Assembly: GCF_963921235.1 (NCBI RefSeq)
Contig: NC_086097.1
Coordinates: 25,112,001 to 25,176,000 of the forward strand
Reading direction: 5' to 3'
Source: Mobula hypostoma
Taxonomy: Eukaryota
DNA: 64,000 nucleotides
The notes under the pieces are model-generated. The model did not search any database and was not told where the DNA came from. It was given only the letters and a program-made list of their open reading frames with translations. Below, in pieces: positions 1 through 64,000 of the stretch (positions are counted from its first letter, which is position 1; each line of letters opens with the position of its first letter). The translations under genes were made by a program, and so were the position numbers.

Positions 1-24
1 GTAACTGGCACCAACACAGTATTC

Positions 25-390
25 ACACCACTCATTAACCCTAACTTGGAATGTGGGAGGAAACTAGGGCACCCAGTGGAAACCCACGTGGTCATGGGGA
101 AAATGAACAAGCTCCTTACTGTCAGTAGCAGAATTGAACCTGGGTCGCTGGTGTAATAGCAGTTGAACAGTCTGACCAATATAATCCGAGGACATGCTTC
201 CAGTGTCAACAAACCATGCCCACAACTCACTATCCCCAACCTGTACATCTCTAGAATGTGGGAAGAAACCAGCGCATCCAGAAGAAACCCATGCGGTCAC
301 AGGGAGAATGCACAAATACCTTACAGACAGCTGCAAGAATCAAACCCCGGTCTTACATCTGGCCCACTGTAAAGCTAACCATGCTGCTCC
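25..390 (-). mobile_element. Two adjacent HE1/V-SINE-like SINE fragments
   Basis: Both match the V-domain-like core TGTGGGAGGAAAC..GCACCC..GGAAACCCAC seen in many copies in this window. Confidence 0.7.
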
Positions 391-829
391 AAATCTAGCA
401 CTTGTATTGAACTGCAAACTAACCACTGTTTAGAAATAGAGCAAGGTTTTATTGGCAATATCACAATGCAAAAGCAGAGATTTATCCTTTCCAGAAATGG
501 ACATACAGGGTGCATTATGGCCAGAGGCAAGGTCACGTCCAGCTCTGTAGATACCACTTACTAAAGCTGAGCTAAGCTTGCGGGTATTCTGAACAACTGG
601 ATATACAATTGTTGGCTGTTGGCTAGAACTCAGACTAAATTTTCACAGTAAATTTGAGGCTTGTAGTTAGGGAGGAGCCTGTCCATACTTACAGCACATG
701 CCTGCAGTCAAAGAGAAGGAAGGGAAATCATTCTGGTCACTTAATGTGGCAGATGTATCCTCCAATCGTTCAGTCCCCAAGCCTGCATCTGACTCTTCCA
801 CCTGTACGTCCAAGGGCATTCAAAATTAA

Positions 830-1470
830 CACAGGTTTGGTTATTTCACATTATGACACATTGTGCCCACTCTTGGAATATTACTTTCAGTTCTGATTGC
901 CTCATCATAGGAGGATATGGAAGCTTTAAAGAGAGTGTAGAGGAGGTTTGCCAGGACGCTGCCTATATTACAGATCATATCTTATGAGCGCAAACACAAG
1001 GAAATCTGCAGATGCTGGAATTTCAAGCAACACACATAAAAGTTGCTGGTGAACGCAGCAGGCCAGGCAGCTTCTCTAGGAAGAGGGTCTAGGAAGGGTC
1101 TCGGCCCGAAACATCAACTGTGCCTCTTTCTAGAGATGCTGCCTGGTCTACTGCGTTCACCAGCAACTTTTATATCTTATGAGGATAGGTTGAGAAAGCT
1201 AGGGCTTTTCTCTCTGGAGCGAAGGAGGATGAGGAGGTGACTTGAGATAGATGTACAAGATGATAAGAGGCATTGATCGAATAGATAGCCAGAGACTTTA
1301 TCTCATCCAGAAATGGCTAGTACAAGGACGCAAAATTTTAATGCAACTGAAGGGAAGTACTGGGGGGTGTCAGAGGTAAGTTCTTTACACAGAGAGTGGT
1401 GATGTCCTGCCAGGAGTGGTGGCATTGGCAGATACATCAGGGTCATTTAAGAAATTCATAGATAGGCACA
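830..1470 (+). mobile_element. CR1-like LINE 3' fragment (RT C-terminus), interrupted by a fold-back element
   Basis: Decayed PLLEYYFQF and YEDRLRKLGLFSLERRRMR motifs typical of the CR1 ORF2 end. Confidence 0.85.
989..1171. mobile_element. Penelope-terminus-derived mini fold-back element
   Basis: Inverted arms; 12-bp TSD ATATCTTATGAG at 977-988 and 1172-1183. Confidence 0.85.
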
Positions 1471-1471
1471 C

Positions 1472-1697
1472 TGTAGTGTATTCAATACTTCAGTAATATT
1501 TGAGTAAATTTGTATATTGTTGTTTGATTAAGCATTCTTTGTTCAGGTTACATGTAAGAAGTGCGTGAATGCCTTACGTCATTACACGACCATGCCATAT
1601 GTGAGCCCTTTACAAAGAAAAGGGAGGAAAACTAAGTAGACAAGTCAATCCTGGCTCCTATGTTTTTCTTTCGATTAATTTCTGGAGTTACAAAAAT
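1472..1697 (+). mobile_element. Probable truncated solo LTR
   Basis: Starts TGTAGTG at the abrupt end of a CR1 fragment; LTR-like composition; no TSD found. Confidence 0.4.
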
Positions 1698-1899
1698 CTT
1701 CTGTACACCAGTGAGTACAGACCTCCTTCTATTTTGCTCTGTATCACTGGGACTCTATGCAAATAGCTCTGGGTGAACAGTGGATTTATTGTCCATCCTT
1801 ACAGGCATGTGGAAGCTCTGGTGTGCATTAGGAAACAGTGGTACAAATCAGCGGCCTGCAAATTGTACAAAGAGGGCCATTTCAATTCTGCAATCAAAT

Positions 1900-2160
1900 A
1901 TAAGTCTGGAGTTTAGAAGAATGAGGGGGAATCTCAATGAAACCTATCAAATATCTCCTATTGTGGGGGAGTCTAGGACCTAGAGGGCATAGCCTCAGAT
2001 TACAAGGAGCTCCTTTTACAACAGGGATGAGGAGGAATTTCCTTAGTCAGTGGGTGGTGAATCTGTGGAATTCATTGCCACTGACAGCTGTGGAGGCCAG
2101 GTCATTGGGTATATTCAAAGTGGAGGTTGATAGGTTCTCCATTAGGAAGGGTATCAAAGC
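1900..2160 (+). mobile_element. CR1-like LINE 3' fragment
   Basis: RGHSLRL..F..MRRNFLSQWVVNLWNSLP motif. Confidence 0.85.
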
Positions 2161-2164
2161 TTCA

Positions 2165-2372
2165 TTTATTTATTGAGGTAAAGCACACAACAGATCCTTC
2201 CAGCCCTCTAAGCTGCACAACCCAGCAACCCCTAACTTAACACTAGCCTAATCATGGGACAATTTGCAATGACTATTTAATCTACCAACTGGTATGTCTT
2301 TGGACAGTGGGAGGAAACTGGAGCACCCGGAAGAAACCCACGTACAAACTCTTTACAGACAGCAGTGGGAAT
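2165..2372 (-). mobile_element. HE1/V-SINE-like SINE
   Basis: GTGGGAGGAAACTGGAGCACCCGGAAGAAACCCAC core. Confidence 0.75.
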
Positions 2373-3029
2373 ACAGGGTGAAGGCAAGCGAATGGGGTCC
2401 AGGGGGACAATAAATCAGAATCAGACTTATTATGACCGGCATGTGTAGTGAAATTTGTTAACTAAGCAGCAGCAGTTCAATGCAATACATAATACAGAAG
2501 AAAAAAAATAAAACAATAATAATAATAAATGAATAAGTAAATCAACCACAATATACACATACCAAACAGACCAAAAATTGTGCAAAAAACAGAATATATA
2601 TTAAAAAAGTGAGACAGTGTTAGCCATGATGGAATGGTGGAGCAGACTTGATAGGCCAAATGGCCTATGTCTTATGGTTTTATAAGGATCACAAATTTCT
2701 TTTGCCAAGGGCCTTTGTGACTAGTTATACAGCTGGTTGAGTCTGATAGTTTCAAGGTCACTTTTCTGGTCGGAGCTTTTTTAAAACTGACATCGCATGC
2801 TCGGCATGCCTTGGTGGGATCTTAATCAGATTCTGGGAATTAATAATGCAGTGACATGACCACGGCACTGCTATTCCCACAGTACATGGCCATTAAAATA
2901 TATAAATCAACAAGGGCAACTTACAAAATAAACTTCTTGTGCCAGGAATAACAGCTTTTAGCATTACAACAGTAGGAATACATTCCACTTTCATGTCCCC
3001 AATAACCCTCACCAGTTTTTATAGATGTA

Positions 3030-3705
3030 CCATAGCGTAACATTTTACTGTGCCAGTGATCAGGGTTCAATTCCCACCGCGGCTGCAAAGAGTTTTTAAA
3101 TTCTCCTCGTGAGCACGTGGTTTTCCTCTGGGTGTTCTGATTTCCTCCCACATTCCAAAAAAAATGGGTTAGGGTTAGTAAGATGTGGACATGTTATGTT
3201 AGTATCAGAAGTGTGGCAACACTTGCAGGCTGCCCCCAGCACCTCCTTGGACTGTGTTGCAAACAATGCATTTCACTGTATGTTTTAATGTAAATAGAGC
3301 TAATCTTTCTCGTTAATCTATGTGTAGTTTGAGCTGCACCCATCCAGGTATATGGAGAGTTCCACGTACGTGTCACCCAGTAACCCTCACCAACTGTAAA
3401 AGATGCACCATACATGGTCGCGTAGTGGTCAACGTAACATTTTACACTATAGTGATTGAGGTTCAATTCCAGCCACTGTCTGTATGGAATTTGCATAGGT
3501 TTCCTCTGGGTGCTCCAATACCCACTCCCATTTGAAAGGTTATGGTTCGTGAGTTATGGACATGCTACATTCCTGCTGGAAGCATGGCAACACTTGCAGG
3601 CTGCCCCCTGCACATCCTCGGTCTGGGTTGGTCATTGATTCCAATGATACATTTCACTGTATGTTTCATTGAATATGTGGTCAACTAAGTTCAGCTTAAT
3701 CTTTA
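3030..3705 (+). mobile_element. Two tandem tRNA-headed V-SINE-like copies (~3030-3320 and ~3413-3705)
   Basis: B-box-like GGTTCAATTCC heads, V-like core and shared tail CATTTCACTGTATGTTT..GCTAATCTTT. Confidence 0.7.
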
Positions 3706-4319
3706 ACCTTAAAAAGCAGCCTATCTAGACACATTACTGCATGGTATGGCAACTGCTCTGCCCAAGAGTGCAAGAATGCAGCCCAGCCCAGCCCACCACC
3801 AGCCTCCCCTCCACTGACTCCATCTACATTTTCTGCTGTCTCAGGAAAATAATCATAATCAGGGAACCCTCCCACCCTAGCCACTCTCTCTTCTCCCAAA
3901 GGACAGAATGCCCAAAAGCTTGAGAGCATGAACCAGCAGACCCAAGGTCACATTCCGCTGTTTTCAAACTTTTGAACAAACAGATCTGACAGAGGTACAT
4001 AAGATTATCAGGGACATGGAGACAGTAGACAGACAGCATCTTTTTCCCAGGGTTGAAATGTCTAATACATTTAAGGCATGAGGTGGTAATTTCAAAGGAG
4101 AATGTGAGGGGCAAGTTTTTTTAAACAGAGACTGGTGGGTGCCTGAAATGTGCTGGCTGGAGTGGTGGTAGAAGCAGATATATTGGAGACTTCTAAGCGA
4201 CAGTTCGATAGATACATGAATGTGAGGAAAATAGAGGACCATAGCACCATAAGACCATAAGATATAGGAGCAGAATTAGGCCATTTGGCCCATCGACTCT
4301 GCTCCATCATCTCATCATG

Positions 4320-4501
4320 ACGACAGAGAACCTGCAGATGCTGGAAATCCAAACAGCACACACAAAATGCTGGAGGAATTCAGTAGACCAGGCAGCATCT
4401 ATGGGGTCCTGCTGAAGGGTCTCGTCCTGAAATGTTGACTGTACATTTTTTCATAGATGCAGCCTGGCCTGTTAGGTTCCTCCAGCATGTTATGTTTGTT
4501 G
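4320..4501. mobile_element. Penelope-terminus-derived mini fold-back element inside the CR1 3' UTR
   Basis: Inverted arms; probable TSD CTCATCATG (4311-4319) / CTCACCATG (4502-4510). Confidence 0.75.
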
Positions 4502-7067
4502 CTCACCATGGCTGATCCAATTTTCCTCTCGGCCCTAATCTCATGCCTTCTTTCCATATCTCTTCATGCCCGGATCAATCACAGATCTATCAACCTCTGC
4601 CTTAAATATACATAAAGATTTTGCCTCCACAACTGCCTGTGGCAAAGAATTCCACAGATTCACCACTCTCTGGCTAAAGAAATTCCTTCTCATCTCCATT
4701 CTAAAAGGATGCCCCTTGATTCTGAGGCTGTGTCCTCTGGTCTTAGACTGTCCCATCATAGGAAACATCCTCTCCACAACCATTCAGTCAAGGCCTTTCA
4801 CCATTCGATAGGGTTCAATGATGTCACTCCTCATTCTTCTGAATTCTGGTGAATACAGGCCCAGAGCTGACAAACACTCTTCATATAACCTGCCATTCAA
4901 TCCTGGAATCATTTTTGTGAACTTCCTTAGAACCCTCTCTAGTATCAGTACATCCTTTCTGAGATAAGGGGCCCAAACCTGCACACAATACTCTAAGTGA
5001 GGCCTCCCCAGTGCTTTAGAAACTTTCAACATTACATCCTTGCTTTTATATTCTAGTCCTCTTGAAATGAATGCTAACATTGCATTCGTCTGCCTCACCA
5101 CAGACATAACCTGCAAATTAACCTTTAGGAAATCCTGCACGAAGACTCCAAAGTCCCTTTGCACCTCAGTTTTTTTATATTGGAAAGTAGTCAACACTTT
5201 CATTTCTTCTACCAAAGTGCATGACTGTACACTTTCCAACACTGCATTCCAAATACCATTTCTTTGCTCATTCTCCTAATCTCAAAACAAACTGCCCCTC
5301 CACCTATATTCATATCGTCTGCAAACTTTGCAACAAAGCCATCAATTTCATCATCCAAATCATTGGTATATAACATAAAAAGAATCGGTCCCAACTCAGA
5401 CCCCTGTGGAACAACACTAGTCAGAGGCAGCCCTTTATTCTCATTCCTTGCCTCTTACCAATCAGCCACTGCTTTGTCCATGCTAGAATCTTTCCGGTAA
5501 TACCATGGGCTTGTGGCTTTGTAAGCAGCCTCATGTGTGGTACGTTGTCAAAGGCCTTCTGAAAATCCAAGTACACAACATCAACCAATTCTCCTTTGTT
5601 TTTCCGGCTTGTTACTTCCTCAAAGAATTCCAACAGATTTGTTAAGTAAGATTTTCCCATGAGGAAACCATGCTGTCTATGGTCTATTTTATCGTATGCC
5701 TCCAAGTACCATAAGACCTCATCCTTAATAATCTATTCCAACATCTTCCCAACCATTGACGTCAGACTAACTAGCCTATAGTTTCCTTTATTCTGCCTCT
5801 CTCCCTTCTTGAAGAATGGAGAGATATTTGTAATGTTCTAGTTTTCCAGAACCATTTCAGAACCTAGTGATTCTTAAAAGATCATTATTAATGCCTCCAC
5901 AATCATTATAGCCAGTTCTTTCAGAACTCTGGAGTGTTGTCTGACACCATCTGGTCCAGGTAACTTATCTACCTTCAGACCTTTCAGTTTCCCAAGAACC
6001 TTCTCTCCAGTTATGGTAACTTCACACACTTCATACCCCCGACACCTGGAACTTCCACCATACTGCTAGTTTCTTCCATGGTGAAGACTCTTATTTAGCT
6101 CATCCGCTATTTCATTGTTCCCCATCTCCAGCATAGTTTTCCAGCAGTCCGATATCCACTCTCGCCTCTTTGTGTATCTGAAGAAGCTTTTGGTATCTGC
6201 TTACTTGTGTATTCCATCTCTACCTACTTAATGACCTGTTTAGTTGCCTTCAGTTGGCTTTTAAAAGCTTCCCAATGATATAACTTTCCAGTAATATTTG
6301 CTCTATGATATGCCCTCTCTTTGGCTTTTATTTCTCTTGTTAGCCATGGTTGTGTCATCTTTCCTTTGGAATACTACTTCCTCTTTGGGATGTATATTTC
6401 CTGTGCCTTCTGAATTGCTTCCAGAAATTCCAACCATTCTATCATACCTGCCAGTGTTCTTTTCCAATCAATTCTGGCCAATTCCTCTTTCATGCCTCTG
6501 TAATTCCCTTTACTCCATGGTAGTACTGTTGCATCTGACTTTAGCTTCTCCTTCTCAAATTTCAAGGTGAATTTGATCATATTATGATCACTTGCCCCGA
6601 ATGGTTCTTTTCTATAGTCAATTCTGGTTCATTGCACAACACCCAATCCAGAATAGCTGATCCCCTAGTGGGCTCAACCATGAGCTGCTCTAAAAAGCCA
6701 TCTTATAGGCACTCTAGAAATTCCCCCTCCTGTAATGCAGCACCAGCCTGATTTTCCAATCTACTTGCATATTGAAATCCCCCATGCTTGTAACAATACC
6801 CTTTTGGTATGCATTTTCTATTTCCTGTTGTAATTTGTGGGCCACATCCTTACTACTGTTTGGGGGTTCTGTCAATTCCTAGCAGGGTCTGTTTAAACCC
6901 TTGCAGTACCTTAGCTCTATCCACAATGATCCAACACCTTCCAACCCTGTGTCACCTCTGTTTAATGATTTGTTTTCATTTTTTACCAACAAAGCAATGC
7001 CGCCCCCTATGCCTTCCTGCCTATCCTTCTGATACAATATGTATCCTTGGACATTAAGCTTCCAGCA

Positions 7068-7558
7068 CCCTTGAGACTGCACACCCAGAGGCTGCCTTCA
7101 TCATCGCCAGTGACTTTAATACAGCGTCACAGTCTAAAGTCTCTCCGAAGTTTGTCAACACATCAAGGTGAGCATACTAGACCACTGCTACTCTCCCACA
7201 CTGCTTACAAAGCGCTCCTCCGCCCGCTGTTTGGACAGTTGGATCACTCCATTGTGCTGCTGTTCATGTACAGGCCGAAGCTGAAACAAGAGGTAGCCAG
7301 GGGCTACCATCCGGGAAATGGTACTGCAGCATAAAAGCCAGGACCAACAAGCTCTGGGACAGCTTCTACCGCCAGGCCATCAGACTGATTAATTCACATT
7401 AATACAATTGTATTTCTATGTTATATTGACTGTCCGGTTGTACCTACTATTTATTACAAATTACTACAAATTGCGCATTACACATTTAGACAGAGATGTA
7501 ATGTAAAGATTTTTACTACTCATGTACATGAAGGAAGTAAGTAATAAAGTCAATTCAA
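7068..7558 (+). mobile_element. Internally deleted Rex1/Babar-like LINE inserted in CR1 ORF2
   Basis: APE-like ETAHPEAAFIIASDFN joined to C-terminal KARTNKLWDSFYRQAIRLIN and an AATAAAGTCAATTCAA tail shared with 28730-29240. Confidence 0.65.
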
Positions 7559-7858
7559 TAATTTTTCAGCCATGATTCCGTGATGCCTACAACATCGTAC
7601 CTACTGACCAGCAACTGTGCTGCCAGTTCATCTACTTTATTCCATATACTGCGTGCATTCAAATACAACACCTTCAGTCCTGTATTCACCCTTTTCGATT
7701 TTGTTGCACCATGCTCAACCTTTTGATTCCTAACTTTGTCTAAGGTCTTACCATCATCTGCCTCCACAACCTCTCCACAAACTGTTCTGGTACTCTCGTT
7801 CCCATCTCCCTGCAACTCAAGTTTAAACCCCACCGTGCAGCATTAACAAACCTTCCCG

Positions 7859-8356
7859 CTAGGATATTAGCTCCCCCCAGTTCAGGTGCAAACTGTCCCT
7901 TCTGTACAGGTCCCATCTTCCCTGGAAGAGAGCCCAATGATCCAAAAATCTTATGCCCTCCCTCCTACACCAACTACTTAGCCATATATTAAACTGTATA
8001 ATCGTCCCAGTTCTAGCCTCACTAGCACGTGGCACAGGTAGCAATCCTGAGATCACAACCCTGTAGGTCCTGCCCTTTAACTTAGCAGCAAACTCCCTGA
8101 ATTCCCAATGCATAACATCGTCACTTGTCTCACCCATGTCATTGGTACTTACATGGACCACAGCTTCTGGTTGTTCACCCTCCCACTTAAGAATGGTGAG
8201 GATTCGATCCAAGTTGTCCTGGACCCTGGCACCCGGGAGGCAACATACCATCTGGGAATTTCGTTCTCGCCCACAGAACCTCCTGTCCATTCTCCTATCT
8301 AACGAATCCCCTATCAACACAGCATGCCTCTTCTTCCCCCTTCCCTTCTGAGTCAC
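7859..8356 (-). pseudogene. CR1 ORF1 SGNH-hydrolase (esterase) domain remnant
   Basis: GDS...(G/S)TND...DSLH block order of SGNH esterases, a domain known in CR1 ORF1. Confidence 0.85.
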
Positions 8357-9959
8357 AGAGGCAGACTCAGTGCGAGAGACCCAACCACTGTGAGTTTCCT
8401 ATAAGATCATCCCTCCCCCAACAGTATCCACAGTTATATACTTGTTATTGAGGGGGATGGCCACAGGGGTACTCTACACTGGCTCCTTTACCCCTCTCCC
8501 CCTTCCTGACTGTCACCTAGTTTTCTTTGTCATGCACCTTGGGTGTAACTACCTCTCTATGTGTCCTATCTATTACCCCTTCAGCCTCCCGAAAGATCCG
8601 CAGTTCATCCAGTTCCACCTCCCACTTTAATGAGGTTTATTAAAAGCTGCAGCTGGATGTGCTTCCCACAGTTGCAGTGGTCAGGGATACTGGAGATCTC
8701 CTTGCCTTCCCACATCCTGCAAGAGGAGCATTGCACTATCCTGCCTGTCACCTCTACCTAGCTGACCTATAAAGGAGAGATGGAAAAATATTAAGCTTTT
8801 CTTTCCTTTGCTCAGACTGAAGCCTCTCTTCCCTGAAGCCTTGAAGAGCTAAAGCCTTAAGCTCACCACTCTGTCCACTCAGGACATCGTGTAGACAGAA
8901 GAGATTAGTTTAGTTGGCCATTTGATCACTAATTTAATTGGTTCGGCACACCATTGTGGCTGAAGGGCCTGCTCCTGTGCTGTACTGTTCTATGTTCTGC
9001 GTTCAAACCTCTCTAATGCTAAACGATGAACTTTTGATCTCCCAATCTACCTTGTCACAGCCCTTGCACTTGCTTCATCTACTTGCACTTTCTCGATAAC
9101 TGCAACAATATATTCCCCATTCTGTTTGCTTTTTGCTACCTCAACACAATCGTGCATGGTGTGCTCTGTCTGGATGGCATGCTAAACAAAAGCTACTCAC
9201 TGTATCTCAGTACATGTGACAAAAATAAACCAATACCAATACCAGAAAACACCTCATCTAGCCTGCCTTCTGCCAATAAGAATACAACAATTACATTTGC
9301 TGGGTCCTAAGGAACAGGAGGAAGCCAGCACTGCCTCGGAGTACTCTTGTCATTTCACTGAGATCATTGGTTAACAAACTCATTGATACCATTGGTTAAC
9401 AGAACTATCAATTTCAGATTTTAAATCTTCATCCATCATGCATTTAGTTTCCTCCTTTTATGTCACTTCTCTACTGTGTTGCCGGAAACCTCATCAATGT
9501 AGCTGTAAGTTCCATATTGGACTACTCTTATATCTTCCGGTTGGCACCCTCATTGTACTTGCAGTTAGCTGCCCACATCTCAACATGTTTAAGTCCCATT
9601 CATACCCATTCAAATCATCCTTGCTATGCAATATTGACATCGGAAACATGGTGACATTTGAGGGCTGCCCCCAGCACATCTTAGACTGTGTTGGTCATTA
9701 ATGTAAAACAATGCATTTCACTGTACGTTTTAATGCTCTAATATATATTTGACAAATCAAGTTAATCTTTTTAAATCTCCCCTTACTTTTGTGAGTCCAA
9801 GTATTGGCTACTTTCAGTCCTAAGGAGGGGTGTTCTAGCCTTTTAGGTATTGCTCCTGATCTAAAACAATGGCTGAGACTTTAAATTTGCTTCCTTGTTT
9901 AGCATATCTTCTTTGGCATTGACCACTCTCCAATCCAGAAATCTACTGTTGATTGAAAT

Positions 9960-10230
9960 CCTTCATAAGGTCTGCCATTTCTAGCTTTAGTCATCCCTAA
10001 GTTTGATTGGTCCATCACTCGCAGAGATGTCTTAAGGTATCTTAAGGTCCTACGCTCTGGAATTTCCTCGACAAAACCCTCTACTGCTCCCTTTCTTTCT
10101 TTAAGATGATCTTCAAAATTTGGGTGTTTGACCAAGCTTCAGGTCATCTGCTTACATGGACCTGCATCAAAGTTTGTTTGATGTTCTTCCTTGCAGCAGT
10201 TTAGAACATCAAATTTGGTTTTAAAATTGC
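9960..10230 (+). mobile_element. Old L2-like/DeuSINE-like 3' tail remnant
   Basis: CTCTGGAATTTCCTC...TTTAAGA...TTTGACCAAGCTT..GGTCA pattern, also seen at ~27660-27830. Confidence 0.45.
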
Positions 10231-11023
10231 CTGCTGTTGGAAATAACTCAACCAGGAGATCTATACTTGTGAGAGTGACATTTACGATAAAGAGGCTTAA
10301 ACAGTAACTGCTTTGTTTTTTATGTTGCAAGTTTCCACAGTAACGGAGATACAATTAACTTTAATAGAGCTGCCTTGTAATTGAGACCTAAATCTCGTTC
10401 TCTCATGTATAAAATATACGTAAACAGGATAAAAATTATCTGTTAGTGTCCCTTTCCATCGAGAGTGAATAGAAAATATTAACTTTATTTCCCTTTTTGT
10501 TGGTGTGTTAGTGGATCCCAGTCAAGAGCATCATCCATCACTTAGGACCCCCACCACACAGGGCAAGCCCTCTTCTCATTGTCACCATCAGAGAAGAGCT
10601 ACAGAATTCTAAAGACCCACACTCAGTGTTTCATAAACAGCCTCTTCCCCTCTGACATCAGATTTCTGAATCACCCATGAACACAACCTCACCATTTTGC
10701 TTTCTTTTTCACACTATTTATTTTTAATATATTTTTAATGTAATGTACAATAATCTTTACGTATTGCACTGTACCACTGCTGCAAAACTACAAAATATGT
10801 CAGTAATAATAAACTTGATTCTGATTCAGATTTTGATTCTGATTTCTATTTACTTACATAGAACATACAGTAGAACATTACAGTACAATACAGGCCCTTC
10901 GGCCCACAACATTGTGCCGCCCTTTTAACCTACTCTAAGATCGGTTGAACCTTTCCCTCCTACTTAACCATCCAAGTCGTATAACCAGTGGCTATTAACA
11001 GCAACATTTGTACAACTTTATTT

Positions 11024-11148
11024 TCAGCTCATTTGATCTCTGGTAATATTTAATTTTGCAAGGACATTCCACTTCGGCCAGGAAGAGGTCATGTTTTCAC
11101 TGTGGTCCTGTTTAGTCTCAGAGGAGCTTTCAAAATGCGAACACACCA
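11024..11148 (-). CDS. Candidate terminal coding exon of an unidentified host gene
   Basis: Acceptor tctctgtttcag, open frame VCSHFESSSETKQDHSENMTSSWPKWNVLAKLNITRDQMS*, AATAAA just after the stop (11017-11022); non-repeat sequence. Confidence 0.3.
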
Positions 11149-11169
11149 CTGAAACAGAGAGACCTTGTT

Positions 11170-11770
11170 CCAGGATAGCTGATCTGCCCTCCAACACTAG
11201 GTTGCCCTCCTACCCAAGATCCACAAACCTGACTGTCCGGGTAGGACCATTATTTCTGCCTGCTCCTGTCCAACTGAACTTGTATCCACATACCTCGACT
11301 CCATTCTATCCCCCTTGGTTCAGTCACTTCTTACTTACATCCATAACACTTCACATGCTCTTGACCCCCATAACAACTTTCAATTTCCTGGCCCTGACCG
11401 CTTCATTTTCACCAGTTGCTATACACATCTATCCCCTATCCAGAAGGCCTTAAAGCTCTCTGCTCTCTCCTGACAACAGACACAACTTATTCCCCTCTAC
11501 CACCACCCTCATCCATCTATTAGAACTGGTCCTCAACCTAAACAATTTCTCTTTTGGCTCCTCCCACTTTCTCCAATCTCAAGGTGCAGCCATGAGCACC
11601 CACATGGACCCCAGCTATGCTTATCTTTTCGTTGGTTATATCGAACAGCCCATGTTCGGAGCCTTTCCTGGTAATGCTCCCCAACTCTTTCTGCGTTATA
11701 TTAACAATTGCATTGGTGTTGCTTCATGCGCTCATGCTGAGCTCATCAGTTTCCTCAACTTTGCCTCTGG
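11170..11770 (+). mobile_element. Old Penelope-like element RT fragment
   Basis: G(A)AMSTHMDPSYAYLFVG...LFLRYINNCIG matches PLE RT G.AMG...PSYA.LF.G / RYIDD motifs. Confidence 0.8.
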
Positions 11771-11844
11771 TGGAGGAGCTAGGGAAGATGGTGCTAGTGG
11801 ATTTATAGATCAAGGCGACTTATTTCAATTTGTTCACAAAACAG

Positions 11845-12750
11845 CTTATTAGGCCATTCAACCCATTGAGTCTGCTCCACCCTTTCATCATGGGTGACTT
11901 AACCCCATTCTCCTGACTTCTCATAATCTTTGAAGCCCTTACTGATCAAGAACCTATCAACCTTTGATTTAAATATACCCAATGACCTAGCCTTCAAAAT
12001 CATCCATGACAACGAATTCCACAGATTCACCACCCTCTGGCTAAAGAAATTTCTCCTCATCTCTGTTCTAAAGGGATATCCTAGTATTCAGAAGTTGTGC
12101 CCTCTGCTCCACCACTGTAAGAAACATCCTCTCCATGTCTACTGTTCAATATTCAATATGTTTCAATGAGATTTCCCCCACCCCGGTGAGTACAGGCAAG
12201 TACTTTAGTTCCTTAAGATCGTCACAGCCAGGGGAAGTAGCGAGGATAAGCTCCCAGTACCTATTAAATGCTCCCAATGACGTGCATCTCAAATAGCCTC
12301 TGACAACCAAGTCCAGCTCCTGGCATTCACCTGTGGCTAAGCTACTAAGCCCAGTAGGACTGTTTCTACTGACAAGAGAAGGACAAAGGTGGGTTACTGG
12401 TGCCTTAAATCAGTATCTGCCTTTCCATTGGACTCATCAACTGTGTGGAGGTAGGGAGCCTGCCGCATAGGCAACAGCTTCCTCTCCACATTGTACTGCC
12501 CTGGCTTGCTTATCACATAGAATACTGGGAGGAAACAACCATGGCCGACCCCAACCAACCAAGGGCCTCAATGACAGGCCCAGAGTCATCAAATGCTCCT
12601 CAAAAGTTGACCCTTTCGTTTGTGAGGTTATTGTGGTGAATCTCCTGTGGACCCTCTCCAATGCCAGTATATCCTTCCTTAGATAAGAGACCCAAAACTT
12701 CTCACCATTCTCAAGTGCGGTTTGACCAACTCCTTAGAAAGCCTCAGCCA
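11845..12750 (-). mobile_element. CR1-like 3' fragment interrupted by an insertion at 12198-12573
   Basis: GAATTCCACAGATTCACCACCCTCTGGCTAAAGAAATT signature; ERVHRRFT motif. Confidence 0.8.
12198..12573 (+). mobile_element. ~375-bp non-coding insertion, possibly derived from an RTE-type 5' leader
   Basis: Flanked by ACAGGC (12192-12197 / 12574-12579), splitting CR1 sequence; family call is from resemblance only. Confidence 0.45.
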
Positions 12751-13179
12751 GTCCAGTGCCTTCAAATGAAACTGTAAGACCCTTAACTGCAAGTCATTTC
12801 AAAAAAAGTTATCTAGGATCCAAAATCTGGCAAAATATCGGTGTCACCGGCAGTCACAAGTTTGAAAGTGCCTTCAAATACCTCATTAACTGGGTTGAAA
12901 TTGTTGTGGATAGATAAGGATGGTAACAGAGTAAAAAAATGTGGAAGCAAGATGTGAAAAGCAGTGCAAGGCTCAACACGAAAATTATCCAGAAAATAAT
13001 GGCTTTCTGTCTGAGGTTCCATAATGTTGTGATACTATCCTCATTTGGCAGCAAGTCCTAGATGTACTAAAGAAGCACTTACACATAATAAGGGTGTCAA
13101 AAACTAGGGGACGTAGGTCTAGGGTAAGAGGGAAGAAGTTTAGAGGGGATCTGAGGAAGAAGCTTTTCACCCACAGGTT

Positions 13180-13351
13180 CACTCACAACACGCTGGAGGA
13201 ACTCAGCAGGTCGGGTAGCATCCGTGGAAAAGATCGGCCCCGATACGTCGACCGATCTTTTCCACGGATGCTGCCCGACCTGCTGAGTTCCTCCAGCGTG
13301 TTGTGAGTGTTGCTTTGACCCCAACATCTGCAGATTATTTTGTGCTTATGA
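13180..13351. mobile_element. Penelope-terminus-derived mini fold-back element (divergent subfamily)
   Basis: Near-perfect ~58-bp inverted arms; 13-bp TSD TCACCCACAGGTT at 13167-13179 and 13352-13364. Confidence 0.88.
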
Positions 13352-13505
13352 TCACCCACAGGTTGGTGGGAATGTGGAACACACTGCCTGATGGTTGATG
13401 AAGTGAGTGACTCGGTAGCTCAGCGGTTAGCACAATCACTTTACACTGCCAGCTTTAAGATGAGAGTTCGATTCCCATTGCTCAACTATAAGGAGTTTGT
13501 ATGTT

Positions 13506-14200
13506 CAAGTTCAAGTTTATTGTCATTCAGCCGTACACATGTGTATGACTAAACAAAACAACTTTCCTCTGGGAACAAGGTGTAAAACAGTACATATATC
13601 ACACAAAATAATATTAACAGACAACAAAAATATTCTGTAGATGTACAAGTTGACATAACGTGCACATATGACATACAGTATAATGCTACTGGTGCTGAGA
13701 TAAATAATGTATACTGGGCGGAAGCAGGGTGTTCAGAAGTCTCATAGTCTGGGGGAGGAAGCTGTGGCCCAGCCTAACAGCCCTTGTTCTTATACTGTGG
13801 TACCTTCTGCCTGACGGTAGGAGGTCAAAGAGATTGTGGGACAGATAGGGGAGAGGTGTTCCTTTACAATGCTGAGGGCTCTGTGAAAGCAGTGCCTCTG
13901 GTATTTATCGTGGATGGGGAGGAGAGAGAACCCAATGATTCTCTCAGCAGTTCTCACAATACACTGTGGGGTCTTGTGGTCATAAGCCTTGAAATACCCA
14001 TTCCGGATGGTGATGCAGATGGTCAGGGCACTCTCATTGTGCTCCTGTGAAATGTGGCTGAATGGGACAAAGAGCCTTGCTTGCCTTAATCTCCTCAAGA
14101 AGTGGAGGAGCTGCTGTGCTTTCTTGACTAAAGAGGTGGTGTTGAGGGACCATGGTGTGCCCTCCAAGAAACTTGGTGCTCCTGACTCTCGCCACAGGAG
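13506..14200 (-). mobile_element. Rex1/Babar-like LINE 3' part inserted into a V-SINE (SINE halves ~13415-13505 and ~14215-14450)
   Basis: VKKAQQLLHFLRRLR...ES.LT.CIT...QCIVRTAERIIG motif; AATAAACTTGAACTTGAAC tail. Confidence 0.75.
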
Positions 14201-14619
14201 CAGCTGATGTGCAGTTGGGAGAGGTTTTCCCCATGACCGTGTGGCTTTCCTCCAGTTGCTCCAGTTTCCTCCCACATTTCAAAGGCATACGGTTTGGGAT
14301 TAATGATTTGTGGCTATATTATCTTGGCACCAGAAGCATGGTGACACTTGCGGGCTGCCCAGTACAATCCTCGCTGATTTGATTTGACACAGATGATGCA
14401 TTTCACAGTATGTTTCAATGTACATGTGACAAATAAAGCTAATCTTTAATCTTGTAGACATAAAAAGAGTACCTAAATTGGTAAGGTATAGAGAGCTGTG
14501 ACCAAGAAATGATGGATAATTGACAAATGGAATGCACATTGTGGGCCCAAGGGTGTATTTCTGTGCTGTATGAATCTTTTACTATGACTAGCATTCAAGC
14601 AGTAAGTACTTAAAAATGT

Positions 14620-17600
14620 AGTGACAAGTGGAGCGGCCACTGTTGGAGTGGACCAGTGTGAGAATGTATGGCTTTATCTCATCAGTGTTAGGTGAGAACA
14701 GGTTTGAGCGAGGTAAGTTTCTTCTTCATCCTTTGTTTGTTAGTGCATAGTTAGTGGAGCGAGGATGGCTCCAGAGGCTGTGTTTTGTTCTGTGTGTGAG
14801 ATGTGGGAATTCACAGATAATCACATCTGCACCAGGTGCACCGAACTGCAGCTCCCCAGAGAACTGTAAGAAACTGGAGCTGCAGCTCAATGACCTTCGG
14901 CTCATACAGGAAAATGAGGAGGTGATAGATAGGAGGTACAGGAAGGTAGTCATCCATCTGTTGCAAAAGGCATGTATCTGGGTGACTGTCAGGAGAGGAA
15001 AAGGAAATAGGCAGCTAGTGCAGAGTGCCCCTGTGGCCGTTCCCCTCAATAAAAGTATATCACTTTGGATACTATTGAGGGGGACGACCTACAAAGGGGG
15101 GACAACCTACAAAGGGGAGACACAGCGGCCAAGTCTCTGGAACTCAGTCTGGCGCTGCAGCGCAGAAGGGAAGGGGAAAAGAGGACTGCAGAAGTGATAG
15201 GTGATTCCATAGTTGAGTGGACATGAGATTCTGTGGATGTGAAAGAGACGCCCGGATGGTATGTTGCCTCCCAAGTACCAAGGTCAGGTACCTCTTGGAT
15301 TGGGTCCACAGTATTCCAAAGGGGAAGGGCGAGCAGCCAGAAGTCTCGGTACATATTGGCAACAATGACAAAGGTAAGAAAAAGGAGGGGGTCCTGAAGA
15401 GAGAACTTACGAGTTGGGTAGAAAGCTGTAAAGCTGTACCACCACTGTAGTAACCTCTGGATTGCTGTCTGTGCCACTTGCCAGTGTGGGTAAGAATAGG
15501 ATGATTTGGAGATGAATGCATGGCTGAAGAACTGGTGCAGGAGGTAGGGGTTCAGATTTCTGGATCATTGGGATCTTTTCTGGGGAAGGTATGACTGGCA
15601 CAAAAGGGACTGGTTACACCTGAACCCAAGGGGGAACAATATCTTGTGAGCAGGTTTTCCAGAACTGTTGGGGAGGGTTTAAACTAGTTTGGCTGGGGAG
15701 TGGGAATCAGAGTGATAGGACTGAGGAAGGGGCAGCTGGTATACAAACAGATGCAGTATGTATTCAGAGTGTCAGAAAGGACAGGCAGATGACAGTCAGT
15801 GGTATGAGTTGCAGTGTAAACTGGGAACAAAATCAAAAAGGCTGACGAATATAGGACATAAGGTGTTATATTTTAATGCACACGGTATATGGAATAAGGT
15901 AGATGATCTTGTAGTTCAGTTGGAGATTGGCTGATATAATGTACAATTGCCCGATATGAGAACAAATTACAATGGGAGATAGAAAGGCATGTGAAAAAGG
16001 CAATGCAATAATAGTATGGGGGATTTAAATATACAGATAAATTGAGAAAATCAGATTGCTGCTGGATCCCAAGAGGGCGAAATTCTAGATTGCCTCAAGA
16101 TTGTTTTTTAGAGCAGCTTGTTGTTGAGCCCACTAGGAGAAAGTCTTTTCTGGATTGGACGTTTTGTAATGATCTAGATCTGAATAGGGAGCTTAAGGTA
16201 ATGGAACCCTTAGGAGACAGTGATCATAATATGATAGAATTTACCCTGCAATTTGATAGGAAAATGCTAAAGTCAGATGTATCAGTATTACAGTGGAGTT
16301 AAGGGAATTATAGAAGCATAACAGAGGAGCTGGCCAAAGTTGATTGCAAGAGGACACTAGTAGGCTGATGGAAGTACAACAATGGCTGAAGTTTCTGGGA
16401 ACATTTAAAGGGTACTCGATAAATACATCCCAAAGATTAAGTACTCTAAAGGCAGGATGATGCAAACATGGCTGACAAACGAAGTCAAAGACAACATACT
16501 GTAAAAGCAAAAGTGAGGGCATATAATAGAGCAATAATTAGTGGGAAGTTAGAAGACCGGGAAGCTTTTAAAAACCAACAGAAGGCAACTAAAAAGTCAT
16601 AAGGAGGAAAAATATGAAAGATGAAGATAAGCCAGCCAATAATATCAAAGAGTATACCAAAATGTTTTAAAGATATATAAGGAGTAAAAGAGAGGTGAGA
16701 ATAGATAACGGACTGCTGGAAAATGAGACTGGAGAGGTAGTAATGGGGACAAGGAAATGGCAGAAAGAAATAATAAATATTTGGCATCAGTCTTCACTGT
16801 GGTAGACACTAACAGTATGCAAGATGTTCAAGAGGGTTATGGGGCAGAAGTGAATGCAGTTCCTATTACTAGGGCGGAGGTGCTTGTGAGGCTGAAAGGT
16901 CTGAAGGTACATGTCATCTCGACAAGATGGATTACACCCCAGAGATCTGAAGGAAGTAGCTGAAGAGATCATAGAGTCATTAGTAATGATCTTTCAAGAA
17001 TCACTAGATTCTGGCAATGATTCCAGAGGACTGGAAATTTTGAATTCCAGAGGCAGGCAATAGCAAGGAAATTATAGGCCAGGTAGCCTTACCTTAGTAG
17101 CTCGGAAGATGTTGGAGTCGATTGTTAAGGATGAGGTTTCAGGGTACTTGAAGGTACGTGATAAAATAGGTCAAAGTCAGCATGGTTTCCTTAAGGGAAA
17201 ATTTTGCCCGAGAAATCTGTTGGAATTCTTTGAGGAAATAACAAGCCGGATGGACAAAGAAGAATGGGTGGATGTTGTGTACTTGGGTTGTGTACAGATA
17301 GCGATGCGGAAGGAGGGAGGCTGCAGAAGGGCTCAGACAGATAACCGGCAGATGGAATGTAATGTTGGGAAGTGTATGATCATGCACATTGGGTAAAGGA
17401 ATAAAAACGTAGACCATTTCCTAAATGGGGAGAACATTCAAAAATCCAAGGTACAAGCAGAGTTTGGAGTCCTCGTGCAGGATTCTCTAAAGGTTAACTT
17501 ACAGATTGAGTCAGTGGTGAGGAAGACAAATACAACGGTAGCTTTCATTTCGAGATGACTATAATATAAAAGCAAGGATGTAATGCTGAGGCTTTATAAG

Positions 17601-18165
17601 GCACTAGTGAGGCATCATTTGGAATATTGTGAACAGGCATGGCCCCTTATCTAAGAAAGGATGTGCGGTCATTGGAAAGGGTTCAGAGGAGGTTCACAAG
17701 AATAACTCTGGGAATGAAACGTTTATCATATGATATCATCCAGCCTGTAGTTACTGGAATTTAGAAGAATGATTGGGGGGAGATCTCATTGAAACCTATT
17801 GAATGTTGATAGGCCCTGATAGAGTGGATATGGAGAGGGTGTTTCCTATAGTCAGGGAGTCTAGGACCAGGGGGCACAGCCTCACAATAGAGGGACGACT
17901 ATTTAGAACAGAGATGAGGAGCAATTTCTTTGGCCATATAGTGGTAAATATGTGGAATTTGTTGCCACAGGTGGCTGTGGAGGCCAGGTCATTGAGTGTA
18001 TTTACAGCAGATATGATAGGTTCTTGATTAGTCAGGGCATGAAAGGTTACAGGGGAACATAGGAGAATGGAGATGAGGAGGAAAATGGATCAACCATGAA
18101 GAAATGGTGGAGCCCACTCATTAAAGGACAAAATAACCTCGTTCTGCTCCTCTGCCTCATGGTCT
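14620..18165 (+). mobile_element. Near full-length decayed CR1-like LINE with internal deletions
   Basis: ORF1 Cys-rich/coiled-coil region and esterase (VCCLP..HIGNND), APE (DSDHNMIEF), RT (QHGF..NLLEFFE), C-terminal RTRGHS motif, 3' UTR. Confidence 0.9.
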
Positions 18166-18574
18166 CAAGACAAGTGGAACAAAAATGGGATGACTAGCAA
18201 AAATGGCCATGCTTGACACAGATGGAAAGGAAGAGTGAGCCCGAAGGCCGATCAGAAGTGCAGCAGATGAAACCTGTTAACTGAAGCCTGGAGACCGGAA
18301 CTGGAGGCCCAGAGGCCTGCCTGGCATTGGAGGACTGTCACCGTGTGTTCGGATGAGAGGGAAGAAAGGAACTTATTTTACCGTTGATGTTTGTTTTTGC
18401 TGATTTTGTTCCGCTGAGCATTGTGGGAATGCTATGTTGGCACTATGAAGTGTGGAAACACTGGCGGGCTGCCCTCATCATATCCTTACGTTATGTTGGC
18501 CATTAATGCAAACGACACATTTCACGCTATGTTTCGACGTACATGTGATAAGTAAATGTTACCTGGGTTTCATC

Positions 18575-19005
18575 ACTTAAGTACAGAGAAAGGTTGAACA
18601 AGTTGGGTCTTTATTCTTTGGAGCGTAGAAGGTTGAGGGGGGACTTGATAGAGGTATTTAAAATTATGACGGGGATAGGCTTTTTCCATTGAGAGTGGGG
18701 GAGATTCAAACAAGAGGACATGAGTTGAGAGTTAAAGGGCAAAAGTTTAGGGGTAACATGAGGGGGAACTTCTTTACTCAGAGAGTGGTAGCTGTGTGGA
18801 ATGAGCTTCCAGCAGAAGTGGAAGAGGCAGGTTCGATGTTGTCGTTTAAAGTTAAATTGGACAGCTATATGGACAGGAAAGGAATGGAGGGTTATAGGCT
18901 GAGTCCAGGTCGGTGGGACTAGGTGAGAGTAAGAGTTCGGCACGGACTAGAAGGGCTGAGATGGCCTATTTCCATGCTGTAATTGTTATATGGTTATATG
19001 GTTAT
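18575..19005 (+). mobile_element. Younger CR1-like 3' end with (TTATATGG)n tail
   Basis: TRGHELRVKG..FFTQRVVAVWNELP motif and tandem tail. Confidence 0.85.
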
Positions 19006-19242
19006 AAATTTGAGTGACAGACAACCAGAAGCTCAGGGTCACTTCACCAGACTGAGACACAGTAACACATCACAATTAGCCTTAATATCACTCTGCTTGA
19101 TGACAGTTCATCAGGATTCCATCTGACATTCAAGATTATTTAATGACATTTCTGGTACACAAGTCTAAAGGAGAACAAAATAATTGTTATTCCAGATCTG
19201 ATGCAGCACAAAAAAACAAAATAACAAAAACATAATAAATAT

Positions 19243-20095
19243 GTTGTTGCCTCCTGAGTTCTAGGGGCTGGGACATTTCGGATCAAGTCCTCAGCATTCA
19301 TAAGTGGGAGGGTGAGCAGCCAGATGCTCAGGTCTATACAGATACCAATGACATAGGTTGGAAGAGGGACGAGATTCTGCAAAGTGAGTTCAGGGAGTTA
19401 AGTACGAAGTTAATGGACAGGACCTCCAGGGTTGTGATCTCAGGATTTCTACCTGTGCCACATGCTAGAAAGGCCAGAAATAGGAAGATTATACAATTTA
19501 ACACGTGGTTAAAGAGATGGTGCAGGAGGGAGGGCTTCAGATTTTTTAATCATTGGGTTCTTTTCCGGGGAAGGTGGGACCTGTACAGAAGGGACAGTTT
19601 ACACCTGAACTGGAAGGGGACTAATATTCTCACAGGAATGTTTGCCAGTGCTGCATGGGGATGGGGTGTTTCAACTCGAGTTCCAAGGAGACACCAGGAA
19701 ATATAGTAGAATGGTTGTAAGAAAGATGCTGTTAATCCTACATATAAAGTCAGGAATCAAAATGTTGAACATGATAGGACTAATGTTACTTATATTTTAA
19801 TGCAAGGAATATTGTGGGAAAGGCAGATAAGCTTAGGGCATGGATCAGCATGTGAAATTATGACATTGTAGCCAATAGTGAGACCTGCCTGCAAGGAGGG
19901 CCAGGACTGTTAGCTCGATGTTCCAGGGTTCTGAGGTTTTAGACTTGATACAGCGGGAGGGATTAAAGGGGGAGGGGTACCATTACTAGTCAGGGAAAAT
20001 GTCACAGCAGTGCTTAGTCAGGACAGACTAGAGAGCTCGCCCAGTGAAGCTATATAGATAGATCTGAGGAATAAGAATGGTATGACCACAATAAT
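19243..20095 (+). mobile_element. CR1-like ORF1 esterase / ORF2 start fragment
   Basis: RVVISGFLPVP...WDLYRRDSLHLN; YFNARNIV motif. Confidence 0.85.
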
Positions 20096-20248
20096 AGAGG
20101 GCTGGGTTACTGGGTGTAGCTGTTGATCAACCCTTACTGCTTAAGGACAGTAATTGTTTTTGAGTCTCTCAATAGTAAACCTGTGACTGACAGAATGAGG
20201 TGGGCAAAGACAGGATTCATAGAACTATGCACTTCAAAAGATTATCTG

Positions 20249-20474
20249 TAACACACACGAAATGCTGGAGGAACTCAGCAAGATAGGCAACATCTATGCA
20301 AGAGAGTAAACAATTGAGGTTTCGGTCCGAGACCCTTCATCAGACCTGTTGAAGGGTCTCAGCCCGAAATGTCGACTGTTTATCCATTTCTGTCATGCTG
20401 CCTGGCCTGCTGATTTCCTCTACCGTTTTGTGTGTGTTGCTTTCAATTTCCAGCATCTGCAGATTTTTTCACGT
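20249..20474. mobile_element. Penelope-terminus-derived mini fold-back element
   Basis: Inverted arms with apex near 20345; TSD AAAAGATTATCTG (20236-20248) / AAAAGATAATTTG (20475-20487). Confidence 0.8.
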
Positions 20475-21734
20475 AAAAGATAATTTGGCCTGTTGACCCT
20501 CCTTGACAAAGGTCTTACCCCCTGTGGCTTTCTCAAATGGACTCTTTGCTTTTTCAAATATCTTTCTTGTTTGTAACAAGTACTACTGAAAGTAATACTG
20601 CTGCAATTTAGATCAAAACCAGTTAAAATCTCCTCAGGTTCCTTGGTTAATTGCACTAAATCTATGTCATCTGATTATCCACATGGCCACCAATGGAGAA
20701 TTTGCCTAGCTATATTCATGGAATTGTCTGAAAGCCAGGAAAGCAGTAGAAGCTACCTTATTAAAAATATTTCAGACCTTTGCATAGTCATGGAATTAAG
20801 GGTCATGGGGTGAGGCAGATAGGTGGAGCAGAATCCACATCCGGATATGAGAGATTAAGGAATGGGGGACAGAAATCAACATTTTTTAATGTCAGGGATG
20901 CAGATAATGTGCAAACAGTGAATCTGGATGGTATGCTCTGATTTCTTGTATCCTTGAAAGCAAGCTAAATTCCTCCCTCCCAATATAACCCCTGTTAAGC
21001 AGAGTGAGACTGAGTGACAGAAACAATGCAACACTAGACACATTCAGCCTGAGTTAAATAACAAGGCTGATTTCTTGAACACAAGTGGTTCTGCAGATGC
21101 TAGAAATCCAGAGCAACACACACAAAATGCCGGAGGAACTCAGCAGGTCAGGCAGCATCTACAAGATGGAGGAGATTAAACCGTCAATGTTTTCTTGGCT
21201 GTTCAGCAGTGAAGAAGATGGAATTCTTTCTGAGGATAATCTAGTCTGAGAATGTTAAAATCCTTCAAGTTCCTCTATGGGGAAAAAAAAACACCAACTG
21301 ACACATACATAGCTGTGTTGTAGAAAATATGCTGATTATGCTATGAGGGAGTCAGTTTCTTAGCACACTCAGTATTTCAGACCTTCGGTGTAATAGTTCA
21401 CAGAAGGACAAAGAAGAAAGTAATTACCACCACTGGGACACAGAGTTAGTAGATTGAGTCAAATCATCAGGAAAAATATTACAAGTGTATTAAGGGCCAT
21501 TTCCTGTCATTTACTTGTAGCCTCGAGTCTATGATAGTACTCTTGTTAGTTCAGATCCCACTCTGAGCACAATCAGTCTCTTGATCCAGTAAAATAGCAA
21601 TCGTTCTTCCTTAAAGGACACAATGAACTAATTTGGGCCTTTAAACTACTTATTAATTTAACTACTGATTGCATTTTTTTTAAATTTTAGATTTACTTCA
21701 TTAACTGAATTTTAATTTCCCCAACTGCCATATG

Positions 21735-22300
21735 CAGTATGTAATGCTGAGGCTTTATAATGCATTGGTCAGCCCACATTTGGAAAATTGTGAGCAGTTT
21801 TGGGGCTCTGATCTTGGAGAAAGGATGTGTTGATATTGGAGAGGGTCCAGAGGAGGTTCACGAGAATGATCCCAGGAATGACAGGGTTAACATATGATGG
21901 GCATTTGATGGCTCTAGACCTGTACTCGCTGAAGTTTAGAAGAACCCACTGAAATTACTTTAAGGCCTAGATATATTTAAAGGATGTTTCCAACAGTCGG
22001 GGAGTCTAGGACCAGAGGGCACAGCTTCGGAATAGAAGGAAATGCCTTTAGACAGAGGTGAGGAGCAATTTCTTCAGCTAGAGCGTGGTGAATCTGTGGA
22101 ATTCACTGCTGCACAGTCAAACCATTTGGGTATATTTAAAGTGGAGGTGGATAGCTTCTTGATTAGTAAGTGGATCAATAGTTACAGGGAAAAGGCAAAG
22201 AATGGGATTGAGGAGGATAACAAATCAGCCACAATGGAATGGTGAAGCATACTCGAAGATCTGAATGGCCAATTTTACTCTCGTGTCTTAAGAGTCTTAT
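21735..22300 (+). mobile_element. CR1-like 3' fragment
   Basis: Decayed MLRLY..LV.PHLE and LERVQRRFTRMIPG motifs plus 3' UTR. Confidence 0.85.
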
Positions 22301-22579
22301 GAGTTGTATTGGGATTTGAAGTTGTCTCTCAATTATTATTCCATGTTTGTAATGTACAGCTATGAAATCAATGTACTGCCAAATCATACACCACTTCAGA
22401 TATTCCAGCCAACATACCTCTCACAATAACATAGACTGCTTCAGTCCATTATTCCAACGCCATTGTAAAACTGTGTGAAAATCGTTTGTACTTTTGTCAA
22501 TTGCTGGTCAAAAATATCTTATTGACTGCAAAGTGCTTTCACACATATTGAGGATGTAAAATGTGCGATAAAAATTCAT

Positions 22580-22798
22580 GCAACACACATCAAAGTTGCT
22601 GGTGAACGCAGCAGGCCAGGCAGCATCTGTAGGAAGAGGTGCAGTCGACATTTCAGGCCGAGACCCTTCGTCATGAAGGATCTCGGCCTGAAACATCGAC
22701 TGCGCCTCTTCCTACAGATGCTGCCTGGCCTGCAGCGTTCACCAGCAACTTTGATGTGTGTTGCTTGAATTTCCAGCATCTGCAGAATTCCTGTTGTT
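22580..22798. mobile_element. Penelope-terminus-derived mini fold-back element
   Basis: ~92-bp inverted arms with apex near 22672; perfect 16-bp TSD TGCGATAAAAATTCAT at 22564-22579 and 22799-22814. Confidence 0.92.
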
Positions 22799-23271
22799 TG
22801 CGATAAAAATTCATAACATTTTTATTACACAACATTTGTACCACACAACAGATTGATATGGGTCTAAAGGATTTCTCAACCATTTCCATTCCTTGAGACT
22901 AACGAGAAGGATTTCTTATTATGTGACCATATGTTATATATTGACCATAACATGGCCCCAATTACATACTTTCGTACATTTATGCTATTAAATTATGATT
23001 TTTTTCAGAATATTATGTCTCTGATGCTTTGTCCCTGTGAGGTAAACTTTTTAATGCACCTGTTAATGCATGTACAGTACTGTGCAAAAGTCTTAGGGTC
23101 ATATACATAGCTAAGGTGTACAGTACTGTATTTGTCAATGTGGAGTGGAGAACAAGTCTGTAAGTCTGGTAGGAGTAAAGGATGTTGGGAATGGCGAGGG
23201 TGATACTTGCTAGTCGCCCAGCACAATCCTCGTTGACTTGATTTCATGCAAAGTGACATATTTCTCTGTAT

Positions 23272-23476
23272 AACAAACAAAAGAAAAACTGCAAATGCTG
23301 GATCCAAGCAACACACACAAAATACTGGAGGAACTCAGCAGGTCAGGCAGCATCAATCAAAAAGAGTAAATAGTCAACGTTTTGGGCCGAGACCGTTCAT
23401 CAGGTCCTGATGAAACATCTCAGCCTGAAACATTCACTGTTCACTCTTTTCCAAAGATGCTGCCTGACATGCTAAG
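23272..23476. mobile_element. Penelope-terminus-derived mini fold-back element inside a SINE tail
   Basis: Apex near 23405; TSD TATTTCTCTGTAT (23259-23271) / TATTTCACTGTAT (23477-23489). Confidence 0.8.
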
Positions 23477-24389
23477 TATTTCACTGTATGTTTTGATGTA
23501 CATATGACAAATAAATCTAATCTTTAGAACAGGGACAAAGTGAAGACGGGGGAAACAGCAACAGGTAAAGATCTTTCAATCATTTCAAAGGAATAACAAT
23601 CTTTTTTTCAATGAGTGAAAAGGAATTCATTTTTTTTTCTACATGATTGATTTGGAATATGGGATACTGTGATCATATTACTGTGATTTAAATGTAATGT
23701 AATTCGTATTATTTACTTGTATCCTTATGAATTTTGTATTTGTATTCATGCAATTTATATAATATCAATAAAAATTTTGAAAAAAGGAAAAGGAATAACA
23801 AATAGGCTTTGCAGGCTGTGAGCAAATTTTGTTCTGCGCCTTGGAGTGCGAGCTGTAAGGACTGACTTAATCAATTCCTGGGGAAAGCTTTCTTCCAAGA
23901 GAGACTGAATACATATTTTTTTCTTTACTTATTGGAGCTCAGAAGACTGAGAGATCATCACAGTAAGACAGAGGTTTTGAGGAGGGTTGAGCAGGTAGGA
24001 ATTAAAAGGATGTTTTCACAGGCTGAAGAATTCAGAGGTTTGGAGAATGGTGTCAAAATAAGACAATTACAATGAGGAGAAATTTCTTTACAGTTGCAAA
24101 AATATCTGGAGATCTCTTCCAAAGAATCCAGTGTGAAGTGGCAGGTACAATTGGTAGATGGAGATCTCGCATAAAATTCTCTCCACTTAAGTTTCAGCTG
24201 CCCTCCTCTCCCTTCCCAGTTTGTTCAGATTATAAATGAACTCACTCATCTTAGTTTCCAGTTCAACCAACTGTATTTTCTTGATGCACGTCCTCACAGA
24301 CTTATTATCTCTACTCAACACATCCTTTTCTTTTTGTTTATTTAGGACTTTACCTTAGTTGGCAGAGAAACTTAACATTTCAGCAATAC

Positions 24390-24930
24390 ACACTCAGATT
24401 GGAGGAGTAACACCTCATATTCTGTCCGAGTAACCTCCAAGCTGATGGCATGATCACTGATTTCTCTAACTTCCAATGATTCCTCCCTTCTCTCCTTCTC
24501 TCTTTTACTATTTACCTAATCTGGTTTCCCTCTCATTCCTTTCCTTTCCACACCTGTCCATCGCCTCCCTCTGGTGCCTCTCCTCCACTTTCTTCCATTG
24601 TCTACTCTCCTCTCCTATCAGATTCCTTCTTCTTCAGTCCTTTTCCACCTATCACCTGCCAGCTCCTCACTTCACCCTCACACCCCCCAACCCAATAACC
24701 TTGCCCCTCACCTGATCTCACCTATCATCGGTCGGCTTCTACTTCTTCCTCTCCCTCCATCTTCTTATTTTAGTTTCTGCCCCCTTCCTTTCCAGTCCTG
24801 ATGAAGGATCTCAAGCAAGAATGTCAACTGTTTACTTCCCTCCATAAATGTTGCCTGACTTGATGAATTTTCCAACACTTTGTGTCCATTGCTCAAAATT
24901 TCCAGCATTTGCAGAATCTCTTGTGTTTAA
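24390..24930 (+). mobile_element. Old Penelope-like 3' end (ORF end, pyrimidine-rich UTR, degenerate hammerhead, terminus)
   Basis: LRLEE*HLIFC..NLQADG homologous to the 53720-53803 ORF end; CAGTCCTGATGAAGG at ~24793. Confidence 0.8.
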
Positions 24931-25004
24931 CGTTTCAGCAAAGGCTTTGCCACAAACATGCTGAACCCATGGACAAAATGCTACAAAAATTCACATCACT
25001 TTAC

Positions 25005-25118
25005 CTGGTGTGCCTGGATTCTCCTTGTTGAGTCTTGCAACTGCTGTTGCAAGGAGGTGACTATCTCTTTGTACTTTGTGTACCGTTCTTCTATCATATC
25101 CCGGTGATGCTGGGAACT
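25005..25118 (-). CDS. Internal coding exon of an unidentified coiled-coil protein gene
   Basis: Acceptor tttgtttttgcag, donor CAG|gtaaag, 114 nt (multiple of 3), open frame SSQHHRDMIEERYTKYKEIVTSLQQQLQDSTRRIQAHQ, non-repeat context. Confidence 0.7.
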
Positions 25119-25684
25119 CTGCAAAAACAAAGCATCGTAGTACAAGATGTAGAACCAGCTTTAATGTACAAAAAACATCTCAAGCAAGTGCAAACAATGC
25201 TTTGAGGTAAATAGAGGTGATATAATTTTTAAAATTGATTTTTTACAATCTGGAAGCACTGATCTGAAAATACAATAGCTAGGTTTGTTCAGGTGACATT
25301 AGAACCAATGATAAAAATAGAGAAAGCTTGGAGCACTCAGCAGTTTTGTCAGAAAATGTGAAGGGAAAAGATGGCCAACTGTTTCAGCCACAGACTTCGG
25401 GATTGTAATTCCTCAGAGTTTTAATCCTGGATGGAATGTTCACTAAAATCCTGAAAACAGATACAAGCCTGAAAGCACGCACCACCAAACTCAAGGACAA
25501 TTTCTAACACACTATGATGAAGCTATTGAATGATTCCCTACATTAAAAGTCTTGACCTCACAATTCATCTTCTTACGATCTTGCACTTTATTGTCTACCC
25601 GCACTGTACTTTCTCTGGAGCTGTTACACTTTATTCTGCATTTTGTTATTGTTTTGCCTTGTACTACCTCAATGCACTATGTAA

Positions 25685-25773
25685 AGCAAACACGAGGAAA
25701 TCTGCAGATGCTGGAAATTCAAGCAACACACACAAAATGCACAAAACACACAAAACCAGCATTTTGTGTGTGT
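25685..25773. mobile_element. Very short Penelope-terminus fold-back element
   Basis: TSD TGCACTATGTAA (25673-25684) / TGCACTGTGTAA (25774-25785). Confidence 0.75.
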
Positions 25774-25910
25774 TGCACTGTGTAATGATTTGATTTGTAT
25801 GAGTATGCAAAACAAGTTTTTCACTCTGTCTCTGTAACCAATTCTAATTCCAACCTGTAGGTTTCTTCAAATTCAAAACACAAGAGGTTCTGCAGATGCT
25901 GGAAATCTTT

Positions 25911-27427
25911 TGTCGTCGCCGTTAGGTCGCATCTGGAATTTCCAGTTGGCGGATGATTTCCCTTGATGCCACTCTGTCCCAACACTTATCGACGACATCC
26001 CTAGTCTTGTCCAGCTTGGTCCAATCCTCAATGTTACCTAGCCACACACATAAAAATTGCTGGTGAACGCAGCAGGCCAGGCAGCATCTCTAGGAAGAGG
26101 TACAGTTGACATTTTGGGCCGAGACCCTTCATCAGGGCTAACTGAAAGAAGAGGTAGTAAGAGATTTGAAAGTGGGAGGGGGAGGGGAGATCCGAAATGA
26201 TAGGAGAAGACAGTCGACTGTACCTCTTCCTATAGATGCTGCCAGGCCTGCTGTAAACACGAGTTTACATTACAGCAGCAATTTTTATGTGTGTTGCTTG
26301 AAATTCCAGCATCTGCAGATTTCCTCGTGTTTGTGTTTTCCAGCCACGTTGTTCTTTGCCTTCCTCTTCCTTTCTTTCCCTCCACCTTTCCATATAGCAA
26401 GAACGACAAGATGTTATCTCTCCGCGTAACGTGTCCACAATAAGCAACTTTTAACTTCATGATCTTCTCCAGCAGTATCCATGCTCTATTAACTTCGGAC
26501 AAAAACCTCTCATTTGAAACTTTCTCTACCCAGCTGATCTTCAACCTTCGTCGATAGCACCACATTTCAAAAGCCTTAATTCATTTCATGTCATCCTTCT
26601 TCAGGGTCCATGTTTCTGACCCATACCTCAGCACCGACCATACATAACACTCGAGGAAATGGATTCTACTTTGGATGTCTACCTTCCAATTGCATAGTAG
26701 ATCTTGTAGCTTCATGAACTGGGTCTTAGCTATACCTATTCTCCTTCTGATCTCAACTTCACATCTCCCGTCATCTGTCAGACAATTGCCAAGAAAATCA
26801 AACTTTCGCACCTGTTCAATGTCTTGTCCATTCACTTGTAATGATACCATCATGAATGAGTCTTTAGTGTTTGTTTTGCTTACCTCCATTGACTTTGTTT
26901 TCTTAGGGTTGATTTTTAGTCCGTATTCAAGGCTTTCCCATTCACTTTATTCAGCATAATTTGCAGTTCACATTCGCTGTCAGCTAACAATACGGTGTCG
27001 TTCGCATACCTGTGTTATCCACCTTCTGGCCTCCAATTGAAATACCTGTCTCCTGATGATCGCATTCCCGAAAAATCCATTCTCTGTAGAGGTTGAACAA
27101 ATCTGGCCAGCCAACACAGCCTTGCCTTACGGCTCGTTTAATACCTGCCCATGGTGACAGCTCATTTTCTACCCTGACCGCTGCTTTCTGTTTCCAATAT
27201 AAGTTCCTTATTATTTGCACATTCTCCCATCCCAGATTGTACTTGTTCAGCACCTCTATTACTTTCTCGTGTCTTACTTTATCAAAAGCCTTTTCATAGT
27301 CAATAAAGCATAAGTAGATGGTCTTTTGTGCCTCAATGCATCTCTCCATGTTGTTTCTCAACGCAAATATCCCTTCCCTTGTTCCTGAGCCCTTACGAAA
27401 ACCAAACGGTGTTTCTTCAATTTCATC
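25911..27427 (-). mobile_element. 5'-truncated RTE-clade LINE (RT region)
   Basis: FGFRKGSGTREGIF..YLCFIDYEKAFDKV..VRQGC; EIRRRIGIAK..LRYGSETWTL; TSD GCTGGAAATCTTT (25898-25910) / GCTGAAAATCTTT (27428-27440). Confidence 0.92.
26046..26333. mobile_element. Penelope-terminus fold-back element nested in the RTE
   Basis: Inverted PLE termini; degenerate TSD TGTTACCTAGCCAC / TGTTTTCCAGCCAC. Confidence 0.8.
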
Positions 27428-28729
27428 GCTGAAAATCTTTAGCAACACATATAAAGTGTTGGAGGAATCCAGCAAGTCATGCAGCATCTATGAGGAGGAA
27501 TGAAGTCATCATTTTGGCCGAGACCCTTCATCAGGACTGGAAAAGAAAGAATTTTTCCAGAAATTTGTGTGTGTTCATCAAATCCAAGTTTGCAGGGCTG
27601 ATAGGCTGAGATTCTATTAGTATGTTGTGGTCAGTATGGGACTTAAAGTGTTAAAGACCATCGGCAGTTGTGCCTCTGCAGGCCATCCGTTTTGGAAATC
27701 CCTCTCACCACTTTCCTCAAAATCGCCTTTGACCAAGCATTTGGTCAGTCTCCTGTAATCTCTCCCTCTGCACCAATGTAATGATGCCACAACATACTGC
27801 CTTGGGATAATTAGAGGGTATTAAACACATGATAGCAAGGACTGTCAATACACAGACAGAGGTGTAATTACTGATTATGTTCTCAAGTCACTGGAGCTGT
27901 CAGCCAAAGATCAATAGACAGGACTTCTACCAGGGATAGAACATCTCCCAGACCAGAGAAGGGAGTTCAAACATCTAGTCCGACTAGTTCAGTCACATCT
28001 TTTAGACAAATTGTTAAGTGCAGGCCATCTACTCCCATGAAGGTGACCCTGTGATAGGACATTAAGAAAGATAGAAAGACAGATACTTGATTGATCCCAA
28101 AGGAAATTACAGTGTCTCAGCACAAGTGCACAGATATACAAATATACAAGAAAGAATAAAAAACAAGTTACCTTAAACAGTCTATCAGGAGGGGGTCATC
28201 ACTTCCCTGGCACCTAAATCATCCTTGGCATTCCCTTATACTACCTATTCCTCAACCAACATTACAAAAGCAACATTAGTAACCCTAATGCATGTGTTGT
28301 ACTGTTCTATGTTCTATGTTTCATCACAATTCCTGAACAGCCTGGATCTTCAAGACCTACAAGACTTTGTAAAATCTAAGTCAGTTATAATGGTCATGAA
28401 AATGTCTAGAACCTTCTCAAGACAGAACTGGCCCCAAATGTCACCCATACTTTTCTCACATTTACATAAAATCAGTACAACCTATCAGTCGTGTGACCTT
28501 TTAGCAGCACGTACCACACAGAACTGATATAGTTTCTAACATTTAATTGTGGACTAAAACATATATATCTTATTACAAGTGGCATTGCAGTAGATTATAG
28601 ATTTGCCTCAAGGCTCCATTTAATCTTCAATAAATCGCAATGCAATAAACGCAACCTATAGACTCACTTTCAAAGACTCTACATCTCATGTTCTCACTAC
28701 TATTAATTTAGTTTTTATTGTATTTCACA

Positions 28730-29240
28730 GAAGTTTGGCATGAGTCCCCAAATCCTAAGGTCTTACTACAGGGGCACAATTGAGATCATCCTGACTAGCT
28801 GCCTGGTATGGGAATGGTACTTCACTCAATCGCAAGACTCTGCAGAGAGTGATGCGGACAGCCCAGCGCACCTGTAGATGTGATCTTCCCACTATTCAGG
28901 ATTTACGGAGACAGGCGAGTAAAAAGGGCCTTAAGGATCATTGGGGACCTAAGTCACCCCAATCACAAACTGTTCCAGCTGCTACCATCTGGGAAACGGT
29001 ACCACAGCATTAAAGCCAGGACCAACTAGCTCCGGGACAGCTTCTTCCACCAAGCTCTCAGACTAATTAAGTCACGCTGATACAATTGCATTTCTATGCT
29101 ATATTGACTGTCCTAATGCACATAATATTCATTACAAATTACTATAAATTGCACATTGCACATTTAGACGGAGATAGAATGTAAAGATTTTTACTCATGT
29201 TCGTGAAAGGTGTAAGAAATAAAGTCAATTCAATTCAATT
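28730..29240 (+). mobile_element. Rex1/Babar-like LINE 3' end
   Basis: LQRVMRTAQR; DLSHPNHKLFQLLPSGKRY motif; AATAAAGTCAATTCAATTCAATT tail. Confidence 0.8.
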
Positions 29241-30639
29241 GTCTTCTCACGCACATTGGTTGTGAGTCTTTGTGTGTAGTTTTTCATTGATTCTTTTGCA
29301 TTTCTTTGTTCTACTGTGAATCCTACTTAATCGGTATGACGGAAACGTGCTATTTGTGCTATTTGCTATGTACGGTGCGCTGCGTGCAGTTGGTAATGTG
29401 TGTTGCACCTTGGCCCTGAAGGAATGCGGTTTCATTTGACTGTATTCATGTATGCCTCAACGATAATTCAACTTGAACTTGAATACCCACAAGAAAAGGA
29501 ACCTTAGAGTGGTATATGGTAACTGATACATACCATATGCACTTTGATAATAAATTTACCTTATACTTCCTACTTTCTTTGACCTATTTCAAAAAATTTC
29601 TTCTTGGCATTTTTTTCCACCCAACTCTTGCCTTGATCTTTATCTTATTTCATTACTTCTTCAGTTTAATGAAAATGAAGATCTATGAGATTAGTATCAG
29701 CATAGACACTTCCATCCTCCTCACTACTACAGACCAGCAGTTATGGCAGTGTTTCTGACTGAGAATACCTTCTAAAAGTGTAACATGCAGTACATTGTTT
29801 TCAAGGAACTATATCACATATTGGATACACAAATCAGTTACCAAATCCAAGTGTTTCCAAAGTTGCATTCACTGAGACCCAAGAGATTCTGCACATGCAA
29901 GAAATCTGGATCAACACACACACACAAAATGCTGGAGGAACTCAGCAGGTCAGGCAGCATCTATGGAGGGAAAAGAGCAGTTGAAGTTTCTGGCCGAGGC
30001 CTGATGAGTCTATGCATTCTTCTATAATATGGTAACCAGAGGTGCACACAGTACTCTGTGCTTTCTGACTAAAGTTAGTTCACAGGACCATAAGACATAA
30101 GAGCAGACTTTGACCATTCAGTGCATTAAGTCTGCTCTGCCATTCAATTATTGCTGATTATCCTTCTCAACCCTATACTTCTGTCTTCTCCCTGTAATCT
30201 TCAACACCCTTACCAATCAAGACCCTATCAACCTCTGCTTTAAATATACTTTGGCCTCCACAGCCATCTGTGGCAATAAATTCCACAGATTTTCCACTCT
30301 CTGGCTAAAGAAATCCCTCCTCATCTCTGTCCAAAAGGAAAATCCTTATATTCTGAGACTGTGCTCTCTGGTCCTAGACCGTCCCACTATTGGAAACATC
30401 CTTTCTATGTCCACTCTATCTAGTCCTTTCAATGAGAGTTTTACACAATGAGAGCATAACTTCTTACTGTTATACGTCAACACCCCTACCAATGAAGGCA
30501 AGCATGACATATCTCTTCTTTACCACACTTTCCACTTGTGTCGCCACTTTCAGTGAACTATGCAACTGGACCCCAAGATCCCTTTATACCTCAATGCTAT
30601 TAAGAAATCTACCATTAACTGTATACTTTCTCATTTCTC

Positions 30640-31030
30640 CGAAGATCGTCACCTGGTCACGTTGGAGAGGCTTGTGAGCTCCTGAGATCCCAAGAGCAAT
30701 GTTGTCTGAAGCTTTGCACCTGGTAGGGTCATCCACAATAGTAAGGTCAAAGACAAAGAGCGATCTAAACAAGATATCAATGGCGGAGCTTTTGAAAGAT
30801 GATGACACATCACAGTGGCAGTGAAGGTGGAGGAAGGCTGCCAAGGTGAAGGGTCCCCAGTCATTTTGCACTTCATGCCTCTGGACTCTGATCCCAATCT
30901 GTCAAGGACCATGTGGCGGCTGTCTATGCATCACCCTCCCCATGTTGAACAAAGTCATACACAGGCGTTCTTCATTAAGGGAACAACCTCTCAGGAGAAT
31001 ACCAGACTCAACTTGAGTGATTGCTCTTGT
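30640..31030 (+). mobile_element. Insertion resembling an RTE (Rex3/Expander-like) 5' leader
   Basis: CGTCACC..GGAGAGGCTTG..GATCCCAAGAGC.ATGTTGTC..CCTGGTAGGGTC pattern; interrupts a minus-strand CR1 fragment. Confidence 0.45.
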
Positions 31031-32494
31031 ACAAGTTTGCCCTTTCATTTAACCTCGCAAAGTGCCACACTTCACACTTAGCCAGATTAAACTCCCTCCC
31101 CCCTATAGATGCTGCCTGACTTGCTGAGTTCCTGCAGCATTTTGTGAGTGTTACTTAAGATTTCCAGCTTCTGAAGAATCTCTTGCATTTATATATCCTG
31201 CTGTATCTTGTGATAGGCCTTTACTCAGTCCATAACTCCACCAATCTTGGTGAAAAACACAAAGTTCCTAATATACTCATCTATATTTTCATTATAAACA
31301 AAAGAGGTCCACTGCATTGTAAAAAATAAAACACTGACACAGACCTCCAGCCGGAATAACAGCTTTCCCGCTCTACCCTCAGTCATTTATGAGCAACCCA
31401 TGAGAAATCTCAAACTTGCAATCAGTGCTTCTCTCATGACTTTGAGAGTCTTATGCACAGAAGGTCAGCATTCATTCTTACATACACAAGTCTGTGCTAG
31501 TACCACACATAGAAAAATCATTCTCCTTTGACTATATTATTATGCTTCATGGCAACCAAGAATCCCTAGGGATTTGTCTTTTAGATGGAACACTATCCAA
31601 GGAGCATACATAGGGCATAAAACAGGCCTAGTCCTATCAATGCACACTTGGACCATAGCCTCCATACCAATCTCATCCATGTACATATCCAGTCCTCTCT
31701 TAAATGTTGCAATCAAACCCACATCCACCACCTCTACTGGCAACTCATTCCACACTCTCATCACCTTCAGTGAAGAATATTTCATCTTTCATGCTTAACC
31801 CATGATGTCCAGTTCTAGCCTCACCCAATCTCAATGGGAAAATCCTGCTTGCAGTTACACTATCAATACCCACTCTTTAATTTGTTTTCCTCCATCAAAC
31901 CTCAACTCACTCTCCTACGTTGTGGGAATAATGTCCTAACCTGTTCAACCTTTCACTATAATTCAGGTCCTAAATTCTTGGCAATATCCTTGTACATTTT
32001 CTCTGTACTCTTTCAATCTTATTGATATCTTTCTTATAGGAGGGTGAGCAGAACTGCACACAGTACTGAGAATCAGATTCAGAATCAGGTTTAATATCAC
32101 TAACATATGTCATGAAATGTATTGCTTTTTTGGCAGCAGTACTCTAAAATTACAATAAAAATATATAATTAAATTAAATATGTAGTGCAATAAGAGATCA
32201 AAAATATTGAGATACTATCCATGGTTGGTTCATTGTCTGTCCAGAAATCTGATGGTGGAGAGGAAGAAGCTCTTTCTAAAATGGTGCGTGTGTGTATTCA
32301 GGGTTCTGTGGCTCCTCTCTGATGGTAGCGGTAAGAACAGGTCATGCCTGGGCGATAGAGGTCCTTAATGATGGATGCTATCTTTTTGAGGCATCACCTT
32401 TTGAGGATACCTTCGATGGTAGGAAGGTGATGGAGTGGGCTGAGTCTGAAACACTCTACAGTCTTTTCCAATTCTATGTAGTGGCCCTTCCAAA

Positions 32495-33215
32495 TATCTG
32501 AGATGCAAAGGGATTTGGGAGCCCTTGTGCAGAACTTGCAGGTGGAGCCGGTGCTGTGGAAGGCAAATACAATGTTAGCATTCATTTCTAGAGGTCTAGA
32601 ATACTAAAGCAGGTCTGTGATGCTAACCTTTATAAGGTACTGGTGAGGACTCACCTTGAGTATTGTGAACAGTTTTGGGCTCTTCATCTAAGAAAAGGTG
32701 TGCTGGCATTGGAGAGGGTTCAGAGGAGATTCACAGGGATGTTTCTGGGAATGAAAGGATTATCATATGAGGAACATTTGATAATTCTGGGTCTATAATT
32801 GCTGGAACTTAGAAGGATGAGGGGGTATCTCACTGAAACCTTTTGAATGTTGGAAGGCCTAGACAGAATAAACGTGGAAAGGATGTTTCCCAAGGTGGGG
32901 GAGTCTAGGACTAAAGGACACAGCCTCTGGATAGAGGAGCATCTATTTAAAACAGAGATGTGGGGAAATTTCTTTAGCCAGAGGGTGGTGAATTTGTGGA
33001 ATTTATTACCATAGGCAGCTGTGGAGACCAGGTCGTTGGGTATATTTAAGGCAGAGCTTGATAGGCTCTTGATTGGACATAGCATCAAAGGTTACGGGGA
33101 GAAGGCCAGGAACTGGGGCTGAAGAAGGGAAAAAAGGATGAACCATGATTGAATGCTGGAGCAGATTCGACAGACCAAATGGCCTAAGTATGCTCCTATA
33201 TCTTATGGTCTTATA
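32495..33215 (+). mobile_element. CR1-like 3' fragment
   Basis: RT C-terminal motifs through the 3' UTR, ending TCTTATGGTCTTA. Confidence 0.85.
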
Positions 33216-34574
33216 CAACTTCAATATAACATTCAAACTCCTGTACTCAGAACATTGATTTATGAAGGCCAGTGTGCCGGATGCTCTCTTTGCAATTTGA
33301 GGGACATAGATAGAATGAATACACACAATTCTAGGGTTGGGAAATCATGAACTAGAAGGAATTGGTTTATGATGAAAGGAACTGGAAGGGTAGCCTTTTC
33401 ATCCAAGATACCTTGGGGACTGCTAGTATAGACAGCAAATAGTGAAAAGAGTAGAATTTATTGTCACAGATGGCTGTGGAGGCCAAGTCATTGCAGATAT
33501 TTAAAGCAGTTGAGAGGGCATTAACGGTTATGTACAGAAGACAGGAGAATAGGCCTGAGAGGGATAATAAATCTGCCATGAAGGAATAGTGGAAGAGACT
33601 CAATGGGCTGAATAGCCTTTGGCTCCTACATCTTATGGTCTTATAGTCTTATACCCAGAGTCCTCTGTTGTATAAATTGTTTTAGATTTAGCCCCTACCA
33701 TTGCTCTGTGACTCTGGTTATTGAGATTGACTTTTGATTACCAGATTTCGGAAAATAATTCATTACCTATATTCCCTTCCACCAGCTTTAACAACTCCCA
33801 GTGTTCATTCAGCTCTCAAACTAAAGCCAACACAATCTCATTATGACCTTGAACCATATCGTTCACTGCACAGGGCTTTAGTCTGCATTGTTATTTTTTA
33901 CATTGTTCTACTTCAATACACTGTATATCTGATCTGTATAACAAGTATACAAGACAAAGTTTTCACTGTAACTTGGTACATCTGACAATAATAAACCAAT
34001 TCCAATTAGCAATGAAAAGATGGCCCAGCAGCCACGGCTTTTTCCATAGGGTGTATTTTTACGAGATTAGAGATTAGCTTTATTTCTTGCATGTACATCA
34101 AAACATTGACGCATACAGTGAAATGTGTCATTTGCGTTAATGACCAACACTGTCTGGATATGTGCTGGGGCAGCCCGAAAGTGTCACTACGCTTCCAGCG
34201 CCAACATAGCATGCCCACAACTTATTAAAAGTAAGTGTTTGGAATGTGGAAGAAATCCGGAAAACCTGGGGGAAAACCTCGCGGTCATGGGGAGAACGTA
34301 CAAACTCCTTACAGAGACAGCAGTGGGAATGGAACCTCAATCTTACAGCTGGCGCTGTAAAGTGTAGGGATGCTGCACTACTGTACTGCTGTTCTATGCT
34401 ACCCTGCTGTCCACGTTATACAGCTGGGAAGGATTTATTCTCTGTTAAGGTTGCCTTAACCATGGATATTCCAAATTTGTTGCAGTATTAAATTTCAAAT
34501 GTTTCTAAGTTCTATCAATGATATAGAATTTGTTTGAGAGATTGTGCAGGTCTGAGTTGACATCATCATCATTA

Positions 34575-35155
34575 TCGACCTAGTGGTGTGGGTCGTGAGG
34601 CTCCTGTATGATGGCAGCAGTGAGAAGAGAGCGCGGCCTGGAAGGCGAGAATCCTTGATGATGCTACTTTCCTGCGACAGCACTCCATGCGACTATGCTC
34701 AATGGCGGGGAGAGATTTACTCATGATGGACTGGGGTTATATCCACTACATTTTGTAGGAACTTCCACTCAAAAGTATAGTGTTTCTATACCACGCTGTG
34801 ACACAACCAGTCAATATACTCTCCAACACACATTTCTAAAAGTTTGCCAAAGTTTTAGATGTCATTGCAAATCTTCGCAAAGTTATAAGGAAGTAGAGGT
34901 GCTGCTGTGCTTTCTTTGTAATGGCACAGACGTGCTGGGCCCAGGACGATCCTATGAAATGATAACATTGAGGAATTTAAAGTCGCTGACCCTCTCCACC
35001 TCTAATCTTCTGGTGAAGACTGGCCAATGGACCTCCAGGTTACTCCTCCTGAAGTCAATAATCAGCTCCTTGAGCTTGCTGACATTAAGTGAAAGTTTGT
35101 TGTGGCACCACACAGCTAGATTTTCGATCTCTCTCCTAGATGCTGATTCGTGACC
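34575..35155 (-). mobile_element. Rex1/Babar-like RT fragment
   Basis: EIENLAVWCHNKLSLNVSK.KELIIDFRR...FKFL motif. Confidence 0.8.
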
Positions 35156-35221
35156 ACTTTTGTCTGGCCAAGACTTTAAGTTTGAGATCAATGAAAAATG
35201 CAAAATATATATTATTTTGTC

Positions 35222-37805
35222 TATAAGACCATAAGACGAGGAGCAGAATTTGGACACTCATCCCATCAAGTCTACTCTGTCATTCCCTCATAGCTGATTT
35301 ATTATCCCTCTCAACCCCATTTCCCTGCCTTCTTTCTGTAACCTGACACCCTGACTAATCAAGAATCTACCAACCTTCATTTAAATAGTCTCAATTTCTT
35401 GGCCTCCACAGCCATTTGTGGCAATGAATTTCATAGATTCTTCACTTCTGGCTAAAGAAAATCCTGCTAATCTCTGTTCTAAATGGACATCACTCCACTC
35501 GAAGCTGTGCTCCCTGGTCCTGGACTCACCCAGTATAGAACACATCCTCTCCATATCCACTCAATCTTGGCTTTTCAATATTTGATAGGGTTCAATGAGA
35601 TCCCTTCCCACCCCCATTCGTCTGAACTCCAGTGAGTACAGGCCCAGAGCCATCAACCACTCTCATACATTAACACTTTAATTGCCAGAATCATTCTCAT
35701 GAACCTCCTCTGGACCCTCTCCTAAGCCAGCAGATCGTTTTTCAGATAAGGGGACCAAAACTACTCATGATACTCCATGTCCGGACTGACCAATGCCTTA
35801 TAAAGCCTCAGCATTACATCCTTGTTCTTATATTCTAGTCCTCTCAAAATGAATGAAAATATTGCATTTGCCTTCCTTACCACTGACTCAACCTGCAAGT
35901 TATCCTTTGGGGAATTCTGCACGAGGGGAAACATTCTTTCCACGTCTACTCCATCTAAGCCTTCCAACATTCAAAAGGTTTCAATGAGATCCCCCCTCAT
36001 CCTTCTAACTTCCAGCAAGTACAGATCCAGGGCTATCAGATGTTTGTCATATGATAAATCCTTAAGGAAACCATGCTGACTTTGCCGTATCTTGCCCTGT
36101 ATCACCAAGTACTCCATAACCTCATCTTTAACAATTGACTCCAACATCTTCCAACCACTGAAGTCAGGCTAACTGATCTATAATTTCCTTTCTGCTGTCT
36201 TCCTCTTTTCTTAAAAAGTGGTGTGACATTTACAATTTTCCAGTTCTCTGGCACCATGCCAAAGACCAATGATTTTTTTTTTGAAAGATTATTATTATCT
36301 TTACCGCTACCTCCTTCAGAACCCTAGGGTGCAGTTGATCTGGTCCACATGACTAATGTACCCTTAGGTCTTTCAGCTTTTTGAGCACCTTTTGCCTTGT
36401 AATAGTAACTGCACTGACTTCTCTTCCCTCGTATCTTTCAACATCTGGCACACTGCTAGAGTCTTCCACAGTGAAGACTGAAGCAAAATATTAATTCAGT
36501 TCATCTGCTGTCTCCTTGTCCTCAGTTATTATTTCTCTGACCTCAATTTCTAGCGGTCCTATATCCACGCTCATTTTTCTTTTATTTTTTACAAACTTGA
36601 AAAAGCTTTTACTACCCGTTTTGATATTGTTTGCTAGCTTGCTTTCATATTTCATCTTTTCCCTTCTAATGATTTTTTTTAGTTGCTCCTTGTAGGTTTT
36701 TAAAAGCTTCCCAATCCTCATTTTTTCACTAATATTTGCTTTGTTGCATGCCCTCTCTTTTGTTTTTACATTGTCTTTGACTTCCCTTGTTAGCCACAGT
36801 TACACTATTTTGAATTTTGAGTACTTCTTTGGTTTTGGAATACATCTATCCTGCACCTTCCTCATTTTACCCAGAAACTCCTGTGATTGCTGCTCTGCTG
36901 TTATCCCTGCCAGCAGCTCCTTCCAATTTACTTTGGCTAACTCCTCTCCGATACCACTGTAATTTCCCTTACTCCATTGAAATACTGCTATGTCAGACTT
37001 TACGTTCTCCCCTTCAAATTTCAAGTTGAACTCAATCACATTGTGATCACTACCTCCTAATTGTTCTTTTACCTTAAATTCTCTAATCACCTCCAATTCA
37101 TTACATAACACTCAATCCAGTATAGCTAATCCTTTATAGCCCTAGAGGCTCAACGACAAACTGCTCTAAAAAGCCATTTCATAGGCATTCAACAAACTCA
37201 CACTCTTGCGATCCATTACCAACCTGATTTTCCAATCAGCGTGCATGTTGAAATCTCCCATGACTATCATAACACTGCCCTTTTGATACGCCTTTTCTAC
37301 TTCCTGTTGTAAACAGTGGTCCACATCCCAGCTATTGATAACTGCCGTCAGGGTTCTTTAAATCTTGCAGTTTGTTAAATCAACCCACAAGGATGCAACG
37401 TCTTCCTATCCTATGTCACATCTTTCTACTAATTTAACACATTCTTTACCAGCAGAGCTATTCCATCCCCTCTACCTAACTTCCTATCCCTCCGATATAA
37501 TGTTTAACCTTGGACATTCAGTTCCCAACTACATCTAACTTTATCTTCTCCCTTTTAAACTGCATGGTGAATTGTATCATATTATGATCACTGTCTCCTA
37601 ATGGTTCTTTTACCTCAGGCTCCCTAATCTAATCTGGTTCATTACACAACACCCAATCCAGAATTGCCTTTCCGGTAGTGGGCTCAACCACAAGCTATTC
37701 TAAAAATCTCTCTTGTGGGCATTCTACAAGTTCCCTCCCTTGGGATCTAGTACCAACCTGACTTTCCCAATCTACTTGCATATTGAAATTCCCTGTGACT
37801 ATCGT
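35222..37805 (-). mobile_element. Mosaic of CR1-like ORF2 fragments
   Basis: GSDHNVIEF, SKSFFKFVKNKRK, KANAIFSFILRGLEYKNKDVMLRLYKALV motifs and 3' UTR. Confidence 0.85.
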
Positions 37806-38206
37806 TGTCACAACCATGGATTTGGCAGTGCTTGTGAATTTGCAAGTGTCAGCTAATTATTATTTAATCATGATAGTATTTAACTCCATACTTGTCGTCA
37901 TTGTGCTTGTTGAGACTTGGACAGAGCACAGCAACACCTCGCAGCCTGTTTGCTTTCGGCCTTCCCTGAGAAATTGGACTTCAGAGTTACTGACTCTGAA
38001 GACCAGCGGTATTCGTTTAATATTTAGATTTTCTTTGCAGCCGCAGTGTAGGCTTCATTTCCCATTCTAGAGTTTTAGTTTATCAGCCCTATTTGGCCTA
38101 GCACATATTGTTTATTTTCCCTTTAACACTGTTCGCATTAAAGTTTGTGAACTATCAACCTGCTTCATTGTCTCTCACTCTGCACTTGGGCTATATCTGA
38201 ACCTGG
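37806..38206 (+). mobile_element. Gypsy LTR, same family as 44334-44755
   Basis: Starts TGTCACAACCATGG; colinear with the solo LTR at 44334-44755; ATTAAA signal. Confidence 0.85.
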
Positions 38207-39230
38207 TTGTCAAGGAGGCCCTGGAGGAATGGCGACACTGGCTGGAGGAGGCAGAGCATCCATTCTTGGTCTGGACAGATCACAAGAAACTCTCCTATAT
38301 TCAGGATGCTAAGAGACTCAACTCTCGTCAAGCCAGGTAGGCTCTTTTCTTCACATGGTTCAATTTCGTCCTCACTTATCGTCCCAGCAGCAAGAATACA
38401 AAGGCCGACACTCTCTCCCAGCAGTTCGATAGATCTAAGGACAATGCCAATCCAGAGCCCATTCTTCCTCGCTCGTGTATCGCTGCTCCGGTGATCTGGG
38501 GAATAGAGGCAGAGGTGAGGGCTGCCCAAAAATCAGATCCAGGCCCAGATGGGTGACCTCCCAACCGGCTGTTCGTCCTTGCTGTGGTGTATTCCAAAGT
38601 GTTGGAATGGGGCCACTCCTCCCGTCTGGTTGGACATCCGGGAATTCAACAGACTCAGGAGTTTATAAAGAGACAATTTTGGGGGCCATCTATGTCCCAG
38701 GACGTCCACAACTTTGTATCTGCCTGTCCCACCCGCGCTCGGAACAAGATATCACGCTGGCGTCCTGCGGGTCTGTTATGTCCACTGCCTGTGCCCCACC
38801 AGCCCTGGTCCCACCTCTCAGTAGATTTTATCACTGGTCTGTTCCCATCTAATGGAAACACCACCATTTTGGTCATTGTGGATCGATTTTCCAAGGCTGC
38901 CCACGTCATTGCCCTCCCCAAGCTCCCATCAGCTCGTGAGACTGCCACACTCATGGTTCAACATGTGGTCAGGCTCCATGGGTTTCCTCAAGACATAGTG
39001 TCTGATCGTAGACCACAGTTCACTTCCCGCTTTTGGAAGGCTTTCTGCTCTGTTGTAGGAGTCACGACCAGCCTCTCAACTGGCTTCTACCCCCAATCTA
39101 ATGGCCAGACTGACAGAGTGAATGAGGAGTTGGAGACAACCCTGCGCTATCTTGCCTCTTCCAAGCCCACGTCCTGGAGTTCCCATATGGTTGGGGCAGA
39201 GATCGTCCACAATAATCTCCAGTCGTCCTC
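38207..39230 (+). pseudogene. Ty3/Gypsy (sushi-like) pol remnant: RNase H C-terminus and integrase
   Basis: [27 protein letters not shown] zinc-binding region; SVDFITGL, IVSDRRPQF, PQSNGQTDR core; in-frame stops near 38338 and 38555. Confidence 0.92.
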
Positions 39231-39605
39231 CACTGTCGCCGGCAGCCCATTCCATGCACTCACCACTCTGCGTAAAAAACCTACCCCTGACATCTCCTCT
39301 GTACCTTCTCCCAAGCACCTTAAACCTGTGCCCTCTTGTGTCAGCCATTTCAGCCCTGGGAAAAAGCCTCTGACTATCCACACGATCAATGCCTCTCATC
39401 ATCTTATACAACTCTATCAGGTCACCTCTCATCCTCCATCACTCCAAGGCTAAGTTCACTCAACCTGTCTTCATAAGGCATGCTCCTCAATCCAGGCAAT
39501 GTCCTTGTAAATCTCCTCTGCACCCTTTCTATGGTTTCCACATCCTTCCTATAGTGAGGCAACCAGAACTGAGCACAGTACTCCAAGTGGGGTCTGACCA
39601 GGTAT
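39231..39605 (-). mobile_element. CR1-like 3' fragment truncating the Gypsy integrase
   Basis: MRGDLIELYKMMRGIDRVD..TRGHRFKV motif. Confidence 0.85.
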
Positions 39606-40529
39606 TCATCAACCTTTTTGATTTTCCCCCATGTTACACTTCAACTCATCCCAATGAGTGCAGTTTTGCCCTACTATCTGTATGTCCTCCCTCACAGTCT
39701 CACTAGACAATGCATCGACTTCTATACCAACTGCTCCATTCTCAGCCTATCCCTCTGTCAAGTTAGCTTAACTCCCCTACCAAGAGTTCTGGTAAACCTG
39801 TCCATCAGGAAAACACAAACGATTAACAGAATTAAATTAGCTATTTAAACTGTTGTTTATTAATTTGAAGAATATGTTTGGTGAATATTCTGATAAAGGT
39901 TTGGGAGGGCTGTGCCATGCTGACCTTGCTCTGTGCATTGTCAAGACCGTGACAATTTGCTTAGTATTACTATATGTGACCTGTATGCTATGAATTGTTA
40001 TATATACAGAAATTGCTGGGTCAGACCAGGAAAAGAATTGCAACTGTTTGGGCTCCTATTGATCTTGGTTAGATCAGACTTTAACTTTACGCTTCAGTAG
40101 ATCCCCCTGCTTCCAACTACCATCGTCGTGTCACTTCAGTTAACCTCTCCACGCATCATTTTGCAGACTCTCTGTGCCCTCCTTGCGGCTCGCATTCTCT
40201 GATTATGTCTTGGTGCTTTTTAAACATTTTCTTTAGAGATGTTGGTATCTGCCCTTGAGAAGATGGTGCAACACAAAAACAAAAATCTGGAGGAATGCAG
40301 AGGGTCAGGCAGCATCTGTGGAGGGAAATGGACTGTCGATATTTCCGATCGACCCTTCATTTGAACTCAAGAAAGCGACGTCTGCTGCACAACCTCAATG
40401 GCTTCTTGAGTTCCAGAATTGAGACCAGGGGAGGCTGAAGGCGCAGCGAAATTTTCTGATCCTTAAAACTATACTCACCAAATAACATCACACTGGGTAT
40501 CTGTAACTTTATATAACTGTCTGTTTGTG

Positions 40530-41615
40530 GAGCAGCACGGTAGCGTAGTGGTTAGTGTAATAGTGCCAGAGATCACTGACTGGGGTTCGATTCCTGCTGC
40601 TGTCTATAAGAAGTTCGTACATTCTCCCTGTGACTGCGTGGGTTTTCCACATTCTAAAGATGTATAATTAGGGTTACTGAACTTTGGGCATGGCATGTTG
40701 GCACCGGAGGCTAACCCCAGCACAAACCTTGGACTATGTTTGTTGTTGACACATTTCATTACGTTTGATGGTTCGATGTACATTTGACGAATAAAGCTAA
40801 TGTCTTTATATAACGTAGATGAAACAGTTGTGAATTCAGTAATGGGAAGCTCCTTTATATTCGTCCCATCTGTTGGAGTGTGGGGCTTCTGGACCTTCCA
40901 ATGTTATCGTGTCCTTGTTTATGCCACAGGATCAGAAAGATAGCTACGTGCTGTGAGCCAGTGAAATCTGCTGGATCCCAGATACTGGGAAGCATAGTGG
41001 TACTGCTAATGGAACTACAAGCTCACAGCTCCAGTGACCCAGTGTGTTTTTTTATTATTACCTATCTACTTATTTATCTAACCATTTATTTATTTATTTA
41101 GAGATACATCACAGTTATAGGCCCTTCTGACCCAAAAAGTCTGCACTGCCCAATTACACCTACAGTACGTGATCAACTAACCTACTAACTGGTACATCTT
41201 TAAGTGTGGGAGGAGAGCGGAGAACCCGGAGGAAACCCATGTTGTCATGGGGAGAACACACAAACTCCTTACAGACAGTGGTGGGAATTGAACCCTGGGT
41301 TGCAAGCACTGCAATAGCGTTACGCTAGCTACTGTGCCACTGTGCATGTTCTCCCTGTGATCACACATACTTTCTCCATGTGCTCTAGTTTCTTCCCACG
41401 TCCCAAAGGCGTGTGGGTTGGTAGGTTCATAGGCTTCAGTAAGTATCCCCTAGTGTGTGGGTAAGGGGTAGAATCTAGAGGAGGGGGGAAGGGGTTGATG
41501 GGATTGTCAGGAGAATAAAATGGGTTTAGTGTAGGATTAGTGCAAGCTGGATGCGTGATGGTCAGCATGGACCTGACAGAATGAAGGGCCTGTTTCTGTG
41601 CTATATGACTGTGAC
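40530..41615. mobile_element. Cluster of V-SINE-like SINEs (+ 40530-40808, - 41090-41340, + 41340-41615)
   Basis: tRNA-like heads (GGTAGCGTAGTGG, GGTTCGATTCC) and V-like cores. Confidence 0.7.
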
Positions 41616-42159
41616 TGAGGATTGTCTTTTGTGTCAAGGTACACTATGTGTGATGTGCAAGTTCTATTGGTAGCATATCAATAATACCAGAATACCTCAT
41701 AATACTAGACTACATTTTCAATATTCACACAACCAGTACAGAAACAACACGTAACATCAAACAGTCTACATCAAAAGATGACAGAAATGACAAAATGCCT
41801 CAAGTAGATTATCACTGTTTAAAGGAAATTACTGAAAATCAATGCAACAGAAATCTAAGGATTAAGAAAAATGTGTTCGCTCTGCAGACACTATGGAACA
41901 AATTTTTTTGTTCTGATTGTATTCTTTCTTGTGAAAATTGTGCATATTTTTTGTTTAACTTACATTTTTCTTATGAATGCTACTTATCTGATGCTATGTG
42001 CCTATGTTGCTGCTGCAAGAATGTTCTTCATTGGACCTGTGCTCATGCATAGGACGATAAACTCAACTCAATCAACTCTGAAATAAAGATATATACTGCT
42101 GAAAATTCTCAAAGATCAGCATTATTTAAAGACAGTTCAAGCTTCTTCTTCTTCTTATG

Positions 42160-42708
42160 TACGGTGCTGTGCCCAAGACATATATATAGCTAGGGTGCCT
42201 AAGACTTTTCCACAGGACTGTATCATCAATGTGGAGTGGAGAGCAAGTTTGTAAGTCTGGCAGCACCAAAGGGTGCTGGGAATGGTGAGGGTGGAGTGCC
42301 GTGAAAAGGACGTGAGACAGCAAGGACAGGCAGAGAAGGAGTGCCAGGGGCAGGAGGAGGCACGGCTGCAGACACACCCAGCCCTGAGATACCAGGCAAG
42401 GTCATTTGATTCCAAACAATCAGTTTATTAATCATTTCAGAATGTCTTTCTGGTGCTTCCTGCTCTCTCCCTCTCCCTTCCCCCTTTCCCAACCATGATT
42501 TCCCTCTTCCTGCCCCCTTCCCACTCTCAGTCCGCAATAGAGCCCCAGATCAAAATCAGGTTTATCATCACTCACATAAGACAAAAATCTGTTTTTTTTT
42601 TTTTTGCAGCAGCAGTACAGTGGAATACATAAAATTACTACAGTACTGTGCAAGAGTCTTAGGCACCCCAGCTATATATGCGTGTCTAAGACCTTTGCAC
42701 AGTACTAT
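42160..42708. mobile_element. Composite non-autonomous element bounded by ~65-bp Tc1-like mini-MITEs
   Basis: TA-CAGTACTGTGCAA.AGTCTTAGGCAC inverted termini at 42639-42708 and a degenerate copy at 42160-42222; related copy at ~23073-23200. Confidence 0.6.
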
Positions 42709-44333
42709 ACATTGAAATACAGTAGAATGCATAATTTGCATCAATGGCCAACACAATCCAAGGATGTATGGGGGCAGTCTGCAAATGTTGCTATGCTTCT
42801 GATGCCATCTTGGTAGGCCTACAACTTTCAAACCCGTACATCTTTAGAAACTGGATCACCCTAAGAAAACTCACAAAGTTAGGGGAAGAACGTGCAAACT
42901 CCTTACTCAGAGCAATGGAACTGAACTCAGGCCACTGGCATTGGAACAATATTATGCTAACTAGCCACTACTCTGTGGTGCCACCTCAAATCTACAGCAA
43001 CTGCAGTTTCTTTAAAATTTTTGGCACAATTTCCTCACCCAACTGCCTCACTACAGCATCTGTAATTTCTTTGAAAGTTTTGGTTCAATTGCCTCCCCCA
43101 CTTAGCTGGAGACAGTACACATGAGATACTGCTTATAATTAACAATTACATTTTTCACTCAACAAAAGGATAAGAGAAATAAAGAGTAATACACACAAAA
43201 TTCTGGAGGAACTCAGCAGGCCAGGCAGCATAAAAGGGAAAAGAGTAAACAGTGGATGTTTCAAGCCGAGACCCTTCATTAAGATAGAGATAAACAGTTG
43301 GCCTGTGAGTTATGGCTCAGTGTTTACAGCATGTGCTAATTATAAATAGAGGTTCTCCAGAGTATCGTCTTGAAGATACTTGAATTGCAAATAGATCTTC
43401 CTAAAAATCCACTCAGCAAGCATCCTGCAATAAGAGAAGGCTCGAAAGAAATCTGAAGACTAAGGGCCACACTAACAAGCTTTAGAATCAGCAGCACAGG
43501 GAGGGAGATCAAGCACTCATGATCACTAAAAGGATTGAATTCTCTTACACCGTTTTGTGTAATATTGTTATTCCACTTGTGAGGTCTGTGTGTTCTTTTC
43601 AATTACAAAGTCAGTCACCAATAATCTGTGTACTAGCCCTTGATTTGGAGACGTGGTGTCTTATTATGACAATCAGTCATTTCTGAGCACTCAGACCTCC
43701 CCTCTTCATTTGCACTCTTTAAAGAATTATTTCGAGATATAGTAAGGTCCTTCCGGCCCAACGAGCCTGTGCCATCCAATTACATCCATGTGACCAATTA
43801 ACCTACTACCTCATACTACGTCTTTGGAACGTGGAAGCAAACTGGAGCACCCAGAAGAAACTCACTTGCATCATAGTATTTCTATACGGGTAGTGCCATT
43901 TCTAGAAAGTGTCTGGGATCCACAAAAACAAAGCAGAGGAAAATTTGCAAGCAGTGAAAACATTGACAGTTGATATTCAATAATTGCAAAGAAATTCATT
44001 TTGGTACAAAATATCATTAGAATATATCACAGAGTGACCTTTTATGGTTGAAATGCTGCAAGTTATGATAACAAATGGAGAAATACAAATTTCAGAGTAG
44101 CTTGTCATTGTGCAAGGACGCTGAGAAAGGTCCGAAATAAAAGAGAGACACTGTCTAGCCTAGCGGTCATCGGAGTAGCGTAAGTCAGAGTAGTAGGGCT
44201 TTGGCTCATCGGTGTTTCGGCGAGGACGGGCCTAGGCAAGGTAAGTTACTTCTTTTTCCCCCTCTCACAAGAATAGTAGGTATGACTGTGAGGCCAGTTT
44301 TCTACTCTGGGTGCCAGATGTGGGATGTCCGGG

Positions 44334-44755
44334 TATCACAACCATGGATTTGGCAACACAGTAAATACGGCAATTGTGCTTCTGAATATGTACGTATCAG
44401 CTAATTATTATTTTAATGTGATCGTATTTAACTCTATACTTGTCGTCGTAGTGCTTGTCGAAACTTGGACACAGCAATGTTTCACTGTCTGCTTCCATTC
44501 TGCCTTGCCTGAGAAATTGGACTGTCGATTCAACTGACTTTGAAGACTAGCGGTATTCGTTTAATATTTAGATGTTCTTTTCAGCTGCAGTGTAGGCTTC
44601 GTTTTCCATTTGAGACTTTTAGTTAACTGCCCTATATGGCCTAGCGTTCGTTGTTTTCTTTCCCCTTTAACACTGTTTGCATTAAAGTCTGTGAACTATC
44701 GACCTGCTTCAGTGTCTCTCACTCCGCACTTGGGCCATATCCGAACACGGTGACA
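44334..44755 (+). mobile_element. Solo Gypsy LTR
   Basis: T(A)TCACA...GTGACA termini; perfect 5-bp TSD CCGGG at 44329-44333 and 44756-44760. Confidence 0.92.
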
Positions 44756-45253
44756 CCGGGAGGCTTTCAGCATCCTTGATGGCCACATCTGCGCCAGGTG
44801 CATCGAGCCGCAGCTCCTTAGAGACCGAGTTAGGGAACTGGAGCTGCAGCTCGATGACCTTCAGCTTGTTAAGGAGAGTGAGGAGGTGATAGACAGGAGC
44901 TACAGACAGGTAGGCACCCAGGGGCCATAGGAGACAGACAAGTGGGTGACCATCAGGAGAGGGAAGGAAGGGCATCAGGTAGTGAAGAGTACCCTTGTGG
45001 CTGTCCCCCTTAACAATAAGTACTCCATTTTGAGTTCTGTTGGTGGGGAAAACCTACCTGGGGGTAGGAGCATTGGCTGTGCCTCTGGCACTGAGTCCGG
45101 CCCTGTGGCTCAGAAGGGTAGGGAATGGAAGAGGATGGCAGCGGTAAAAGCAGGCTCTGTAGTCAGGGGGACAGATAGGTGATTGTATGGGTGTGAAAAA
45201 GAAACAAGGATGGTAGTTTGCCTCCCAGGTGCCAGAGTTCGTGACGTTTCTGA

Positions 45254-46483
45254 AAAGTTGCAGAACCTGGGCCTCTGTACCTCCCTCTGCAATTGGATCA
45301 TAGAAACATAGAAAACCTACAGCACAATACAGGTCCTTTGGCCCACAATGCTGTGCCAAACATGTACTTACTTTAGAAATTACCTAGGATTACCCACAGC
45401 TCTCTATTTTTCTAATCGACTTCCTAACCGGAAGACCACAATCTGTGCGGATTAGTGATAACACCTCCTCCTCGCTGACGATCAACACTGGCGCACCTCG
45501 GGGGTGTGTGCTTAGCCCACTGCTCTACTCTCTATATACCCATGACTGTGTGCTTAGGCATAGCTCAAATACTATCTATGAATTTTCTGATGATACAACC
45601 ATTACTGGTAGAAGCTCAGGTGGTGACAAGAGGGTGTACAGGAGCGTTATGCCAACCAGTGGAGTGGTGTCGCAGCAAAACCTGGCACTCAACATCAGTA
45701 AGATGCAAGAGCTGATAGTGGATTTTCAGAAGGTAAGATGAAGGAACACATACACATACCAATCCTCATAGAGGAATCAGAAGTGGAGAGAGTGAGCAGT
45801 TTCAATTCCTGGGTGTCAGCATCTCTGAGGATCTAACCTGGTCTCAACATATTGATGTAGTTATAAAGAAGGCAAGACAGTGACTATACTTCATTTGGAG
45901 TTTGAAGAGATTTGGTCTGTCAACAAATACAATCAAAAACTTCTATAGATGTACCATGGACAGCATTCTGACAGGCTGCATCACCGATCACCGTCTGGTA
46001 AGAGGGTGGGGAGGGGGGCGCTACTACACAGAAGCTGCAGAGGGTTGTATATTTAGTCAGCTCCATCTTGGGCACAAACCTATGAAGTACCCAGGACATC
46101 TTCAAGGAGCGGTGTCTCAGAAAGGCAGCGTCCATTATTAAGGACCTCCAGCACCCAGGGCATGCCCTTTTCTCACTGTTACCATCAGGTAGGAGGTACA
46201 GAAGCCTGAAGGCACACACTCAGTGATTCAAGAACAGCTTCTTCCCCTCTGCCATCCGATTCCTAAATGAACACTGAACCCTTGGACCCGACCTCACTTT
46301 TTTAATATATATTATTTCTGTTTCTGCACAATTTTTAATCTATTCAATATATGTATGTTTTTATTTATTTATTTAGTTAGTTAGTTTTTTTTCTTCTATA
46401 TTACATATTACATTGAACTGCTGCTGCGAAGTTAACAAATTTCACGACACATGTCGGTGACAATAAACCTGATTCTGATTCTG
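45254..46483 (+). mobile_element. 5'-truncated Rex1/Babar-like LINE, with a CR1 tail inserted at ~45300-45415
   Basis: [31 protein letters not shown] motifs; AATAAACCTGATTCTGATTCTGA tail. Confidence 0.88.
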
Positions 46484-47121
46484 ATATCCTGAAAAGGGAG
46501 GGTGAGCAGCCAGAGGTCGTGGTACATATTGGTAACAACGGCATAGGTAGAAAAAGGATGGAGGTCCTGAAAGCAGAACACAGAGAGTTAAGAAGGAAGC
46601 TGAGAAGCAGGACCTCAAAGATAGTAATCTCAGTATTGCTGCCTTTGTCACGTGACAGTGAGTACAGGAATAGAGTGAGGTGGAGGATAAATGCGTGGCT
46701 GAAGAAATGGAGCTAGGGGCAGGGTTTCAGATTTTTGGATCATTGGGACCTCTTCAGGGGCAGGTGTTGTTGCACGGGGCGACTGAGGAGAACCCAAGTG
46801 CAGGACACCGGTACGTCGACTGAGTTGGGGATGCTGGCGTAGACGTGAACGTAGAACAGCAAACCACAAGGAGACAGGATCTACAGGGACTATCTTGAAA
46901 CTAGAGCAGAACTTGGAACTAAACTTAAAACTAACGGTTCTAAGCAGATGAGAGAACTAAGTATCACACAAGAATAGACCAAAAAACTGGCAACCTGTGT
47001 AGTAACGCCATCGTACTTACTTCACAGTCTCTGATGCAAACCAGGTGTACCGTAATCAAGCAACACACATCAAAGTTGCTGGTGAACGTAGCAGGCCAGG
47101 CAGCATCTATAGGAAGAGGTG

Positions 47122-47158
47122 CAGTCGACGTTTCAGGCCGAGACCCTTCGTCAGGACT
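47122..47158 (-). ncRNA. Minimal type I hammerhead ribozyme motif (core intact)
   Basis: AGTC-CTGACGA-AGGGTCTCGGCCT-GAAA-CGTC^GACT: helix I AGUC/GACU, CUGANGA and GAAA boxes, palindromic ACGU helix III, GUC triplet. Confidence 0.8.
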
Positions 47159-49323
47159 AACTGAAGGAAGAGTTACTAAGAGATTTGAAAGTGGGAAGGG
47201 GAGGGGGAGATCCGAAATGATAGGAGAAGACAGGAGGGGGAGGGATGGAGCCAAGAGCTGGAGAGGTGATTGGCAAAAGGGGATACGAGAGGATCATGGG
47301 ACAGGAGGCCCAGGGAGAGGAAGGAAAATTGGTGGGGGGGGGGGACCCAGAGAGTGGGCAAGGGGTATAGTCAGAGGGACAGAGAGAGAAAAAGGAGAGA
47401 GAGAGAAAGAATGTGTGTATAAAAATAAATAACGGATGGGGTACGAGGGGGAGGTGGGGCATTAGCGGAAGTCAGAGAAGTCAATGTTTATGCCATCAGG
47501 TTGGAGGCTACCCAGATGGAATATAAGGTATTGTTCCTTCAACCTGAGTGTGACTTCATCTTCACAGTAGAGGAGGCCATGGATAGACACGTCAGAATGG
47601 GAATGGGATGTGGAATTAAAATGTGTGGCCACTGGGAGATCCTGCTTTCTCTGGCGGACAGAGCGTAGGTGTTCAGCAAAACGGTCTCCCAGTCTGCGTG
47701 GGGTCTCGCCAATATATAGAAGGCCACATCGGGAGCACTGGACGCAGTATATCACCCCAGCTGACTCACCGGTGAAGTGTCGCCTCACCTGGAAGGACTG
47801 TCTGGGGTCCTGAATGGTGGTGAGGGAGGAAGTGTAAGGGCATGTGTAGCACTTGTTCCGTTTACAAGGATAAGTGCCAGGAGGGAGATCAGTGGGGAGG
47901 GATGGGGGGGGGACGAGTGGACGAGGGAGTCGCGTAGGGAGCAAGTCCTGCGGAAAGCAGAGGGGGGGGGAGGGAAAGACGTGCTTAGTGGTGGGATCCC
48001 GTTGGAGGTGGCAGAAGTTACGGAGAATAATATGTTGGACCCGGAGGCTGGTGGGGTGGTAGGTGAGGACCAGGGGAACCCCATTCCTAGTGGGGTGGCG
48101 GGAGGATCGAGTGAGAGCAGATGTACGTCAAATGGGGGAGATGCGTTTGAGAGCAGAGTTGATGGTGGAGGAAGGGAAGCCCCTTTCTTTAAAAAAGGAG
48201 GACATATCCCTCGTCCTGGAATGAAAAGCCTCATCCTGAGAGCAGATGTGGCGGAGACGGAGGAATTGCGAGAAGGGGATGGCATTTTTGCAAGAGACAG
48301 GGTGAGAAGGGGAATAGTCCAGATAGCTGTGTGAGTCAGTAGGCTTATAGTAGACATCAGTGGATAAGCTGTCTCCAGAGATAGAGACAGAAAGATCTAG
48401 AAAGGGGAGGGAGGACCCCACTAGGAATAGGGTTCCCCTGGTCCTCACCTACCACCCCACCAGCCTCCGGGTCCAACATATTATTCTCCGTAACTTCCGC
48501 CACCTCCAACGGGATCCCACCACTAAGCACATCTTTCCCTCCCCCCCTCTCTCTGCTTTCCGCAGGGATCGCTCCCTACGCGACTCCCTTGTCCATTCGT
48601 ACCCCCCATCCCTCCCCACTTATCCGTGTAAGCGGAACAAGTGCTACATATGCCCTTACACTTCCTCCCTTACCACCATTCAGGGCCCCAGACAGTCCTT
48701 CCAGGTGAGGCAACACTTCACCTGTCAGTCGGCTGGGGTGATATACTGCGTCCGGTGCTCCCGATGTGGCCTTCTATACATTGGCGAGACCCCACGCAGA
48801 CTGGGAGACCATTTTGCTGAACACCTACGCTCTGTCCACCAGAGAAAGCAGGATCTCCCAGTGGCCACACATTTTAATTCCACATCCCATTCACATTCTG
48901 ACATGTCTATCCACGGCCTCCTCTACTGTGAAGATGAAGCCACACTCAGGTTGGAGGAACAACACCTTATATTTCTTCTGGGTAGCTTCCAACCTGATGG
49001 CATAAACATTAGCTTCTCTAACTTCCGCTAATGCCCCACCTCCCCCTTGTACCCCATCCGCTATTTATTTTTATACACACATTCTTTCCCTCACTCTCCT
49101 TTTTCTCCCTCTGTCCCTCTGACTATACCTCTTGCCCATCCTCTGGGTCCCCCCCCCTTTTCCTTCTCCCTGGGCCTCCTGTCCCATGATCCTCTCATAT
49201 CCCCTTTGCCAATCACCTGTCCGACTCTTGGCTCCATCCCTCCCCGTCCTGTCTTCTCCTATCATTTTGGATCTCCCTCTCCCCCTCCCACTTTCAAATC
49301 TCTTACTAACTCTTCCTTCAGTT

Positions 49324-49360
49324 AGTCCTGACGAAGGGTCTCGGGCTGAGACGTCGACTG
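49324..49360 (+). ncRNA. Hammerhead ribozyme motif, GAAA box mutated to GAGA
   Basis: AGTC-CTGACGA-AGGGTCTCGGGCT-GAGA-CGTC-GACTG. Confidence 0.65.
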
Positions 49361-50350
49361 TACCTCTTCATAGAGATGCTACCTGGCCTGCTGCGTTCAC
49401 CAGCAACTTTGATGTGTGTTGCTTGAATTTCCAGCATCTGCAGAATTCCTCTTGTGTACCGTAATTAAGTAAACCAGCAGCAATTGGAAATCTAATGGCT
49501 GAAATTAGGGCATAATCAGGGAGAAAGGAGCATTAAAGGGGAACAACCAAACAGAACCATGACAGATGTGACCTGTACAAAAAGGACGGGTTGCACTTGA
49601 ATTCGAGGGGGACCAATATCCTGGTGGGGAGGTTTGCTAATGCTATTGGGGAGGGTTTAAACTAGATTTGCAGCGGGGTGGGAACTGAACTGAAGAAGCG
49701 GAGGATGGGGAGGTTGAAGCACAAGTAGAGACGGCTTGTAGGGAGTTTGTGAGGAAGTTTATGCAGATGTTAGAGCAAAGATGCACTCAGCCTGATAGTT
49801 TGAGAGGTGTCTATTTTAATATAAGAAGAATCATAAACGAGGTGGATGAACTTAGATCGTGGAACTATGACATTGTGGCCATTCCAGAGACTTGGATGTC
49901 TCGGGAGCAGTAATGGCTGCTTAGTGTGCCAGACTTTGGATGTTTCAAAAAGAACAGAAAGGGAGGCAAAAGAGCTGGGGGTGTGGCATTGCTAATCAGG
50001 GATAGTGGCAGGGCTACAGAAAAGGAGGAAATCATGGAGGCATGATCTACTGAGTTAGTGTGGGTGAAAGTCAGAAACAGGAAAGGGGCAATAACTCTAC
50101 CACAGCATTGGAGAGGGATTGGAGCAGACAAGTTAGGAAGGCGTTTAATTGGAGTAAGGGGAAATATGAAGCTATCAGGCAGGAGCTTGGGAGCATAAAT
50201 TGGGAGCAGATGTTCTCAGAGAAATGCACAGCAGAAATGTGGCATATGTTCAGGGAACGTTTGCATGGAGTTGCACATAGGTATGTTCCATTGAGGTAGG
50301 GAGAGGATGGTAGATTTTCAACAGCCTTTGTACAACATGGTTCCTATACC

Positions 50351-52490
50351 CTACCATCCTTTCCCTGTCTCATTGGAAAGTACCTACACAGAACGCCACA
50401 CAAATATCCCCTGAACTTCTGCCACATTTCTGCTGTACATTTCCCTGAGAACATCTGCTCCCAATCTATGCTTCCAAGCTCCTGCCTGATAGCTTCATAT
50501 TTCTCCTTACTCCAATTAAATGCTTTCCTAACTCGTCTGCTCCAATCCCTCTCCAATGCTATGGTAAAGGAGATAGAATTGTGATCACTATCTCCAAAAT
50601 GCTCTCCCACTGAGAGACCTAACACCTGACCAGGTTCATTTCCCAATACCAGATCAAGTACAGCCTCTCCTCCTATAGGCTTATCTACATATTGTGTCAG
50701 GAAACCTTCCTGATCACACCTAATAAACTCCACCCCATCTATACCCCTTGCTCTAGGGAGATGCCAATCAATATTGGGGAAATTAAAATCTCCCATTGTG
50801 ACAACCCTGTTATTACTGCACCATTCCAGAATCTGTCTCCCTATCTGCCCCTCGATGTCCCTGTTACTATTGGGCGGTCAATAAGAAACACCCAGTAGAG
50901 TTATTGACCCCTTCCTGTTTCGAACTTCCACCCACAGAGGTTCAGTAGATAATCCCTCCATGACTTCCTCCTTTTCTGCAGCTGAGACACCACCTTTGAT
51001 CAACAGTGCCACGCCCCCACCTCTTTTGACCCTTTCCCTGTCCTTTCTGAAACATCTAAAGCCTGGCACTCTAAGTAGCCATTCTGCCCCTGAGCCATCC
51101 AAGTCTCTGTAATGGCCACTACATCATAGCTCCAAGTACTGATCCACGCTCTAAACTCATCCGCTTTGTTCATGATACTCCTTGCGTTAAAATAGATACA
51201 TCTCAAACCATCAGTCTGAGTGCATCCCTTCTCCATCACCCACCTATCCTCCCTCTCACACTGCCTACGAGTTTTCCCTATTTGTGGCCAACCACCCCCT
51301 CCTCCGATTCGTCAGTATGGTTCCCATCCCCAGCAATTCTAGTTTAAACTCTCCCCAAAAGCCTTAGCAAACCTCTCTGCCAGGATATTGGTCTCCCTCG
51401 GATTCAAGTGCAACCCATACTAATGGTACAGGTCACGCCTGCCCCAAAAGAGGTCCCAATGATCCAGAAATCCGAATCCCTCCCCCCGCTCCAATCTCTC
51501 AGCCACACATTTATCCTCCACCTCACTCTATTCCTATACTCACTGTCGCATGATACAAGCAGTAATCCCGAGATTACTATCCTTGTGGTCCTGCTTCTCA
51601 ACTTCTTTCCTAACTCCCTGTAGTCTGTTTTCAGGACCTCCTTCCTATGTTGTTGGAACCAATATGAACCACGACCTCTGGCTGTTCACCTTCCCACTTC
51701 AGGATATCGTGGACGCGATCAGAAACATCCCGGACCTTGGCACCTGGGAGGCAAACTACCATCTGTGTTTCTTTCCTGAGTCCACAGAATCACTTGTCTG
51801 ACCCCCTAACTATAGAGTCCCTTATCACTGCTGCCATCTTCTTCTTTTCCCTGCCGTTCTGAGCCACAGGGCCAGACTTTATGCCACTGTTGCTTCCCCC
51901 AGATAGGTCCCCCCCCCCCAACAGTACTCAAGCGGGAGTACTTACTTTTAAGGGGACCAGCCACAGGGATACTCTCTAGCATGTGACTCTTGCCCTTCCC
52001 TCTCCTGACTGTTACCCACTTATCTGTCTCCCAAGGCCCCGGTGTGACTACTTGCCTGTAGCTCCTATCTATCAGCTCCTCACTTTCCCTGACCAGTCAA
52101 AGGTCATCAAGCTGAAACTCCAGTTCTCTAACCCAGTCCCTAAGGAGCTGCAGCTTGGCGCACTTGACACAGATGTGGCCATCCGGGAGCCTGGGTATCT
52201 CCTGGACATCCCACATCTGACACCCAGTACCGGAGTTCTGTCCTCACAGACATACTTCCTGCTCCTATTCTTCACAAGTAACTTACCTCGCCTTGACCTG
52301 TTATCACCGAAGCCCTGTGAACCAAAGCCCTCTCTATAAAGCTGTCTTCTTTTTAAATTCTTCCCGCCGGTCTAACTCGCTGACATCTACATGCCTCTGC
52401 TGTCTGTCTCGATCAAACTGCTGAAAGAAAAATGCTCTCCTTTTAAATTCTTCCCACCGAACTAATTCGTTGATGTCCACGCACCTGCAC
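50351..52490 (-). mobile_element. 5' part of a CR1-like LINE (UTR, ORF1 esterase, APE endonuclease)
   Basis: YFNARSIMNK..VVAITETW; MGDFNFPNIDW..LDLVL..GDSDHNSISF. Confidence 0.92.
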
Positions 52491-52792
52491 AGTTATGCCT
52501 TGTGGGAAGTGGTTCATTTGGTACGTCAAATTTGAAGACAGAATATACTATTAATGGTAAGACTCTTGGCAGTGTGGAGGATCTGAGAGATCTTAGGGTC
52601 CATGTCCATAGGACACTCAAAGCTGCTGAGCAGGTTGACAAACAACACGTTAAGAAGGCATATGGTGTGTTGGCATTCATCAACCGTGGGATTGAGTTCA
52701 AGAGCCGTGAAGTAATGATACAGCTATATAAGACCTTGGTCAGGCCCCATTTGGAGTACTGTGTTCAGTTCTGGTCACCTCACTACAGGAAG

Positions 52793-54193
52793 CTCGTTGA
52801 CTTTATTAACTTTGCCTCCAACTTTCACCCTGCCCTCAAGTTTACCTGGTCCATTTCCGACACCTCCCTCCCCTTTCTAGATCTCTCTGTCTCTGGAGAC
52901 AGCTTATCCACTGATGTCTACTATAAGCCTACTGACTCGCACAGCTATCTGGACTATTCCTCTTCTCACCCTGTCTCTTGCAAAAACGCCATCCCCTTCT
53001 CGCAATTCCTCTGTCTCCGCCGCATCTGCTCTCAGGATGAGGCTTTTCATTCTAGGACGAGGGAGATGTCTTCCTTTTTTAAAGAAAGGGGCTTCCCTTC
53101 CTCCACTATCAATTCTGCTCTTAAACTCATCTCCCCCATTTCACGTACATCTGCTCTCACTCCATCCTCCCGCCACCCCACTAGGAATAGGGTTCCCCTG
53201 GTCCTCACCTACCACCCCACCAGCCTCTGGGTCCAACATATTATTCTCCGTAACTTCCGCCACCTCCAACGGGATCCCACCACTAAGCACATCTTTCCCT
53301 CCCCCCCCGTTTTCCGCAGGGATCGCTCCCTACGCGACTCCCTTGTCCATTCGTCCCCCTCATCCTTCCCCACTGATCTCCCTCCTGGCACTTATCCGTG
53401 TAAGCGGAACAAGTGCTACACATGCCCTTACACTTCCTCCCTTACCACCATTCAGGGCCCCAAACCGTCCTTCCAGGTGAGGCAACACTTCACCTGTGAG
53501 TCGGCTGGGGTGATATACTGCGTCTGGTGCTCCCGATGTTGCCTTTTATATATTGGCGAGACCCCACGCAGACTGGGAGACCACTTTGCTGAACACCTAC
53601 GCTCTGTCTGCCAGAGAAAGCAGGATCTCCCAGTGGCCACACATTTTAATTCCACGTCCCATTCCCATTCTGACATGTCTATCCACGGCCTCCTCTACTG
53701 TAAAGATGAAGCCACACTCAGGTTGGAGGAACAACACCTTATATTCCGTCTGGGTAGCCTCCAACCTGATGGCGTGAACATCGACTTCTCTAACTTCTGC
53801 TAATGCCCCACCTCCCCCTCGTACCCCATCTGTTATTTATTTTTATACACACATTCTTTCTCTCACTCTCCTTTTTCTCTCTCTGTCCCTCTGAATATAC
53901 CCCTTGCCCATCCTCTGGGTTCCGCCCTCATCTTGTCTTTCTTCCTGGACCTCCTGTCCCATGATCCTCTCATATCCCTTTTGCCAATCACCTGTCCAGC
54001 TCTTGGCTCCATCCCTCCCCCTCCTGTCTTTTCCTATCATTTTGGATCTCCCCCTCCCCCTCCAACTTTCAAATCTCTTACTTACTCTTCCTTCAGTTAG
54101 TCCTGACGAAGGGTCTCGGCCTGAAACATCGACTGTACCTCTTCCTAGAGATGCTACCTGGCCTGCTGCATTCACCAGCAACTTTGATGTGTG
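52793..54193 (+). mobile_element. 5'-truncated Penelope-like element (RT C-terminus, GIY-YIG endonuclease, 3' terminus)
   Basis: LPFLDL..TDVYYKPTDSHSYL; GVIYCVWCSRC.LLYIGET; 13-bp TSD TCACTACAGGAAG at 52780-52792 and 54194-54206. Confidence 0.95.
54099..54135 (+). ncRNA. Hammerhead ribozyme motif (GUC changed to AUC, probable CpG decay)
   Basis: AGTC-CTGACGA-AGGGTCTCGGCCT-GAAA-CATC-GACTG. Confidence 0.68.
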
Positions 54194-54711
54194 TCACTAC
54201 AGGAAGGATAGGGATACTATAGAGAGAGTGCAGAGGAGATTTACAAGGATGTTGACTGGATTGGAGAATAGGTTGAGTGAACTTAGCCTTTTCTCCTTGG
54301 AGCGATGGAGGATGAGAGGTGATCTGATACAGGTGTATAAGATGATGAGGGGCAATGATCGTGTTGATAGTTAGAGGCTTTCCCAGGGCTGAAATGGCTA
54401 ACACGAAGGGGTATAGTTTTAAGGTGCTTAGAAATAGGTACTGAGGAGATGTAGGGGTAAGTTTTACACACAGAGAGTGGTGGGTGTGTGGAATGCACTG
54501 CCGGTGGCAGTGGTGGAAGCAGATACAATAGGGACTTTTAAGAGCCTCTTAGATAGGTACATGGAGCTTAGTAAAATAGAGGGCTATGCGCTAGGGAAAT
54601 TCTAGGCAGTTTCTAGAGTAGGTTACATGGTCGGCACAACATTGTGGGCCAAAGGGCCTGTAATGTGCTGTAGATTTCTATGTTCTGAATTACTTCATTC
54701 ATCCTGAGAGG

Positions 54712-54965
54712 GTGGCAAAGTAGCACAGCGGTTAGTGTAACACTATTACAGCACCAGCAACCTCAGTTCAATTCTGCCACTGTCTGATGAAGATTGTATG
54801 TACTCCCTGTGACCATGTAGGTTTCCTCCAGGTGCTCTGGTTTCCTCCCACATTCCAAAGATATAGGGGTTAGTAGGGTAACTGGGCACATGAGTGTAAC
54901 TGGCACAGGCTTGTTGGGCCAGAAGGGCCTGTTGCTGTTCTGTATCTGTAAATCTAAATCTAAAT
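54712..54965 (+). mobile_element. V-SINE-like SINE
   Basis: tRNA-like head, GGTTTCCTCCAGGTGCTCTGGTTTCCTCCCACA core, (CTAAAT)n tail. Confidence 0.75.
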
Positions 54966-56159
54966 CCCTGCCTTTATCAAGATTCAAGATTCAAGATTCA
55001 AGATTGTTTTTGTCATTCTTTGGAACATGAGTGTAAATGAGATCGAAATGATTGTTACTCCAGATCTGCTGCAGCATAAAAAAGCACAACTGCCATAAAA
55101 ACACAATAAATAGAAATATAAAAGGAATCGATAAAACACAATGTACCAGTATCTGTTGAGGGAGGATTAGCAGATATACATAAACGCAGTGTATGTACAT
55201 AAAGTGATGGTAGGTGCAGAAGTATCTGAACATAAGGTGACGCTGACAAGAAATGGTAAAAGTGTCAGAGAGACTCTTGGCAAGAGATCTTCTAAGTAGC
55301 AGCAGGACTGTAAAAATACACAGTACCGTATTGATTGTATCAGTCTACGTAAGAGGTGTGGATAGTAAGCATAAAATGGCAGTGCATGGGATGTTGAGGG
55401 ATGATGAAGAGTGCTGAGGGGCTGTGGAGAAGAGTGTACGTAGTGGTGGTGGGTTGGGTTAGTGGATGGAGGTGTTGATTACCCAGACGGCTTCAGGGAA
55501 GTAATGGTTTTTGAGTCTAGTGGTCCAGGTGTGGATGCTGCATAGCCTCTTCCCTGATAGGAGTGAGACAAACAGCCCATAAGCATTACCATCCCTTTTC
55601 CACTAGAATGTTTGCTTCACTTGTTGAAGAAGAATTTTTTGATATCTCTCTAAGTTACCTTTCACCTCTGTTCCCTAGCTCTTATTCTATAGATGCTGCT
55701 CCAGCTCGACTTCCTCTAACAGTTGAACTTTGTATATAGCTTCACAAAATTATTCCTCAAATGCTTTTTTTTCTCGTGGGAAAAAATTGAGCTTGGGTAC
55801 TCCAGCCCCTTAACTACAGGATCAACTAAAGTGCTCAACAGCTGATCTTCTTATTATAATTTTCTCTAAAAGGGATAGAGATGCTTTTGTTTACACTGAC
55901 TTACTGCTGAACCCATAACTACACAGAGGGACTTCTGAGAAGCCAACTGTTAGGACTCACAAAAGAATCAGTGATGATCTAACTGTTATTTTTCTGCCCC
56001 ATGTTGTTATGAATTAGAAAACACTCCCTTCAAATGGGATTGGATAAATATTTGAAGCAGAAGAAAGGTGCTAGAATGAGCAAGAGCAGGACATACAGAA
56101 GCCTAAAGTGTTACACCACCAGGTTCAGGAACAGCTACCTTCCTACAGCCACCAGGTTG

Positions 56160-57230
56160 TTGAACTGACCAATGCTTTGGCTTCCACAGCTATCCGTGGC
56201 AATGAATTCCACAGATTCATCCTCTGCCTAAAGAACTTCATCTTTATCTCTGTTCTTAAGAGATGTTCTTGTATTCTGAGGTGGTCCAGTCTAGTCTTAG
56301 ACTCTCTCCACTATAGGAAACAGCCTCTCCACATCCACTTTAACTAGGCTTTTTAACGTTCGATAGGTTTCAATAAGATCCCCTCATTCTTCGAAACTCC
56401 AGCAAATACAGGCCCAGAACCAGCAAATGTTGTTCATATGTTAATCCTTTCATAGAAACATAGAAACATAGAATATAGGTGCAGGAGTAGGCCATTCGGC
56501 CCTTCGAGCCTGCACTGCCATTCAGTACGATCATGGCTGATCACCCAACTCAGAACCCTGTACCCGCCTTCTCTCCATACCCCCTGATCTCTTTAGCCAC
56601 AAGGGCCTTATCTAACTCCCTCTTAAATATAGCCAATGAACTGGCCTCAACTGTTTCCTGTGGTACAGAATTCCACAGATTCACCACTCTGTGTGAAGAA
56701 GTTTTTCCTCATCTCGGTCCTAAAAGGCTTCCCCTTTATCCTCAAACTGTGACCCCTCGTTTTGGATTTCCCCAACATCGGGAACAATCTTCTACATCTA
56801 GCCCATCCAATCCCTTTAGAATTTTATATGTTTCAATAAGATTCCCCCTCAATCTTCTAAATTCCAGAGAGTATAAGCCTAGCCAATCCAGTCTTTCATC
56901 ATATGAAAGTCCTGCCATCGCAGGAATCAATCTGGTGAACCTTCTTTGTACTCCCTCCATGGCAAGAATGTCTTTCCTCAGATTAGGAGACCAAAACTGC
57001 ACACAATACTCTAGGTGTGGTCTCACCAAGGCCTTGTACAACTGCAGTAGTACCTCCCTGCTTCTGTACTCGAATCTTCTTGCTATCCTCTTTCATTCCC
57101 AAGATCTTCTCTTGAACCTTCTCCAGATCTTCTCCAATGCCACCATATCCTTTCTTAGATAAGGGGCCCAAAACAGCTCATCATATTCCAAATGCAGTCT
57201 GACCATTGTCTTATAAAGCCTCAGCATTAC
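56160..57230 (-). mobile_element. Older CR1 3' fragment containing a younger CR1 3' end (~56454-57085)
   Basis: Inner copy [19 protein letters not shown] with (CATAGAAA)n tail; CTTTCAT repeated at both junctions. Confidence 0.85.
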
Positions 57231-57934
57231 ATGGAAGGTCTCAGCCCAAAATAGCGACTGTTTATTCCTCTCCATAGATGTTGCCTGACCTGCTGAGTTC
57301 CTCCACCATTATGTATGTGCACTCTGGATTTCTAGCATCTGAAGAGTTTCTTGTCCAGTACGATTTGTTTCTCAAACATTTTGCCTTTTTGTTCTAAAAG
57401 TCAGGGCTTGCATATCTTCTAAGGACTGTAAGCTTTCATAAGAGAATGCTTCAAACGAAGACGGAACTAGTAAGTGACAACCTGTTCGAAAGGATTCTCA
57501 AATGTGCAAAGAATGAATGCAAAAATGTGGCATTTTCAGGTCACCAAACTGGGTTTAATGAATACTGGCACTTACTAATAGAGGAAAACCACAATATTTC
57601 AAGACATAACAGTCTATCTGATCATTCGAGACATCTTATTAGTGTAACATCGTGCCCATTTAACTTCTCTCTATCTCAAGGATTCTACATTTTCAAGTTG
57701 TGATATTATTTGATGCAGTGAGCACTTTTGATCACCTGGATCAATTTGTTAATCCCAGAACCTTCAGAAGATGTGCAGTTTATCTCACTCAGATAGGATG
57801 CAAAGCAGCTTAACTCCAAATGTCACCCCACAAAAAAACTTTGATTAGGAATTCAAATCCTAATACCACCCAACAATACCACGGATTCAAGTGTTCCGTG
57901 GCAGCTGAGGGGGAATGGCTTTGAGAGTGGTGAT

Positions 57935-58235
57935 ATTTGTTTATTTCGGAGATACAGCATGGAACAGACCCTTCCAGTGCAACGAGCTGCACTGCCCAGC
58001 AACTCACCTATTTAACATTAGCCTAGTCACAGAACCATTTACAATGACCAATTAACCTTCTAACCACAACATCTTTGGACTGTGGGAGGAAACTGTAGCA
58101 CCCAGAAGAAACCCATGCGCTCATGGGAAGAACTGTACAAACCTCTTACAGGGGATGCCAGAATTGAAGTCTGAACTCCATTGCTCTGAGCTCTGATGGC
58201 ATCGCAGTAACTGCTACACTACTGTGATGCCCATA
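57935..58235 (-). mobile_element. V-SINE-like SINE
   Basis: TGTGGGAGGAAACTGTAGCACCCAGAAGAAACCCA core; similar copy at ~60470-60750. Confidence 0.75.
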
Positions 58236-59174
58236 GATATAGGAATATGATATAGGAACTGAAGATGATTGATGGACTGAAGAGCGGTGGAGAATGATAG
58301 GCTAGTTAAGCCAGTTTGAGGAGGAGTGGAGTTGGGAGAGAAAGACAGGTGGATGATGGATGGAGGTAGAGAAAACAATAGTCTTACTCCTTTTCATTTA
58401 AGAGACTCTTGTATAGGCACATGGATGAAAGAAAAATGGAGGGCTATGTGTGAGGAATGTGTTAGATTGATCTCAGAGCAAGTTAAAAGTACAAGACTGG
58501 TGAAAAGATAGAACAGTACAACACGGTACAGGCTCGTTGACCCATGATATTGTCCCAAGCTTTTTAACTTACTTCGAGATCATTTTAACCCTTCCGTCTC
58601 ACATAGTCCTCCATTTTTGTTTATCCACGTGCTTATCTAAGGGTCTTTTAAATGAGAAGGAGGAAGTTTTTTTTCTCTCTGTCCCCATCTATCATCCATC
58701 TGTCTTTCTCTCCCAGCTCCACCCCTCCCCTACCTGGCACAATGTCTATAATCCTTCACCTCTCTACAGTCCAACAATCATCTTAACACCAACCACTCTC
58801 CCTCTCCTCTTTATACCTGATTGTCTCCCATCTCAGTCCCGCTTTAGTATTTGGATCCAAAACATCAACAATTCCTCCACCCACCCACCCACCCCCAACA
58901 GAGGATGGACAAACGTGTAGTGTTTTCTCTGGAGCAGCAGAAGGGAGACCTGATACAAGAATACAAGAGACATAAGTAGAGTTGACAGCCAGTATCTTTT
59001 TTCCAGCGTTGAAATGTCCAATATTGGAGGCATACATTTAAGGTGAGGGGGGTTAAGTTCAACGGAGTTGCGCGAGACAGTTTTTTTTACAATGACAGTG
59101 GTGGGTGCATGGAATGCGCTGCCAGGGCTGGTGGTAAAAGCAAATATGATAGAGGCATTTTAAAGTATCTGTAC

Positions 59175-59358
59175 TGGTGCTGTAGTGGCATTCACACCTG
59201 GACTTTGGAACATGAGGTCTTGGGTTCGAATCCGGCTAGTTGCTTGTATGCTTTCCATCTGTGCTGAGTTGCACATCGAGCCAGCAACTCAGCCTCGTAA
59301 AACAAACGCTAAAGAAATGGTGAAGTTGCCACCTGAGGCAAAGTGCAGGAAGGAACTT
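59175..59358 (+). mobile_element. tRNA-derived SINE without the V-like core
   Basis: A-box-like GGTGCTGTAGTGG and B-box GGTTCGAATCC followed by a non-tRNA body. Confidence 0.6.
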
Positions 59359-61620
59359 ATATCAACAGGTCAGCTCCATCATGGCACCAGCCTCCGTAGC
59401 GTCCAAATCATCTCCAAGGAGTGGTGCTAAAAAAAGGCGGTATCCATCATTAAGGACCCCCATCACCCACGACATGCTCTCTTCTCATTGTTACCATCAG
59501 AGAGGAGGTACACACACTCAACGATTCAGAAACAGCTTCTTCCCCTCTGCTATCTGATTTCTGAATGGGCGTTGAACCCATGAACACCACCTCTCTACTT
59601 TTTTGTACTTTTTTTAACTATTATATATATTACTGTAATTCAGTTTTTATTTTAATGTATTACAATGTACTGCTGCCTCATAACAACAAATTTCACAACA
59701 TATGCTAGTGATATTGATGTGCAGAGAATGGAGGGATATGGACATTGTGTAGGCAGCCGGGCATTTGATTACTAGTTTAATTAATTCATCACACCATAGG
59801 CCTAGTTCCTTTGCTGTACTGTTCCATGTTCTAGACACTGCGAGGATTTTTAAAGTGGGGTATATGCAACTGCTCTGCCTGAGACCACAAGAAATTGAGG
59901 AGAGTTGTGAAAGCAGCCCAGTCCATTGCACAAACAGGTCTCCCTTCCACTGATTCCACTGATACATCTCACAGCCTTGGGAAAGCAACCAATGTAAGCA
60001 AAAACCCCATCCAACCCTAGCCACTCCCTTTCCTCCCCCCGCCTCCCACAGCTTGTACGACCAGCTCAAGAACAGCTTCTATCTGACTGTTATCAAAACC
60101 CTGAACAGGTCTATCACACGTCACACATAAAAGATGTATTCCTGATTTCCTATTCTACTTTATTGTAGCCTTTTCACTTTAATTGTCTACCTGCAGTGCA
60201 CTTTCTATGTAACTAAAACTCTATATTTTGAATCCTGTTTTTTTTTACTGCCTTGAAGTACACATAAATTGGCAGATACAGCCCAGTCTGTGACAGGCAA
60301 AGCCCTCCCCACTATTGAACACATTTAAGGAGTGCTGCCACAAAAAAGCAGCATCCATCATCAGGGACTCCCACATTCCAGACCATGTTCTCTTCTCATT
60401 ACTACCATCAGGCAAGCACATTGCTTGTTTGTCAGTCTTTATGTATAGTTTTTCATAAATTCAATTGTATTTATTTATTGAGATGCAGCCCTTCTGGCCC
60501 CATGAACTGCACTGCCCAGCAACCCCAATTTAACCCCAGCCTAACCACGGGACAATTTACAGTGACCAATTAACCTACCAAGTGATATGCCCTTGGACTG
60601 TGGGAGGAAACCAGAGCACCTGGAGGAAACCAGAGCACCCGGAGGAAACCCACGCAGTCATGTACAGTCATACAGATTCCTTACATACAGCGGCAAGAAT
60701 AGAGCCTGTGTCGCTGGTACTGTAAAGCATTGCGCTAATCAATAAGCTATCGTATCACCTTGTACATGCCAGCAAGAAAATTAATCTGAAGATAATGAAG
60801 GTGATACATAGAATGTACTTTGCCAACAACTTTACTTTGACTTTGACGTATGGAATGATCTGTCTGGATTCCACACAAACAAAACTTTTACAGTGTGTCT
60901 CGGTACATGTGATAATAATAATCCAATACCAAACCAATCCTAAGCACAATTTAGTAATAATGGAACATTCAAACTAAAATTAAGGGAAGAATTACCACAT
61001 AACAACTAAAGGAATGAAACTACAGTATATGTATTAACATTGGAGGTTCACGGAGCAAATTCTAAAGTAAACTCCCTTGTAAAACTAATGGCAGTTGTAA
61101 CCTTTTCCATTTTAATAACATTAAACTCTTACCTTAATTCCTTAAAAGGTCAAAGCACACTGTGTTTAAAATTAAGCATTCAGTTCAATTCCTATGAGGA
61201 GCACTTTGTGTATTCTTGACAGCTCCCAGCATTTTAGCGGGTATTGGTAGCGAAATAAAAGCATGAGTAGACTAAGAAAATATAGTAACTCTTACCATTA
61301 TTTTTAACAAAAATGACCTTTAAAACATGAAAGAGCCGTAAGAACATTCATCAATAATAGATCTGAATAGCAAATATCTGTCTGGAAAATTTAAATATTG
61401 GGTTGGCATTTGAGAAAGCCAACTGGTTAGTCAATGCTTCTGTTCAAATCTCTATTTAAACTAGAGACTGCCAAACATATTGTGAAGCCCAAGTACCTCC
61501 CCCACTCACAACACTTCCTTTTTGACATTTTCTCTTTCCCTCCCATCTCACTTCTCCAACAAAAACACCAATCCCCCTGATAAATTCAGAATCACAATCA
61601 GAATCAGGTTTATTGTTATT

Positions 61621-62162
61621 CAGTGGCCACTTTATTAGGTACACATGCACACCTGCTTGTTAATGCAAATATCTAATCAGCCAATCATGTGACAGTAATT
61701 CATTGCATAAAAGAATACAGACATGATCAAGAGGTTCAGTTGTTGTTCAGACCAAACATCAGAATGGGGGAAGAAACGTGATCTAAGTGAATTTGACTGT
61801 GGAATGATTGTTTGTGCCAGATGGGGTGACTTGAGTATCTTAGAAACTGCTGATCTCCTGGGATTTTCATGCACAACAGTCTTAGAAAATGGCGCAAAAA
61901 ACAAAAAACATCCAGTGAGTGGCAACGCAGTGAGCAAACTTGCCTCGTTAATGAGAGAGGTCAGACTGGTTCAAGCTGACAGGAAGGCAACAGTAACTCA
62001 AATAACCACATGTTATAACAGTGGTGTGCAGAAAAGCACCTCCATATGCACAGCATGTTGAACCTTGAAGTGGATGGGCAACAGCAGCAGAAGATGATGA
62101 ACATACACTCAGTGGCAGTTTATTAGGTAGAGGGGCAACCTAACAAAGTGGTCATTGAGTGT
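61621..62162 (+). mobile_element. Internally deleted Tc1-like DNA transposon
   Basis: TIR CAGTGGCCACTTTATTAGGT and its inverse near 62138-62160; paired-like HTH remnant KKRDLSEFDCGMIVCAR..SILETADLLGFS. Confidence 0.85.
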
Positions 62163-62989
62163 GTATATACTGTATATGGAGGGGAGAAGCTGTACCTAAA
62201 ACATTGAGTCTACAGACTTTTGTACCTCCTCTCTGATGGTAGTAATGAGAAGACATATCCTGGGTGATGGGTCCCATTAAATTTAAAATTTTAAACTAAA
62301 TTTTAAGGATCCTATTTGATTTATTGTTTAACACGTTTATATTAAAAGAAAGTGAATTGAATATGTATATAAGCCACATTTTAACTATGAGAAATTAAGC
62401 TGCAATGTTTGCACATAGAACAGTACAGCACAATACAGGACCTTTAGTCCACGATGTTTAGCTGATATTTTAACCCACTTCAAGTTCAATCGAACACTTC
62501 CCTCCCACATATGCTTAAGCATTTAGTGTTTCTCAGAGAATTTGTTTGAAATACTATAATTTGAAAGAATTACAAGCAGTCACATGTGGTAAAGCCTATT
62601 TCCTCTCCCCAAACTGCATTGCTTCTTGGGGATTTCTATTGTAGTGTAACCTTTTAAAGTATTCAGATTACACGAGCTGTCACTTTACATCAGAATACTC
62701 TGAGGAATAAACAGATTCCAGAGGTGATGACAGCCCTATTAGTGAAGTACAAGTCAAAGTCAAAGTCAAAGCAAATTTATTATCAAAATAAGTATATGTT
62801 ACTATACACTACCTTGAGATTCATTTTCTTGCAGGCATTTACATGAAAAATAAAGAAATACAATAGAATGTATTAAAAAGCTAGATATAAACAATGGCTG
62901 GCAAACAACCAATGTGCAAAAGAAGACAAATTGTGTAAAGAAAAAATAAATAATACTGAGAACATGAGTTGCAGAGTACTTGAAAGTGA

Positions 62990-63322
62990 TTCAGTAGGTT
63001 GTGGAATTAGTTCAGAATTGTGGTGAGTGAGGATATCCATACATGATATCCTGATTCATGAGCCTGATGGCAGTAGAGCAATAAGTGTTCTTGCACCTGG
63101 TGGTGTGGAACCCAAGGCAACTGTATTTTCTGCCCAGTTATATTAGTGAGAAGAGAGCATGGCCTGGATGGTAGGAGTCCTTGATTATGGATGTTGCTTT
63201 CTTGTGGCAGCAAGTCCATGTAGATGTGCTCAGTGGAGGAGAGGGCTTTCCCTGTGATGGACTGGGCTTTATCCACCACTTTCTGTTGTCTTTTCCATTC
63301 CTGGGCTTTGGTGTTTCCATAC
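62990..63322 (-). mobile_element. Rex1/Babar-like 3' fragment
   Basis: KKATSIIKDSYHPGHALFSL motif. Confidence 0.7.
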
Positions 63323-63424
63323 CACTACTACTACTATTACTATTACTACTATTACTATGACTACTACTACTACTATTACTACTACTACTACTACAACTAC
63401 TATTACTACTACTACTACTACTAC
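63323..63424. repeat. Imperfect (TAC/TAT)n trinucleotide microsatellite, ~34 units, forming the RTE 3' tail
   Basis: Direct reading; lies just downstream of the minus-strand RTE stop codon. Confidence 0.97.
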
Positions 63425-64000
63425 GTCCACTCAGGCCTAGGGGCCGTGTCGGGCATGATGACGGACTCTCCACTTCTCCCTCTCCCTCATCAGTGTGTTC
63501 AGTTCATCTACATTAGCTACGCCGCTGTCTTCTAGGAGCGTGTTGACCATAGTCTTGGAAGGGTGCCCAAGGTTCATCCTCCCGTGCTTGGGCTCCCATA
63601 TGATGACTAGGCTGGCAGGTAGCTCAGGGTGGCGTAGACAGTGCCCCACTAGTTGCAGTCTTCTCGCCTCGATTTTAGCGGAGAGCATCGGTAAGTTGTT
63701 ATAGAGCTCAACGTTCGTCATGTGCTGTTGCCAACTGACATCAAGAGCCATCCGGAGCATTCGTGTATAGCAACCATCTAGAGACTTTCGCATCATCTTG
63801 GTGAGTGTCCACGTCTCGCATCCGTACATGAGAATGGACTCTTTGACTGCTATGAAAATCCTCTTTTTAAGTCCTCTGGTCAGGTTTGACTTCCCGATTT
63901 CCTTCATGTCGTTCATAGCCCTCCACGCCAGCGCCTTCCGTATCTTTATGTCCTTCTCTGGACTCATCATTCTTGATCCGAGGTACTTGTAGTCAAAGAC
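63425..64000 (-). mobile_element. RTE-clade LINE 3' end, continuing beyond the window
   Basis: KYLGS..DIKIRKALAW..ESILMYGCETWTL..RMLRMAL..RRLQLVGHCLR motifs. Confidence 0.9.

Follow-up and report, generated by a model that had tools for sequence, protein, structure and literature searches.

How a short hairpin made only of the inverted 3' ends of a retroelement comes to be inserted in DNA is the question raised by a locus found in a 64-kb stretch of the Mobula hypostoma genome, referred to as the window. The locus had been described at first as a fold-back spanning positions 22580-22798, bordered on both sides by a perfect 16-mer, and so it is. The insert is 219 bp long, and consists of two head-to-head arms derived from the terminus of a Penelope-like element (PLE). 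Arms are numbered throughout by setting as 0 the first C of the CTGA box of a hammerhead motif, located at 49328. In this fold-back, denominated H5, the following components have been recognized:

22564..22579, no strand: left copy of the target-site duplication, 16 bp, matching 22799-22814 at 16/16 positions
22580..22673, minus strand: tailless arm, covering the PLE terminus between +1 and +94
22673..22798, plus strand: tailed arm, from +3 to about +128 (+132 counting 4 bases common with the duplication)
22799..22814, no strand: right copy of the duplication, pairing with 22564..22579

The segments 22572-22669 and 22675-22772 are 94% complementary, and 85/90 aligned bases of the arms are identical. 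Abutting repeats were scored, here and below, against 1500 random position pairs; the null fraction for the 16-bp duplication of H5 is 0/1500.

The window was searched with 12 terminus queries, which yielded 31 merged matches. Four single-query BLAST matches of 31-49 nt (17578, 21739, 25323 and 35787) were left out before counting, and two arms of 18-22 nt, spotted by eye, were added to the remaining 27. The total corresponds to 18 terminus-bearing insertions, ten fold-backs and eight single-arm copies. The nine loci listed in the preliminary description are all real, and all feature head-to-head PLE 3' ends that face outward between direct repeats, but a tenth fold-back of 2.4 kb, located at 47057-49453, was missing from the list. 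The other fold-backs (no strand is given for these units), the simple copies discussed below and the ribozyme motif are:

989..1171: H1, subfamily A; tailed arm on the left, from +35, tailless arm on the right, from +5; 6-nt apex filler similar to the left arm; 12/12 duplication; sits in another repeat
4320..4501: H2, subfamily B; tailed arm on the left, from about +40, tailless arm on the right, from about -3; 8/9 duplication
13180..13351: H3, subfamily C; tailless arm on the left, from +30, tailed arm on the right, from +13; arms identical at 57/58 positions, with a junction of 4 nt common to both; 13/13 duplication
20249..20474: H4, subfamily B; both arms starting at about -2 to 0 (tailed -1, tailless -2); 11/13 duplication
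23272..23476: H6, subfamily B; tailed arm on the left, from -1, tailless arm on the right, from -3 and ending early, at +67; 12/13 duplication
25685..25773: H7, 89 bp; tailed arm on the left, from +75, 19-nt tailless arm on the right, from +72; inter-arm filler of about 15 nt similar to the left arm; 11/12 duplication
26046..26333: H8, subfamily A; within a LINE coding remnant; tailless arm from about -78, tailed arm from about +25; 11/14 duplication
25877..27573: H9, interrupted by a LINE inserted later (about 25910-27435); tail 25877-25909, remaining tailed arm 27436-27556, 18-nt tailless arm up to 27573; tailed arm from -20, tailless arm from +72; 12/14 duplication
47057..49453: H10, 2.4 kb; tailless arm 47057-48414 (minus), tailed arm 48415-49453 (plus), endonuclease-coding sequence in both; 12/12 duplication, 47045-47056 and 49454-49465
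24387..24926, plus strand: simple subfamily B copy, tailed; joins the B terminus to the end of the PLE ORF; 14/15 duplication
43188..43285, minus strand: simple 98-bp tailless copy, 5' end at about -3; 11/13 duplication, null fraction 0.012
52793..54193, plus strand: simple 5'-truncated subfamily A copy, non-inverted, tailless; includes the linker and the end of the endonuclease ORF; 13/13 duplication
49324..49359, plus strand: minimal hammerhead ribozyme motif, one core change, with a pyrimidine tract and AG upstream; found by eye and by pattern search

Inserts measure 89-288 bp in the short fold-backs (minis) and 2.4 kb in H10. Since H10 has the same build and includes endonuclease-coding sequence, minis are the smallest members of a class that extends to kilobases. 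A three-level nesting is seen at 25863-27587, where H9 is split by a LINE (RT domain), which in turn hosts another fold-back.

The predicted protein and the ends of the element point to an endonuclease-bearing PLE. The frame 52793-53800 contains a GIY-YIG endonuclease signature with two internal cysteines (VIY..C..C..YIG, residues 240-255), and upstream of it, at residue 203, a CX4CxxC linker. The frame itself has no Pfam match at 1e-3; 93 homologues were found, the RT domain PF00078 being present in most of them and PF01541 in several, and one named homologue, from a shark, is 64% identical, which makes a cartilaginous-fish host likely. The optional 30-40 bp tail of PLEs is present, in the form of two end classes located about 35 nt apart. 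The terminus is continuous with the ORF both in subfamily A (52793-54193 and H10) and in subfamily B (24387-24926). At least three terminus subfamilies (A, B and C) are found among the arms, and both arms are of one subfamily wherever length permits a call; subfamily C (H3) is tied to the element only via its 78-85% similarity to B. A CX2-5CxxC linker between reverse transcriptase and endonuclease marks the Neptune and Nematis clades (PMC8557442), and by this criterion, rather than by a reverse transcriptase tree, the element is classified as Neptune/Nematis-type. Membership in Penelope/Poseidon in the strict sense was rejected, as it needs the linker zinc finger to be absent, and the linker is present here. 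No full-length or tandem (direct pseudo-LTR) source copy was found within the 64-kb window. A frame resembling a PLE reverse transcriptase fragment was noticed by eye at 11454-11852, with no terminus near and no Pfam match.

The terminus also carries a putative minimal hammerhead ribozyme, as described for PLEs (PMC4209133). The core pattern matches at 23407, 54103, 47154 (minus strand) and 20343 (minus strand), in addition to seven unrelated matches, and the copies at 47154 and 54103 are intact. Rfam gave no hammerhead match to the terminus, and terminus RNA folds no better than shuffled sequences (z 0.3-1.2). Rfam microRNA matches to the fold-backs were obtained below gathering scores, because of the hairpin shape. 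A scan of viral and prokaryote collections with the terminus motif gave no match; a single match in metagenomes, bacterial-looking, was discarded as fortuitous.

The two arms of a fold-back do not terminate at the same point. In arms with a tail the end falls at +127 to +135; in tailless ones it falls at +85 to +98, except for one at +67. Exactly one arm carries the tail, about 35 nt longer, in 10/10 fold-backs, a rule having p <= 0.001 if end sites were chosen independently. The earlier assumption that both arms end at one 3' end has thus been replaced by two end sites, about 35 nt apart. Single-arm copies are tailed in 5/8 cases and tailless in 3/8, and hence both ends are in use. Contigs from four sequencing runs were aligned to the 600-bp end region 48961-49560. 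Among the 24 loose-end rows listed out of 1831, such ends fall at 49455 in at least 723, 723, 349 and 81 records in the four runs, and at 49423-49424 in two runs (184 and 179; 7). A higher depth of the last 140 nt in one run, guessed to be RNA, was not used, as contigs cannot show level or start.

Two tailed arms pointing outward, 1.1 kb apart and with other repeats between, lie at 29874-31188, and are probably two insertions. The hypothesis of one two-tailed insertion was rejected: the sole flanking repeat, at a null fraction of 0.012, is 7 bp long and runs into the tail, and the region was therefore counted as two copies. If a single event, it is an exception to the one-tail rule. By eye, the stretch of tail that separates the two end sites is seen to hold a palindrome of 8-10 bp (49435-49444 and equivalents) in all three subfamilies, and a TG-rich motif is common to both end sites. 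The H5 target word (22564-22579) is similar to the element at both junctions, having 4 nt in common with the tail end and matching at 7/8 positions the sequence after the inner site.

Abutting direct repeats are found at all ten fold-backs. Most had been reported to be 12-16 bp long; repeats are confirmed at all nine loci, but the measured range is 9-16 bp. The null fraction is <=0.012 at 7/9 listed loci, and 8/10 fold-backs. Taken alone, the duplications of H2 (4320) and H8 (26046) are weaker (0.051 and 0.075), but they have other support, from uninterrupted paralogues and from the host LINE frame, respectively. Ten insertion sites, H9 being left out, were modelled without the insert and matched to repeat paralogues spanning the site in the window. 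Spanning paralogues were found at 6/10 sites, all colinear and with the duplication word present once. Uninterrupted host-repeat paralogues are five for H1, seven for H2, five for H3, seven for H6, two for H7 and nine for the simple copy at 52793; the window contains no spanning paralogue for H4, H5, H8 and H10. When the insert and one duplication copy are removed from H8, the reading frame of the host LINE runs open across the site. That empty sites already contain both direct repeats is contradicted at 6/9 listed loci, the focal H5 not being among them. Each fold-back is best explained as a single insertion of the Neptune/Nematis-type PLE, featuring a duplication, two fixed ends and one tail.

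As MITEs, the fold-backs are short, self-complementary, abundant, and located between direct repeats; they differ for unequal ends, for the varying length of duplication and insert, for the varying apex and for the retroelement terminus. Assignment to DNA-transposon MITEs was discarded, because terminal inverted repeats are not equal, one arm having about 35 extra nt in 10/10 cases, and because neither duplications (9-16 bp) nor copies (89-288 bp and 2.4 kb) have a fixed length. The proposal that they are PLE products of retrotransposition holds, as termini are contiguous with the GIY-YIG ORF, duplications vary and ends are unequal.

We consider it likely, though far from certain, that the two ends of a staggered cut each prime reverse transcription, and that they do so at different, fixed positions along the RNA. 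Nicks made by the endonuclease in the two target strands would be 9-16 bp apart; of the 3' ends so released, one would prime on the element RNA at the outer site (that of the tail) and the other at the inner site, paired priming being probably mediated by a protein dimer. Both cDNAs would stop early, and would then be end-joined head to head, with 0-4 nt of overlap or a short templated filler. One cDNA kept alone would give rise to a simple truncated copy. The PLE protein of an anole, modelled as a dimer, acts in vitro on both strands, nicking and extending them; its two start sites are internal to the RNA, lie next to each other and bound the tail, and it uses uncleaved RNA as template (PMC11167929). 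The start site shows no apparent difference between top and bottom strand (PMC11167929), and the strict one-tail rule is therefore not predicted by that alone. The case is made from ten events in one window and, by analogy, from an in vitro model of another clade (Poseidon), and is held as fairly probable within these bounds.

The relative extension of the arms is informative. The tailless arm reaches further into the element than the tailed one in H1 (about 30 nt), H2 (about 40 nt), H8 (about 100 nt) and H10 (312 nt), and is nested in the tailed arm in H3 and H9. Overall, each arm has private sequence in 4/10 fold-backs, the tailless arm is nested in two, and four are near ties. Since in 4/10 fold-backs each arm includes sequence absent from the other, simple copying of one arm into the other does not account for these pairs. 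The twin-priming origin proposed at the outset gains from these non-nested pairs, which favour separately templated cDNAs, but has to be amended in that priming takes place at two sites, one per arm, and not at a single 3' end.

By eye, the arms overlap at the apex by 4 nt in two of the ten fold-backs, H1 and H3, and mostly by 0-1 nt elsewhere, and the apex fillers of H1 and H7 are similar to the adjacent arm. The apexes of H4, H5 and H6 are near-perfect palindromes, and that of H8 includes a 12-bp perfect palindrome (26206-26217), centred on the predicted hammerhead cut. This single case is compatible with an uncut template and a 1-nt overlap, or else with a template that had been cut and a cDNA end that snapped back. 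Palindromic apexes are also what would be expected if an antisense transcript primes itself, forming a hairpin, the endonuclease leaves a one-sided tail by an offset cut, and the product enters a staggered break. Self-priming was put forward to account for PLE copies that are joined head to head and have palindromes at the junction (PMC3846280), the tail has been ascribed to endonuclease resolution (PMC8557442), and the two combined account for one tail per event. However, a self-primed copy should nest one way, whereas the longer-reaching arm is tailless in four events and tailed in two; moreover, the two end sites of fold-backs recur in simple copies, and tail ends match the in vitro start sites of reverse transcription (PMC11167929). 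We regard this origin as unlikely.

Two observations bear on the template of the arms. The tailless-arm junctions, 11 in all, have 16 bases common to target and template, a marginal excess (p 0.012-0.079, two-sided null). The H10 arms are 94.2% alike, and 93.6% and 94.5% similar to a separate copy; being no closer to each other than to the latter, they do not support a single shared RNA. They agree against the separate copy at five non-CpG sites, and side with different copies at three to four others; in the three-way comparison private differences are 39/28/32.

Arm starts were placed partly by eye. Among mini arms, 8/18 start in the 9-nt window from -3 to +5, at the 5' edge of the hammerhead (scan p = 1.2e-4), paired arms not being independent. 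The cluster is seen with tailless arms alone (5/9, p = 0.003) and not with tailed arms alone (3/9, p = 0.39), and the simple copy at 43188 starts inside the same window. A second, loose group of starts is found at +25 to +41, near the predicted ribozyme cut at +27/+28, whereas the main cluster is located some 25-30 nt upstream of that cut. The latter coincides with the first strand of helix I of the hammerhead, upstream of which both long subfamilies have a pyrimidine tract and AG, and it also matches an initiator consensus. In D. virilis Penelope, an intron ends at the equivalent point (PMC4209133). Contigs show no depth step at the 5' edge of the hammerhead (8.0 vs 8.5 million), depth of DNA contigs being a poor measure. 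A more speculative step of the twin-priming reading is that mini arms would halt at this edge because the template RNA starts, or is blocked, there.

Minis might alternatively be long palindromic insertions like H10, the centres of which were deleted later. Long palindromes are unstable in general, H10 proves that long insertions exist, and the apex fillers of H1 and H7 fit repair; yet later deletion leaves unexplained the pile-up of ends at -3 to +5, the near-symmetric apexes, and a simple copy having the same 5' end, and we deem it improbable. A single cDNA, primed at the tail, might instead snap back and be copied into the second arm. H3 fits, as its nested tailless arm is nearly identical to the other and joined through 4 nt, and H9 is nested too. 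The process is unable to make H1, H2, H8 and H10, the second arm having there 30-312 nt absent from the first, and most apexes share, by eye, just 0-1 nt; as a general origin it is highly improbable.

Apexes fall in nine distinct types among the ten fold-backs. That their positions differ, as stated in the preliminary description, is correct with the exception of H4 (20249) and H6 (23272), the apexes of which differ by only 1 nt. Matching arms of the two are 72.9% and 78.6% alike, crosswise values are 80.9% and 70.6%, and the background is 76.4 +/- 4.8%. Nine apex types and the lack of extra similarity between H4 and H6 arms support the conclusion that most fold-backs were made independently. 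Copying of few master hairpins as units, MITE-like or by retrotransposition, could be seen in the nearly coincident H4 and H6 apexes and in the tailless-arm start common also to H2, but is very improbable, as correctly anticipated, given the number of apex types, the three subfamilies, the varying duplication length, the H4 and H6 arms no more alike than background and, weakly, because contigs break at palindromes and two of the runs had reached saturation, the finding of one opposite-strand joint, at single-locus depth, among the 15 joints listed out of 88.

A stronger version of the twin-priming reading may be envisaged, tentatively and with more doubt than belief. PLE insertion could be obligately asymmetric, one dimer applying its two active sites to a single RNA at two set positions, 35 nt apart and one for each target end, whereby any two-armed product would bear a single tail, and frequent minis could be the run-off from initiation near the RNA 5' end, at the initiator- or splice-acceptor-like first strand of the hammerhead. 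If true, a single rule would account for both tail and inverted repeats of PLEs, and cartilaginous-fish genomes would represent a large natural readout of the reaction.

In L1 twin priming, two primers from one staggered cut lead to an inverted, truncated insertion flanked by a target duplication. The second L1 primer is set at an internal position that varies, and the resulting parts show hardly any overlap. In contrast, the second site is here fixed, at about 35 nt from the first, and consequently arms overlap and form a hairpin. An inverted 5'-truncated copy with a one-sided tail of 30-40 bp and a target-site duplication is a typical PLE insertion (PMC3846280, PMC8557442, PMC2377424). PLE inversions in Adineta vaga and Drosophila virilis are similarly head-to-head, with a tail on one arm, a duplication and a variable inverted part, whereas arms are here often cut to 20-170 nt, with no ORF between. 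The tail is called optional, or said to occur often, in the portions of these three papers drawn on here, whereas it marks one arm in 10/10 of our fold-backs; duplications are 8-10 bp long in the rotifer examples (PMC3846280), and 9-16 bp here. In Schistosoma mansoni, opposite-strand minimal hammerhead pairs 100-700 bp apart have been taken as truncated PLEs (PMC4209133); analyses of duplication, tail or apex do not accompany them in the pertinent part of that paper. The Anolis Poseidon element (PAc) likewise nicks and extends both strands, and has two internal start sites bounding the tail, but belongs to another PLE clade, and inverted products are undescribed in the sections of PMC11167929 drawn on here.

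Architecture (inverted copy, one-sided tail, duplication), both-strand priming and the two in vitro start sites are thus already published, as judged from the portions of those papers used here. In a mostly open-access literature, neither PLE mini-hairpins in cartilaginous fish nor PLE twin priming were found, nor a strict one-tail count, a nesting test or an explicit tie to the two in vitro start sites. The origin of the PLE inverted repeats and one-sided tail has been named as an open question (PMC8557442). Fold-backs can be read whole and are abundant, being 10/18 terminus-bearing insertions in 64 kb, and at least 124,186 contigs of one run matched the 600-bp end region. They yield well-defined counts, namely of tail state, of arm nesting and of apex position, and hence a readout for the open question of mechanism; tabulated over the whole genome, these counts would tell twin priming from self-priming. 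They are also open to mislabelling as MITEs or microRNA precursors.

Other repeats of the window are worth mentioning. An old inverted LINE-like duplication, with arms 78-84% alike, an apex of about 30 nt and a 325-nt gap in one arm, is found at 49563-51441; it begins 100 bp from the right end of H10, and has no PLE terminus at its ends. A remnant of an LTR-retrotransposon integrase (Pfam rve, Integrase_H2C2) is located at 38557-39453. A 520-bp stretch at 58262-58784 is self-inverted (74%); by eye no terminus and no duplication are seen, its inner pair matches a dispersed repeat, and its outer arms are similar to the pyrimidine-rich PLE 3' region.

Follow-up and report, generated by a model that had tools for sequence, protein, structure and literature searches.

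The motif at 47122-47158, on the minus strand of the 64-kb stretch of Mobula hypostoma DNA analysed here (the window), has the letters of a minimal type I hammerhead of Penelope-like elements (PLEs), with a palindromic helix III that would form only in a dimer. We are confident that it derives from the hammerhead of the terminal repeat (pLTR) of an abundant Neptune-like PLE, and that this particular copy is a passive relic of an insertion. The coordinates of the motif, of the insertion that carries it and of the related copies are given in Table 1.

Table 1. Features of the hammerhead motif, its host insertion and other PLE copies in the window
Feature	Position	Strand	Remarks
Helix I, 5' strand	47158-47155	minus	
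CUGACGA box	47154-47148	minus	
Extra A (between 9 and 10.1)	47147	minus	
Helix II	47146-47143 with 47138-47135	minus	
GAAA box	47134-47131	minus	
Palindrome ACGU (helix III)	47131-47128	minus	
GUC cleavage triplet	47129-47127	minus	
Helix I, 3' strand	47126-47123	minus	
Minimal type I hammerhead motif, whole	47122..47158	minus	descriptor, covariance model, folding
Pyrimidine-rich tract just 5' of helix I	47159..47200	minus	AG motifs at its end; from sequence
Target-site duplication, left	47045..47056		12 bp
Arm 1 of inverted PLE insertion	47057..48414	minus	5'-truncated; ends ~103 nt past helix I start; no tail
Broken PLE ORF remnant	47465..48414	minus	RT thumb, C-x4-C-x2-C linker, GIY-YIG with CCHH residues
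Arm 2 of inverted PLE insertion	48415..49453	plus	head-to-head; has 3' tail; hammerhead 49324-49360
Tail, ~33 nt	49421..49453	plus	on arm 2 only
Target-site duplication, right	49454..49465		12 bp
Independent 5'-truncated copy, same family	52793..54193	plus	13-bp duplication; inside CR1-like RT; hammerhead 54099-54135
Older-subfamily copy	24389..24926	plus	endonuclease end through decayed hammerhead (24794) and tail
Short fold-back	989..1171		12-bp duplication; arms end at positions 40 and 10
Short fold-back	4325..4503		arms end at ~46 and 2
Short fold-back	13180..13351		13-bp duplication; arms end at ~35 and 18
Short fold-back	20250..20466		arms end at positions 5 and 4
Short fold-back	22580..22798		16-bp duplication; two arms end in CUGANGA box
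Short fold-back	23277..23477		arms end at helix I positions 4 and 2
Fold-back	26041..26330		arms end at -74 and ~30

Read from 47158 to 47122, the minus strand carries the hammerhead letters that an initial annotation had claimed, and the cut that it predicted between 47127 and 47126 agrees with the layout of boxes and helices (positions below are numbered from h1, the first helix I base at 47158, which places the predicted cut at h32/h33). Helix I comprises four Watson-Crick pairs, or five if G-U is counted. The short helix II is present but is better read as a bulged A followed by 4 bp closed by G10.1-U11.1; the palindromic, loop-less helix III stands as described, and its pairing in a double hammerhead is sterically consistent. 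The relatives carry G10.1-C11.1 in 20 out of 20 cases, and the G-U of the ray copy closes helix II more weakly. We considered U11.1 as mere CpG decay of this copy and rejected it: by depth, U accounts for 70-76% and C for 24-30% in two read-contig sets, so that U11.1 is a subfamily state.

A strict descriptor of the minimal hammerhead (helices plus palindrome), applied to the two strands of the 64 kb, matched 47122-47158 and nothing else, and it matched none of 200 dinucleotide shuffles. A covariance model trained solely on 20 motifs from outside the window placed it at the top of 13 window matches with E<=2 (33.9 bits, E 6e-7). The loose pattern of the two boxes alone is hardly enriched (13 seen versus 8.6 expected, with 10 of 100 shuffles equally high), and the search of Rfam that the annotation had recommended gave 12 matches with E<=5, none of them to a hammerhead family; the Rfam microRNA-precursor matches in the window correspond to fold-back insertions. 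The boxes, helices and palindrome bear out the assignment to the PLE minimal type I class (Cervera and De la Pena 2014).

The motif is also found where it should be in other PLE families. We gathered 90 loci encoding relatives, mostly at 40-50% protein identity, of which 55 had an endonuclease end plus 500 nt of flank and were eligible, the other 35 being dropped. Within 1 kb of the endonuclease end, the strict descriptor matched in sense at 18 of the 55 loci and never in antisense. The covariance model found a sense match in 42 of the 55 (27 of the 39 outside its training set), mostly 70-125 nt past the stop, with no match in the remaining 13 and no antisense match in any. Across 20 distinct related motifs, the columns that never vary hold the catalytic letters, the extra A and G10.1-C11.1. 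Base pairing is kept in 153 of 160 pair cells, 54 of them with two-sided changes (0/500 shuffles as high), a rate that is partly built in because the descriptor by which the 20 motifs were chosen calls for 3 bp in helix I and in helix II; it demands neither position, strand, the extra A nor G10.1-C11.1. Two-sided changes occur at all four helix I pairs, and the 15.2-16.2 palindrome itself co-varies (CG, UA, GC). The catalytic boxes are conserved across PLE families, the opposite of one of the two outcomes that the annotation had named together as grounds for abandoning its reading.

The inserted copies behave differently from the lineage. Among 18 aligned window copies, the catalytic boxes show no excess conservation: the cells that differ from the majority number 14/144 at core non-CpG sites, 32/293 at other non-CpG sites of the ribozyme, 45/429 in the downstream block, 49/174 at CpG sites and 78/249 in the linker h38-51, counts that include the junction bases of truncated arms. 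This is neutral decay, alike inside and outside the core, which places selection on the source lineage rather than on the insertions. Among the related loci, bins labelled as bacteria (CBDDTI01, CBDAUV01 and FXLX01; L081-L089 and L091-L097) hold many PLE copies of animal type, probably host DNA. One near full-length relative (L006, 100-170 and 2787-2833) opens with a fold-back junction ~8 nt before its 5' hammerhead, with the ORF next; its 3' hammerhead-like motif differs in sequence.

The element that hosts the motif is recognizable from the ORF remnant of arm 1, which has one in-frame stop near 48128 and is 84% identical to a relative (P0001) over 221 aa. Of the RT it keeps only the 3' part, and its GIY-YIG remnant falls just under the Pfam cut-off (E 0.00036). 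Relatives of the protein carry PF00078, PF26215 and PF01541, and in their endonuclease C, C and H are invariant and the second H almost so. A query with a sister copy gave 279 relatives, the closest being proteins from rays and sharks (93% for Mobula hypostoma, ~80% for Hypanus, 58-67% for carpet sharks). A C-x2-5-C-x2-C linker between RT and EN marks Neptune and is shared with Nematis, according to PMC8557442; we call the ray element Neptune-like from its C-x4-C-x2-C linker. Neither the DNA patterns of the ray family, searched in viral and prokaryotic genome contigs, nor the PLE protein alignment, searched in viral contigs, gave a match. A zebra shark protein model (P0008) reads through the 3' UTR, and its end peptide is consistent with a translated copy of this hammerhead motif, a hint that sharks share it.

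In three window arms the hammerhead lies ~300 nt past the endonuclease stop, in sense. The arm that contains 47122-47158 is joined head-to-head to a second one at 91% identity. The motifs at 47122 and 49324, which had been counted as separate copies, are in fact the two arms of one 2.4-kb insertion event, since they lie inside a single 12-bp duplication. On a possible origin of these arms from different RNA templates, a comparison over 999 columns counted 38, 22 and 32 private differences, with minority letters common to both arms at four sites. The pyrimidine-rich tract before helix I resembles a 3' splice site or an initiator. On the plus strand, 49304-49323 shows a branch-point-like TACTAAC, a pyrimidine tract and AG immediately before helix I, a layout that recalls the D. 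virilis intron ending at helix I; AG before helix I is mostly absent in the related loci inspected.

We propose that a very abundant Neptune-like PLE of a ray bears this minimal hammerhead in its terminal repeat, where selection on RNA would maintain it in source elements. By analogy with the Anolis element PAc, two RNAs, brought together by a predicted dimer of the element protein, would pair through the ACGU palindrome, likely with help from that protein; cleavage after GUC would follow, at some stage separate from cDNA synthesis. Target-primed reverse transcription would use mostly uncut RNA and begin at either of two internal sites 3' of the ribozyme, as we infer from the two 3' ends of the family and from 5' ends that lie upstream of the cut (see below). 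The head-to-head structure is observed; priming on both target strands would produce it, by joining two 5'-truncated cDNAs inside one duplication. The 47122 copy would then be one such arm, best preserved by chance, lacking both a promoter-side repeat and an intact partner.

Whether this copy can cut is a separate matter. The isolated 37-mer folds no better than its own shuffles (z -0.78), and the best predicted folds are non-catalytic both for the monomer (-10.7 kcal/mol vs -6.7 for the hammerhead form) and for the dimer (-29.7 vs -10.9 kcal/mol), which would fit low activity and also no catalysis at all. Metazoan minimal hammerheads are described as not cutting as monomers and cutting weakly as dimers (PMC4209133), and the PAc motif as cutting only with its own protein, the cut being unneeded for insertion in vitro (PMC11167929). 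By this analogy the family motif probably cuts solely as a protein-assisted dimer. The 47122 copy is most likely inert, given the lack of a monomer helix III, the non-catalytic predicted folds, the missing partner, pairing with the antisense arm, the lack of a host exon among the frames searched (both considered below) and the published behaviour of monomers and of PAc.

The same folds favour another reading, namely that the hammerhead shape is kept, at least here, as a non-cutting cis-element serving in protein docking, as a transcription start or as a splice signal. The 5' ends of the insertions avoid the cut site, PAc ribozyme mutants leave insertion in vitro unaffected (PMC11167929) and Naiad elements are described as thriving without a hammerhead (PMC8557442). 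However, the columns invariant in the 20 distant motifs are precisely the catalytic letters, with the extra A and G10.1-C11.1, the co-variation of the palindrome is needed by a cutting dimer but not by a docking site, and PAc does cut, with a C3G/G8C rescue (PMC11167929). We regard a non-cutting element as unlikely.

Less likely still, and to our minds very improbable, is the suggestion that the 47122 copy is transcribed within a host intron and cleaves the pre-mRNA. All its catalytic letters are intact, and the family is plentiful in two contig sets taken by guess as RNA (10,649 and 7,665 contigs); yet these contigs represent the family as a whole and their RNA origin is itself a guess. The minus-strand host gene that had been supposed did not materialize: a Pfam search of 210 mostly unrepeated frames of at least 45 aa, from which short exons could escape, gave no convincing host-gene match, the cut-off being passed only by RT and a LINE-associated ALKBH8_N piece. 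In a minus-strand read-through RNA, the antisense arm would be transcribed before the hammerhead arm, and in the folded model 35 of the 37 ribozyme bases pair with arm 2 in a ~1-kb hairpin. The window holds no intact same-strand partner with which this copy could form a dimer, and the published monomers failed to cleave (PMC4209133) while PAc needs its protein (PMC11167929). The intronic role that the annotation had entertained is not upheld. Finally, a chance match to a short consensus, for which the weak enrichment of the loose pattern and the silence of Rfam might speak, is refuted by the shuffles of the strict descriptor, by the co-variation of pairs and by the occurrence of the motif at the corresponding position in 42 of 55 related loci with none in antisense, and deserves practically no credence.

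The annotation had also listed variants at 49324, 54099, ~24793 and ~26103. All exist, the last two at 24794 and 26103-26139, but every one is damaged: GAGA replaces GAAA at 49324, the palindrome is broken at 54099 and AGAA or AAAA stands in place of GAAA at 24794 and 26139. Its estimate of more than ten ribozyme-derived motifs in 64 kb agrees with the 13 covariance-model matches and with the 31 rows, a few being weak, that a profile of the terminus gave. Related sequence does occur in the fold-backs, as it had stated, but mostly as fragments of the motif, because most arms break off inside helix I or the CUGANGA box. These small fold-backs (at ~1.0, 4.3, 13.2, 20.3, 22.6, 23.3 and 26.0 kb) have the same inverted structure as the 47-49 kb insertion with shorter arms, and clear duplications of 12-16 bp in three cases. 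That they form one amplified MITE-like family was considered and rejected, as their junctions and subfamily letters differ.

Several other stretches of the window deserve mention. A 445-aa open frame (52466-53803, plus strand) joins a piece of CR1-like RT in frame to the inserted PLE, through an accident of the insertion that carries the 13-bp duplication. An older PLE reverse-transcriptase fragment (11207-11765, plus strand; ~48% to P0033) has no matched endonuclease or terminus alongside. A 298-aa frame at 38557-39453 (plus strand) with Integrase_H2C2 and rve domains is a piece of LTR retroelement, a 476-bp stretch within CR1-like sequence (50095-50569) matches its own reverse complement at 84%, and a trinucleotide-like low-complexity run at 63224-63535 gives poly-Tyr and poly-Ser frames.

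The ends of the insertions bear on how they were made. At the 3' side, contigs of two runs stop near 49421 and 49455 (loose ends), and the two ray 3' ends match the two internal RT start sites reported for PAc (PMC11167929). Folding lent no support to a conserved hairpin in the region where the RT starts (z between -1.3 and +0.45 over 4 copies). In both contig sets a joint at 49356-49429 goes back 74 nt, so that at some place in these genomes the terminus has undergone a short head-to-tail duplication.

At the 5' side, we set by eye the ends of 28 arms in 17 insertions, small and hand-curated numbers from which a tail-only piece (25878), a doubtful piece (9949), a copy with an unclear end (40264-40363) and two weak rows were left out. 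Eleven ends lie in h2-h10 and as many in h11-h85, with 2 more in the next 100 nt upstream and 4 beyond, and only 2 of the 28 lie within 3 nt of the predicted cut. Counting one end per insertion, 8 of 14 short insertions end within 9 nt (simulated P 0/20,000, 0.0003 and 0.0002 with the three nulls used). Among 14 inverted partner arms from related families, 4 stop between h-5 and h7 (L016, L063, L080, L082); of the others, L006 is a borderline case, one stops at h43 and eight continue further upstream. Seven loci picked by the pattern downstream of the ribozyme (one repeating L089) include three fold-backs with an arm end at h-4 to h3. Inverted microhomology alone as what fixes the junctions found no support, h2-h10 being no richer in it than h11-h40; its potential is somewhat poorer upstream.

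One possible, still doubtful, explanation for short insertions ending at the 5' edge of the hammerhead is that the template RNA itself begins there, so that reverse transcription runs off its end. Starts ~100 and ~135 nt from the RNA 5' end would then yield "strong-stop" cDNAs, and two of these joined head-to-head would produce the miniature fold-backs. Around h1 the sequence fits an initiator consensus. Against an RNA starting at helix I, transcription in D. virilis is reported to start 46 nt plus a 75-nt intron upstream (PMC2377424), the intron ending at helix I (PMC4209133). Candidate alternatives for the pile-up are that the RT falls off in the U/Y-rich tract upstream, or that it is blocked by a bound protein or by a helix I paired in trans. 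The literature covered, at the level of titles and abstract openings and with most subscription papers outside, reports neither a pile-up of 5' ends nor a PLE hammerhead from rays.

The ray motif shares most features of the PLE minimal hammerheads set out in PMC4209133, a class restated in PMC6155905: type I with a short helix I, CUGANGA plus one extra base, a purine at 10.1 that closes helix II, GAAA, a palindromic 15.2-16.2, NUH and a U/Y-rich 5' flank, in a terminal repeat after RT-EN, with opposite-strand pairs and many solo truncated copies. It differs in its short helix II (4 bp) and in 11.1, which is mostly U in the ray, although G-U at 11.1 is also seen in published members (cichlid, Latimeria 1, Xenopus 1 and Lottia in Fig. 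S3 of PMC4209133); cartilaginous fish are absent from the consulted portion of that figure's alignment. PAc, a Poseidon element of Anolis (Frangieh et al. 2024, PMC11167929), is alike in having a ribozyme upstream of two 3' termini ~35 nt apart (the tail), in using both target strands and in taking apparently uncut RNA as template. Unlike PAc, the ray element has a linker of the Neptune/Nematis type rather than that of Poseidon, and no ORF start is established inside its motif.

Inverted PLE insertions with a 5'-truncated inverted arm, a single duplication and a 30-40 nt tail at one end have been described before (Craig et al. 2021, PMC8557442; Arkhipova et al. 2013, PMC3846280). Many ray events differ in being only 180-290 bp long, with junctions piled up at the 5' edge of the ribozyme, which the available text of these two papers does not mention. 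Non-LTR retrozymes (Li, Clavereau and Pollet, bioRxiv 10.64898/2026.07.22.740005) likewise derive type I hammerheads from PLE terminal repeats, and tandem ones are reported there in the one chondrichthyan sampled. They are head-to-tail tandem units with complete ribozymes, whereas the ray copies are mostly broken and occur singly or head-to-head, the latter being the arrangement of every multi-arm copy in the window.

The ray family is thus added to the PLE hammerhead class described in 2014. If the run-off explanation is true, transcripts of Neptune-like elements, from rays to distant animals, would have the ribozyme as their 5' leader, and the genome would preserve a record both of where PLE transcription starts and of uncut RNA as the template. 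If the pile-up of 5' ends proves genome-wide, it would offer a simple test of the start of the template RNA and of cut usage, and would account for the many miniature hairpin repeats in these genomes.
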